A DNA stretch of 30,223 nucleotides from a virus. Where the stretch lies: IMG/VR virus record IMGVR_UViG_3300031949_000004, positions 1 through 30,223 of that record; one strand, 5' to 3'. How positions within the stretch are numbered: the first letter of the stretch is position 1; each line of letters starts with the position of its first letter. The translations under genes and the position numbers were made by a program. Of this stretch, positions 1-30,223 are shown in pieces. The notes under the pieces were generated by a model. That model ran no database searches. It was not told the DNA's origin and was given only the letters and a program-made list of their open reading frames with translations.

Positions 1-49
1 CGCGGTATTGGGGGGCTCTCGGTGCGGTGGTGTGGGCTCGGGGTGCCGG

Positions 50-65
50 TTATCGACACTGATAA
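50..65. promoter_or_regulatory. Inverted repeat TTATC-N6-GATAA upstream of the first operon; candidate operator
   Basis: Reads ttatcgacactgataa about 100 bp upstream of the ATG at 162. The arms are perfect 5-bp inverts. Confidence 0.25.
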
Positions 66-161
66 CACGTTCAGGTATTTTCCGCGTTTTTTCTGGCCAG
101 CTTATTCGGATTTGTGTAGACTGTAGCTGTTGCCCGAGAACCGTGAGAACTGGAGAACAGG

Positions 162-2780
162 ATGCCAAACGGACACTACGAAGACGCCCCCGCTACGAAG
201 TTGGTTGCGACTCATTGCTGTTGTTGTGGTCGGGCGCTGCTCGACGCTCAATCGGTGGAGATCGGGATCGGTCCGGTCTGCCGTGAGAAGTTTGGTTTCG
301 TTGGCGCGATGGTCTCGCCGGAAGCGCGCGAAGAGGCGAACAAGTTGGTGTACCAGATCGCCTGCGCGCCCACGATGAGTGCCGCCTTGATCTTGCGCCT
401 GCGCGAGCTGGGTTTCGTGAAGCTCGCGGATCGCATCGCCGAGTGCGCGAAGACGGCCTGCGAGGCTGAGCTGGTGAACGGCGAGATCAGGCTTTTCACC
501 ACGAAGGACGCGAAGACGATCTTGACGATCAAGACCACGGCAGACTGGGTGAAGGGACAGAGGCGTTGGGATCCAATCAACCGTTGCTGGGCGCTCGACG
601 AACGAGCTGCCCGCGCCGTGGTACCCGCGCTGGAGCAGATCGGGATCTACATCAAGCGATCTGCCGAGGTCGAGGCTCTGCTTGACAGGCCCGAGGTTTC
701 GCAAGCTGGGCAGTTCGAGCAGGGGGGTGGTTTTGGTGAAGGTGGTGGCCGGGGCGCGATGGGCGTGGTGGTGCCGCTGTCGAAGCCGCAAGTCAACTAC
801 CGCTGGGTGGTGAACGGTGACAAGGTCTCGATCACGACGCCGTACAATGCGTCGGCCGTGGAGTCGCTCAAGGCGGCGTCGACGGGTTGCTATCGTAGGT
901 TCGACGGCGTCACCAAGTCGTGGATCGTGGATCTCTCGGCGGCGGCCAAGGTGGCAGAGGTCCTGCGTCCGTTCTTCCCTGGTTTGTCGGACGAGATGCT
1001 GGCGGACGAACGTATCAAGTCGGCAGCTCCCGCGCGGTTGGATCGCTGGTCGGTGATCGGGGATCGCGTGTCGATCTCAACGCCCTATAATCCGGAGGTG
1101 GTGACGGTCATCAAGAGCGCGGCGTTGGGTGCCTGTCGTTTCGATGGTGATAGCAAGGCGTGGCTCGTGGAGCTGAACGTGGCCGCTAACGTTGCGAAGG
1201 CCCTGTTTCGGTTCTTCCCCGCGTTGTCGAACGAGATGTTGGCGGATGTTCGTATCGCTGGTGAGGCCGAGGCTCGCGAGGAGCGGGTGCAGCTTTCGAC
1301 GGCCGCCGAGATCCAGGATGGCGGGCCGGGCGCCGAGATCGCTGCGCGGCTTAAGGCGCTGCTGCCCGAGGGTTGCGTACCGTATCCCTATCAGATTGTC
1401 GGGGCAACGTTCTTTGAGGCCGCCAAGGGTCGGGCGCTCAACGCCGATGTCATGGGTCTGGGCAAGACGATCCAGGCGCTTCTCTGGCTGGCCCTGCATC
1501 CGGAGCTTGAGCGCGTGCTCATCGTGGTGCCGGCGTCGCTTACCATCAACTGGTTGCGTGAGATCTGCAAGTGGTTGCCTCAGTTCACAGCGTCGATCAC
1601 CAGGAATGGTAAGGACAAGATCCAGGCGACCAAGATCGTGGTCACGTCCTATGAGTGCGCCACGCGCCGGAAGGCTGAGTGGATCTCCTGGGCTCCAGAG
1701 GCCGTGATCCTTGACGAGTGCCACTACCTCAAGAATACGAAGTCGCAGCGTACCAAGGCGATTGTGGGTGTCGAAGCTAGCAAGGACAAGAAGACGGGTG
1801 AGATGACGCCGGCCGTGGACGGGATTGCAACGCATGCTGCGCACGTCATCGCTCTGTCCGGGACGCCGATGCTCAATCGCCCGATCGAGCTTTACACGAC
1901 CTTGCACATGATCACACCGACGACGTTCGCGAGTTTTTTCGGTTTCGCGAAGCGGTACGCGGGGGCCGAACAGACGAAGTTTGGTTGGGACTTCAAGGGT
2001 GCCTCGAATGTCGAGGAGCTGCGAGCCAGGCTCTCCAACATCATGATCCGCCGCGAGAAGTCGCAGGTGCTCGCCGAGCTGCCCCCGAAGCGCCGAGCCC
2101 AGATCGCCGTGCAGCTCAGCAACGAGGCCGATTACGCGGCGTACGAGGAGGATGCAAAAGATCGGTTCACGAACAAGGAGCGCACGGGCGAGCGGTACAA
2201 GGGCGACGTGCTCGTGGCGCTCGGCAAGATGCGCATGCTCGCGGGGCTCGGCAAGGTCGAGGCGGCGGTCGAGTGGCTCTCGAACGCGGACATGCCCGTG
2301 GTGGTGTTCTGCCATCATCAAGAGGTCGTGGATGCCATTGCCGAGGCACTGACCAAGGCGGAGATCACCTGGGTGGCGGTCACGGGCAAGGTGGGCGTGG
2401 AAGCTCGTCAGGCTGCCGTGGATGCGTTTCAGGCAGATCAGGCGCGCGTGTTTTTGGGCACCTACGGTGCGGCAGGCGTCGGGTTGACCCTGACGGCGGC
2501 GAGCGATACCCTGCATGTGGAGCGGGCGTGGACGCCAGCGGCGGAGGAGCAGGCGGAAGATCGCTGCCACCGTATTAGTCAGAAGGAATCGGTCACCTCC
2601 TGGTACATGGTGTCGGACGTATCGATCGATGCGAAGTTCCAGGCGCTCGTTGAGGCTAAGCGGGCGACGATTAGCTCCGTGATGGACGCGGCCGGGTTGC
2701 TGGGTATCGAGGGTGGTGACAACGAGTCGTTGACCGGTGATCTGGCTTGCGAGATCTTCGGGAAGGGTGTGTGGGGCTGA
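162..2780 (+). CDS. SNF2-family ATPase/helicase with an N-terminal zinc ribbon and two tandem HARP-like repeats (SMARCAL1-like annealing-helicase architecture)
   Basis: 872 aa. N-terminus has CCCCGRALLDAQSVEIGIGPVCREKF (CxxC...GPxC ribbon). Two roughly 75-aa repeats: VSITTPYNASAVESLKAASTGCYRRFDGVTKSWIVDLSAAAKVAEVLRPFFPGLSDEMLADERI and VSISTPYNPEVVTVIKSAALGACRFDGDSKAWLVELNVAANVAKALFRFFPALSNEMLADVRI. SNF2 motifs: LNADVMGLGKTIQAL (motif I), ILDECHYLKN (DExH), plus C-terminal helicase motifs (LGTYGAAGVGLTLTAASD, ERAWTPAAEEQAEDRCHRISQ). RBS ggagaa precedes the ATG. Confidence 0.85.
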   Translation: MPNGHYEDAPATKLVATHCCCCGRALLDAQSVEIGIGPVCREKFGFVGAMVSPEAREEANKLVYQIACAPTMSAALILRLRELGFVKLADRIAECAKTACEAELVNGEIRLFTTKDAKTILTIKTTADWVKGQRRWDPINRCWALDERAARAVVPALEQIGIYIKRSAEVEALLDRPEVSQAGQFEQGGGFGEGGGRGAMGVVVPLSKPQVNYRWVVNGDKVSITTPYNASAVESLKAASTGCYRRFDGVTKSWIVDLSAAAKVAEVLRPFFPGLSDEMLADERIKSAAPARLDRWSVIGDRVSISTPYNPEVVTVIKSAALGACRFDGDSKAWLVELNVAANVAKALFRFFPALSNEMLADVRIAGEAEAREERVQLSTAAEIQDGGPGAEIAARLKALLPEGCVPYPYQIVGATFFEAAKGRALNADVMGLGKTIQALLWLALHPELERVLIVVPASLTINWLREICKWLPQFTASITRNGKDKIQATKIVVTSYECATRRKAEWISWAPEAVILDECHYLKNTKSQRTKAIVGVEASKDKKTGEMTPAVDGIATHAAHVIALSGTPMLNRPIELYTTLHMITPTTFASFFGFAKRYAGAEQTKFGWDFKGASNVEELRARLSNIMIRREKSQVLAELPPKRRAQIAVQLSNEADYAAYEEDAKDRFTNKERTGERYKGDVLVALGKMRMLAGLGKVEAAVEWLSNADMPVVVFCHHQEVVDAIAEALTKAEITWVAVTGKVGVEARQAAVDAFQADQARVFLGTYGAAGVGLTLTAASDTLHVERAWTPAAEEQAEDRCHRISQKESVTSWYMVSDVSIDAKFQALVEAKRATISSVMDAAGLLGIEGGDNESLTGDLACEIFGKGVWG
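786..1257 (+). repeat. Intragenic tandem duplication (period about 244 nt) encoding the two HARP-like modules
   Basis: The repeats at about 800 and 1044 nt are similar at the DNA level (cgctgggtggtgaacggtgacaaggtctcgatcacgacgccgtacaat vs cgctggtcggtgatcggggatcgcgtgtcgatctcaacgccctataat) and at the protein level. Confidence 0.8.
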
Positions 2781-2899
2781 TGGGTGTTCGGCGTGTGTTC
2801 GGGTCCAAGGAGAACGTTCTCTTGTATCGCTATGGCGTTGTCGGATCTGAGGATGTTGGTGGTCGGAGGAGGAGTCGTCGGGGTGCAAAGGAGGCCGTT

Positions 2900-3307
2900 A
2901 TGCGTGAAGCACGGTTCGATGTCGTTGGTCCGCTCGATCGCTGCGGTCGGTGGATCAAGGGCAAGGTCATCATCAACCGCGAGCAGGGGCTCGTGACCGT
3001 ACGTCCGCATCGCAAGCGCAAGATCTACACCTTGCCGCTTCTGACGGTGGCCGCCTGGGTGTGCCGGCCGGTGAACGTGCTTTGCGAGGATGGTACATTG
3101 CGAGGATCGCGGTTCTTCGTGGAGGGGAAGCTACTTCGTGGTGAGGCGGCGCTGGGTGGAACGGTGATCGTGAGCCGTACCCAGGGTCTCTTCATGGTGC
3201 GGCCGTTTCGCAAGCGCCGGGTGTATGCTCGGAGCATGACAGATACGGCGACCTGGATCTGTCGGGCCGTGACCATTGCCGAGTTGAAGGCGCGCAGGTC
3301 GCGCTAG
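2900..3307 (+). CDS. Hypothetical protein with an internal duplication
   Basis: ATG at 2900 is preceded by caaaggaggccgtt (strong RBS). The longer ORF from 2747 is less likely. Repeats: GLVTVRPHRKRKIYTLP and GLFMVRPFRKRRVYARS. Confidence 0.5.
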   Translation: MREARFDVVGPLDRCGRWIKGKVIINREQGLVTVRPHRKRKIYTLPLLTVAAWVCRPVNVLCEDGTLRGSRFFVEGKLLRGEAALGGTVIVSRTQGLFMVRPFRKRRVYARSMTDTATWICRAVTIAELKARRSR

Positions 3308-3316
3308 GGGTGTGAC

Positions 3317-3814
3317 ATGTGGAATGCCGCTGACGAGAAGGTTGCTCTGAAAGCGAACGCCAGGGCCGAGAAGATCGCGAGGCAGATCGTCCGGATGGCC
3401 GCCAAACAGGGCGCCAAGGATGTGTACCTGTCGGCCAGGGCACATGTGGGTTCGGGCTACTACAGCAAGCCCACCGGAGCGGTGGTCTTGACGTTCACGA
3501 CCATCGGGCGGCAGAGGACGGTGAACGATCTCAAGAAGCCGTTCGACCTGCCCGAGATCGTCCGGTTGCTGGTCGAGAAGCGCAAGCATGACGATGCTTG
3601 CGAGGCGGCTCGCGAGCGCAAGGAAAAGCTGTCCGAGGTCTTCGAGCGAGAAGTCTCGAAGTTGCGCAAGCGGTTTCCGAGGCTGCCGCTTGAGATCTGG
3701 GTGTCCTTTGATGCGGAGGGAATCATCTTGCACGTGTCGCGCTTGACGGCCCGGCAAGCTGGAGAGGTGCTCAAGGTGTTGGTAGATCGTTTCCCTGTTG
3801 AGGTCGAGAAATGA
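3317..3814 (+). CDS. Hypothetical protein
   Basis: 165-aa ORF with RBS aggggg. Its stop overlaps the next start (ATGA at 3811-3814). Confidence 0.45.
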   Translation: MWNAADEKVALKANARAEKIARQIVRMAAKQGAKDVYLSARAHVGSGYYSKPTGAVVLTFTTIGRQRTVNDLKKPFDLPEIVRLLVEKRKHDDACEAARERKEKLSEVFEREVSKLRKRFPRLPLEIWVSFDAEGIILHVSRLTARQAGEVLKVLVDRFPVEVEK

Positions 3815-4452
3815 CCACGGACGAGGCTTTGGCGATTTTCAAGCTCAAGGCGCCGACCACCTGGAACGTCGTCAAGACCAGGTATCGGCAGCTTGCAACG
3901 GTTGAGCATCCGGACCGGAGCAAGCACCCGGAGGCCGTGGCCCGTTTCAAACGGCTCGCGGAGGCCATGGAGCTGCTGCGGCGGGATCCAGCGGTCTTCG
4001 AGGACTATGGGGGTGTCGTCAAGACCGAGGATGGTGTTCTGCTGGCCGATCTCGGGAAGGGGCTTGGGCCGACCACGAACGGGGCTACCTGTGGTGAATG
4101 TTCTGGCAAGGGTTATCGTTCGGTTGAAGGTCGCGGGTTCGTGGATTGTTCGGATTGCCGGCGAGGTATCTTTGGTGTTGTTAAGGAGCTGAAGTGTTGG
4201 AAGTGTGATGGCACCGGGGTCTTCATGCGCGGGGGCAAGGTTGTGGGGAAGTGTTTTTCTTGTGACGGTTCGGGCTGGCGTGTGCCCAAGGACTATACAA
4301 CGTGGTGTCGGAAGTGTGGAACCAGGGGGCAGTTGCGGGTGCCCGCGAGGAAGATGTTCTTCACCTGTGAAAAGTGCAAGGGCACGGGCGAGCTGCCGAT
4401 GTGGAACCCGGTGCTCGCGAAGGGTCTTTTGTCCGGGTTGGGAGGTTTGTGA
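3811..4452 (+). CDS. J-domain protein with an extended CxxCxGxG zinc-finger region (DnaJ-like co-chaperone lacking the G/F and C-terminal domains)
   Basis: N-terminal J domain has the HPD tripeptide (ATVEHPDRSKHPEAVARFKRLAEAMELL). Six CxxC motifs follow: CGECSGKG, CSDCRRGIFG, CWKCDGTG, CFSCDGSG, CRKCGTRG, CEKCKGTG. Confidence 0.8.
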   Translation: MTTDEALAIFKLKAPTTWNVVKTRYRQLATVEHPDRSKHPEAVARFKRLAEAMELLRRDPAVFEDYGGVVKTEDGVLLADLGKGLGPTTNGATCGECSGKGYRSVEGRGFVDCSDCRRGIFGVVKELKCWKCDGTGVFMRGGKVVGKCFSCDGSGWRVPKDYTTWCRKCGTRGQLRVPARKMFFTCEKCKGTGELPMWNPVLAKGLLSGLGGL

Positions 4453-4481
4453 TAGACTTGGCCCAGATGAGGTGGTGACGC

Positions 4482-5375
4482 ATGGCACGCACGAAGAAGA
4501 CGAGCAAGAAGGGTCGCAAGACCGTGGTGCGAAGATCGCGGGTTGCCCGGAAGCCGAAAGTCCTGGAGCCCGTGGACTTCGAGGATGCGAAGGCCGTGCT
4601 CGCGGAGTTCTGCCGGGTCGAGAAGGAAGATCCAGAGGACTGGAAGATCGAGGAAGCCGAGGGGCTCGGCAGCTTCGGGGTTGCGACCGTGTACCGGGTC
4701 AAGTGCGGCCAGCGTGAGTACACGATCGTGGAGAGCGAGGATGTCCTGCGCGAGCTGGCGCTGGCCGTGGTCAAGCAGGACTTGGACCAGGAGCCGGAGA
4801 TCTTCAACCAGAGCTTCTTGGAGGGACACATCGACAAGGAGAAGCTGCGGAACGCTCTCCATGGCGATGTCTACGACATGGTCTATGACGATTTGAAGGA
4901 GGCGGCGGAGAAGGATCCCTTGGAGTTTTGGGATGTTCACGGAGGTGACGTGCCGGTGCCGGAGCGTGCGGTGGTTGAGAAGTACGTAGCCAGTACCTTC
5001 AATACCACCGAGGCCGAGGAAAGCACGCCCGAGGGGCAGGCGGAGCTGGCGGACGAGGTTGATCGAATCTGCGATCTTGATGTGTCAGATCAGTGGGCAG
5101 AGATCAGCGATGAGCCAGAGGTGCCATCGGGGATGATTGATACGGCTGCAGATCTGGAGACCAGTGAGCGTTTGAGCGATCCTGTGGAGTACATGAAGGG
5201 AATCTACGGGGACGCGGAAGGTATCAAGCAGGCGTTGAACGTCGCTGGTATCGACATCGACAAGGCTGCCGAGGAAGCCGTCGACACGGATGGTCCCGAG
5301 CACTTCATCTGTCGCTACGATGGGAATTCGCATACCACGTCGCCGTCGTCCTTTGCCTACTGGCGCGAGAACTGA
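4482..5375 (+). CDS. Hypothetical protein with a basic N-terminus and a highly acidic body
   Basis: 297 aa. RBS gaggtgg lies 6 nt upstream. Starts MARTKKTSKKGRKTVVRRSRVARKPK, then is Glu/Asp-rich. Confidence 0.5.
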   Translation: MARTKKTSKKGRKTVVRRSRVARKPKVLEPVDFEDAKAVLAEFCRVEKEDPEDWKIEEAEGLGSFGVATVYRVKCGQREYTIVESEDVLRELALAVVKQDLDQEPEIFNQSFLEGHIDKEKLRNALHGDVYDMVYDDLKEAAEKDPLEFWDVHGGDVPVPERAVVEKYVASTFNTTEAEESTPEGQAELADEVDRICDLDVSDQWAEISDEPEVPSGMIDTAADLETSERLSDPVEYMKGIYGDAEGIKQALNVAGIDIDKAAEEAVDTDGPEHFICRYDGNSHTTSPSSFAYWREN

Positions 5376-5379
5376 AAGG

Positions 5380-6288
5380 GTGGGCAACATTCCCAGGAAG
5401 AAGCTTTCGGTTGGGTTTGCTGACTTCTGGCAGGGGCACATTCCGGAGAAGAATTATTTCTACAGCCTGCTCCGGAATCACTTCGACCTGGAGATCTCAC
5501 CCAGGCCGGACTACTTGTTCTATTCGGTGTTCGGTCGCACACATCTGTCGAAGGCGTTTGACGGTTGTGTGAAGATCTTCTACACCGGAGAGAACTCGCG
5601 ACCCAACATGAGCGAGTGCGACTTTGCCCTGTCGTTCGATTACCTGGATCATCCTCGGCACTTGCGGTTCCCGCTTTATGCGTGTCATCTATGGAACAGA
5701 GATCTGACGAAGTCGTTGCCCTTGTTGCCCGAGCTGGCGAAGCGAAAGTTCTGCAACTTCATCTACAGCAATGGGACACCGCAGGAGCGCATAGCGTTCT
5801 TCAAGCTGCTATCGACATACAAGCGTGTTGATTCTGGTGGCAGCGTTATGAATAACATGGGTTGTTGTGTAGGTGACAAGCTTGCGTTCCTGAAGGACTA
5901 CAAATTCACGATCGCTTTCGAGAATTCGTCACATCCTGGTTACACGACTGAGAAGTTGGTGCAACCTATGATCTCCTGTAGTCTTCCGATCTACTGGGGT
6001 AACCCCCTGGTTGGGCGCGACTTCAATCGGCAGAGTTTCCTGGCTGTTGATTCAACTTCCGACTTTGATGATGTTCTCGTTGCGATCATGGCTTTGAATC
6101 GTGACGATTCCGCGTATCTGGAGATGCTTTCCAGGCCGTGGTTTGTAGGGGACGTGTGCAACGAATACTGCCGGCCTGATTACCTTGTGCCGTTCTTCGA
6201 GCGAGTCTTCGCGACCGCGCCGGGGAGCTTGAAACGCGAGCCGGGGATCTTGAAACGAGCGTCGAAGTCTTGGCAGGATTTTCGGTAG
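5380..6288 (+). CDS. Glycosyltransferase family 10-like (alpha-1,3-fucosyltransferase-like)
   Basis: FTIAFENSSHPGYTTEKLVQPMISCSLPIYWGNP matches the GT10 FucT hallmark FENS...Y.TEK plus IPIYWG. I place the start at GTG 5380 (RBS gaaaggg), just after the upstream stop. The frame is open from 5290, so the start is uncertain. Confidence 0.6.
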   Translation: MGNIPRKKLSVGFADFWQGHIPEKNYFYSLLRNHFDLEISPRPDYLFYSVFGRTHLSKAFDGCVKIFYTGENSRPNMSECDFALSFDYLDHPRHLRFPLYACHLWNRDLTKSLPLLPELAKRKFCNFIYSNGTPQERIAFFKLLSTYKRVDSGGSVMNNMGCCVGDKLAFLKDYKFTIAFENSSHPGYTTEKLVQPMISCSLPIYWGNPLVGRDFNRQSFLAVDSTSDFDDVLVAIMALNRDDSAYLEMLSRPWFVGDVCNEYCRPDYLVPFFERVFATAPGSLKREPGILKRASKSWQDFR

Positions 6289-6295
6289 TCGAAGA

Positions 6296-6721
6296 TCAGG
6301 GGACTGCGCGGAGGTGGCCGCGTTTGGGTGGTTGCGCGGGTGTCGGCTCACCATCAGGTTCGTCGTAGAGAGCCGTGAGACCAAGCACGGCCGTCCAGGG
6401 AATGAACGTTTTGTGGGGCGTCCGGTTGAACGAGAGCGTGGCCGAGATGCCGGAGGTGTCGATCTTCAGGTCGGAAATCGGTACGACAGGATGAAGTGGG
6501 TAGTGGAGCATGATGACGGTCATGGTTGTTTTGGTGGTGGATCCATCGGCCTGACTCAGTGTTACGATTTTTGGTGGGTGTTCGTCGATGACAGATTGGG
6601 GGAGCAGGACTTCTGGTGCCCTGCCGTTGACGGTGAGCTTGACGCCGCCTTTGGACCATAGATTGTTGAATCGCGAGACCAGCTCCGCGAGGAAGCTTTT
6701 GGGGGTGTGGTCTTCGGTCAC
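6296..6721 (-). CDS. Hypothetical protein
   Basis: 141 aa. GTG start with GGAGG 5 nt upstream. GTGA overlap with the upstream gene's stop. Convergent with the fucosyltransferase gene; the two gene ends are only 8 bp apart. Confidence 0.45.
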   Translation of the reverse strand: MTEDHTPKSFLAELVSRFNNLWSKGGVKLTVNGRAPEVLLPQSVIDEHPPKIVTLSQADGSTTKTTMTVIMLHYPLHPVVPISDLKIDTSGISATLSFNRTPHKTFIPWTAVLGLTALYDEPDGEPTPAQPPKRGHLRAVP

Positions 6722-7050
6722 GGGAGCCTCCAGACCTTGCTCTGGTTGTCGTAGAGCACACGATTCTTGACCGATAGCCAGGCGAGCTTGTGGCGGATCA
6801 CCGAACCGCTGTCGTTACGGCTTTCGCCCCAGGCGACAATGTTATCGATGGTCATGGCGCCGCCCTGTGCGGTGATATGCTCGAACAGGGCGCGAGTTTC
6901 GACTGGCCAGACGGGGTCGTTCATGTCCGGGATGTTGGTGGTGAACAGCTTGATGAAGCGGCGGGAGGGCACGAGGCACGGCAAGGTGTTGCAGGTCATG
7001 AATGTGATCTGCCAGGGCGCGAAGCATTGCCCGGCACCACCAGAGTACAT
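6718..7050 (-). CDS. Hypothetical protein
   Basis: 110-aa ORF in the leftward block with a weak RBS. Confidence 0.35.
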   Translation of the reverse strand: MYSGGAGQCFAPWQITFMTCNTLPCLVPSRRFIKLFTTNIPDMNDPVWPVETRALFEHITAQGGAMTIDNIVAWGESRNDSGSVIRHKLAWLSVKNRVLYDNQSKVWRLP

Positions 7051-7081
7051 CGAGATGCGGCGTCATGTCGCGCGGGGCGAT

Positions 7082-7384
7082 TCAGTATTCGAGGTAGAGC
7101 GCGTCGTCGTCCGGGAATTGCTCTTCCGGACCCTCGTCGGTCATGCCCTGGCCGTGTCCCTTTGAGCGATCTGAGGCCGCGCGGCGGGATTCGGCAAGCT
7201 GGGCGAACGCCGAGCAGAATGACAGGGGCTCTTGGCCGGTACCACCACACCTTTTGCAGAAGACACGCTCGACGTGTCCAGGGACGTCCGGGTCGCATCC
7301 AGAGCATTGCTTCGTGGCCTTCCCGTGCGTGTCCTGGAGGTCGTCGTCGTTGGTGTCCCTTACTTTGATGGCGAGTCTGCCCAT
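7082..7384 (-). CDS. Hypothetical zinc-ribbon protein
   Basis: 100 aa. A perfect AAAGGAGG RBS precedes the ATG. Contains CSGC...CKRCGGTG and an acidic C-terminus. Confidence 0.55.
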   Translation of the reverse strand: MGRLAIKVRDTNDDDLQDTHGKATKQCSGCDPDVPGHVERVFCKRCGGTGQEPLSFCSAFAQLAESRRAASDRSKGHGQGMTDEGPEEQFPDDDALYLEY

Positions 7385-7451
7385 GATGGCCTCCTTTCAT
7401 CTCGGAGGTTCTGATCATGAGATTAGCAGACCTGAGTCCCAGGTACGCAAC

Positions 7452-7817
7452 TTATTTTGTTTCGGTCGTGGAAGGTGGTGTGCCGGGGCTCTTGCCTTGG
7501 GATTGGTCTTGGCTTTCGGTTGGGGTGTCCGGCGATCCGTCTTCCGGTGTGTCACCGTCGGGCAAGTCGATGCCTGCGAAGATGTCGTCGGCTTCATCGT
7601 CATCGGAAGCGAGTGGTCCGCCGAGTTCGAGGTTGTCTTCGAGCGCGGCGCCGACACTGAAGCGCAGGGAGTCAAGACACTCCGCGAAATCTTCGGGGGC
7701 CTGACGCTTGAGACGATCGAGGCGGGAGATCAGTTGTTCGGGGGTCGTGACCTTGTCGAAGAAGCTCAGCACGTCCTGGGCGTCTTGGATCAAGTCGAAG
7801 ATGGTTTGCAGCTTCAT
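7452..7817 (-). CDS. Hypothetical acidic protein
   Basis: 121 aa. RBS GAGGAG. ATGA overlap with the upstream gene's stop. Confidence 0.5.
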   Translation of the reverse strand: MKLQTIFDLIQDAQDVLSFFDKVTTPEQLISRLDRLKRQAPEDFAECLDSLRFSVGAALEDNLELGGPLASDDDEADDIFAGIDLPDGDTPEDGSPDTPTESQDQSQGKSPGTPPSTTETK

Positions 7818-8047
7818 GGTGGTTCTCCTCGGTCACGTTTCGTTGGATCTATGGAAGTCGTTGAAGGGATGAGGGTGGTCTGCCGGGGCTGGAAGATCAT
7901 GGTGCAGTTGGGGCAGAGGTAGTGGTAGGCGATGAGGATTCTGGTCTGACGATGTTCTTCGATGCGGATGACCGTCCAGTCGGTCGCGATCTCGAAGCCT
8001 CCTTGATCGGGAGGCATCGTGCGGTTACAGCACGAGCAGACGAACAT
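7814..8047 (-). CDS. Hypothetical Cys-rich small protein
   Basis: 77 aa containing CSCC...CPNC. Translationally coupled to the downstream gene. Confidence 0.4.
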   Translation of the reverse strand: MFVCSCCNRTMPPDQGGFEIATDWTVIRIEEHRQTRILIAYHYLCPNCTMIFQPRQTTLIPSTTSIDPTKRDRGEPP

Positions 8048-8056
8048 GTTGTGTGG

Positions 8057-8380
8057 TCACCATTCGACGACGGTTTCGCGTTTTTCCATGTCGAGTGCCT
8101 CGACCGGTATGGCTGCCATCTGGCAGAGGGCTGGTGGTCCCTTGGCCAGCAGGAGTGCGCAGTAGCGGCATTGTTTCTTGAGATCGTGATCGTTGTAGGT
8201 GTATGGCGAGATCCAGAGGATCGGGACAAGTCCGATGCCGGGCAGGTCGACGATCTTGACGACCCGTCGTTCGCCGCGCACGGGCATGTCGAGATCGGGC
8301 CGGGCGGCGTCTCCCTGGGGAATGGGGATCTCGACGCCGTCGATCATGATGCCGTTCACGTTGATGAGGGCCATGGTCAC
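8057..8380 (-). CDS. Hypothetical protein
   Basis: 107 aa. GTG at 8380 or ATG at 8374. GTGA overlap with the upstream stop. Confidence 0.4.
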   Translation of the reverse strand: MTMALINVNGIMIDGVEIPIPQGDAARPDLDMPVRGERRVVKIVDLPGIGLVPILWISPYTYNDHDLKKQCRYCALLLAKGPPALCQMAAIPVEALDMEKRETVVEW

Positions 8381-8763
8381 GCCTTGTCGGTGCCGGTGTC
8401 GGGTTCGGAGACGACGCTCAGGTGGGGTTCGGTGGTTGATGGATCGGATGAGCCGGTGCTGGTCGGTGGGTTTGGTGCGGCCGGGGCAGGTGAGGAGGTG
8501 GCATTTTCCTCGTAAGCCTTGGCCTTGAGCGCGGCGCCGAGGTGTAGGGTCACGGTCTTGAGGTGTGGGAAGATCCTGTTGAGGAGATCGTCGGGCAATT
8601 CCTTGAGGGTCTTGCCCGAGATCAAGGCTTCCCCGAGCTTCTGGAGATCTTTCTTGTTGCCGGATTCCCAGGCAGGGGCTTGCAGGGCGGCCCAGAGGGC
8701 GCGCATGAGCCAGGCGGTTTCTTCCTTGGTGAGCGTTGTCTGTTCGGTCGATGGTGTGGTCAT
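8377..8763 (-). CDS. Hypothetical protein
   Basis: 128-aa ORF with a Pro/Ser/Thr-rich C-terminal tail. Confidence 0.4.
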   Translation of the reverse strand: MTTPSTEQTTLTKEETAWLMRALWAALQAPAWESGNKKDLQKLGEALISGKTLKELPDDLLNRIFPHLKTVTLHLGAALKAKAYEENATSSPAPAAPNPPTSTGSSDPSTTEPHLSVVSEPDTGTDKA

Positions 8764-8773
8764 GGGCTCCCTT

Positions 8774-9217
8774 TCACGTGGATAGTCCGTTGGACTTGAG
8801 TGTCGTTTCTATGATGGTACGTAGGTCATTGACGGTTTGGTTGGATTTGCCGAAGAGGAAATGGGCAATCTGAAGACCACTCGTGAGCTTGTCGAGCATG
8901 GCAACCTTGTTCTGCGGCGTGAGGTTGCGTTCGGCTTGTCCCAGAACCTCGCTGACAAGTGTTTGTGATCCAAAGATGCTGTCTATGTTGCCGATCTGAG
9001 GATGCTTTGTTGCGTATTCTTTCACGGCATGGACAATCTGATCGAAGGCTGCGACTTTGCTTGACGACTTCAGGTCGTCATCCGTGAGATGATAGTCAAC
9101 CATCAACTTCTTGGCCTGCGTTTCAGCGTTGGTCTTCTCGTGAGGATTGACTGACGGGCTCTGTGCCAGTGCTAACAGCTTGTTTACCTTTTCAATGGCC
9201 TGTTCTCTGGTCAACAT
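8774..9217 (-). CDS. Hypothetical protein (locally lower GC)
   Basis: 147-aa ORF. Composition is visibly AT-richer than the flanks. Confidence 0.4.
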   Translation of the reverse strand: MLTREQAIEKVNKLLALAQSPSVNPHEKTNAETQAKKLMVDYHLTDDDLKSSSKVAAFDQIVHAVKEYATKHPQIGNIDSIFGSQTLVSEVLGQAERNLTPQNKVAMLDKLTSGLQIAHFLFGKSNQTVNDLRTIIETTLKSNGLST

Positions 9218-9224
9218 GTTGTCC

Positions 9225-9533
9225 TCAACAAGTTGCTTTCAAGAGGTTGTCAAGCTCGCTCATCACCTTTTCCATTGTCTTCTCATTGGCGTCTTGTCCG
9301 ATTACGCCGAATGTTTGTGTTTGACTCATCTGGGATACGAGCGAGTTGGTGACCTTGGCAAGCGAGGTGAGAAGTCTTGTCGTGATCTGTCGGTGATTGC
9401 GTTGTTCGCTGAGCATCAGGCGAACGTGCCCGGTGAGAGTCCGTCCCGCGTGTCTGGCTTCTTTGACCAGTGCGCGATGCTCCTTGATGGGGAGCTTGAT
9501 TTGGACGAGGCGGGTGGCCGGCATTGCTGGCAT
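9225..9533 (-). CDS. Ribbon-helix-helix (Arc/MetJ/CopG-like) DNA-binding protein, putative repressor
   Basis: The N-terminal segment VQIKLPIKEHRALVKEARHAGRTLTGHVRLML aligns with the Arc beta-strand/helix-1 pattern (FNLRWPREVLDLVRKVAEENGRSVNSEIYQRVM), including the conserved GR. Confidence 0.45.
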   Translation of the reverse strand: MPAMPATRLVQIKLPIKEHRALVKEARHAGRTLTGHVRLMLSEQRNHRQITTRLLTSLAKVTNSLVSQMSQTQTFGVIGQDANEKTMEKVMSELDNLLKATC

Positions 9534-9585
9534 GAGGTTACATGCTTTTCCACTGTCGTCAATCGTTTCGTGATATGCTTTTTGT

Positions 9586-10086
9586 ATGTATGGCAGAGAA
9601 TTGAGTGAACGTTATTTGGCCTTTCGTCGACGATCTTATGCCCAGGCCACCTACTACGAGGAATTGCAAGAAGCGGTGCAGCGGGAGCCCACACCTTGGA
9701 AGATTCCTCCACTGAAGGAGATGCAGATCATCGAACGTTATCGTGCGATGTTTCCTGACGCTTTCATGGATCGTCGCAAGGAGATGCCTCGGCCGGCCGG
9801 GGAATTCGGGATCGAGGTTTTCGCCGGTTGGCTTCCGATCGTGGAGGCGATGCTGGAAAAGCTGGCGGGCTTCGGGGACATCGTCATCGTGCAGATCAAG
9901 GAGAAGTTCGGAGCGTTGACCGTCTACGTGGGGGATCCGCAGAGCCGGGACGAGGTGCAAGCGATCCTTCGAGACGCGCGTCAGCTTTCGGTTGCCACTT
10001 GCGAGTTCTGTGGGCAACCAGGAAAAAATCAGCGCATGCGCGACGGCTGGTTCAAGACGATGTGCGACTCTTGCCGGGCGAAGTAG
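9586..10086 (+). CDS. Hypothetical protein with a C-terminal Zn ribbon (CEFCGQPG...CDSCRA)
   Basis: 166-aa ORF divergent from 9225-9533 across an AT-rich 52-bp spacer containing TATGCT. No SD, so it may be leaderless. Confidence 0.35.
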   Translation: MYGRELSERYLAFRRRSYAQATYYEELQEAVQREPTPWKIPPLKEMQIIERYRAMFPDAFMDRRKEMPRPAGEFGIEVFAGWLPIVEAMLEKLAGFGDIVIVQIKEKFGALTVYVGDPQSRDEVQAILRDARQLSVATCEFCGQPGKNQRMRDGWFKTMCDSCRAK

Positions 10087-11243
10087 GAACGAAGTCGACG
10101 GGTGAAATCTCGCGCAGTGGGGATACGGGCGAGGGTGAGGTGGTGCGAGCTTGTGGATCGAGGGGCACGATCTCGTCGGGTTCTGGATCGGGCAAGATGA
10201 ATTCCTGCACGGGAAGGTGGTGGTTCTCGTCCACGATTCCGTCGATGCGTTGGCGGCAGCCTTGGCAGAATTCGACGATGTCCATGGCCAGGCGCTTGGT
10301 CTTGGGTGGAAGGTTGCTGATCTTGATGGCCAGGATGAGCTTCTGGGTGCGTTCGAGTCCGGATACCGTCCAGAGCTTTTCGTTTTTCCGGTTGGGTGGT
10401 TTCTTGAGTCGCGCAAGCGCCTCGTCGGCCGTGATGCGGTGCTGGCCGAACCACAGGCGCAGGTTCTTGATGGCCTCGATGGGATTCATGGCCGAGAGCT
10501 TGACGAGGATTTCGAGCGGGATCTTGTCGCCGCGTTGCCAGGATTGCAGTACCTCGGGTGGGAGGCGGTCGATACAACCGAGCAGCTTTTCGATGTGCCC
10601 GAGGGAGTGTCCGGACTTGCGCGAGAACTCGTCGGGCTTGACGCCGAAGCGGTCGCGCATCATCCGGGCAGCGTGGGCCAGCTCGTAGGTCGAGAGTTTC
10701 TCGCGAGCCGTGTTCTCGATGATGTTGATCCAGTATTCCTGTGCCTCGGGGGTGTCGAGCGGCAGGACGATGGCGGGGATCGTTCTCCAGCCGAGATGTC
10801 GCACGGCCAGAGTGCGGCGGAAGCCGGCGCGGATGTGGAAATATTCGGGTTTGGGGGCGGTGACCACCACGATCGGTACCTTCAGTCCTTCGAGATTGAT
10901 GCTGTTCGTGAGTTCGGTGAGGCTCACGGGATCCATGGTGAGCCTGGAGTTCTTGAAGGTCGGATCGTCGAGGATCCGGTCGAGTTCGATGAGACGCGTC
11001 TCGGAGAAGTTGGCGGCGGTGCAGTTTTCGCCCTGGGGACCGGTGAGCGCGGTGAGGACATCGATGCGATGCTGGGCGGCGCGCTTGTCGAGCGCGGCCT
11101 GGGCACGGGCCGCCAAGGGGTTGTAGGGCCTGTCGTTGGAGGTCGCTTGGGTTTCGGTGTCGAGAGGCGGAGTATCGCCGGCAAGAATGGTTTTCAGCCG
11201 TTCGAGCAGGGCGGTGGGGTTGTCTGGGGTGATGTAAGGCAAG
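10052..11243 (-). CDS. ParB N-terminal (ParB/Srx) domain protein, putative DNA-binding protein or nuclease
   Basis: KVPIVVVTAPKPEYFHIRAGFRRTLAVRHLGWRTIPAIVLP is a ParB-N signature. The ORF is open to 11359, but that would overlap the SNF2 gene by 88 nt. TTG at 11243 with GGAGG upstream is the more plausible start. Confidence 0.65.
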
Positions 11244-11270
11244 GGGTGTTGCCTCCGGGCTGGTGGATCT

Positions 11271-12974
11271 TCACACGGCCAGCTTGAGCTGTCGAGGCGG
11301 TTGGGATTTGGGTTTGAGATCTTGTTCCGGGTGTCGGTTGAGCGCCTTGTCCAAGACATCTTGCTTGGCGATGATTCGTTTGGACATGTTCACGTCGATG
11401 GTTCCGTCAAGGACGAGGTGGATGATGTGGACCATCTTCTTCTGTCCGATCCTTGCCAGGCGATCTTCCGCCTGGCTGACGATGGAGGGGTTCCAGTCGA
11501 CTTCGACCAGGATAGCGGTCGAAGCGGCGAACAGGTTGAAGCCCACGGCCGTTTTGAGCCCGCCGATGAAGATCCGTGCGTCGCCTTCCTGGAACCGCTT
11601 GACGGCCAGCTCGCGGTCGGGCTTCTTGGTTTCGCCGTGTAGGCAAACCGCCTGGTTACCGTAGTGCTGGGCGAGCTGAGCGAGCACGTCCTGGTGGTGG
11701 GCGAAGATCACCAACTTGTCGATGCCGGAGGCCAGCACATCATCTATATAGGCGATGCATGCGGGTAGCTTGGCCAGGGCGGTCTTGTGCCGGAACTCGC
11801 TCATCTCGGTGAAGGCGACGCCGATGAAGTCGTCGAGGGCCTGGATGGCTGCCTTGTATTCCTCGTTGGTCTTGGCGGCTTCCAGGGCGCCCAGGCGGGC
11901 CTCGTAGTCGGCATCGTAGAGCTGCTTCCATCGCTGGAAGTCGGGATCTTGTGACCAGTCGATCTCGGAGTCACCGAGTACGACGAGCTGGCGGCGTTTG
12001 GGCGGTAGCTCGGTGAGTACGTCGGCACGGCGTCTGCGGATCATGAAGCTCGCGCGCAGGCGTTGTTGCAATTCGCCGAGGTGCGTCCCCCCCGTGTCGA
12101 TGGTTCGACCGCCCTGGCGATGTAGGCCGCAGTAGCGGTGTGCGAATTCGATCCAGTTGCCGAATTTGGCCGGGCAGATGGCGGCGGCGATGGTCCAGAT
12201 CTCCTTGGGGTAGTTCTCGATGGGTGTGCCGGACAAAAACAGGCATCGATGCGACCTTTGCATGAGGCCGTTCTCGCCGAGCACGGCCTGGGTGCGCTGG
12301 GCATTCGGGGTCTTGAGCGCGTGTGCCTCGTCGCAGATGAGGACGTCCCAGATGCGTGCCAGTGACTGTGTGAGGGGCGAATTCCTGATGAGCTTTTCGT
12401 AGTTCACGATGACGAGCAGGTTGTCGCGATTGGGGACGACTGACTGCCCAGATTTTGGGATCACAATTTCACGAGGGTTCACCAACCATTTCGTTGCTTC
12501 GTTTCGCCAGTTGAATGCCAGTGTGTCAGGTGCTACAACGAGAACGTTACCAGGTTTGAGATAGTTGATGAATCCTAATGCCTGTATCGTTTTACCGACA
12601 CCCATCTCGTCACCAAGAAGTGTGTCTTTGTGATCTCGTATGTATGCAACCCCGGCTTTTTGAAACGGCAGGTAGCTCAAATCTTCAGGACAAGGGATCA
12701 CGATGTTGGCATCTACGGCTCGCGATCGAGCAAGCTTGTCGAGGTGAACCTTCATGACCTTGAGCGCCTCGGCGTTGCAGTAGGATCTAAGACGTGTGGC
12801 CGACTCGACCTTGTTCGACCAGAACCGGTTCCCTATGTTCGCTCGACAGGCTTTGCATTTGCCGTCGCGCTTGCATAACGTTGGTTCGTGTAGCTCGAAG
12901 CCGGCTTTGCGGAGGGCGCCTCGCTCGTCGGGCTTGTCTACAACGAATACACCTTTCCAGTAGGCGATGATCAT
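11271..12974 (-). CDS. SNF2-family ATPase/helicase (second copy) with an N-terminal Cys-containing domain
   Basis: 567 aa. LLGDEMGVGKTIQALGF (motif I), VLICDEAHALKT (DEAH), and the helicase-C region HGETKKPDRELAVKRFQEGDARIFIGGLKTAVGFNLFAASTAILVEVDWNPSIVSQAEDRLARIGQ. N-terminus contains CKRDGKCKAC. Confidence 0.85.
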   Translation of the reverse strand: MIIAYWKGVFVVDKPDERGALRKAGFELHEPTLCKRDGKCKACRANIGNRFWSNKVESATRLRSYCNAEALKVMKVHLDKLARSRAVDANIVIPCPEDLSYLPFQKAGVAYIRDHKDTLLGDEMGVGKTIQALGFINYLKPGNVLVVAPDTLAFNWRNEATKWLVNPREIVIPKSGQSVVPNRDNLLVIVNYEKLIRNSPLTQSLARIWDVLICDEAHALKTPNAQRTQAVLGENGLMQRSHRCLFLSGTPIENYPKEIWTIAAAICPAKFGNWIEFAHRYCGLHRQGGRTIDTGGTHLGELQQRLRASFMIRRRRADVLTELPPKRRQLVVLGDSEIDWSQDPDFQRWKQLYDADYEARLGALEAAKTNEEYKAAIQALDDFIGVAFTEMSEFRHKTALAKLPACIAYIDDVLASGIDKLVIFAHHQDVLAQLAQHYGNQAVCLHGETKKPDRELAVKRFQEGDARIFIGGLKTAVGFNLFAASTAILVEVDWNPSIVSQAEDRLARIGQKKMVHIIHLVLDGTIDVNMSKRIIAKQDVLDKALNRHPEQDLKPKSQPPRQLKLAV

Positions 12975-12986
12975 GTGGGGGAGGTC

Positions 12987-13484
12987 TCAGGAAGACGGTT
13001 GGGGTTGGCCAATGCGGTCGCTTACCCAGTCGTTTACTACAAGATCATCAACCATACAGTTCGAGCACACGGATTGGTTGAAGGGGTACAAGAATCGGAA
13101 TCCCTCTGCCCGTGTATGATGACACACGATGCAGGTTTCTTCGGGTAACCCCTTGGTACGAGATGCCTTAGCGGTGTGGACGATGTGGTCATTTACCACA
13201 AGATTGTCAGCCATACAATTTGAGCATACGGATTGGTTGAATGGGTACAAGAACCGGAAGCCTTCCGCGCGCGTATGATGACAGACGATGCAGGTTTCTC
13301 CAGGTTGTCCCTTGGCACGAGAATCGATTCTTTGGATTAGTGCGCGGGTCGCCCTGGCAGCACCATGTACTTTGAGTGTATACATGAACACAACCGCGAC
13401 GACAAAGCCATAGGCAAACCCAACCCACCAGTTGGGGCAAAGGTCACTGAGATGTTTCCAGGTGTCGTGTTGCCAGTCATTCAT
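12987..13484 (-). CDS. Membrane-anchored protein with two tandem CxxCHH...CxxC zinc-ribbon modules
   Basis: N-terminal hydrophobic helix WWVGFAYGFVVAVVFMYTL. The roughly 51-aa module ETCIVCHHTRAEGFRFLYPFNQSVCSNCM occurs twice. At the DNA level the repeat period is about 153 bp. Confidence 0.5.
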   Translation of the reverse strand: MNDWQHDTWKHLSDLCPNWWVGFAYGFVVAVVFMYTLKVHGAARATRALIQRIDSRAKGQPGETCIVCHHTRAEGFRFLYPFNQSVCSNCMADNLVVNDHIVHTAKASRTKGLPEETCIVCHHTRAEGFRFLYPFNQSVCSNCMVDDLVVNDWVSDRIGQPQPSS

Positions 13485-13502
13485 TTGAGCACAATTGTCG
13501 TT

Positions 13503-13724
13503 TTAGGTTTTCAGTCCCACCAGCTTTGCAATCGATTCCAGGGTGTGATGTTCATTTAGACATTCTGGGGATTCATGGATGATGTGCTGAATGGTTGTGA
13601 TGTTTGGGCGCCCTAGATCGCTATACCTGCCGTTGTAGATGTCTTGTTGCATGAGAGGTAGGAGGGCATCGATGGCCGCGAGCCGGTCCTCGGGTGTCCA
13701 CCGACGGGAAATCGTGGTTTTCAT
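13503..13724 (-). CDS. Hypothetical small protein
   Basis: Internal ATG (MKTTISRR) with aggaa upstream. A longer Arg-rich extension to 13787 is possible. Confidence 0.35.
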   Translation of the reverse strand: MKTTISRRWTPEDRLAAIDALLPLMQQDIYNGRYSDLGRPNITTIQHIIHESPECLNEHHTLESIAKLVGLKT

Positions 13725-13787
13725 GTGCGAATTCCTGCTTTTTGCCGGGCGCAGCGCACGGCGGTTTTGACTCGATCTCGGATGCAC

Positions 13788-14111
13788 GAGAAGTTGATGT
13801 TCGTGCCGGGGATGCGAATGCGGGCCTCGTAACGGGTTTGCCCGTCCTGGGTTATCACGGGACGGACATAAACACGCGCAATGGCGCGGGTGGGGGCGCG
13901 GACTTTCATTGCAGGGGGTAGCCTAGCATAATTGGCAAACGGTGGGTAATTCGTATTGATAGATGTACATGAGAGTGACAATGAAAGAAACTTTGAAAAT
14001 ATTATTGACCGGTCAGTGGTGGGGGCGTACTTTGCCTTTCGCTGGTGAGAAAGTTCGCCAGTAAGCCGGGCCGAGGTGGCACCGGCAATACCACCCGCAG
14101 AGGAGATACCT
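13788..14111. promoter_or_regulatory. AT-rich divergent intergenic region between the leftward and rightward blocks; candidate bidirectional promoter or control region
   Basis: Marked local GC drop (attggcaaacggtgggtaattcgtattgatagatgtacatgagagtgacaatgaaagaaactttgaaaatattattgacc). Contains TTGACC (14005-14010), a 17-nt spacer, then TACTTT (14028-14033). Confidence 0.5.
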
Positions 14112-14600
14112 ATGGCATCGACGAACAACAAGACCGCAATCCCGTCCGTCCGCGCGCCCGAGGGCTTCCGCCGTGTCGGCTCCGCGAGCAATGCTCCGTG
14201 GTTCCACCTGGCCGAAGGCAATCAGTTACAGGGCACACTCATCAACGTGTTCGAGCGTCCGGACGAGCGCACCGAGAGCAAGACCTCGAAGTTCTTCCAG
14301 GTCGAGCTGCTCTCCCCCACCAAGGTCCGTGAGGGCAAGGGCGAGAAGGCCGCCGTGGTCGAGGCCGCTGCCGGCACGATCATCAACCTGAACTGCAACG
14401 CCAAGACCCAGGAGTTCGAGTCGCTCATTCCCGAGATCGTCCGGGGCGCCGAGTACCAGGTCTTCGTCCACGTCGGCAAGAAGTTCCCGATCTCCAAGGG
14501 TCGCTCGATGTGGGACATCACCGCCGCCGTGAAGCTGGTCAAGCCGGCCATGTCGACGGATCAGTCGCCCGACTTCGGCGACGACGAAGTCGTGGAGTAG
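14112..14600 (+). CDS. Hypothetical protein in a strongly signalled single-gene cassette
   Basis: ATG at 14112 is preceded by gcagaggagataccta (strong SD). The ORF is open from 14076. Acidic C-terminus (DFGDDEVVE). Hairpins follow downstream. Confidence 0.55.
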   Translation: MASTNNKTAIPSVRAPEGFRRVGSASNAPWFHLAEGNQLQGTLINVFERPDERTESKTSKFFQVELLSPTKVREGKGEKAAVVEAAAGTIINLNCNAKTQEFESLIPEIVRGAEYQVFVHVGKKFPISKGRSMWDITAAVKLVKPAMSTDQSPDFGDDEVVE

Positions 14601-14603
14601 GCC

Positions 14604-14819
14604 GTGGCCCGGCCCGTAGTGATACGGGTGAGCTACAATGCTGATGTCTCGTACCTGCTCCGATTGTCCGAGGCGTGTGGGCGCGATATCCGTCAGTCCG
14701 AGGCTTGGAAACGCGTGGAGGTGCGGCTGAATCGCCTGTATGTGCAGCACATCATGAAGGCGGCTCAGGATCCTGCTGGGCAGAAAGCATCGAGACGGTC
14801 GGAGAGCCCCAAGAAGTGA
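14604..14819 (+). CDS. Possible small basic protein
   Basis: 71-aa ORF with GTG start 3 nt after the upstream stop. gtggag lies upstream. Uncertain. Confidence 0.3.
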   Translation: MARPVVIRVSYNADVSYLLRLSEACGRDIRQSEAWKRVEVRLNRLYVQHIMKAAQDPAGQKASRRSESPKK

Positions 14820-14891
14820 GCGTGTAGCTCACGTTGCAGGATGGAGGCGGAGCCGACGAAGCCGCCAGGTCTGGTTTCGTCGGACTCCGCC
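14817..14891 (+). terminator. Two consecutive hairpins, candidate intrinsic terminator
   Basis: First hairpin: gtgagc-gtgta-gctcac (14817-14833). Second hairpin: ggcggagccgacgaa ... ttcgtcggactccgcc (14846-14891, 15-bp stem with one bulge). A T-containing tract follows (gaccatttcgctttgcgttt). Confidence 0.4.
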
Positions 14892-14962
14892 GACCATTTC
14901 GCTTTGCGTTTGCGGGTTGCAGTAGTTGTTGTCTATTGTGATTCTGTGCCTGCTGGAGCAAA

Positions 14963-14997
14963 ATTGTCGTTTGCCGTTGTAAGTATCGATTGTCGTT
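14963..14997 (+). promoter_or_regulatory. Two 9-bp direct repeats ATTGTCGTT spaced 26 bp apart, just upstream of the 15013 RBS
   Basis: aaATTGTCGTTtgccgttgtaagtatcgATTGTCGTTcgctggagg. Candidate operator or promoter elements. Confidence 0.3.
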
Positions 14998-15012
14998 CGC
15001 TGGAGGTTTGCC

Positions 15013-15540
15013 ATGTCCGATACCCCACCCCCGTCAGATGGAGTACGTCCAGGAAGCGAAGCCGAGGAGAATGCTGGACAACCAGTCGTTTGGATCTCGT
15101 TCTGTCCTGAACTCGGTCTCTATCACTATCACAATGAGACGGATCCAAACGAGGATCCTCTCGATACGAAGTTCACGCGTGAAGGCTTGCTTGATGTTGT
15201 CACAGGGTTGATGCAATCGAAGCAAGTCAAGGACGCGCAGGATTTGGCTGTCATGTGTGCCTGGGGGCGCCTCTTCGCACACAAGATTGTCGTCTTCTAC
15301 ACATCGGGTCTGTTTCGTGTATTCAATCCAACGCCGGCTCCCGAGTTCGAGAAGGGTGAGAGCGACGACATGAAGGAGTTTTTCGCCGAATGGAAGCGCA
15401 AGTACCCGACCACGGAATCGGTACCGGTGGTCGCGGTATACCCGTCGGTGGCGAAGCGCAGGCGGGATGAGGAGAAGTCCGATCAGCAGCTTGTTGCGGA
15501 GATCGGGGTACAGCACGGCCAAGATAGCGATTACAAGTAG
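15013..15540 (+). CDS. Hypothetical protein
   Basis: 175 aa. GGAGG sits 7 nt upstream of the ATG. Confidence 0.5.
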   Translation: MSDTPPPSDGVRPGSEAEENAGQPVVWISFCPELGLYHYHNETDPNEDPLDTKFTREGLLDVVTGLMQSKQVKDAQDLAVMCAWGRLFAHKIVVFYTSGLFRVFNPTPAPEFEKGESDDMKEFFAEWKRKYPTTESVPVVAVYPSVAKRRRDEEKSDQQLVAEIGVQHGQDSDYK

Positions 15541-15552
15541 TCGGGGTGCAGG

Positions 15553-17352
15553 ATGATCAGTCGTCGTCCCCCCGGCAGATCGCCATCTGACCGGTATCCT
15601 TCGATGGGGCGATCGGGGGCCGGGCGGTTTTCGCCCGGTCGTTCGACGCCCGACGATCAAACCGAGCAAGCCGGTGTCGAGCGTCGTTTGTCCAAGACAC
15701 CGATCTACGAGGCTGGTGATCCGTTTTCCGGTACCGTGTCGCGCGGTTCTCCACCTAAGATGTTGCGCGATCAGCTCTACGATCGCATGTGTGATTGGCG
15801 AGGTCATACGATCGCGGAGATGGAACTTTGGTTGCCGGGCAACAAATGGGTCGAGGCGATGATTGATCTCATTACGTTCGGGTTTGCTTTCGATCGTGAG
15901 GTTTTACCCGACGGGACGAAGACCCTCTGCTTGCGCAAGCGCGAGCTTTACGAGCACAGGCAGCAGGTGGTGGATATTCTTTCGGGTGTCACGCTGCCAG
16001 ATCGTATCGCGATGTCTTCGGATCCCATGTTGTCGATACCCGAGGTCAAGGCGCCTCGTCAGGGTGTCGTGTTTCAGGAAAGCTCCATCCTCGTGGATGA
16101 AGGGCAATGGACGCCGCCTCCCGATACGGAGAAGATGGTGCTCGATGTGAACGGTGATATTGTGCTGTCGGTTCTAGATCTGGTCACCGACACCATTGGT
16201 ATCCTGGCTCGCAAGGGCGCGGGCAAGACCTATCTGGCCATGGTGATCGCGGAGGAGTTCCTGGCGAGCACGTTCGATATTCCCTTTGTGGTCCTGGATC
16301 CGACGGGTGTGTGGTGGGGGCTCCTGTCTGATGCGGAGGGTAAGCCTACGACGACCCGACTGGCGGTCTTTGGTGGTGCTCATGGTCATTATCTGCTCAG
16401 CTCCAAGGATGGGGCGATCATGGCCAAGACGGTCGTTGCCTGTCGCCCTTTGCCGTTTGTCTTCGACCTATCGGCGTTTCCCCGCGAGGAGCAGCATCGG
16501 TTTTGCGCCGATTTCTCCGCCGAGCTGTACCTGGCGAACAAGGAGCCGTTGCACATCTTCATCGACGAGGCGGACGGATTCGCGCCGCAACGGCTCGATG
16601 GGAAGTCCTCGATGCACCAGAAGCGGTCGCTGGTCGAGATTGATTGCCTCGTGCGGCGAGGTCGGGTCCATGGGCTCGGGGTCACCCTGATCACGCAGCG
16701 TCCTGCTGTGATATCGAAGAACGTGATCTCCCAGGTGGGGGCCATGTTCTTCCTGGAGACGGGGGCGCCACACGATCTGCGAGCCATTGATGATTGGTTG
16801 ATTGATCGGATCGGGGACGACGTGCGCCGGCAGTGTCGTGAGGAGTTGCCGGTGCTCGGTAAGGGTCAAACCTTTTACATGCGTGGTGGGGAGCACTATC
16901 GGTTTTGTAAGTTCACGGTGCGTCTGAAGAAGACTGTAGATTCGTCCTATACACCACGTATCGGTGAGAAACGTCCAAAAGCCGAAACCTACCAACTGAC
17001 CGAAGAAGATCGGGCGATGCTTGACGAGGCCATGGAAGCCGTTCGCTCTGGAGTGTTTGTTTCCGGCGAAGGTGGGGTGGCGACCGCTGCCCTGAAAGTG
17101 GTGCATGAGCTTGCCACTGCGAGGTTAACCTCCACAAGTGATGGCGTTGCGGATGATGTTGGAGACAGCGTTTCGCCTGATGACAGTGTTGAAGACAGTG
17201 GTTCATCCGATGTCGTTCAAGATCTAGATGAGGGTGATACGACTGCGGGCAGCGATAATCCCGATCCTGATACGGATGATGACGATCACGTTCAGGATGT
17301 TCGTGGTGTGCCGGTAGACGATCAGCAGGACGACTGTTCCGAGGATGATTGA
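15553..17352 (+). CDS. HerA/FtsK-superfamily P-loop ATPase with a disordered N-terminus and an acidic C-terminal tail
   Basis: Walker A ILARKGAGKTYLAMV. LDPTGVWWG (HerA-like DPxGEY-type motif). Walker B HIFIDEADGF. VTLITQRPAVISKNVISQ (the TQRP motif of FtsK/HerA). C-terminal D/E-rich tail. Confidence 0.75.
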   Translation: MISRRPPGRSPSDRYPSMGRSGAGRFSPGRSTPDDQTEQAGVERRLSKTPIYEAGDPFSGTVSRGSPPKMLRDQLYDRMCDWRGHTIAEMELWLPGNKWVEAMIDLITFGFAFDREVLPDGTKTLCLRKRELYEHRQQVVDILSGVTLPDRIAMSSDPMLSIPEVKAPRQGVVFQESSILVDEGQWTPPPDTEKMVLDVNGDIVLSVLDLVTDTIGILARKGAGKTYLAMVIAEEFLASTFDIPFVVLDPTGVWWGLLSDAEGKPTTTRLAVFGGAHGHYLLSSKDGAIMAKTVVACRPLPFVFDLSAFPREEQHRFCADFSAELYLANKEPLHIFIDEADGFAPQRLDGKSSMHQKRSLVEIDCLVRRGRVHGLGVTLITQRPAVISKNVISQVGAMFFLETGAPHDLRAIDDWLIDRIGDDVRRQCREELPVLGKGQTFYMRGGEHYRFCKFTVRLKKTVDSSYTPRIGEKRPKAETYQLTEEDRAMLDEAMEAVRSGVFVSGEGGVATAALKVVHELATARLTSTSDGVADDVGDSVSPDDSVEDSGSSDVVQDLDEGDTTAGSDNPDPDTDDDDHVQDVRGVPVDDQQDDCSEDD

Positions 17353-18464
17353 TGGCCAAACGCAAGACCAAGCATAAGATCGTCAAGGTCAAGGCGTATT
17401 GGAATTATACGGCGGCCGGTCGTCGTTATCGTGTTCCTGCTCACAAGAGAACCATCACTGTACGGGTTGTGCCCGTTCTGCCTGCTGCAGTCAAGAAGCT
17501 GCCAGCGCGCAGGGCTCCAGAAAAGAAACCCGTTAAGATTGCTCCTGTCAAGAAGCCTTTGCCCAGGAAACTAAGGGCAGAGGTTGAGAAACCTGTCAAG
17601 AAGCCTGTCAAGAAGCCGACCAAGAAGATCTTTGTCAAGAAGCCGGCTCGGAAGCTCCCAGTCAAGAAGCCTGCCCGAAAGCTTCCCGCCAAGAAGCCTG
17701 CCCGAAAGCTTCCCGCCAAGAAGCCGGTCAGAAAGCTTCCGGTCAAGAAGCCGGCTCGAAAGCTTCCAGCCAAGAAGCCTGTTCCAAAGAAGCCGCTAGG
17801 TCGAAAGCTTCCCCGCCGAAAGCTTCCAGCCAGGAAGCCCATCAGGAAGCCTGTCAAGAAGGCATTACCACGCCGAAAGAAGATCAAGCGGAAGTATCCA
17901 CCCTTCATGCGGCAGGCGTTGGTTGCCGAGAACTTGATCCAAGAGAAGCTGTTTCGCATGTTGGATCACCTCGAAATCACGACCGAGGGGTTGCAGATGA
18001 CCGTGCGTTCGTTCGTTAACGCGGATGCGACTGTGGATGGTGAGCTAAGGATTTCGAACTTGCCTGACGAATGGCGAACCATCGAGGGGCTCCCCGATGT
18101 GATTGCCGCGCTTTCGGTGGCCATCGACGCCATGGGTGCATTCAGCGTCGAGTCCGCCATGGGAGGAAGGTTCTGGGTGTCGTTCGGCCTGCGCTTTGGC
18201 CCGAAGAACCAGGCGGAGATCGAAGAGATGGCCAAGTTCTACAAACGGTTTCGAGGGCTCTTCCAGGTCGGCGCGCACCACGCGATGGCGCACGATACGG
18301 GCGCCATCAAGGCGAATGCTCTGGCGGTGAGGATGTTCATCGAGCGCGTCTGGGCGACGCGTGATTTGCCTCCTGTGCAGATTTTGGTGCGTTTCGTGTG
18401 GACGCCCACGAAGAAGAATCCAGGTCGCGATGCTAGCGAAGTGGGCAGCAAGGATCTGAAATAG
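17352..18464 (+). CDS. Lysine-rich tandem-repeat protein (histone H1 / AlgP-like KKPA repeats) with a C-terminal globular domain
   Basis: ATG at 17352 overlaps the ATPase stop (TGATG). A TTG at 17349 is also possible. About 10 repeats of KKPARKLPA / KKPVRKLPV, then a roughly 190-aa non-repetitive C-terminus. Confidence 0.7.
   Translation: MAKRKTKHKIVKVKAYWNYTAAGRRYRVPAHKRTITVRVVPVLPAAVKKLPARRAPEKKPVKIAPVKKPLPRKLRAEVEKPVKKPVKKPTKKIFVKKPARKLPVKKPARKLPAKKPARKLPAKKPVRKLPVKKPARKLPAKKPVPKKPLGRKLPRRKLPARKPIRKPVKKALPRRKKIKRKYPPFMRQALVAENLIQEKLFRMLDHLEITTEGLQMTVRSFVNADATVDGELRISNLPDEWRTIEGLPDVIAALSVAIDAMGAFSVESAMGGRFWVSFGLRFGPKNQAEIEEMAKFYKRFRGLFQVGAHHAMAHDTGAIKANALAVRMFIERVWATRDLPPVQILVRFVWTPTKKNPGRDASEVGSKDLK
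17590..17870 (+). repeat. 27-bp tandem coding repeats (aagaagcctgcccgaaagcttcccgcc and variants)
   Basis: Exact adjacent copies at 17680-17706 and 17707-17733. Degenerate copies lie on both flanks. The repeats are in-frame and coding, not CRISPR-like. Confidence 0.8.
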
Positions 18465-18474
18465 GAGGACTGAG

Positions 18475-19113
18475 ATGACCATCAAGGAATTCATGCAGAA
18501 GGTGCATGCGACGGCCGTGGCCAAGGGTTGGTGGGAGAAAGATCAGGAGACCGGTCGGCTTAAGGCCCGGAACACCGCCGAGATGCTCGCGCTCATGCAT
18601 AGCGAGGTCGCGGAGGCTCTGGAGATCTATCGGATCCCGAACAAGAAGCTGTCGGATCTGTGGACTTCCAATGGTGGTGTAGCCACGTCGAATCCGCTGA
18701 CACAGGTCGAAGTGGAAGCGCATTGCCAGGTGATGGATCCTGATTTTGCGGGCAAGCCCGAGGGTTTCATGGTCGAGATCGGAGACCTGATGATCCGGAT
18801 TGCCGATACCTGTGAGGCCATGTCGATTCCCCTTGACGTGGTCCTATGCAACACGGACATCTCGCGGCTTAGTTGGGGTCGGAACGTGCTCGATGTTGTT
18901 GTGTCAGAATTGCTTCAGCACATGAATGTGTGCCTGGTGTATGCGTTCAACGCCATCCGGAACGGGCGTGCGGCGGCCGAGTCGTTCGCGGAGATCTTTC
19001 ACACCTGTGCGCACATCGCCACGCTGGCAGGGGTGTCCTTGGAGTACGTGCTGGTCTGGAAGATGAGGTACAACGAGACCCGGTCCTACCGGCACGGCAA
19101 CAAGAAGTGCTAG
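18475..19113 (+). CDS. MazG-like nucleoside triphosphate pyrophosphohydrolase
   Basis: 212 aa. RBS aggagg. Contains LALMHSEVAEALEIYR (EExxE metal-binding motif) and later acidic helices. Confidence 0.65.
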   Translation: MTIKEFMQKVHATAVAKGWWEKDQETGRLKARNTAEMLALMHSEVAEALEIYRIPNKKLSDLWTSNGGVATSNPLTQVEVEAHCQVMDPDFAGKPEGFMVEIGDLMIRIADTCEAMSIPLDVVLCNTDISRLSWGRNVLDVVVSELLQHMNVCLVYAFNAIRNGRAAAESFAEIFHTCAHIATLAGVSLEYVLVWKMRYNETRSYRHGNKKC

Positions 19114-19119
19114 GTCATC

Positions 19120-19350
19120 ATGGCTCGGATGTCGAGTTATGCCCTGGGCGACGATGCTGTGGATGGTGGTTTTCACGTGGCCTGGGTCAAGAAGACGAAG
19201 GTTGGCTTGAAGCTTGTCGATGAGCGGTATGGGAAGAGGTGGAAGAGTCGTGATGCTCTGCTCGGGGCTATGCAGTTGTGGATGTCGGTTCACGCTTTGT
19301 TTGTGAGGGTGGATGGGGATGTGGCAATCTTCGAGCCGAAGGACTACTAG
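19120..19350 (+). CDS. Hypothetical small protein
   Basis: 76-aa ORF with no clear RBS. Confidence 0.3.
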   Translation: MARMSSYALGDDAVDGGFHVAWVKKTKVGLKLVDERYGKRWKSRDALLGAMQLWMSVHALFVRVDGDVAIFEPKDY

Positions 19351-19369
19351 GTGGAGCAATGAGTTGTAG

Positions 19370-19702
19370 TTGGGACACGGCGCTAACCATGAAATGGTGC
19401 TCATGCAGTTTTTGGTTGCTCATGCGAATTCGATAGGCGATTTTCTTCGCGATATCGAGGCTATCGCACATCATTGCGTAGAACTGAAGGTTGGTTTCGT
19501 TCATTTGCCTGTGGAGTTCTTAATCACACACAGCAGGCATCGTCTTCGTCCGATTGATGAGTATGGATGCTTCGACACACCTTGTTCGCGGACGTTTTGG
19601 TGTGAGAGGTGTCAGAAGACAGTGGTTTGTGAAGATCGCGAGCATTCAAACACTCGTTGTCATTACCATTACGTCAACAACATTTCACATCGGTCAGAGT
19701 AG
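19370..19702 (+). CDS. Hypothetical Cys/His-rich small protein (lower GC)
   Basis: 110-aa ORF. C-terminus reads CFDTPCSRTFWCERCQKTVVCEDREHSNTRCHYHY. Locally AT-richer. Confidence 0.3.
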   Translation: MGHGANHEMVLMQFLVAHANSIGDFLRDIEAIAHHCVELKVGFVHLPVEFLITHSRHRLRPIDEYGCFDTPCSRTFWCERCQKTVVCEDREHSNTRCHYHYVNNISHRSE

Positions 19703-19705
19703 TTT

Positions 19706-21817
19706 ATGGCTGAATTTGGTCCTATCACTACCGAACGCCAGTTGAGGAACATCGGTGTGCTCGACCTGGAATGGGTGCCCGGTGAGGTGTTACCCATGCC
19801 CGAGAGCACTATGCTCGAAATTGACGGGATCCGGGCACCGCTCGTCATTAACCTGCCGCCCGTTAAGACGCGAACGGCTCCTTTGCAGCTTCGTTTGGCT
19901 GGTTACTATGATCAGCAGCCGGAGTGCGAGGACGAGGAAGAGCCGGTGATGGTGGAGCGGTATGAGGTCTTCAAGAGTATTGCGGAGCTGGTCGAGTTCA
20001 TGTTCGTGCGCGAGCACCGGGGCATGTGGTTCTTTGCTCATGCGGGCGGGCTCTTCGACATGGAGTTCGTGCTCGACGAGCTACTTAACCAGATCAAGGA
20101 GTCCTTGGCGGCCAAGCGTCAGCGTTCACGGACCGTTTATGGTCCTGATGGGCAAAAGCAGGAGGAGACGATCACGGCTACGGGATCGGAGTCCGATGCC
20201 CCCATGTGGACGATCAAGGCGGCGTTCTCGGGGTCATCGGCGATCATCATCCATGTCAGCAAAGGCAAGAACACCTGGCATTGTGTCGATTCGTATTGGT
20301 TGTTTCGGGACAAGCTCTCGAAGATCGGTGAAAGCATAGGTATCAAGAAGCTCGACGAGGAGAAACGTCGCACGCCCGAGGAGACTCGGAAATACTACGC
20401 CGAGACTCCGCTTTCCACGTTAATTCCTTACAACAAGGTGGATTGCGAGATTTTGTGGAAGGCCATCGCAGCCTTCGAGAAGGAGGTGTTGGGTTTAGGC
20501 GGCCAGCTCCAGCAGACCATCGCCTCGACGGCCATGAACTTGTTCCGGCGTGCCTATCTCAAGCGGACGATCCACACCTCGGAGATCTTGAATCAGATCG
20601 CCGTGAAGAGTTATTTCGCCTCGCGGGTCGAGGTCTTTCAGCGCCATGCCGAGGACTTCTTCATCTACGACATCAACTCGTCGTTTCCGTATTCGATGAC
20701 TTTCCCGTTGCCCGCTGATCTGATCGAGATGGGTACGACCATCCCCGAGGATGATGACGATTCGTGCATCTACTTGGCGGACGCCACGGTCGAGGTGCCC
20801 GAGATGGCGATTCCGCCTTTGCCGTTCCGGACCCAGGAGGATAGTCGCGTGTTCTTCCCGACCGGGCGGTGGCGGTCGTGGTTCACGTCGACCGATTTGC
20901 GGTTGGCGTTCCGTGAGGGTTGCACGATCCATAAGATCCACGAGTGCTACCGGTTCGAGCCGTTCGAGGATTTCGGCAACTATGCTCGCGAGATCTACGC
21001 CATGCGGGTGGCGGCAGACAACCCTTTTCGCAAGCTGCTTTTGAAGTACCTTCTCAATTCCTTGTATGGTAAGGCTGCGGAGTCACTGATGAAGCAGGAG
21101 ATGCTCATCAATCCTGCCGAAGAAGATCTTGACAGAACCCAGCTCCAGATGCTTCAGCCGGGGATCTGGCTGCGCGAGAAGGAAGTTGCAATTGCACACC
21201 GACACGTTGTCGTTTCGTCTGTTATCACAGCATTGTCTCGTCGACATTTGTATGACCATGCTAAAGCTTGCGAAGAACAGAAGAAACCAATATTGTATTG
21301 TGACACGGATAGTGTAGCAACAAAGGCTACGTTGTCGTGTTCAAAGGAGCTTGGCGCCCTGAAGCGTGAGAAGGAAATGGATTGGGCCGAGTTTGTTGCT
21401 CCAAAGATTTATCGTGGTGAGGGTGTCGAGCTAAAGGATGATGGTGGTCGTAAGGCTGTGAAGCTGGCTAAGGCTAAGGGGTTCTCGCTCGGCAAGTTTG
21501 ATAGTCCCATTGACGCCCTGGGTCGTATCATCGATGGGGAGCAGGTGGGCGTCCAGTCCATGGTGCGCATGCGTGAGCTTTATCGGTCGACCACGGAAGA
21601 GCACGCGGAGAGTGCTCCCTATGAGAAGCTCGTGATCAAGGCGCTCACGCAGCGGATGCTCTCGAAGCGATTTTTCTATCCTGATGGTCATACGCGGGCC
21701 TGGACGACCGAGGAGATCTTGTCAGGTGATTTCCAAAGTCAAGGATTCGATTTCGGCGACGACTTCATGAAACAGCTTGACACTACAACGCGAGCCATGC
21801 TGGAGGCGGCGGTATGA
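19706..21817 (+). CDS. Family B DNA polymerase with an N-terminal 3'-5' proofreading exonuclease (compact, probably protein-primed type)
   Basis: Exo I: VLDLEW (about nt 19761). Exo II: FAHAGGLFDMEF. Exo III: YNKVDCEIL. Motif A: DINSSFPYSM (about nt 20669). Motif B: KYLLNSLYGK (about nt 21046). Motif C: YCDTDSV (about nt 21295). KxY: PKIYRG. At 703 aa it is too short for typical RNA-primed PolBs. Confidence 0.85.
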   Translation: MAEFGPITTERQLRNIGVLDLEWVPGEVLPMPESTMLEIDGIRAPLVINLPPVKTRTAPLQLRLAGYYDQQPECEDEEEPVMVERYEVFKSIAELVEFMFVREHRGMWFFAHAGGLFDMEFVLDELLNQIKESLAAKRQRSRTVYGPDGQKQEETITATGSESDAPMWTIKAAFSGSSAIIIHVSKGKNTWHCVDSYWLFRDKLSKIGESIGIKKLDEEKRRTPEETRKYYAETPLSTLIPYNKVDCEILWKAIAAFEKEVLGLGGQLQQTIASTAMNLFRRAYLKRTIHTSEILNQIAVKSYFASRVEVFQRHAEDFFIYDINSSFPYSMTFPLPADLIEMGTTIPEDDDDSCIYLADATVEVPEMAIPPLPFRTQEDSRVFFPTGRWRSWFTSTDLRLAFREGCTIHKIHECYRFEPFEDFGNYAREIYAMRVAADNPFRKLLLKYLLNSLYGKAAESLMKQEMLINPAEEDLDRTQLQMLQPGIWLREKEVAIAHRHVVVSSVITALSRRHLYDHAKACEEQKKPILYCDTDSVATKATLSCSKELGALKREKEMDWAEFVAPKIYRGEGVELKDDGGRKAVKLAKAKGFSLGKFDSPIDALGRIIDGEQVGVQSMVRMRELYRSTTEEHAESAPYEKLVIKALTQRMLSKRFFYPDGHTRAWTTEEILSGDFQSQGFDFGDDFMKQLDTTTRAMLEAAV

Positions 21818-22044
21818 GTGAGCGAAAGTCGTGTCGACTCGATGAGATAATGACGGCTTACGAGCGTCTCGTGATCATGCAGACGCTCGAACGGAATCGT
21901 TGGAACCGCAGCAGAGCGGCCCTGGCGTTGGGGATCTCACGACGAAGGCTCCAGTACAGGATGCGCGCCTTGCATTTCGATCTGGGTGCGATCCCTCGTG
22001 ATGTGCCTGGTCGCCGGAACCGGAAGTTGGATGAGGTGAAGTAG
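21814..22044 (+). CDS. Fis-family helix-turn-helix DNA-binding protein
   Basis: LERNRWNRSRAALALGISRRRLQYRM matches the Fis/NtrC C-terminal HTH (L..N.GN.S.AA..LGISR.TLYRK). ATGA overlap with the polymerase stop. Confidence 0.65.
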   Translation: MSERKSCRLDEIMTAYERLVIMQTLERNRWNRSRAALALGISRRRLQYRMRALHFDLGAIPRDVPGRRNRKLDEVK

Positions 22045-22388
22045 TGGCCCGAGGTGAAGTGGTCCCCAAGTCCGAGATGCGCTACGAGGTTTGGGCCGAG
22101 CGTCTGGAGCGGGAGTTTTCGTTGTTCCTGATCCCTTTCATGGATCCGAAGCTTTCGACCGAGAAGATCAGGATCGTGTCGGCTCGCATGGCCATGTTGG
22201 CGGCGAAGCGCGCCAGGGAAGCGTCCGCGCTTGATGATGATGATGATGATGTGGTGGGTTGCGTCGGGTGCAAGACCGAACTGGTCAGGACTGTTTCGGA
22301 GGTGTTGTGTTTGGGGTGTTTGAGGAAGTACAGGTTGATCTCCGACAGCGATCCAAGGATCCGTGGTCAGTACGAAGAAAAAATTTGA
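22044..22388 (+). CDS. Hypothetical protein
   Basis: 114-aa ORF with a GTG start. A direct repeat gaggtgaagt x2 sits at the start. Has an Asp6 run and CVGC...CLGC. Confidence 0.3.
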   Translation: MARGEVVPKSEMRYEVWAERLEREFSLFLIPFMDPKLSTEKIRIVSARMAMLAAKRAREASALDDDDDDVVGCVGCKTELVRTVSEVLCLGCLRKYRLISDSDPRIRGQYEEKI

Positions 22389-22413
22389 CATGATTGTCGG
22401 GAGAGCTTTAGAT
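22385..22413 (+). promoter_or_regulatory. Candidate sigma70-like promoter: A-tract, then TTGACA, 17 nt, TTAGAT
   Basis: gaagaaaaaatTTGACAtgattgtcgggagagctTTAGATgg. The -35 hexamer is a perfect consensus. It precedes the 22454 gene. Confidence 0.3.
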
Positions 22414-22453
22414 GGATCCGTTTTGTGGGTGTACTGGTCGAAAAGGAGTGCTC

Positions 22454-23443
22454 ATGACCGAGAACGCTGCTGACACCACGGGTACGTCGCTCTTTGAGGA
22501 GCCCGCGCCCGATTCCCTGCCTTCGGTGATGCGTCTGGGTGAAGGTGGTGATTCGGTGCCACCGCCACAAGCCGTACCAGTGCCGACCGAGGATGTGGTC
22601 GCGTGTGCCAAGTCCAAGTGCGCTACCTGCTTCGGAAAGGGCAAGCTGGTCTTCCATGCTCCGGGTGGAACCACGGCGAAGACGAAAGTGTGCGCTTGTG
22701 CGATCCGGCAGTTCATCAAGCTGCATCGTCGCCGGTTGCTCATCGACAAGGTAGGTCGTTTCTTCTATCTTCCAACCACGGAAGTTTCGGAAGCTCCGGA
22801 GATCTCGGCGAAGGTCGCCGAGGAGGCGTCGGCACTTGTGGATGGTCTGTCGGACTACAATCGAGATCGTCTCCGGGGCATGTTCGAGCGGATCGCGCAG
22901 TACGAGGGCGAGCTGGCGGTGTTCGACGAGCGGTATGCCCGCATGGCAGCGCCCATCAAGGATGAGCTGCTGTTCGTGCAGGGAGAGCGCGCGGCCGAGG
23001 CGACGAGGTTGCAGCAGGTTGTGTATCATCATGCTAGCCTGGGAGCGGCCGTGGATGCCCTTGGCTTGGAGATCGAAGATCTGGTTGCCAAGCTTTACGA
23101 GGCAAAGCAACGTAAGCTGGCGCTCGAAGCTGAGGTTGCCACGGATCTGAAGACGATCGAGGATGCTGAGGTTGCCGCGCTGCCTGGTTTGCGTAAGCAG
23201 GCGGGCGTCGAAGAGCGTCTTGCGGGTGTGGCGCGCAAGCGCCAGAAGGCCCGGCGGCCTGCCGAGCAGAAGATCGAATCTTTGCGCAAGCGCATCGCTC
23301 ACCTGGCGGCGATCAACGCGATACCCGAAGCCGTTCTTGCCGAGCTGGCAATCCCGGCGGCTGATGTTCTCGATGTGGCTGACGAAGCCGCCGACGAGAT
23401 CGCCGCCGAGGTTGGCGCGGAAACTGGCGAGATCATCGAGTAG
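22454..23443 (+). CDS. Coiled-coil protein with an N-terminal Cys cluster
   Basis: ATG at 22454 is preceded by aaaggag. The ORF is open from 22412. Contains CAKSKCATCFGKGK...CACAIRQF. A long heptad-like Ala/Glu/Leu-rich C-terminal half. Confidence 0.5.
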   Translation: MTENAADTTGTSLFEEPAPDSLPSVMRLGEGGDSVPPPQAVPVPTEDVVACAKSKCATCFGKGKLVFHAPGGTTAKTKVCACAIRQFIKLHRRRLLIDKVGRFFYLPTTEVSEAPEISAKVAEEASALVDGLSDYNRDRLRGMFERIAQYEGELAVFDERYARMAAPIKDELLFVQGERAAEATRLQQVVYHHASLGAAVDALGLEIEDLVAKLYEAKQRKLALEAEVATDLKTIEDAEVAALPGLRKQAGVEERLAGVARKRQKARRPAEQKIESLRKRIAHLAAINAIPEAVLAELAIPAADVLDVADEAADEIAAEVGAETGEIIE

Positions 23444-23475
23444 TCAGAAACTGTGTCAGTGCTGAGAGGTACGGT

Positions 23476-23874
23476 ATGGCCAAGGTGCTCGATAGAAAAG
23501 ATCGGAAGGTCGCAGATCGCCTGTACGCGCGCTGGCGAGATCACCGGGCCAGTGTTGTAGGGCGCGATAAAAAAGATCGGAAGGTCGTGGATCGTCTGTA
23601 TGCGAGGGTGCTCGAAGCCTCAGATCTCTCGTTGCCGGCCGTGGATCGCCTGTCGCCCGATCTCGTGGAGGCTGTGGCGAAACTCTTGTGGGTCGAACGG
23701 TGGGCCACCAAGGGTGCGAAGAAGGATGCGCGGGGACTCTGGAACAAGCAGGATGATGAGGTCAAAGCGCCCTGGCAAGCCGTGGCCAGGCGAGCTTTGT
23801 CGTTGCTGTTCGGGTTGAAGGTGACGCCTTCAACGGCCAAGGCGCTCTGGATGACGAAGCTGGGGGTGCCATGA
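23476..23874 (+). CDS. Hypothetical protein with a duplicated DRKDRKVADRLYAR module
   Basis: 132 aa. A 33-bp DNA repeat (aaagatcggaaggtcgcagatcgcctgtacgcg / aaagatcggaaggtcgtggatcgtctgtatgcg) is spaced about 72 bp. Confidence 0.45.
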   Translation: MAKVLDRKDRKVADRLYARWRDHRASVVGRDKKDRKVVDRLYARVLEASDLSLPAVDRLSPDLVEAVAKLLWVERWATKGAKKDARGLWNKQDDEVKAPWQAVARRALSLLFGLKVTPSTAKALWMTKLGVP

Positions 23875-24080
23875 GCGTCGGGGCTGATCGCTTCTTGAAT
23901 CGCTTGGGTGTGCTCAATGTGTCGGTGACCGATGCTCTGGAGGCCCTGCGAGATCATCTTGGGCTTTCCTGGCCCGAGTTCGAGACGGCGCTCAGCCGTG
24001 GTGATGTCAAGCGGTTGCTCGACGAGCATGACGCCAAGGTTCGGTTGAACGTGCAGATGTACGGGAGGGTGATGCGATGA
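23871..24080 (+). CDS. Hypothetical small protein
   Basis: 69 aa. ATGA overlaps on both sides. Confidence 0.4.
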   Translation: MSVGADRFLNRLGVLNVSVTDALEALRDHLGLSWPEFETALSRGDVKRLLDEHDAKVRLNVQMYGRVMR

Positions 24081-24742
24081 TCCGCGAGATCTCTGCCTGG
24101 CCGTTGGTTTGGCCGGTGGGCAGGCCCCGCCGACCGGCGACCGAGCGTGAAGCGGCACGTTTCGGGCAGGAGCGAGAGCGCGGAGGTGTCGATGGTTCTC
24201 CGGTTTACCGAGCCCGACAGCCCTTGACCATCGTGGCGGCGCTCGGGCGGCTACGTGCAGAGCTGGGGCGACGGAGCGCCGAGGATGTGGTGATCTCGAC
24301 GAACGTGCCTACGCGCCAGGATGGTTTGCCCTATTCCAGCGTGCGTGAGCCCGACGATCCTGCGGTCGCGGTCTACTTCAGGTGGAAGGGCGAGTTGCAT
24401 TGCATGCCTTGTGACAAGTGGACGCGGGTAGCCGACAACCTGGCGGCCGTGGCGGCGCATCTTGATGCCCTTCGCAGGATCGAACGTTACGCGGTCGGGG
24501 ATATTGCGCAGGCGTTCGCCGGGTACAAGGCGCTGCTGGCTGTGGGAGCCAAGCGTAGCTGGTGGGAGGTGCTTGGTTTCGCCGGTTCGGAGAGAATACC
24601 ATCTTATATCGAGGCCAAGATGCGAGCGCGCGAGTTGCTTGCCGATCTGCATCCCGATCGCGGTGGCAACCATGTCCAGGCCGCCGAGATCAACGCTGCG
24701 CTCGACGAGGCGGAGCAGTACCATGCATCGAGGAATCCATGA
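24077..24742 (+). CDS. Protein with a C-terminal J domain (HPD)
   Basis: C-terminus reads AKMRARELLADLHPDRGGNHVQAAEINAALDEAEQ, the J-domain helix II-III with HPD. The N-terminal 180 aa are unrecognised. Confidence 0.6.
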   Translation: MIREISAWPLVWPVGRPRRPATEREAARFGQERERGGVDGSPVYRARQPLTIVAALGRLRAELGRRSAEDVVISTNVPTRQDGLPYSSVREPDDPAVAVYFRWKGELHCMPCDKWTRVADNLAAVAAHLDALRRIERYAVGDIAQAFAGYKALLAVGAKRSWWEVLGFAGSERIPSYIEAKMRARELLADLHPDRGGNHVQAAEINAALDEAEQYHASRNP

Positions 24743-25161
24743 TCGGGATCTTCTGCTACACGATCCCGTATCCTCGCTACTTGGACAAGGTCACCCGGCG
24801 TGCGGTCGAGGTCGAGAAGTCTTCCGAGGAGCCAGGCAACATCTTGCCTGCCGAGGAGCCGGGGATTTGGTCCGAGGTTATCATGCCCAGGGGCAGCAAG
24901 CTCTTGCGCGTGGATACCGGCCACACCAAGCTAGCGTTCTGGGCGGCGGTTCCGATCGGTGAGACTAGGCTTTGCACGCGCAAATTTCTGCTCTTGATGG
25001 GCGGGGAAGCCATCGACGACGAGAAGTTTCCGACGTTGCTTTATCGGGGGACTGTGCAGATCTACCACGGGGGATTTCTGTGGCATGTCTTCGAGCCCAT
25101 TGATCAGGTGTTGGCCGAGGACAACGCGATTGCCATGATTCGCGTGGAGAAGACGACATGA
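24739..25161 (+). CDS. Hypothetical protein
   Basis: 140 aa. ATGA overlap with both the upstream and downstream genes. Confidence 0.45.
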   Translation: MIGIFCYTIPYPRYLDKVTRRAVEVEKSSEEPGNILPAEEPGIWSEVIMPRGSKLLRVDTGHTKLAFWAAVPIGETRLCTRKFLLLMGGEAIDDEKFPTLLYRGTVQIYHGGFLWHVFEPIDQVLAEDNAIAMIRVEKTT

Positions 25162-25877
25162 TGGACGAGCTTCATATTCGACAGCGTGTTGACAACGGCC
25201 GAGAAACCTGGGACACGCCGACCATGCGGTGGATGCAGACCTACACGGGCAAGGTCATCGATATCGCGAACCCGAAGCCGGAAGACATCGATATCGTGGA
25301 CATCGCGCACGCGCTCGTGCGGTTGTGCCGCTACGGTGGGCATGTGGAGACCTGGTATTCGGTCGCCGGACATTCGTTGGCCATGGCCAAGTTCGCCGAG
25401 ACGCTTTCCGACCAGACCATGTTGGAGTGTCTTTTTCATGATGCCACCGAGGCGTATTTGGGCGACACGATTTCCCCCGTGCGCAAGCTACTTACCGACT
25501 GGACCAGGCGAGTGGTTTCAGAGACAGGGGATCCTGCTGGCAATGGTGTCCTGAGCATGCTGGAGCTTTTGCACGAGCGGTGGCAGAGCGCGATCTGGCA
25601 AAGGTTCGGGTTGTGCGTGATCGGGTCGACGGTGCGCACGCTCGACAAGCTGGCGCTCTTGGCCGAAGTGTCGCTGGTATTCAGGACCGTGTCGCCAGCT
25701 TTCGAGCGCAACGGTTACACGTGCGATCCGAACGAGCCGGCGCTGCACAAGATGCAGGATTTCGTTCGCCCCTATGTGCAGGAGTGCGAACCAGGTGGTT
25801 TTGGGCACAACGAGCTTGAGCTGGAGTTCGTGAATGCCTTCACTCGCTGGGAAGCCTTGCGGAGAAAGGGGCGTTGA
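25158..25877 (+). CDS. HD-domain phosphohydrolase, YfbR-like 5'-deoxynucleotidase
   Basis: SVAGHSLAMAKFAE...CLFHDATEAYLGDTISPVRK matches the H...HD...D pattern of YfbR-type HD hydrolases. Confidence 0.65.
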   Translation: MMDELHIRQRVDNGRETWDTPTMRWMQTYTGKVIDIANPKPEDIDIVDIAHALVRLCRYGGHVETWYSVAGHSLAMAKFAETLSDQTMLECLFHDATEAYLGDTISPVRKLLTDWTRRVVSETGDPAGNGVLSMLELLHERWQSAIWQRFGLCVIGSTVRTLDKLALLAEVSLVFRTVSPAFERNGYTCDPNEPALHKMQDFVRPYVQECEPGGFGHNELELEFVNAFTRWEALRRKGR

Positions 25878-25879
25878 TC

Positions 25880-26737
25880 ATGTTGTTTCGTGTGATGGAC
25901 ATCGAGACTGTTCCAGACATGAGCGTGTTCACGCCGGGGGAGCCCAAGTGGGTGCAGAAGCCCGTTTGGAAACAGCCGTCAGCTCTGGAAATTGCACATC
26001 CAGAGCTTCTGGCGGGTGTGAAGGTGCCGGAATTGGTTTGGGTGAAGGAAGATCCGTTTCCTCCAGCGCAGGCTCATCGGGTCGTGGCGATCTCGTGGTG
26101 TGATGTCGAGATGTCGGTGCCCTCGGGCAATGATTCTCGTGTGTACCGGTTCTCGGCCATGCACACGGCCGCTGCCTGGGAAACGCCCCAGGACGAGCGG
26201 AGGCTCCTTGTCGATTTCAGACGCGCGCAGCTCGGGGCGCCGGCCACCCTCGTCACCTGGAACGGTCGCACGTTCGATCTGCCGGTGCTGGCCATGCGAG
26301 CCCTGCGTCACGGCGTCCCGTGGAACTGGTATTATGATGGTCGAGGATTGCGATACCGTTACAGCGACGAAGGTCATTGCGACCTGATGGACTATTTGTC
26401 GGACTACGGGGCAACCAGGCAGATGAAGCTCGGCGATGCTTGCCGACTTATCGGGTTGCCGGGAAAGACTGATATGGATGGCAGTAAGGTCGCAGATCTT
26501 GTGTTGTCGACAGAGCCCGCAACGGTTGTCGTGGAAAACATGACTAAGGTGGCGAAGTATTGTTTGCAGGATTCCTTGCAGACAGCCTTGCTGTTCGTTC
26601 GTTCGCGGTTTCACCTGGGGTTGTTGACCCTTGCGGGCTATCGCGAGTCTATCGAGTCGTTCAAGAAGGAAATCTCGCAAGTCATAGACATCAACTGGGA
26701 GAAGCTGGACATCGCAGCGGACGTGGAGGAGGGTTGA
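25880..26737 (+). CDS. DEDDy-type (DnaQ-like; PolB-exonuclease-related) 3'-5' exonuclease
   Basis: Exo I: RVMDIETVPD. Exo II: TWNGRTFDLPVL. Exo III: YCLQDSL. ATG at 25880 follows gaaagggg. The ORF is open from TTG 25874. Confidence 0.75.
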   Translation: MLFRVMDIETVPDMSVFTPGEPKWVQKPVWKQPSALEIAHPELLAGVKVPELVWVKEDPFPPAQAHRVVAISWCDVEMSVPSGNDSRVYRFSAMHTAAAWETPQDERRLLVDFRRAQLGAPATLVTWNGRTFDLPVLAMRALRHGVPWNWYYDGRGLRYRYSDEGHCDLMDYLSDYGATRQMKLGDACRLIGLPGKTDMDGSKVADLVLSTEPATVVVENMTKVAKYCLQDSLQTALLFVRSRFHLGLLTLAGYRESIESFKKEISQVIDINWEKLDIAADVEEG

Positions 26738-26740
26738 GGT

Positions 26741-27226
26741 ATGGGTGCCATCGTTCAATTACCGTTTCGGTATCTCGAAATTGCTACGGCTGAAATAGGT
26801 CAAACCGAGATTGAAGGCAACGTTGACAATCCTCGTATTCTCGAATACTTCAAGACAACGTCGTACCAGGCAGCACACGATGAGGTGTCGTGGTGTGCGG
26901 CTTTCGTGAACTGGTGCTTGGTTCAAGCGGGCATCAAAGGAACCAATAGTGCCAGTGCGCTTTCTTTCGCTAACTGGGGTGTTGAGGTTAGGCCGTGTCT
27001 TGGTAGCGTTGCTGTCATAGATTACGGCAACGGTAAGGGGCATGTGGGTTTTCTTGTTGGGTGGCAGGGGCCGAGCTTTGTGTTGTTGGGTGGGAATCAG
27101 GGCAATTCAGTTCGCTACAAGTTGGTTTATCCCCAAAGCATTACGCACTGTCGCATGCCGGTGGAGATCTTACCGGAGCTTGCTGCTATCACAGCCACGT
27201 CTCTGGACTATGCATCATCCAGGTGA
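26741..27226 (+). CDS. CHAP / NlpC-P60-like peptidoglycan hydrolase (phage lysin-like, TIGR02594-like)
   Basis: NPRILEYFKTT...SWCAAFVNWCL (catalytic Cys context) and a downstream GKGHVGFLVGW (His). RBS gaggt. Confidence 0.6.
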   Translation: MGAIVQLPFRYLEIATAEIGQTEIEGNVDNPRILEYFKTTSYQAAHDEVSWCAAFVNWCLVQAGIKGTNSASALSFANWGVEVRPCLGSVAVIDYGNGKGHVGFLVGWQGPSFVLLGGNQGNSVRYKLVYPQSITHCRMPVEILPELAAITATSLDYASSR

Positions 27227-27259
27227 CAGTCATTCTGTTGTGGTGGCTTTCATTATTCG

Positions 27260-27288
27260 TTGACAGTCTGGTTTTCAGAAGATACATA
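27260..27288 (+). promoter_or_regulatory. Candidate promoter TTGACA-17-TACATA in a 108-bp AT-richer intergenic spacer
   Basis: cgTTGACAgtctggttttcagaagaTACATAag. Also a direct repeat tgacagtc x2. Precedes the strong RBS gagaaaggacatcac of the 27335 gene. Confidence 0.3.
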
Positions 27289-27334
27289 AGACAACGTCGT
27301 TTTCGAGTGTTCAACATCAGAGAAAGGACATCAC

Positions 27335-27853
27335 ATGGCAAAGAAGGGCAAGAAGGGCAACAAGAAGGTAGGGGGCGCAACCAAGGACGAGTCGACGGTT
27401 GCAGATCAGTCGGGCGCGAAGGTCAACCTGCGCACGGCGGCTCCAGCCGTTCGGATCCGTGGCCAGGTTGCGAATTCCACCGGGAAGCTCGAACAGGTTC
27501 TCGGCAAGATGAATGGCTGGGCGCAGAACAGTTCCAGCGACGAGCTGACTCGGGGGATCGCCCAGCTTGACACCATCATGGGCGATCTGGGGGCTCTCGA
27601 CAGGATGTTGGGGGCGCTCGTGTCTTCGGGCTGGATGCCGCCGCGCAAGTCCTACACGGCTTCGACCAAGGAGGGCGACACCGTGTCCGTGCTGGAAGAG
27701 CATCGGAGTCGCTACAGCGACATCCTGGAGCCCGGAAAGCAGGTCGAGCTGACGGTCGTCAAGAAGTACCCCGGTCGCGGCGGTGGGCTCGTTGCCGAAT
27801 CCAAGGACGGCACCCGGCTCATGGTGTCCACGAGTCACGTCGTTCGCTTGTAG
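27335..27853 (+). CDS. Hypothetical protein with a basic N-terminus
   Basis: 172 aa. Strong RBS. Starts MAKKGKKGNKK. Confidence 0.5.
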   Translation: MAKKGKKGNKKVGGATKDESTVADQSGAKVNLRTAAPAVRIRGQVANSTGKLEQVLGKMNGWAQNSSSDELTRGIAQLDTIMGDLGALDRMLGALVSSGWMPPRKSYTASTKEGDTVSVLEEHRSRYSDILEPGKQVELTVVKKYPGRGGGLVAESKDGTRLMVSTSHVVRL

Positions 27854-27885
27854 GACATCGACGGCGGCGCCATACTTGTTGGGCC

Positions 27886-28134
27886 ATGTCGAAACGTCGT
27901 TCAAGAGTACGTGATGCGAGAACCGTCGAGGAGCATCGGGCTGCGGTAGTCGATCGCTGGCATGAGATCTTCAGGCCGGTGCAATCTTCCGTTGTCGACA
28001 ATCCCGATCAGCCCCGTGCTCCTCGGCCACCTCGCCGTCGCTCCGGCGGTGGGGGGCACGGAGGCGGATTTTCGCGTATTGGGACAGGGTCGGGACTTGG
28101 AGGGTTCGACGATGATGATGATGACATCGAATGA
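27886..28134 (+). CDS. Possible small Gly/Arg-rich protein with a poly-Asp C-terminal tail
   Basis: 82-aa ORF with no clear RBS. Ends RRRSGGGGHGGGFSRIGTGSGLGGFDDDDDDIE. Confidence 0.3.
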   Translation: MSKRRSRVRDARTVEEHRAAVVDRWHEIFRPVQSSVVDNPDQPRAPRPPRRRSGGGGHGGGFSRIGTGSGLGGFDDDDDDIE

Positions 28135-28221
28135 ACCGGTGATGTGAGAACCGAAAGGGAGTCGGGGCGTGTGTGAACCGTGGGGGCAGCGATCTGACAT
28201 AGGGGATTTGGAGAAACACAC

Positions 28222-28629
28222 ATGAACCGAAAACTGTACGTGAACAACATTCCGTGGAGTGTGACCAACAACGATTTGAAGACCTGGGTTCAGGGTCTAG
28301 GTTTCGTTGTCGACGAGGTTAAGATCATCATGAGCGCCGAGGACGGAAGGTCGCGTGGTTTCGGTTTCATTACCTTTCGGACGGAGGAGGAGGCAAGTCG
28401 CGCACTGTGGAAGCTTGACGGTGCGAGCTACCTGGGTCGGGTGTTGCACGCGGCCGTTGCGGTTCCAAAGAAACCGGGCGACAGGGCTCCAGAGTCGAGG
28501 CAACCCGAACCCGGAGAACCTGAGGTTCGTGGCGACCGTTCAGACTATGCCGGGGCCTGGTCTCCCGAGGAAGCAAAGGCTGCGAAGGGGCGACGGCATC
28601 AACGAGACGAACACGATATGGATGATTGA
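28222..28629 (+). CDS. RRM (RNA recognition motif) RNA-binding protein with a charged C-terminal tail
   Basis: RNP-2 KLYVNNIPW. RNP-1 RGFGFITF. RBS ggagaaacacac. The C-terminal 50 aa are R/E/D-rich. Confidence 0.8.
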   Translation: MNRKLYVNNIPWSVTNNDLKTWVQGLGFVVDEVKIIMSAEDGRSRGFGFITFRTEEEASRALWKLDGASYLGRVLHAAVAVPKKPGDRAPESRQPEPGEPEVRGDRSDYAGAWSPEEAKAAKGRRHQRDEHDMDD

Positions 28630-28665
28630 TTCATGCTTGTTTTGGTGGTGGACAATGATCGTTCC

Positions 28666-28691
28666 GATACATCATTTGTCTCTGATGTATG
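28666..28691 (+). promoter_or_regulatory. Imperfect 9-bp-stem hairpin or palindrome in a low-GC spacer between the RRM gene and the next gene
   Basis: gatacatca-tttgtctc-tgatgtatg, followed by gtgtgttgg. Possible terminator or operator. Confidence 0.3.
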
Positions 28692-28838
28692 TGTGTTGGA
28701 TCATGTGCAGTTGCCCGGTGCGCTTTCCGGCAACCCAAAATTTTTGTCGTGGATAGACCGCGCTTCAGTGGGGGATGTTTATCAAATTGGCAATACCTAT
28801 CACATCATTAAGTTGGGTGTGTTAACCGGATAACAAAC

Positions 28839-29873
28839 ATGTTTCCATCGATTCACAAGGGGATCTGTCTTTTCTGTGGCAAGCCGGACAAGGTGATCCG
28901 TTTGGCTAACACGTCGGGACTTGCCGCCGCTCTATCGACGGCAATTGCGTCCAAGCTCGCGCCGGCCGATGGGATCTGCAATGAGTGTTCGTACTCGCTG
29001 CGCAACATCTGGATGGGCGAGCGGAACGAGTTGATCAGGGCCTCCTCGCCGCGCATCGAGCTGACCTACACGCTGATCCCCACGCTGTTGGCCGAGCACA
29101 GCGACATCGATATCACGTCCTACGAGTTTTCCGTCGACAGTACCGGCAATGTTCCCAGCACCGACTTCTGGGATGATGTTCGTCGGGATACGAAGATCTT
29201 GGAGTGGCTGGACAAGACCTATGGCATCGTGACCTGGAAGCCGATGTTCAGGCGGTGCTACCTCGGCTTCAATCCGTCGGGTCTCTTTTCCGAGGTGTTG
29301 TTGGTTCGCGCCTGGGGACGCTCTTTCAAACACCCTGTGGAAGTTTCCCAGGTTCCCTTCATGCGACTGCTCAATCAAGTGGCGCCAGAAGCCGGGTTCT
29401 ATCTCGGTGTCAAGAGCGCCTTCGAGTCGCTCTTGTGGCGGCGGGAGACCGTGCCAGCGGGCAACGAGCTTTGCGTGGTCATGCGCGAGGCGGCCATGCG
29501 GTACATCGCTTACAGGAGTGGGCAGGAGAAGGCTCCCGACAGCACATCCGTCGATTTTTGCTACGGTATGATGTCGCCGCTCGAAAAAGAGATGGCTCGT
29601 GATGTGCTAGTAGACATGGCCAAGGCGGCGACAGCCGCGCAGCCCAAGCCGGAGTTGGTCGTCAGACCGGAGGCCGTGCGCGAGGAAGCGGCCAGGGTGG
29701 CGGCGGCGGCGCGCAACATCGACTTCGGCGAGGGTGCCGATGAAGATGGTGCCGAAGTGCCCGATGATGAAGACGAGAATGTGATTGGTGGTGGTGGTGG
29801 TGGCAACATTGTCGATGCTCGTAGCGTGGCGCCGGGGTTTGCTCGCAAGCCACGTTCTCCACTCATTCGTTAG
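28839..29873 (+). CDS. Hypothetical protein with an N-terminal Cys pair motif and an acidic, Gly-rich C-terminus
   Basis: 344-aa ORF. Contains CLFCGKPDKV...CNECSY. C-terminus reads DEDGAEVPDDEDENVIGGGGGGN. Confidence 0.5.
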   Translation: MFPSIHKGICLFCGKPDKVIRLANTSGLAAALSTAIASKLAPADGICNECSYSLRNIWMGERNELIRASSPRIELTYTLIPTLLAEHSDIDITSYEFSVDSTGNVPSTDFWDDVRRDTKILEWLDKTYGIVTWKPMFRRCYLGFNPSGLFSEVLLVRAWGRSFKHPVEVSQVPFMRLLNQVAPEAGFYLGVKSAFESLLWRRETVPAGNELCVVMREAAMRYIAYRSGQEKAPDSTSVDFCYGMMSPLEKEMARDVLVDMAKAATAAQPKPELVVRPEAVREEAARVAAAARNIDFGEGADEDGAEVPDDEDENVIGGGGGGNIVDARSVAPGFARKPRSPLIR

Positions 29874-29884
29874 AGGAGATTGTT

Positions 29885-30082
29885 ATGTCAATCGAAGACC
29901 GAGTGATGGTGTCCTTTCACTTGAGAGAAACGAACGGCTCTCTTGCGTTGAACAGGATAACGGTTCCGTATGGGCCGTTGTGGATTTGGGAATTGGAGAT
30001 CAGAGATCAGAATGGTGAGTCCCTGGCTGGCATAGATCTGACAACCGTGGACTTGCAGAAGCTACACGATCTTATCGCCTAG
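29885..30082 (+). CDS. Hypothetical small protein whose 3' half lies in the first copy of a tandem repeat
   Basis: 65 aa. RBS gaggag. Ends ...GESLAGIDLTTVDLQKLHDLIA*. Confidence 0.4.
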   Translation: MSIEDRVMVSFHLRETNGSLALNRITVPYGPLWIWELEIRDQNGESLAGIDLTTVDLQKLHDLIA

Positions 30083-30223
30083 GCGCTCGTCATGGGGGCC
30101 GTTGTGGATTTGGCAACTAGAGATCATGGATCAGAATGGTGAGTCCCTGGCTGGCATAGATCTGACAACCGTGGACTTGCAGAAGCTACACGATCTTATC
30201 GCCAAGGCGCTCGTCATGGAACA
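29972..30223 (+). repeat. Tandem direct repeat, period 124 bp, at least 2 copies, running off the window end
   Basis: gggccgttgtggatttgg...gatctgacaaccgtggacttgcagaagctacacgatcttatcgcc[t/a]aggcgctcgtcatgg. The last roughly 95 bp of each copy are identical. A few substitutions occur at the 5' end of each copy. Confidence 0.85.

Follow-up and report, generated by a model that had tools for sequence, protein, structure and literature searches.

The window analysed here, a 30,223 nt stretch of DNA, contains a rightward operon whose last gene encodes a predicted GT10 fucosyltransferase. The features of the locus, in window coordinates, are as follows.

162..6288, + strand: rightward operon of the DUF6011-SNF2 helicase gene, three small ORFs, a 297-aa ORF and the GT10 gene (ORF map and Pfam)
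162-2780, + strand: DUF6011-SNF2 helicase gene (Pfam)
3811-4452, + strand: DnaJ-like gene, one of the three small ORFs (ORF map and Pfam)
4461..6294, no strand: accessory slot of variable content, bounded by the DnaJ-like gene and the convergent leftward operon (blastn and tblastn comparison with the relative L100)
4482..5375, + strand: acidic 297-aa ORF in the variable segment, ending 4 nt before the GT10 start
5380..6288, + strand: GT10 fucosyltransferase gene, 302 aa, GTG start and TAG stop (homologue N-termini, Pfam, PDB and fold)
5410..5682 (aa 11-101), + strand: FucT_N domain, the acceptor-side Rossmann-like half (PF18025)
5590-5592, + strand: GAG codon of Glu71, the candidate catalytic base, in YTGEN; aligns with E95 of H. 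pylori FucT
5740..6123 (aa 121-248), + strand: Glyco_transf_10, predicted C-terminal GDP-fucose-binding domain (PF00852)
5917-5955, + strand: FENSSHPGYTTEK motif in the Glyco_transf_10 domain
5983-6000 (aa 202-207), + strand: LPIYWG, in the Glyco_transf_10 domain and C-terminal to FENSSHPGYTTEK
6190..6285, + strand: short basic C-terminal tail PFFERVFATAPGSLKREPGILKRASKSWQDFR (low pLDDT, hydropathy and repeat search)

The GT10 gene lies in an open frame at 5290-6288 (+) with in-frame start codons at 5290 (ATG), 5320 (ATG) and 5380 (GTG). The first-pass annotation had left the choice between the 5290 and 5380 starts to be checked, and homologue N-termini favour GTG 5380, as those of all 12 aligned homologues fall within a few residues of the valine at this position; the public gene call, an identical protein (P0001), is likewise the 302-aa form starting at this GTG. 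Both ATG codons were dropped because the extension upstream of 5380 overlaps the preceding gene, which ends at 5375, and the 30 residues added by the 5290 start are covered by none of the 12 homologues. The ORF is intact and truly belongs to the element rather than being an assembly chimera, since independently assembled sequences carry the same flanks and a GT10 gene (L127, from SRR22315508, and a contig of JGI 3300075153 whose layout match is judged solely from gene sizes and orientations) and the slot is variable in L100.

The GT10 gene does terminate the rightward operon as originally proposed, being the last of a series of tightly packed plus-strand genes (successive gaps from 162 to 6288 of 119, 9, -4, 29 and 4 nt, the negative value being an overlap), with a convergent gene (6296-6721) beginning 7 nt beyond it. 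No terminator-like hairpin was found at the junction with the convergent gene, and a weak promoter-like site at 53-81 is at chance level (2 sites versus 1.6 expected). The operon had been described as beginning with a HARP-SNF2 gene; Pfam at E<=0.01 detects no HARP domain in the SNF2 protein and gives DUF6011, SNF2-rel_dom and Helicase_C. The acidic 297-aa ORF matches nothing in Pfam, PHROG or PDB; its homologue in L127, 88% identical, is upstream of the GT10 gene there, and L100 lacks the ORF.

L100 is a close relative with synteny on both sides of the slot (blastn and tblastn), in which the 1.8-kb slot segment is swapped for 1.3 kb containing two small ORFs and a methyltransferase-like ORF. 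At least two other relatives keep a GT10 gene in this operon-end slot, with identities of 67-72% for the gene and 61-88% for the flanks. The GT10 gene is swappable accessory cargo of a mobile element.

CAZy family GT10 consists of inverting alpha1,3/4-L-fucosyltransferases, and the 302-aa protein is predicted, from sequence and a modelled structure, to be a GT-B enzyme of this family with alpha1,3-fucosyltransferase-like activity. Both Pfam domains exceed their gathering scores, with FucT_N at an E-value of 2.3e-27 (95.7 bits against a cut-off of 27.2, covering profile positions 1-89 of 91) and Glyco_transf_10 at 7.7e-16 (58.7 bits against 23.9). The best solved relative by sequence is the H. 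pylori alpha1,3-FucT (HpFucT; E 3e-38), and its alignment over aa 9-251, together with the Pfam scores, argues that the GT10 motif is no chance match. That motif, described as FENS..GY.TEK followed by [IL]PIYWG, is present (AFENSSHPGYTTEK at aa 179-192, nt 5914-5955, then LPIYWG), the one trivial correction being that FENS and GY are separated by 3 residues and not 5. The lack of a GT10 HMM match or of a full-length alignment had been set beforehand as grounds for abandoning the assignment; GT10 HMMs match, the alignments are near full length, the fold agrees and the catalytic residues are kept, and the GT10 identity is well borne out.

Six residues of HpFucT (E95, R195, N240, Y246, E249 and K250) correspond to E71, R137, N182, Y188, E191 and K192 of the window protein, such that all six are kept; the latter five lie in the Glyco_transf_10 domain, and E71, R137, E191 and K192 are invariant across 52 homologues. 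The roles of HpFucT E95 and E249 have been described (PMC4202792). An AF2 model of the window protein (pLDDT 92.2, pTM 0.88) also has HpFucT as its best fold match (Foldseek against PDB, E 4e-23, TMq 0.76-0.79), followed in rank by plant FUT13, human FUT9 and Arabidopsis FUT11, and the 18 best PDB matches are all GT10 enzymes (HpFucT, mango FUT13, human FUT9 and Arabidopsis FUT11). The protein is unmatched in NCBIfam and PHROGs. It is soluble, and neither a transmembrane segment nor a signal-like N-terminus was found in it. A 'FucT' involved in Bacteroidetes O-glycosylation (PMC8698959) was set aside as a comparison as it belongs to family GT2 and not GT10.

The H. pylori FucT/FutA enzymes (2NZW, 2NZX, 2NZY and 5ZOI) have the same two-domain GT-B architecture of FucT_N and Glyco_transf_10, with the catalytic Glu and the donor-binding Arg, Asn, Tyr, Glu and Lys common to both. 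Identity is ~28% in structural alignments, and the longest solved chain has 420 aa as against 302 aa in the window protein, which ends ~50 residues past the catalytic core. H. pylori FucT is chromosomal, whereas the window GT10 is on a mobile element. The two also differ in that H. pylori FucT contains the hallmark of the Helicobacter subfamily, DDLRINY-type heptads followed by two long C-terminal amphipathic helices that anchor it to the membrane, and the window protein does not: no tandem repeats were found within its gene, heptad repeats are absent, and the basic tail is short and weakly amphipathic (maximum KD19 hydropathy 1.17, amphipathic moment up to 0.74 at the extreme C-terminus), with low pLDDT over the last ~20 residues. 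We note that the heptad and anchor feature marks the Helicobacter subfamily rather than GT10 as a whole.

The gene was also reported to be AT-richer than its flanks, and this is real and confined to codon positions 1 and 2. The gene has a GC content of 0.525, whereas 30 window genes average 0.587 (sd 0.035); the corresponding GC3 values are 0.683 and 0.717 (sd 0.066), and no other gene in the window has a GC1 as low as its 0.495. With GC3 near the average and GC1 at the minimum, the AT-richness reflects amino-acid composition and is no sign of recent import. Import from an AT-rich donor was dropped accordingly, GC3 being ordinary and the dip lying in GC1 and GC2. The L002 homologue has a similar pattern (gene GC 0.527, locus 0.605).

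The carrier is an abundant uncultivated lineage, either virus or plasmid, with a protein-primed-type PolB and contigs of up to >100 kb. More than 1000 close PolB relatives are present in metagenomes, and the lineage is all but absent from reference sets of viruses and genomes. The PolB is 23-30% identical to the protein-primed PolBs of tectiviruses and archaeal viruses, its one match among genome contigs (56%) is on a 6-kb Nitrospirota MAG contig, and the taxon names on homologues are mixed (Bacteroidota, Pirellulales and one Conexivisphaerales MAG). The HerA-like ATPase matches 59 plasmids and one phage. No PHROG structural match was obtained in the window or in L002, L090, L091 and L016, and no integrase or lysogeny module was seen in the 30-kb window. 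These gene-content negatives cover the 30-kb window; the contig continues for 17.5 kb outside it, the genome probably for >50 kb, and partner glycosyltransferases or gmd/fcl could be encoded there.

The claim that such enzymes are rare in phages and plasmids stands for cultured and annotated sets, with 12 weak matches among 50,697 phage records and 8 among 72,556 plasmids, but fails for the element's own lineage and for viral contigs from metagenomes, among which 348 stretches encode GT10 relatives. The viral proteins that match best in sequence and structure are all distant, namely a Synechococcus phage S-SKS1 'alpha-1,4 fucosyltransferase' (33% identity over 65% of the query) and the giant-virus enzymes Mimivirus R654b/GT10 and Solivirus alpha1,3-FucT (20-27%), all of which have the GT10 fold but differ from the window element in hosts and genome types. 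No demonstrated target for any of these three was found in the literature searched.

Closer relatives, the GT10 proteins P0002-P0005 and P0009 (loci L127, L002, L088, L090 and L016), are 46-72% identical to the window protein, and their carriers have a backbone of PolB, SNF2 and ParB genes in common. In L088, L090 and L016 the GT10 genes lie in islands with several glycosyltransferases and methyltransferases, paired with a beta4-GalT-like gene, whereas the window GT10 is solitary. The L090 island has two GT10, two GT2/GT7C and four Methyltransf_24 genes; that of L088 has two GT10, three GT2/GT7C-type and one GT1_4 gene with two methyltransferase genes and a radical SAM gene; and that of L016 comprises GT4/GT1, GT2, GT2/GT7C, GT32-like, GT10, Methyltransf_24 and GT2 genes. 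In L090 and L088 the GT10 gene is directly 3' of a GT2/Glyco_transf_7C (beta4-GalT-like) gene four times, and in L016 the GT32-like gene separates the two. The L002 GT10 (P0004, 61% identical) is the sole glycosyltransferase recognised by Pfam, as in the window, but sits at an island locus and not in the operon-end slot. The L002 contig has genes in common with a 112.5-kb contig of the lineage and its flanking genes are common to L090 (112 kb); it was dropped as a relative of the window region, as the GT10 gene alone is common to both. Among 145 neighbours of GT10 genes at 37 IMG/VR loci, 14 match GDP-mannose dehydratase, including six clear orthologues from six loci, and these would be consistent with GDP-fucose as the donor.

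The two parts of our explanation that concern the locus itself, an intact enzyme and mobile-element cargo, are held with high confidence. The best explanation overall, to which we give a little under an even chance, is that this GT10 cargo fucosylates a precursor of the host envelope. The enzyme would act in the host cytoplasm and, as the 30-kb window contains no gmd/fcl, would probably use GDP-L-fucose supplied by the host. No second glycosyltransferase was found in the window, which suggests that alpha-linked fucose would be added to a ready-made GlcNAc- or Glc-containing oligosaccharide, presuming a suitable host acceptor; the position of GT10 genes directly after beta4-GalT-like genes in relatives also points to an oligosaccharide. 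The glycan carrier may be a host-made, membrane-proximal envelope precursor such as an LPS, capsule or S-layer glycan unit, and the choice of a host envelope glycan as target is tentative, at best as probable as the overall scheme. Fucosylation could then alter the cell surface during residence or replication of the element, leading to receptor masking or exclusion of competitors.

The first-pass annotation had proposed two roles, serotype conversion through host surface glycans or fucosylation of element-encoded proteins, and both remain candidates. Classical seroconversion by gtrABC modules (O-antigen glucosylation) uses a flippase, a periplasmic GT-C and a GT2 bactoprenol glucosyltransferase, encoded beside an integrase and att site. 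The proposed outcome, a mobile element altering a host surface glycan, is shared with these modules; the flippase, GT2 bactoprenol transferase and GT-C, like the integrase, were not found in the 30-kb window. A second parallel is the prophage-borne futC of human gut prophages, which encodes an alpha1,2-fucosyltransferase of demonstrated activity (PMC12748750) that is likewise carried by a mobile element and uses GDP-fucose, and differs in belonging to GT11 and in its alpha1,2 linkage.

A rather doubtful alternative is that the GT10 helps to make a glycan, fucosylated and perhaps also O-methylated, that decorates proteins of the element's own particles (equivalents of capsid or tail) and would shield particles or mediate adhesion, as modelled by mycobacteriophage virion glycosylation and the autonomous glycosylation of giant viruses. 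There is precedent for phage glycosyltransferases that modify virions (Freeman et al. 2023, as cited in PMC12619734), the viral proteins closest in structure are the giant-virus GT10s of Solivirus and Mimivirus, and L090, L088 and L016 encode islands of glycosyltransferases and methyltransferases. However, such islands are absent from the window, where the GT10 gene stands by itself within a replication-type operon, neither the window nor its relatives yielded a recognisable capsid, portal or tail gene, and the HerA-like ATPase is closer to plasmid than to phage proteins. Lower still is the probability, which we consider small, that the gene is a passenger, either recently captured from bacteria and of no use to the element, or a relic that has lost its activity. 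The variability of the slot, the GC content below that of the flanks and the abundance of ~50%-identical homologues in bacterial MAGs (a Pirellulales MAG, for instance, has a solitary copy) are all in keeping with such an origin, but the ORF retains every catalytic residue, its GC3 is adapted to the element, a GT10 is retained in the same slot in the two or more relatives with an operon-end copy, and in a neighbor-joining tree without support values the window clade (P0001-P0004) groups beside the GT10s of related elements.

The location of the GT10 gene among replication genes (SNF2, ParB and PolB) raises the further prospect that its acceptor is a hydroxymethylated base of the element's DNA, fucosylated as a defence against restriction, and this we regard as very improbable. 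Phage DNA-hypermodification clusters can indeed include ParB-like proteins and glycosyltransferases (Pyle preprint; PMC13229309), and a gene with an Nmad5 (nucleotide-modification-associated) domain lies 1.7 kb downstream of the L090 GT10 island. The Pyle preprint recognises such systems by a cluster of a glycosyltransferase with a 5mYOX or ThyS-like hydroxymethylase, but no such cluster is present in the window, which has no TET/JBP-type dioxygenase, thymidylate-synthase-like hydroxymethylase or DNA base kinase. The DNA glycosyltransferases described there are of two types, GT-A enzymes resembling JGT and GT-B enzymes resembling T4 beta-GT, with neither 'fucos' nor 'GDP' mentioned, and the 50 listed PDB matches to the fold of the window protein do not include T4 beta-GT. 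The pairing with beta4-GalT-like genes in relatives points instead to oligosaccharide acceptors.

As an enzyme type the window protein is ordinary, GT10s being well understood and having thousands of uncharacterised bacterial homologues, although as a compact form (302 aa, without the heptad and anchor region) it might be a candidate alpha1,3/4-FucT for glycan synthesis if an acceptor is found. The islands of four to seven enzymes with methyltransferases in the relatives look more like autonomous synthesis than the tailoring of a host O-antigen. That GT10, beta4-GalT-like enzymes and O-methyltransferases autonomously build fucosylated Lewis-like glycans on particles or the host surface throughout the lineage is unlikely; if true, it would represent a prokaryotic counterpart of giant-virus autonomous glycosylation in an undescribed class of large elements (>100 kb, with a protein-primed-type PolB) that is almost absent from viral databases. 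The value of the locus lies in the fucosyltransferase being exchangeable cargo at a defined slot in a mobile element, and GT10-centred glycan islands are among the few interpretable features of the carrier lineage. Relatives carry either a GT10 or a methyltransferase-like gene at this one slot, which suggests diversifying pressure on glycan tailoring in the lineage.

The gene at window positions 5380-6288 encodes a complete cytoplasmic GT10 fucosyltransferase that is apparently active. Both Pfam domains of the family are present far over their curated cut-offs (FucT_N, E 2.3e-27; Glyco_transf_10, E 7.7e-16), and neither NCBIfam nor PHROGs has a model for the protein. The best match in a PDB sequence search is the Helicobacter pylori alpha1,3-fucosyltransferase HpFucT (2NZW, E 3e-38; 5ZOI), followed by Arabidopsis FUT11, human FUT9 and mango FUT13. 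The structure predicted by AlphaFold2 from 52 homologues (pLDDT 92.2, pTM 0.88) gives the same picture: HpFucT chains rank highest in a Foldseek comparison with the PDB (E 4e-23 to 2e-20, TMq 0.76-0.79). Below these, only further GT10 structures appear down to rank 18. HpFucT residues E95, R195, N240, Y246, E249 and K250 align with E71, R137, N182, Y188, E191 and K192, and four of these (E71, R137, E191 and K192) do not vary across the 52 aligned sequences. In HpFucT the catalytic base is proposed to be E95, and an oxocarbenium-like intermediate is stabilised by E249; mutation of either residue leaves the enzyme virtually inactive (PMC4202792). The protein has a pI of 8.5, ends in a short basic tail and contains no transmembrane segment (19-residue hydropathy maximum 1.17); the heptad and anchor region that is a feature of the Helicobacter enzymes, with its heptad repeats, is absent. 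Every testable feature of GT10 membership is thus present, and the family assignment of the first-pass annotation is borne out by the domains, the sequence and fold match to HpFucT, and the conserved active site. The motif it described is recognizable as AFENSSHPGYTTEK ... LPIYWG, with FENS, GY and LPIYWG in place, although the spacer between FENS and GY is three residues and not five.

The gene lies in a single rightward open frame (5290-6288) with candidate starts at ATG 5290, ATG 5320 and GTG 5380. All 12 homologues aligned with the 332-residue form start no more than a few residues from Val31 and leave its N-terminal extension uncovered, so the choice left open between 5290 and 5380 falls to GTG 5380, and ATG 5290 is rejected. 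The public call for an identical protein is also the 302-residue GTG form (ENA ERZ27256953, contig k141_3318564, 47,750 bp, of which the window corresponds to positions 16-30238), and the upstream gene stops 4 nt short of GTG 5380. As proposed earlier, the gene closes a rightward operon, with tight packing of the + strand genes across 162-6288 and the next gene convergent at a distance of 7 nt, with no terminator-like hairpin between the two. The recognizable features of the window are:

162-2780, + strand, SNF2 helicase (Pfam: DUF6011 at the N-terminus, then SNF2-rel_dom and Helicase_C)
3811-4452, + strand, DnaJ-like protein
4482-5375, + strand, 297-residue open reading frame, basic at the N-terminus and strongly acidic in the body
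5380-6288, + strand, GT10 fucosyltransferase gene (open frame, homologue N-termini, public call)
6296-6721, convergent with the GT10 gene, weak SspB-like match
leftward block, DUF2786, ParB_N and a second SNF2
15553-17352, HerA/DUF87-type ATPase
19706-21817, DNA polymerase B (PolB) of the PF03175, protein-primed type
25158-25877, HD/YfbR-like 5'-deoxynucleotidase-type protein
26741-27226, weak CHAP-domain match
28222-28629, RRM_1 RNA-binding-domain protein
within the window, PolB-exonuclease-like protein

The label HARP-SNF2 for the first of these lacks support from Pfam, which finds no HARP domain at E<=0.01 and assigns DUF6011 at the N-terminus; some 370 residues between DUF6011 and the helicase domains carry no assignment.

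The gene is AT-richer than its surroundings, as was claimed, with a GC fraction of 0.525 against a mean of 0.587 (sd 0.035) for 30 genes of the window. Its GC3 (0.683) is less than 0.5 sd from the mean of 0.717, whereas its GC1 (0.495) is the lowest of the 30, and the homologous gene in a relative of 60.5% GC drops likewise to 0.527. The lower GC is therefore put down to a family composition rich in F, Y, N, K and S, and recent import is rejected as its cause.

The rightward and leftward operons meet at a slot whose cargo varies, occupied in the window (4461-6294) by the 297-residue acidic frame and the GT10 gene. A close relative, the 67.5 kb JGI contig Ga0208980_10000021, is syntenic with the window on either side of the slot (SNF2 80%, DnaJ-like 76% and ParB 72% identical; a JGI contig of equal length, 67,544 bp, is listed with a PolB, P0123, at 90% identity to that of the window) but has in its place 1.3 kb (locus L100, 7577-8846) with two small frames and a 201-residue class-I methyltransferase-like frame, whose methyltransferase Pfam matches fall under the cut-offs. 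The 297-residue frame, which has no Pfam, PHROG or PDB match, is absent from this contig. A Logan contig (SRR22315508) retains it at 88% identity upstream of a GT10 gene 67% identical to the window's, adds a 100-residue frame 63% identical to one in the JGI slot, and continues into the same convergent genes (61% and 70%). Judged by gene sizes and orientations, the contig carrying another homologue (P0002, 72% identical) is laid out in the same way. In the window's sub-lineage GT10 thus holds the end of the SNF2-DnaJ operon.

The carrier lineage is abundant and uncultivated, and almost missing from reference sets. More than 1000 PolB relatives are found at E<=1e-10, the best 120 listed being 55-100% identical, on contigs that reach 282 kb, and inteins occur in some; the lineage is represented by one contig in IMG/VR and by one 6 kb MAG contig among 185,579 species genomes (GTDB). 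The closest cultured PolBs, from tectiviruses and a Methanosarcina spherical virus, are 23-30% identical. Capsid, portal and terminase genes were not recognized in any stretch read of the window or its relatives, and a tblastn comparison of the HerA-like ATPase gives 59 plasmid records (Mycobacterium, Clavibacter, Sphingobium and others) versus one phage record, with one PHROG match labelled 'terminase large subunit' (E 2e-13). We therefore describe the carrier as a large mobile element, either virus or plasmid.

The view that such enzymes are rare in phages and plasmids stands for cultured and annotated sets, with 12 phage records (best S-SKS1, 33% over 65% of the query) and eight plasmid records (Azospirillum megaplasmids, 35%), but not for IMG/VR, with at least 348 GT10-encoding stretches (best identity 48%). 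Among 145 genes within two positions of GT10 in 37 of these loci, the commonest Pfam families are GDP-mannose 4,6-dehydratase/epimerase (14), FkbM and other methyltransferases, GT1 and GT11, so that viral GT10s usually sit in sugar-nucleotide and glycan islands. Clear GMD orthologues in 6 of the 37 loci indicate that the enzyme for the first step towards GDP-fucose is encoded in some islands. The window gene lies in no such island and has no first-step gene; gmd/fcl, a second glycosyltransferase, an integrase and TET/JBP or ThyS-like enzymes are all absent from the 30 kb.

Glycan islands are present in relatives of the element. The 112.5 kb contig_15197 (ENA ERZ25039557; loci L090 and L091) keeps synteny with the window over the whole ParB-RRM stretch (ParB 58%, SNF2 60%, PolB 75%), and about 30 kb from this region its island (L090) contains two GT10 genes (one of which, P0009, is 52% identical to the window protein), two GT2/Glyco_transf_7C and four Methyltransf_24 genes. 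Locus L088 (P0005, 52%) has two GT10, three GT2/GT7C-type, one GT1_4, two methyltransferase genes and a radical SAM gene. Each GT10 gene directly follows a GT2/Glyco_transf_7C (beta4-galactosyltransferase-like) gene in L090 (5945-10948) and L088 (6750-8498 and 10413-12067), making four pairs, which suggests a Lewis-like building block in which Gal-GlcNAc would be formed and then fucosylated. In L016, the sole IMG/VR relative, GT10 lies among GT4/GT1, GT2, GT2/GT7C, GT32-like, Methyltransf_24 and GT2 genes, the GT32-like gene separating GT2/GT7C from GT10 (4494-6921); Methyltransf_24 genes are found close to these pairs. L002 (P0004, 61%) and the L090 island region have flanking genes in common, at 60-78% identity, and GT10 is again the sole glycosyltransferase of L002 by Pfam. 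A neighbor-joining tree (without support values) places P0004 in one clade with the window protein, P0002 and the Logan copy (P0003), with the copies from L088 and L090 in the sister group. GT10 is thus recurrent movable cargo in this lineage, and its recurrence, including in the same operon-end slot, excludes a chimeric assembly.

JGI sample 3300027887 contains both the GT10-less relative (_10000021) and the P0004 island-locus contig (_10000038, 54.9 kb), each of about 0.61 GC, and the two may together belong to a single genome of ~120 kb. P0002, of the slot type, and P0004 occur together in sample 3300075153.

The active site is intact, the protein soluble, the gene operon-terminal and its slot variable. 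GDP-L-fucose drawn from the host's pool would serve as donor. The acceptor is probably an oligosaccharide, perhaps of Gal-GlcNAc type, because GT10 genes of the relatives directly follow beta4-galactosyltransferase-like genes, and it could be made by the host or by further genes of the element. As its carrier we tentatively favor a host-made envelope glycan precursor, modified in surface remodelling and receptor masking. Modification of the element's own particle proteins is rather unlikely, and a passenger gene or some other role is improbable.

Action on DNA bases is very improbable. Its only hints are the ParB gene and a gene for nucleotide-modification-associated domain 5 (Nmad5) in L090 (12644-13189), 1.7 kb downstream of the GT10 island, which has no homologue in the window. 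No enzyme forming hydroxymethyl-pyrimidines is present in the window, the Pyle preprint, which mentions neither fucose nor GDP-sugars, describes DNA glycosyltransferases of a JGT-like GT-A or a T4 beta-GT-like GT-B kind, and the 50 listed PDB fold matches of the model do not include T4 beta-GT; the DNA option is therefore weak.

A precedent for a fucosyltransferase on a mobile element is the prophage-borne FutC (PMC12748750), which belongs to GT11 and not to GT10, and a cyanophage and giant viruses have annotated GT10 genes. The window gene is a compact, element-borne, new addition to the known GT10 family, a finding that is sound but ordinary at the level of the enzyme; more unusual are the lineage that carries it and the GT10-centred glycan islands that recur there.

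Follow-up and report, generated by a model that had tools for sequence, protein, structure and literature searches.

Polymerase gene and its neighborhood

The window, a 30,223-nt stretch of DNA from the IMG/VR virus record IMGVR_UViG_3300031949_000004 (positions 1 to 30,223), encodes a family B DNA polymerase (PolB) in which a DEDDy 3'-5' exonuclease at the N-terminus precedes a C-terminal polymerase domain (Table 1). A first-pass annotation, made from the sequence alone, had read Exo I, II and III, motifs A, B and C, and KxY in order in a 703-aa, exonuclease-proficient enzyme. This reading held, as the ORF was intact and all exonuclease and polymerase motifs were ordered and invariant in 24 relatives sharing 60–93% identity. 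Judged by its sequence, the enzyme is a complete phi29/Bam35-type PolB, with a proofreading exonuclease, fingers, KxY, TPR1, and a palm that bears the two catalytic Asp residues. The invariance of all motifs, together with inteins inside motif C in many relatives, indicates an essential catalytic role.

Table 1. Features of the polymerase locus and other window features discussed in the text
Feature	Position	Strand	Basis
Non-coding left window edge, recurrent contig end	1..161	.	Contig ends in relatives
ParB-family partition protein	10052..11359	-	TIGR00180 81.3 bits (cut-off 58.45); PF02195
HerA/FtsK-superfamily ATPase, 599 aa	15553..17352	+	PF01935 E 9.5e-6; phrog_2666 E 2e-13
Lysine-rich protein, 371 aa	17349..18464	+	Best terminal-protein candidate, conserved C-domain
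MazG-like nucleotide pyrophosphatase	18475..19113	+	phrog_3301 E 2e-26
76-aa ORF, not conserved	19120..19350	+	No family match
Lower-GC spacer, 355 nt	19351..19705	.	GC 0.465-0.49; encloses doubtful TTG ORF 19370-19702
Family B DNA polymerase, protein-primed (PF03175) type	19706..21817	+	703-aa intact ORF, ATG start
Exo I VLDLEWV (D20, E22)	19757..19777	+	Invariant, 24 relatives
Exo II FAHAGGLFDMEF (D118)	20033..20068	+	Invariant, 24 relatives
Exo III YNKVDCEILW (Y242, D246)	20429..20458	+	Invariant, 24 relatives
Motif A YDINSSFPYSM (catalytic D322)	20666..20698	+	Invariant, 24 relatives
TPR1-like subdomain, ~residues 335-420	20708..20965	+	Alignment to Bam35 DNAP, phi29 TPR1
Motif B KYLLNSLYGK (447-456)	21044..21073	+	Invariant, 24 relatives
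Probable TPR2-like insertion, ~residues 459-499, contains QPGIWLREKEVAI	21080..21202	+	HMMER, hhalign
Low synonymous-GC patch centered on motif C	21092..21487	+	GC3 0.43-0.50 vs gene 0.70
Motif C YCDTDS (531-536; D533, D535)	21296..21313	+	Invariant, 24 relatives
KxY, PKIY (566-569)	21401..21412	+	Canonical, not piPolB KTRG; invariant, 24 relatives
Fis-type HTH protein, 76 aa	21814..22044	+	PF02954 E 1.5e-12
Stand-alone PolB-exonuclease-like 3'-5' exonuclease	25874..26737	+	PF10108 E 2.5e-38

TPR1 is a pPolB-specific insertion between motifs A and B that marks protein-primed PolBs. The corresponding subdomain of the window PolB aligned column-for-column with residues 280–380 of the Bam35 DNA polymerase (DNAP) and with phi29 TPR1, and was modeled with a pLDDT of 87–95. 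A TPR2-like insertion is probably present as well, since it falls opposite the phi29 TPR2 hairpin GALGFRLGEEETKD in both HMMER and hhalign alignments, in a stretch over which the structure model is unreliable (pLDDT <50). Exo I occupies residues 18–24, leaving no space for a terminal protein fused to the PolB N-terminus.

The conserved module runs from the HerA-like ATPase through a polybasic protein and PolB to the Fis-type HTH protein, and lies 15–25 kb from a reproducible contig end. The ATPase, which matched the NCBIfam HerA model weakly and has an acidic C-terminal tail, is kept upstream of PolB in 30 loci, and its stop codon overlaps the start of the lysine-rich gene. The HTH gene follows PolB in 50 of the 85 fetched loci and, as first annotated, is translationally coupled to it, its start overlapping the PolB stop (GTATGA; ATGA overlap). 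The stand-alone exonuclease is another conserved member of the replication module (31 loci), and between the lysine-rich gene and PolB lies the MazG-like gene, a variable insert found in only 11 loci. The two small ORFs at 19120–19350 and 19370–19702, which had been offered as terminal-protein candidates, are not supported in that role, for they matched just 3 of the 85 loci searched, all carrying the sequence of the identical genome. The TTG-started second ORF is probably not a gene, because it was left uncalled by an independent gene caller on the identical Logan contig, matched those same-genome loci only (median identity 99%), and lies within the lower-GC spacer, where no significant promoter or terminator pattern was seen.

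The low-GC patch at motif C

The drop in GC across motif C reported by the first-pass annotation was reproduced, with GC of 0.465–0.475 at 21100–21399 against 0.55 over the entire polB gene. It is a synonymous-site effect, GC3 being 0.43–0.48 in codons 485–572 compared with a mean of 0.70 for the gene. The closest relative, L020, showed 75.7% nucleotide identity in the patch versus 84–87% in the flanks. A comparable GC3 dip occurred in L020 and L087, L021 and L086 had a weaker one, and none was present in L019, L069, and L005. The center of the drop, motif C, coincides with the intein site of relatives, which lies between D533 and T534, with the junction ...LLHN/TDS in six relatives; PF14890 was found in PolB homologues of ~1,100 aa.

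Assignment to the protein-primed branch

PF03175 was the sole Pfam match of the 703-aa protein (E 2.6e-30), which also matched phrog_1907 'DNA polymerase' (E 2.8e-41). The best solved fold for its model was phi29 DNAP (Foldseek E 2e-22, TM 0.61), with archaeal PolBs reaching only ~1e-11, and a search of PDB sequences with the family profile found phi29 DNAP alone. Profile alignment with hhalign gave a probability of 99.2% for Bam35 DNAP over 378 columns, TPR1 included, and 96.5% for phi29 DNAP. Cultured relatives were only protein-primed viruses and plasmids, namely Methanosarcina spherical virus, Bam35/GIL16-type tectiviruses, and autolykiviruses, and no clustering with T4/RB69-type PolBs was found, which favors the protein-primed view. 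On these sequence and fold comparisons the window PolB belongs to the protein-primed (pPolB) branch, exonuclease-proficient and of phi29/Bam35 type, as the first-pass annotation had proposed. Protein priming itself, as the mode of action of this enzyme, is an inference.

The DNAP of Bam35/GIL01-type tectiviruses (Betatectivirus), which is experimentally protein-primed, shares the Pfam family of the window PolB, is 28% identical to it over the alignment from Exo III to KxY, and is of similar size (735 aa against 703 aa). The local gene order also agrees: in each, the DNAP gene is preceded by that for a terminal protein (here a candidate) and immediately followed by a small HTH gene. Bam35 has a linear genome of 15 kb, bounded by inverted terminal repeats, and its terminal protein is 245 aa long, whereas the window replicon measures at least 194 kb; the upstream candidate here is unrelated in sequence to the Bam35 terminal protein and separated from PolB by 1.2 kb of extra genes, and relatives of the window PolB have inteins. 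All motifs of the phi29 (Salasmaviridae) DNAP are colinear with those of the window PolB, whose insertions are placed like TPR1 and TPR2, but identity is only ~17%; at 575 aa the phi29 enzyme is ~130 residues shorter, the excess lying partly in low-confidence exonuclease-domain loops, and inverted terminal repeats of 6 bp bound its 19-kb genome. The best cultured-virus match was the PolB of Methanosarcina spherical virus (30% identity over 60% of the query, E 1e-21); it and the other archaeal-virus pPolBs matched reside in 6–10.5 kb genomes, and the neighbor genes of the window were not found alongside them.

A candidate terminal protein

No neighbor of PolB matched a known terminal-protein family, in agreement with the earlier remark that none was obvious. 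The lysine-rich protein, then mentioned as an unconventional option, has risen to the best, though unproven, and most likely candidate. Its start is TTG 17349 instead of ATG 17352, which is the second codon. The N-terminal half (residues 1–185) is polybasic (40% K+R, 17% P, 9-aa repeats), and the C-terminal half forms a conserved alpha/beta domain of 185 aa (model pLDDT 85), an architecture of basic N-part and C-domain that every homologue has. Ser256 and Tyr298 (nt 18240–18242), the latter in a flexible basic loop, were invariant among 40 distinct sequences. In 42 of 48 loci the C-domain was encoded ahead of PolB in the same orientation, at gaps of 12 nt to 5.2 kb, and the protein is the most conserved upstream neighbor; in several loci the gene directly adjoins PolB at just 12–26 nt, which is the terminal protein-then-DNAP order of phi29 and Bam35. 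In L005 the candidate was absent within 10 kb upstream of PolB.

Searches with the candidate found no known fold or terminal-protein match. Neither sequence nor fold similarity to the phi29 and Bam35 terminal proteins was detected, similarity to the PRD1-type terminal protein was not significant, and the alpha/beta fold is unlike the helical phi29 type. The ~185-aa Tpg of Streptomyces, which is small, basic, and DNA-binding, resembles the conserved C-domain in size; no homology to Tpg/Tap was detected here.

Element size and genome ends

The identical PolB allele was found on a 194-kb contig, which also carries a gene identical to the first of the window. The PolB family, with >1,100 uncultivated clusters at 90% identity on contigs of up to 282 kb, represents widespread uncultivated soil/peat genetic elements that are 60–280 kb in size and probably linear.

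In seven of eight contigs longer than 55 kb, PolB started 15.5–24.4 kb from the upstream end, with 35–256 kb downstream, an end-proximity expected by random placement with P ~2e-4, and all 74 JGI loci from the metagenome scan had ≤26 kb upstream of PolB. An ENA contig begins 15 nt left of the window start, and contigs of four close-relative genomes from different samples have their ends 36–1,275 nt ahead of one shared first gene, the orthologous SNF2 gene, which lies 36–40 nt (Logan) or 1,014–1,275 nt (JGI) from the contig end. Positions 1–1274 of L082 are non-coding, begin with GGGGGAATTGG, and contain 45–49% G in the first 200 nt; on our reading, a terminal region of ~1.1–1.3 kb has its inner boundary at the left window edge. 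GC skew on the PolB-sense strand was +0.1 to +0.2 from the left end onward, also in most relatives, and stayed positive across the minus-strand gene block at 6.3–13.8 kb, which fits rightward-moving forks starting at that end. Taken together, the end-proximity of PolB, the recurrent contig stops, and the positive skew lead us to read this region as the left terminus of a linear genome. Counter to this reading, contig L086 (140.7 kb) runs on for 75 kb upstream of PolB. No inverted terminal repeat was seen, nor was the right end of the genome.

Proposed replication and alternatives

We regard PolB, with a probability of about 0.5, as the replicative polymerase of a large (at least 194 kb), probably linear, phage- or plasmid-like bacterial element, paired with a terminal protein and initiating at the ends. 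Replication would start at the genome ends, where PolB would pair with a terminal protein, for which the polybasic 371-aa protein is the likeliest candidate. PolB would join the first nucleotide to a side-chain hydroxyl of this partner (Tyr298 as the best guess) and copy the genome by processive strand displacement, like phi29 and Bam35. The basic N-terminal half of the candidate might tether it to DNA, and the coupled HTH protein may regulate the module or assist at the origin. The element also encodes a partition-type ParB and several helicases, which are dispensable for protein-primed phages and run counter to this mechanism.

Another course, possible but on the whole unlikely, is that an enzyme descended from protein-primed PolBs now acts as a conventional primer-dependent replicase. 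Its host would be a large plasmid or jumbo phage in which a primase gene beyond the visible 30 kb provides for primers, and the recurrent contig end would mark the boundary of a terminal repeat or a hypervariable stretch that is hard to assemble, without a protein cap. Such a replicase would suit genomes of 194–282 kb, far beyond the known pPolB range, the 75-kb passage of L086 beyond the proposed end, the phage-like neighbors (an SNF2 helicase, phrog_62, E 1e-107; a CHAP-domain protein; MazG; DUF2786), the accessory replication/repair genes near PolB in relatives (a RecD-like helicase, a UDG-like protein by a weak Pfam match, and a stand-alone exonuclease), and the missing terminal-protein homologue. 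However, primase, clamp, and clamp-loader domains were absent from the window (Pfam E ≤0.01) and from precomputed Pfam matches in the 10-kb flanks of six related loci, and TPR1 is retained and highly conserved among relatives. A circular genome or collapsed direct terminal repeat should, moreover, produce a simple assembly-graph cycle with no shared stop, and in four genomes the break nonetheless falls at the same gene. End patching is known from large linear replicons that have terminal proteins, such as the protein-capped Streptomyces Tpg/Tap replicons with an internal origin and no pPolB. By analogy, host or other polymerases might copy the bulk from an internal origin here, with pPolB and the terminal protein patching the linear ends; this precedent and the ParB, suggestive of plasmid-like maintenance, speak for an arrangement that we consider improbable, as an internal bidirectional origin predicts a G-rich leading minus strand in the left arm and the skew is the opposite, +0.13 to +0.20 on the plus strand for all 30 kb from the end, while very high enzyme conservation and intein colonization fit a main replicase.

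Primer-free de novo initiation, as by pipolin piPolBs, is very improbable. These enzymes share the broad PolB branch and the TPR1 and TPR2 insertions, and a recognizable terminal protein is lacking here, but the piPolB signatures SxTTDG and KTRG (PMC5695915) are both missing. Motif C reads YCDTDS in place of SxTTDG, the primer-terminus strand has PKIY in place of KTRG or KH-X8-KTRG, and piPolB identity, already dismissed in the first-pass annotation, was rejected. That a small pPolB element was mis-joined to unrelated DNA during assembly or binning is scarcely credible. The data are entirely metagenome assemblies and bin labels conflict (Nitrospirota versus a Conexivisphaerales archaeon), yet dozens of independent assemblies, made from different samples and with different assemblers, repeat the gene order around PolB, among them 112–282 kb contigs for which names of the contig_N form hint at long-read assembly without proving it; the 194-kb contig holds both exact genes, and GC content and skew are homogeneous throughout the window.

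pPolBs have been described as exclusive to replicons <50 kb (PMC5695915). Elements of this family lie 4–6 times above that limit, so that a conventional replisome elsewhere in the genome, of which the window shows 30 kb of at least 194 kb, is possible. The replicon is no small phi29- or tectivirus-like genome but an element of at least 194 kb, in a family that reaches 282 kb and far exceeds any replicon known with such an enzyme.

A complete polymerase of the phi29/Bam35 type

PolB, the family B DNA polymerase of this element, is a complete and conserved enzyme of the phi29/Bam35 type. It is encoded by an uninterrupted ORF with an ATG start, in which the six hallmarks of the family and KxY, read in order by the first-pass annotation, were all confirmed: Exo I (D20, E22), Exo II (D118), Exo III (Y242, D246), motif A (YDINSSFPYSM), motif B (KYLLNSLYGK), motif C (YCDTDS), and KxY (PKIY). 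Every motif with its catalytic residues was invariant in an alignment of about 24 relatives of 60–93% identity. The ATG of the downstream Fis-type HTH gene overlaps the PolB stop codon (GTATGA).

The protein-primed type suggested earlier from motif A and size is backed by Pfam, structure, and profile comparison. The single Pfam match was PF03175 (106 bits versus a cut-off of 25.8), the 'organellar and viral', protein-primed type, while the RNA-primed families PF00136 and PF03104 gave no match and no other Pfam family appeared at E ≤ 0.1. A tblastn search of 50,697 phage records returned 21 matches, in which only polymerases of protein-primed viruses resembled PolB, namely that of Methanosarcina spherical virus (30% identity, E 1e-21), an archaeal virus enzyme annotated as a protein-primed PolB (pPolB), and those of the tectiviruses Bam35, GIL16, and AP50 and of autolykiviruses; T4-like and phiKZ-like phages were absent from the 21. 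Bacillus tectiviral plasmids were the only matches among the 72,556 plasmids of PLSDB, and a profile of the PolB family matched solely phi29 DNA polymerase among all PDB sequences. An AlphaFold model of PolB (pLDDT 69, pTM 0.64) placed phi29 DNA polymerase chains at ranks 1–9 among solved structures (E 2e-22 to 1e-18, TM 0.61). The next fold group was that of archaeal PolBs (E 3.5e-12 and weaker, about 1e-11), and matches to RNA/DNA-primed PolBs lay 10 orders of magnitude below phi29. Pfam, the phage search, and the fold ranking together reject an RNA-primed PolB of the T4/RB69, E. coli Pol II, or archaeal kind, and profile, fold, and motif tests showed no T4/RB69-type kinship.

Profile comparison with the DNA polymerase of Bam35, an enzyme shown experimentally to be protein-primed, spanned 378 columns, from Exo III through TPR1 to KxY, at 99.2% probability, and comparison with the phi29 enzyme reached 96.5%. 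TPR1, situated between motifs A and B, is well conserved (VEVPEMAIPPLPFR...FFPTGRWRSWFT in PolB versus VHVPEDMYIPILPKK...IFPVGKIEGVWT in Bam35), aligns to TPR1 of both Bam35 and phi29, and is modeled at pLDDT 87–95. The insertion between motifs B and C has the right length and aligns to the TPR2 hairpin of phi29 (398–420), which makes TPR2 probable in PolB; the model is unreliable over this stretch (residues 459–499, pLDDT < 50).

Primer-independent PolBs (piPolBs) carry SxTTDG as motif C, with threonine for the first aspartate, and KTRG (KH-X8-KTRG) where others have KxY (PMC5695915). The invariant YCDTDS and PKIY of PolB reject that identity, so the earlier dismissal of a primer-independent enzyme is upheld, with both signatures missing. 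A terminal protein (TP) fused to the N-terminus is ruled out by Exo I, which already lies at residues 18–24 and leaves no room. Most relatives of 560–650 aa align their residue ~85 to residue ~165 of PolB, so in the clade of the window the exonuclease domain is longer by about 80 residues, which are of low confidence in the model.

Features of the 30,223-nt window (loci: related loci with a tblastn match, among 85)
Feature	Position	Strand	Remarks	Loci
SNF2-family helicase	162-2780		872 aa
GT10 alpha-1,3-fucosyltransferase	5380-6288		PF18025, PF00852
Second SNF2-family helicase	11271-12974		567 aa	23
ORF with C4 zinc finger match	12987-13484	-
Direct repeat in that ORF	13029-13322	-	135 nt, 84%, diverged
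HerA/FtsK-like ATPase	15553-17352		599 aa	30
Lysine-rich protein	17349-18464	+	371 aa	48
Tandem 27-nt units	17577-17850	+	six to eight units
MazG-like pyrophosphatase	18475-19113		phrog_3301	11
76-aa ORF	19120-19350			3 (same genome)
TTG-started ORF	19370-19702			3 (same genome)
PolB	19706-21817	+	703 aa
PolB residues 1-165	19706-20200	+
GC-drop patch	about 21092-21487	+	codons 485-572
Site equivalent to intein insertion	21302-21305	+	D533/T534
Fis-type HTH gene	21814-22044		76 aa; PF02954, E 1.5e-12	50
PolB-exonuclease-like protein	25874-26737		stand-alone	31
RRM_1 RNA-binding protein	28222-28629			12
Small ORF	29885-30082
Tandem duplication	29972-30219		124 nt, 95% identical

A common environmental family on large elements

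The exact PolB protein was found on a 194,181-bp contig that also encodes the exact first gene product of the window. More than 1,100 proteins, counted as clusters at 90% identity, match PolB at E ≤ 1e-5 among the at most 8,000 candidates considered, and the best 120 of these share 55–93% identity; a search without word filters gave 430 clusters at 50% identity with E ≤ 1e-30, most of them 560–650 aa long. JGI sample names suggest that they come from peat, bog, fen, wetland, and soil. No cultured relative of the family was found among the 50,697 phage records and 72,556 plasmids. GTDB genomes gave only one 6-kb MAG contig without host information, and the cluster names of relatives held one uninformative MAG label. 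Searching the IMG/VR sample with PolB itself or with an alignment of its family returned a single related contig and no viral classification. In a distant clade (loci L072–L081, 36–39% identity), neither terminal repeats nor any of the conserved neighbors were seen; one of its members, L072, carries at 200-6900 at least eight copies of the palindrome TGACTGTTAACAGTCA, which look like operator or iteron sites.

Contigs of relatives reach 282,438 bp. pPolBs have been stated to be exclusive to elements and viruses with linear genomes below 50 kb (PMC5695915), a described rather than a defining property, whose size limit the 194,181-bp contig and its longer relatives exceed. The PolB-bearing elements thus far exceed every known pPolB replicon in size. 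Neither phi29 nor terminal proteins come up in a comparative survey of jumbo phages, which lists as family B polymerases only 'classic' T4-like or divergent phiKZ-type enzymes. Our literature search, which was incomplete, found no description of the PolB family, and a prior description is possible.

A reproducible left contig end

The PolB module lies near a reproducible left contig end. Among the eight contigs longer than 55 kb that contain the PolB region, taken from the fetched metagenome loci with PolB relatives (L003–L088), seven have PolB at most 26 kb from the upstream end (P about 2e-4 under random placement), with 35–256 kb following downstream. In none of the 74 JGI loci does the sequence upstream of PolB exceed 26 kb. 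The exception, L086 (ENA ERZ25039462 contig_36229), continues for 75 kb upstream, against the other seven; it is not a fold-back palindrome, since PolB is present on it only once.

Distance of PolB from the upstream end in the eight contigs longer than 55 kb
Locus	Contig (kb)	Distance (kb)
L004	282	24.4
L019	151	22.0
L005	130	20.7
L088	129	15.5
L087	112.5	17.7
L020	67.5	21.8
L069	59.7	22.9
L086	140.7	75.2

Four related genomes of the close clade, recovered from different samples, have the 872-aa SNF2 helicase as their first gene. The distance between this gene and the contig end is 177 nt in a 47.7-kb MEGAHIT contig of the genome to which the window belongs, 40 nt in a Logan contig, 1,275 nt in a 67.5-kb JGI contig (L082), and 1,014 nt in a 71.7-kb JGI contig; the genome of L082 is also represented by a Logan contig, which stops 36 nt upstream of the gene. 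K-mer assemblers thus stop at one boundary, and other assemblers proceed about 1.1–1.2 kb further and then stop, a pattern that a terminal inverted repeat of roughly 1.1–1.2 kb would be expected to produce and that neither a circular genome nor a collapsed direct repeat should give. Within the window, no inverted or direct repeat joins its two ends. The terminal 1-1274 of L082 is non-coding, starts with GGGGGAATTGG, and has 45–49% G in its first 200 nt. PRD1 uses reiterated ends for sliding-back, and the 5'-terminal G run of L082 recalls them, with an artefact of contig-end sequencing as a possible cause; the terminal sequence had no match in the other loci or IMG/VR.

On the PolB-sense strand, each 5-kb block of the window has a GC skew of +0.13 to +0.20, also where the genes lie on the minus strand (6.3–13.8 kb). 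The skew is also positive in all relatives examined (GC content 49%–65%), at +0.1 to +0.2 in most 5-kb blocks and weakly so in some blocks of L086, L005, and L073. This fits forks moving rightward from the left end, whereas an internal bidirectional origin would give the opposite skew in the left arm. At the other edge of the window lies a tandem duplication overlapping a small ORF, and one Logan contig from this genome likewise ends at that point.

Conserved neighbors and a terminal-protein candidate

Comparison of every window gene with 85 related loci singled out the ATPase, the lysine-rich protein, the HTH gene, and the stand-alone exonuclease-like protein as frequent companions of PolB, while the MazG gene recurred in merely 11 loci. 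The two small ORFs between the MazG gene and PolB, first proposed as terminal-protein candidates, were rejected, as they matched only loci of the same genome and no protein family. The TTG-started one is probably no gene, because it is uncalled on the identical Logan contig, is matched only within the same genome, and sits in a 355-nt spacer of lower GC (46–49%).

The lysine-rich protein, put forward as an unconventional candidate, fared better as regards conservation. Its gene lies upstream of PolB on the same strand in 42 of the 48 loci with at least 1.5 kb upstream, at a distance of 12 nt to 5.2 kb (median 1.35 kb) that shrinks to 12–26 nt in L015, L040, and L062, and the arrangement equals the TP-then-polymerase order of phi29 and Bam35. 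Its homologues share one architecture, a variable N-terminal part of 143–293 aa (35–45% Lys+Arg) followed by a conserved C-terminal domain of 185 aa. Across 40 distinct sequences (34–81% identity), no hydroxyl residue other than Ser256 and Tyr298 is invariant. In a model of the C-domain (pLDDT 85, pTM 0.80), which has an alpha/beta fold, Ser256 is in a helix and Tyr298 in a flexible loop within an invariant YK..G..Q stretch. Six to eight tandem 27-nt units (a 9-aa KKPxRKLPx repeat) occur in the gene, and about 15 related short contigs end inside it, marking the repeat as a recurrent assembly breakpoint.

The candidate drew no support from similarity. The fold of the C-domain had no convincing relative in BFVD (one unnamed match at E 2.6e-4, TM 0.35), where a PRD1-type terminal protein appeared at E 0.15 only; hhalign against the Bam35 and phi29 terminal proteins gave nothing, and the PolB neighborhood matched no known terminal-protein family. 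Neither sequence nor fold resembles phi29 gp3, Bam35 gp4, or PRD1-type proteins. To our knowledge, the known terminal proteins are not homologous to one another, so that the lacking match is neither for nor against the assignment. The lysine-rich protein is the best terminal-protein candidate in the neighborhood, though a doubtful one. It may instead be a histone-like or polymerase-accessory DNA-binding protein, or the partner of the adjacent HerA-like ATPase, whose acidic tail, together with a stop codon overlapping the lysine-rich start, suggests a functional pair; this tail comprises the C-terminal ~70 aa and is very rich in Asp/Glu.

Two loci show other arrangements. In L003, a second DUF87 ATPase fused to winged-helix domains stands between the lysine-rich gene and PolB, and other glycosyltransferases lie downstream of PolB. 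In L005, the 10 kb upstream of PolB contain IS110 and DDE transposases in place of the ATPase and the lysine-rich gene.

GC drop and intein site at motif C

The GC drop noticed earlier around motif C is real and is a synonymous-site effect, with GC3 falling from 0.64–0.91 to 0.43–0.48 in a patch centered on motif C. Nucleotide identity to L020, the closest relative with DNA available, is 75.7% in the patch versus 84–87% in the flanks, and at the protein level the family keeps this stretch well conserved. L020 and L087 show a comparable dip, L021 and L086 a weaker one, and L019, L069, and L005 none. In many relatives, motif C is split between D533 and T534 (...LLHN/TDS) by an intein of about 290–400 aa (PF14890), as in the PolB genes of L034, L050, L053, L058, L062, and L064. 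We take this to be the same kind of site as that of the 'pol-c' inteins of archaeal PolBs. Most economically, the patch would be a tract of gene conversion that dates from intein homing or loss and had a putative donor of lower GC.

Other genes of the window

The remaining genes point both to phages and to plasmids. A SNF2 helicase matching phrog_62 (E 1e-107), a CHAP domain, MazG, and DUF2786 are phage-like, and a partition-type ParB scoring above the curated cut-off is plasmid-like. No capsid or terminase gene was found within the visible 30 kb, and the HerA-like ATPase weakly matches a PHROG annotated 'terminase large subunit'. Tectiviridae and PRD1-type viruses have genomes of ~15 kb, a double jelly-roll capsid, and a small packaging ATPase, to which the size of the present elements is unfitting. 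Scans for tRNAs, Rfam families, and promoters or terminators gave nothing over background.

The GT10 fucosyltransferase gene, which lies in a GC trough (0.54), recurs only in the other assembly of the same genome and is probably a recent accessory acquisition, as it was found in no related genome. One of the two SNF2-family helicases has an N-terminal DUF6011 zinc ribbon. The minus-strand ORF next to the second helicase, which contains the diverged direct repeat, weakly matches the C4 zinc finger of DNA polymerase delta. The RRM_1 protein is conserved among related loci.

Proposed replication from the ends and its alternatives

Our main reading, to which we give a probability of about 0.5, is that these genomes are linear and their replication starts at the ends by protein priming, the polybasic protein being the primer. 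The phi29/Bam35-type PolB would pair with a terminal protein in which one half, polybasic, tethers it to DNA and an alpha/beta domain bearing Tyr298 does the priming. The broader claim that a widespread, uncultivated clade of linear bacterial elements of 60–280 kb replicates from its termini in this way, with a new kind of terminal protein, falls somewhat short of even odds; its members would be jumbo phages or phage-plasmids whose bacterial hosts live in peat, soil, and wetland.

The main rival, unlikely on balance, is that PolB derives from pPolBs but extends conventional primers, the element being a jumbo phage or plasmid. A primase-helicase-clamp replisome is generally considered necessary for large genomes. 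L086 aside, the contig stops are not what a circular genome or a collapsed direct repeat should produce. Lesser alternatives concern the role of PolB or the size itself. If PolB only patched the ends of a genome replicated from an internal bidirectional origin, the skew of the left arm should be opposite to that seen, and de novo initiation by PolB is disfavored by the missing SxTTDG and KTRG. An assembly artefact behind the large size is likewise a lesser explanation.

Implications

The common view restricts protein-primed PolBs to small linear viruses, plasmids, and transposon-like elements below 50 kb. If the present elements do replicate from their termini by protein priming, they would be by far the largest protein-primed replicons, past the pPolB ceiling of roughly 50 kb, and PolB would need extreme processivity and strand displacement, making it a candidate amplification enzyme. 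The lysine-rich protein offers a concrete candidate for the terminal protein, with a priming residue predicted in it. An environmental family that is very common carries a highly conserved, intein-colonized pPolB-type enzyme, held near one probable genome end, on elements of 60–280 kb. Two outcomes are conceivable, that protein priming extends to genomes five times larger than known or that a phi29-like enzyme has been adapted to primed replication, and both bear on the relation between replicon size and replication mode.

Follow-up and report, generated by a model that had tools for sequence, protein, structure and literature searches.

A canonical RRM_1 protein in a conserved gene block of phage-like elements with a family-B DNA polymerase

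To judge from its sequence, motifs and predicted fold, the gene at 28222..28629 of the window, as we call the whole 30,223-nucleotide stretch of DNA analysed here, is a real gene for a canonical RRM_1 protein. Within a small gene block of a family of very large phage-like elements, it has been conserved under selection and is no stray passenger, since its synteny is fixed, the encoded proteins form one clade and dN/dS amounts to 0.13-0.21. The protein would best be explained, with a probability of roughly 55%, as a phage-encoded single-stranded RNA-binding factor with a post-transcriptional role. RNA is the likeliest ligand and post-transcriptional control the likeliest role by analogy with characterised bacterial RRM proteins.

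Sequence and predicted fold of the RRM protein

The gene and its parts are located as follows.

28210..28213, + strand: Shine-Dalgarno motif GGAG, 8 nt 5' of the RRM ATG
28222..28629, + strand: RRM protein gene, 135 aa plus stop, ATG start
28222-28461, + strand: RRM domain, residues 1-80
28462-28626, + strand: disordered Arg/Asp/Glu-rich tail, residues 81-135, with the tip RDEHDMDD

The sequence-only reading had taken the protein for a canonical RRM with textbook RNP-2 and RNP-1 motifs and had proposed a Pfam RRM_1 search. When this search was run, RRM_1 (PF00076) matched at E=1.1e-15 (57.7 bits, cut-off 20.7) across the full profile, residues 5-76 of the protein covering profile positions 1-70 of 70. 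RRM_1 was the sole domain found, and no OB-fold domain of the SSB kind was recognised in the protein. Both motifs are indeed present: RNP-2, L5-Y-V-N-N-I10 in β1, fits the consensus [ILV]-[FY]-[ILV]-x-N-[LI], and RNP-1, R45-G-F-G-F-I-T-F52 in β3, fits [RK]-G-[FY]-[GA]-[FY]-[ILV]-x-[FY]. Furthermore, Y6, G46, F47, G48 and F49 are invariant across the alignment of the element RRM family, and the GGAG motif before the gene is kept in the related loci L007 and L005.

AlphaFold2, with the family alignment as input, predicted an RRM fold, β1-α1-β2-β3-α2-β4 over residues 4-79, with pLDDT >90 (strands 4-8, 30-37, 44-52 and 76-79, helices 16-25 and 55-65) and a tail of pLDDT ~50 from residue 85 on. A Foldseek search with this model matched 781 PDB chains at E<=1e-3; RRM1 of HuR was matched with a TM score of 0.86-0.91 and an rmsd of 1.4-1.6 Å, and the RRM of hnRNP A18 (5tbx) was also among the top structural matches. 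At the sequence level, phmmer against PDB sequences retrieved RRM proteins only (PABP, nucleolin, chloroplast cS22, HuR, hnRNP A1 and others), including a bacterial single-RRM protein deposited as 'Ss-DNA binding protein 12RNP2' (2ki2, E=2.6e-10). The RRM domain is under purifying selection, with a dN/dS of 0.13-0.21 against four orthologues (Nei-Gojobori; dS>1, the synonymous sites being saturated), which places the ORF far beyond chance.

The long Arg/Glu/Asp-rich tail noticed from the sequence was confirmed by its composition: residues 81-135 (55 residues) comprise 7 Arg, 4 Lys, 14 Asp+Glu and 5 Gly, giving a net charge of -3. It is the least Arg/Gly-rich tail of the family. The tails of relatives are Arg/Gly/Ser-rich, for instance (RAGGS)n in L169 and GGKRGGRRGR in L007. 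All family tails (10/10) are charged, disordered and end in an acidic C-terminal tip that mostly contains an aromatic residue; the tips include DEWGWES, DEYEWNK, DNYDRD, GDYDRD, GEYDRDE and HWDDERGRGD, and the window protein has DEHDMDD. Among non-family homologues (those with tails of at least 25 residues), only two carry a tip of the same description.

A conserved gene block around the RRM gene

The RRM gene occupies a fixed place in a block with the order CHAP, ~170-aa protein, small acidic-tail protein, RRM, ~345-aa zinc-ribbon protein and ~420-aa TPR protein. On one side the block is bordered by the replication module and on the other by genes for nucleotide metabolism and glycosyltransferases, the wider order being PolB, then the PolB-exonuclease-like gene, the CHAP block through TPR, and further on ThyX and the glycosyltransferases. 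The block genes of the window that accompany the RRM gene are the following.

26741..27226, + strand: CHAP-domain peptidoglycan hydrolase-like gene, the upstream edge of the block
27335..27853, + strand: conserved 172-aa gene with a Lys-rich N-terminus, the first after CHAP
27886..28134, + strand: conserved small gene of 82 aa, always directly 5' of the RRM gene
28839..29873, + strand: conserved zinc-ribbon partner gene of 344 aa

The CHAP protein matched Pfam CHAP (3.7e-7), phrog_1259 (5.6e-28) and TIGR02594 (1.5e-30), and searches with the 172-aa protein gave no match in Pfam, PHROG, PDB or NCBIfam. The 82-aa protein, for which the PDB gave no match, is built of a basic N-terminal segment, a Gly-rich linker and, as in the RRM family, an acidic C-terminal tip (GGFDDDDDDIE). 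Its orthologues of 75-81 aa are found at the same site in L002, L005 and L007, and small ORFs are likewise placed at other loci. The tips of the RRM family and of the 82-aa protein appear to resemble the acidic tips of E. coli SSB and T7 gp2.5, though the nucleic-acid-binding domain of the element protein is an RRM and not an OB fold.

The 344-aa partner combines an N-terminal CxxC...CxxC zinc ribbon with a conserved core, an acidic linker and a C-terminal PGFARxPR motif. It had no match in Pfam, PHROG, PADLOC, NCBIfam or PDB, and its AlphaFold2 model (mean pLDDT 56) was too poor to use. The partner gene is preceded by an RRM gene at every locus examined and adjoins none of the other RRM loci fetched (0/160).

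Relationships of the element RRMs

Seven close homologues share 62-74% identity with the window RRM protein over 65-88% of the query, and the same gene order is present in every close homologue with readable context; the RRM of L171, which is 66% identical, likewise stands in this order. More distant elements were reached with the 344-aa partner as query, at a partner identity of 33-37%. Two of them were opened, L169 (a 112-kb contig) and L170 (38 kb), and in both an RRM_1 gene lies directly 5' of the partner, its product being 48% and 43% identical to the window RRM, respectively. On the other hand, no RRM was seen in the available sequence of L173-L175, loci that belong to the wider PolB lineage, and the RRM block seems specific to one sub-lineage.

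In an exhaustive search of representatives, the top 150 matches were dominated by proteins with several RRMs, for which the scores of the single domains are summed, and homologues were therefore re-scored per domain. L169 (71 bits) and L170 (68 bits) then came next after the core family, and all others scored at most 65 bits, the best bacterial domain reaching 64.9 and the best eukaryotic one, from a fern two-RRM protein, 64.6. With two scores so level, the gene does not look as though it had recently been taken up from a eukaryote. Of the 50%-identity clusters in the representative search, two, P0003 and P0007, and no others belong to the element RRM family. An NJ tree built from 202 RRM domains recovered the core family as monophyletic in 187/200 bootstraps and the core together with L169 and L170 in 131/200; the tree does not fix the sister group. 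A phylogeny had been proposed to see whether the protein groups with cyanobacterial Rbp-type or eukaryotic RRMs: the element RRMs form a clade of their own and show no particular affinity to the eukaryotic ones, and they probably stand apart from the cyanobacterial Rbp type, of which the tree contained no references. Those cyanobacterial Rbp proteins that carry a tail have a Gly-rich C-terminus, and the tail with its 5 Gly in 55 residues also sets the window protein apart.

Outside the elements, single-RRM relatives are encoded in the genomes of at least 581 species of bacteria or archaea. The bacterial ones are 35-48% identical and include Bdellovibrionota, Verrucomicrobiota, Planctomycetota and Myxococcota among the matches listed; no cyanobacterium is among the best 80 of the at least 581 genome matches. 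When 185,579 species-representative genomes were searched with two peptide patterns derived from the family, none of its members was retrieved. One RRM orthologue bears the automatic JGI name 'cold-inducible RNA-binding protein', which is the one observation here that would fit the cold adaptation suggested from the sequence.

Flanking sequences and gene organization

Two elements immediately flank the RRM gene.

28137..28154, + strand: conserved 18-nt block CGGTGATGTGAGAACCGA / CGGUGAUGUGAGAACCGA in the 5' region of the RRM gene
28630..28838, + strand: low-GC 209-nt insert (GC 42-49%) with a 66-aa ORF and a palindrome

From the sequence alone, the gene had been placed between two low-GC spacers with palindromes and regarded as a likely independently regulated unit, and neither view was upheld. 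The 368 nt 5' of the gene (27854-28221) have a GC content of 53-69%, against a window mean of ~58%, and most of them belong to the conserved 82-aa gene (27886-28134), the true intergenic gap to the RRM gene being 87 nt. The 18-nt block matches at 17/18, 15/18 and 12/18 positions in three relatives, and in L002 it remains with the RRM gene despite an insertion. Only the downstream 209 nt are low in GC. This insert has no counterpart in L002, L005, L007 or L171; its 66-aa ORF (28633-28833) has a GC3 of 0.48, against 0.51-0.82 in the seven neighbouring genes scored, and it contains a perfect 8-bp inverted repeat (28667-28674 / 28683-28690). A blast of the insert against the window and all loci gave no second copy, which ruled out a repeat or MITE. 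A 75-aa ORF lies between the RRM gene and the partner gene in L170.

The inverted repeats of the flanks are short, and neither flank folds better as RNA than its shuffles (z=-1.2 and -1.0). Furthermore, a scan for promoter- and terminator-like sites flanking the gene gave none above expectation, no promoter-like site being found and the sole terminator-like match falling inside the ORF and within chance expectation. The palindromes were therefore not treated as regulatory signals. The window genes form a tightly packed co-directional array, and in L002, L005, L007 and L169 no space is left between the RRM gene and the next one, whose start adjoins or overlaps the RRM stop; in L171 the gap is 21 nt. 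Since the genes abut in relatives, the flanks lack promoter- or terminator-like sites above expectation and their folding is not special, the RRM gene looks like part of an operon-like array.

Distribution of RRM_1 proteins in phages, plasmids and bacteria

The sequence-only reading had also considered such proteins uncommon in bacteria and rarer still in phages or plasmids. This holds for isolated phages but not for bacteria, where the at least 581 genomes cited above carry relatives, nor for plasmids, where 204 of 72,556 records do, 157 of these being Piscirickettsia. A tblastn search of 50,697 isolated-phage records with the RRM query gave one match at E<=1e-3, the Microcystis jumbo phage MaAM05, and three at E<=1, the other two being jumbo Acinetobacter phage records; no PHROG family matched the protein at E<=1e-3, that of RegA included. 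The MaAM05 protein (WMU93361.1, 274-kb genome) is the only clear RRM_1 match among these phage records, and it differs from the element protein in having two RRMs within 217 aa, 39% identity and the unrelated neighbours zur and mggB. In IMG/VR, 113 contigs contain a single-RRM relative, their viral status being as listed there. A literature search on phage RRM_1 proteins or on jumbo phages with protein-primed polymerases returned nothing directly relevant.

The carrier element and its host

Pfam and PHROG scans covered about 31 ORFs of the 30-kb window. The recognised genes encode two SNF2 helicases (one with an N-terminal DUF6011), a DnaJ-like protein, a GT10 fucosyltransferase, ParB, a HerA/FtsK-type ATPase with a weak TerL PHROG match (2.3e-13), a MazG-like pyrophosphatase, an HD dNMP phosphatase, a 703-aa family-B polymerase of the PF03175 type (PolB) and a PolB-exonuclease-like protein. 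The window represents the part of a large element that is devoted to replication and nucleotide metabolism, and the RRM gene adjoins DNA-replication genes and not RNA-metabolism genes. Rfam and tRNA scans of the window gave no match.

The nearest isolated-virus relatives of PolB are protein-primed, namely those of Methanosarcina spherical virus and the tectiviruses Bam35, GIL16 and AP50. More than 1,100 PolB relatives were found at E<1e-10, on contigs of up to 282 kb and some with inteins, their identity being 58-93% among the 120 matches listed. For proteins identical to the RRM protein, the partner and PolB, the longest contig on record is in each case one of 194,181 bp. A megablast of 25 kb of the window against isolated phages gave no match, nor did IMG/VR scans with PolB and with the partner alignment, so the lineage is absent from IMG/VR as searched.

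Genes of the window are dense, co-directional, overlapping and intron-free, and Shine-Dalgarno motifs precede 15 of 31 starts, against a background of 18%. HTH_8 and ThyX genes are present here or in close relatives, and one relative has a gene for a sigma-70 factor. These motifs, together with the CHAP, HTH_8 and ThyX genes and the sigma-70 factor, indicate a bacterial host, and the element most probably infects bacteria. One PolB relative is labelled 'Conexivisphaerales archaeon'; this label was distrusted as a host assignment, since the contig encodes sigma-70 and HTH_8.

The earlier assignment to a prokaryotic mobile element agrees with the phage-type DNA-metabolism genes, the Shine-Dalgarno motifs, the sigma-70 factor of a relative and the absence of family members from the 185,579 genomes searched. 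Phage-like content here or in relatives consists of the dNMP phosphatase, the pyrophosphatase, ThyX, methylases and the sigma factor. Virion genes (capsid, portal, terminase, tail) were found neither in the 30-kb window nor in the fetched flanks, the HerA/FtsK-type ATPase with its weak TerL match and the CHAP hydrolase being the only hints of them, and a metagenome scan with the SNF2 gene reached none. Since no virion gene was seen, phage status is one that we infer: a jumbo phage is the likeliest reading of the carrier, with a giant plasmid as the alternative.

Discussion

The element protein shares its layout with the bacterial single-RRM Rbp proteins, i.e. one N-terminal RRM_1 of ~80 aa with canonical RNPs in a short protein (~100-140 aa), often with a low-complexity tail. 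Indeed, its best NCBIfam match is Rbp_regulator (NF058537, 1.4e-16), at 60.5 bits, which does not reach the curated cut-off of 100. It differs from these proteins in being carried by a phage-like element, in forming a separate clade, in always being accompanied by the zinc-ribbon partner, and in its Arg/Asp/Glu/Pro-rich tail with an acidic tip, which is not Gly-rich. One RRM followed by a disordered Arg/Gly-rich tail is also the plan of CIRBP/hnRNP A18 and of plant GRP7-type proteins, a likeness that is clearest in L169 and L007. The element RRM nevertheless has a prokaryotic context and an acidic tip, and the window tail is weakly Gly-rich (5/55); no specific phylogenetic affinity to the eukaryotic RRM-Gly/Arg proteins was found in the per-domain scores or the NJ tree. 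To our knowledge, T4 RegA, a translational repressor, is not a Pfam RRM_1 protein and is devoid of the RNP-1 and RNP-2 motifs. It is similar in being a small phage-encoded protein with an RRM-like fold, proposed as a post-transcriptional regulator and reported from some jumbo phages, and its fold is the only RRM-like one mentioned in a comparative review of jumbo phages (PMC7824862).

The intact RNP aromatics suggest that the protein binds single-stranded nucleic acid on its β-sheet. The four-stranded sheet would bind single-stranded RNA through the aromatics Y6, F47 and F49 of RNP-2 and RNP-1, while the disordered basic tail, Arg/Gly-rich in relatives, could add non-specific affinity. The acidic and usually aromatic C-terminal tip may fold back to damp binding or may recruit a partner. 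The targets of the protein during infection would be viral or host transcripts, for which it would serve as an RNA chaperone or as a regulator of stability or translation, possibly with its block neighbours. Characterised bacterial single-RRM proteins provide the analogy: Synechocystis Rbp3 is described as interacting with ribosomes and mRNA 3' ends in a post-transcriptional role (PMC12232666), and the RRM-1 proteins of Bacteroides are described as acting post-transcriptionally (PMC13370968). By comparison with them, RNA chaperoning or regulation by the element protein is plausible.

The genes around the RRM gene also bring to mind DNA. The protein could be a ssDNA-binding accessory of protein-primed replication, a functional analogue of phage SSBs whose RRM sheet binds displaced ssDNA and whose acidic tip contacts replisome proteins, like those of E. 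coli SSB and T7 gp2.5. A distance of 1.5 kb separates the RRM gene from the PolB-exonuclease-like gene upstream, and the surrounding region encodes PolB, exonuclease, HD dNMP phosphatase, pyrophosphatase, SNF2, ParB and HerA. PolB belongs to the protein-primed polymerases, which replicate by strand displacement and thereby depend on an SSB, as in phi29, and none of the 31 larger window proteins scanned (0/31) matched an SSB or OB fold. Moreover, all family tails have an acidic tip, as has the small upstream protein, and RRM domains can bind ssDNA, 2ki2 even being named for it. However, canonical RRM_1 proteins are overwhelmingly RNA binders, acidic tips are found in RNA-binding proteins too, and the 30 kb inspected belong to an element of at least 194 kb, so that a normal SSB may lie elsewhere. 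We regard this role as the main alternative, though an unlikely one. Less probable still is a passenger role, in which an auxiliary gene ('moron') acquired from the host would supplement the Rbp-type stress or cold-adaptation proteins of the host during infection, with no role specific to the RNAs of the element itself. Such an origin would fit the wide occurrence in bacteria of single-RRM proteins of similar length (35-48% identity among the matches listed), the 'cold-inducible' name of one orthologue and the best NCBIfam match, even though the latter stays below its cut-off (60.5 against 100). Yet no bacterial relative exceeds 48% identity among the matches listed, and both the tail tip and the partner, found beside 0/160 other RRM loci, are specific to the lineage. 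The element RRMs, in turn, form their own clade and keep their position even where the partner has diverged to 33-37%, which points to long vertical descent in the element and not to a recent capture.

A role in counter-defence or host takeover, in which the protein would sequester host RNAs (regulatory or defence-associated) or RNA-binding partners instead of acting on viral RNA, appears quite improbable. The surrounding small lineage-specific genes are typical of early takeover regions, and the gap between the RRM and partner genes accepts unrelated small insertions, i.e. the 66-aa ORF here and the 75-aa ORF in L170. Nevertheless, PADLOC models gave no match, and deep conservation with fixed synteny fits a core function better than an arms-race gene. 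It is very improbable that the contig represents a eukaryotic virus or a eukaryotic contaminant with an ordinary eukaryote-type RRM gene. The fern RRM domain is level with the best bacterial one, and the window includes genes for a GT10 fucosyltransferase and a DnaJ-like protein; against this stand the Shine-Dalgarno motifs at 15/31 starts (background 18%), the dense, co-directional and overlapping gene array without introns, and the CHAP, ParB, HTH_8, ThyX and sigma-70 genes here or in close relatives. A single-stranded RNA-binding factor with a post-transcriptional role thus remains our preferred explanation.

A broader and rather doubtful idea is that the RRM protein, the acidic-tail protein and the zinc-ribbon partner could together constitute a nucleic-acid-handling module of undescribed bacterial elements of 194-282 kb with a PolB of the protein-primed type. 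According to one form of this idea, the RRM protein may stand in for the OB-fold SSB that normally serves strand-displacement replication. According to the other, the RRM with its Arg/Gly tail may nucleate RNA-protein assemblies that organise viral gene expression, and, if true, this would be a prokaryotic-virus counterpart of the eukaryotic RRM-RGG proteins.

In eukaryotes, RNA is bound mainly by canonical RRM_1 proteins, whose bacterial counterparts are poorly understood. The protein is of a known kind and stands in an unusual, conserved viral-type context: RRM_1 is almost absent from isolated-phage records (1-3 of 50,697, no PHROG), and here its gene is fixed and under selection throughout a lineage of very large phage-like elements. 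Its constant neighbours offer a defined system in which the role of an RRM in a prokaryotic virus, be it RNA control or ssDNA handling, can be approached. Furthermore, the analysis flags a widespread and apparently undescribed group of elements, with more than 1,100 PolB relatives and contigs of up to 282 kb, and this carrier lineage may merit as much attention as the RRM gene itself.

Flanks of the RRM gene

The RRM gene is preceded by a small conserved gene, in part overlooked by gene callers, and by a short conserved block.

Features flanking the RRM gene (window coordinates unless a locus is named)
27886-28134, +: small conserved protein gene, 75-82 aa (close relatives: L002 9507-9743; L005 2660-2887; L007 9664-9909)
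28137-28154, +: conserved block of 18 nt, CGGTGATGTGAGAACCGA, 5' of the RRM gene
28630-28838, +: low-GC junction insert of 209 nt with a 66-aa ORF
L170 (more distant element) 9777-10004: junction insert with a 75-aa ORF, unrelated to that of the window

In the small protein, a Gly-rich linker connects a basic N-terminal segment (MSKRRSRVRDARTVEEHRAAVVDRWHEIF) to the C-terminal tip GGFDDDDDDIE, which we take to be reminiscent of the acidic tip of bacterial SSB. The small protein could act as a mimic of the SSB tip and bind SSB-interacting proteins. The adjacent CGGTGATGTGAGAACCGA block occurs once in the whole window and is kept in three relatives despite saturated synonymous sites; in L002 it still travels with the RRM gene in the presence of an insertion of ~170 nt. 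RNA folding of the block region gave nothing significant. The block could serve as a promoter or operator, or as an element of the 5'UTR. On the 3' side, where the gene of the zinc-ribbon partner follows the RRM gene, the junction tolerates unrelated small insertions, as observed in the window and L170; the two genes abut in other relatives.

RRM matches in isolated phages are few and every one lies in a jumbo genome of 220-274 kb. Among them is a 217-aa 'hypothetical protein' of Microcystis phage MaAM05 carrying two RRMs (L172 3001-3654, corresponding to MW495066.1 176687-177340). The match in Acinetobacter phage MD-2021a records, annotated as PABP-family, is very weak (E=0.7).

Left end and accessory genes

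Helicase, ParB-like and cargo genes of the window
162-2780, +: SNF2-family helicase, with a DUF6011 zinc-finger-like domain at its N-terminus
3811-4452, +: DnaJ-like protein
5290-6288, +: GT10 alpha-1,3-fucosyltransferase
10052-11359, -: ParB-like gene, adjoining the second SNF2 helicase
11271-12974, -: second SNF2-family helicase

The best match of both helicases is phrog_62. The first SNF2 gene is shared with the related 67.5-kb contig Ga0208980_10000021 (L182), which starts merely 1.27 kb 5' of it. Sequence common to the window and this contig starts at window position 135 and includes the promoter-like TTGTAGACTG directly upstream of the SNF2 gene; the first 1.27 kb of the contig is G-rich in appearance. 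The region comprising window 1-161 and L182 1-1274 may represent an end of the genome, or else a break in the assembly at a terminal repeat.

For a phage-like element, the DnaJ-like protein, with its J domain and CXXCXGXG zinc domain, and the GT10 fucosyltransferase are both unusual cargo. In L002, L169 and L170, several more glycosyltransferases lie downstream.

The lineage also carries a nucleotide-pool toolkit composed of a MazG-like pyrophosphatase, an HD dNMP phosphatase (phrog_318, 2.5e-39), ThyX and thymidylate kinase, with an additional adenylosuccinate-synthetase-family gene in L170.

Nucleotide-pool genes
Window 18475-19113 and 25158-25877, +
L170 3151-4416
L169 (more distant element) 12340-13098
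L002 14019-14975

The PurA-like, MazG-like and HD combination is presumably reminiscent of the PurZ/MazZ/DatZ set, found in phages with 2-aminoadenine genomes.

Family-B polymerase and the carrier lineage

19706-21817, +: family-B polymerase (PF03175, protein-primed type)

Scanning IMG/VR with this polymerase and with the 344-aa RRM-adjacent protein returned zero matches for either. At E<1e-10, metagenomes contain more than 1,100 relatives of the polymerase; among the 120 listed, identity is 58-93% and contigs reach 282 kb, and some of these relatives contain inteins (PF14890). One relative of this lineage, L173, bears the NCBI source name 'Conexivisphaerales archaeon' MAG. Since it encodes a sigma-70 factor (Sigma70_r2/r4; L173 12885-13529, ENA ERZ27256510 k141_2341605) as well as HTH_8, its archaeal bin assignment is probably wrong. 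The lineage looks like one of widespread, undescribed giant elements, whose polymerase is of a type known elsewhere from small viruses.
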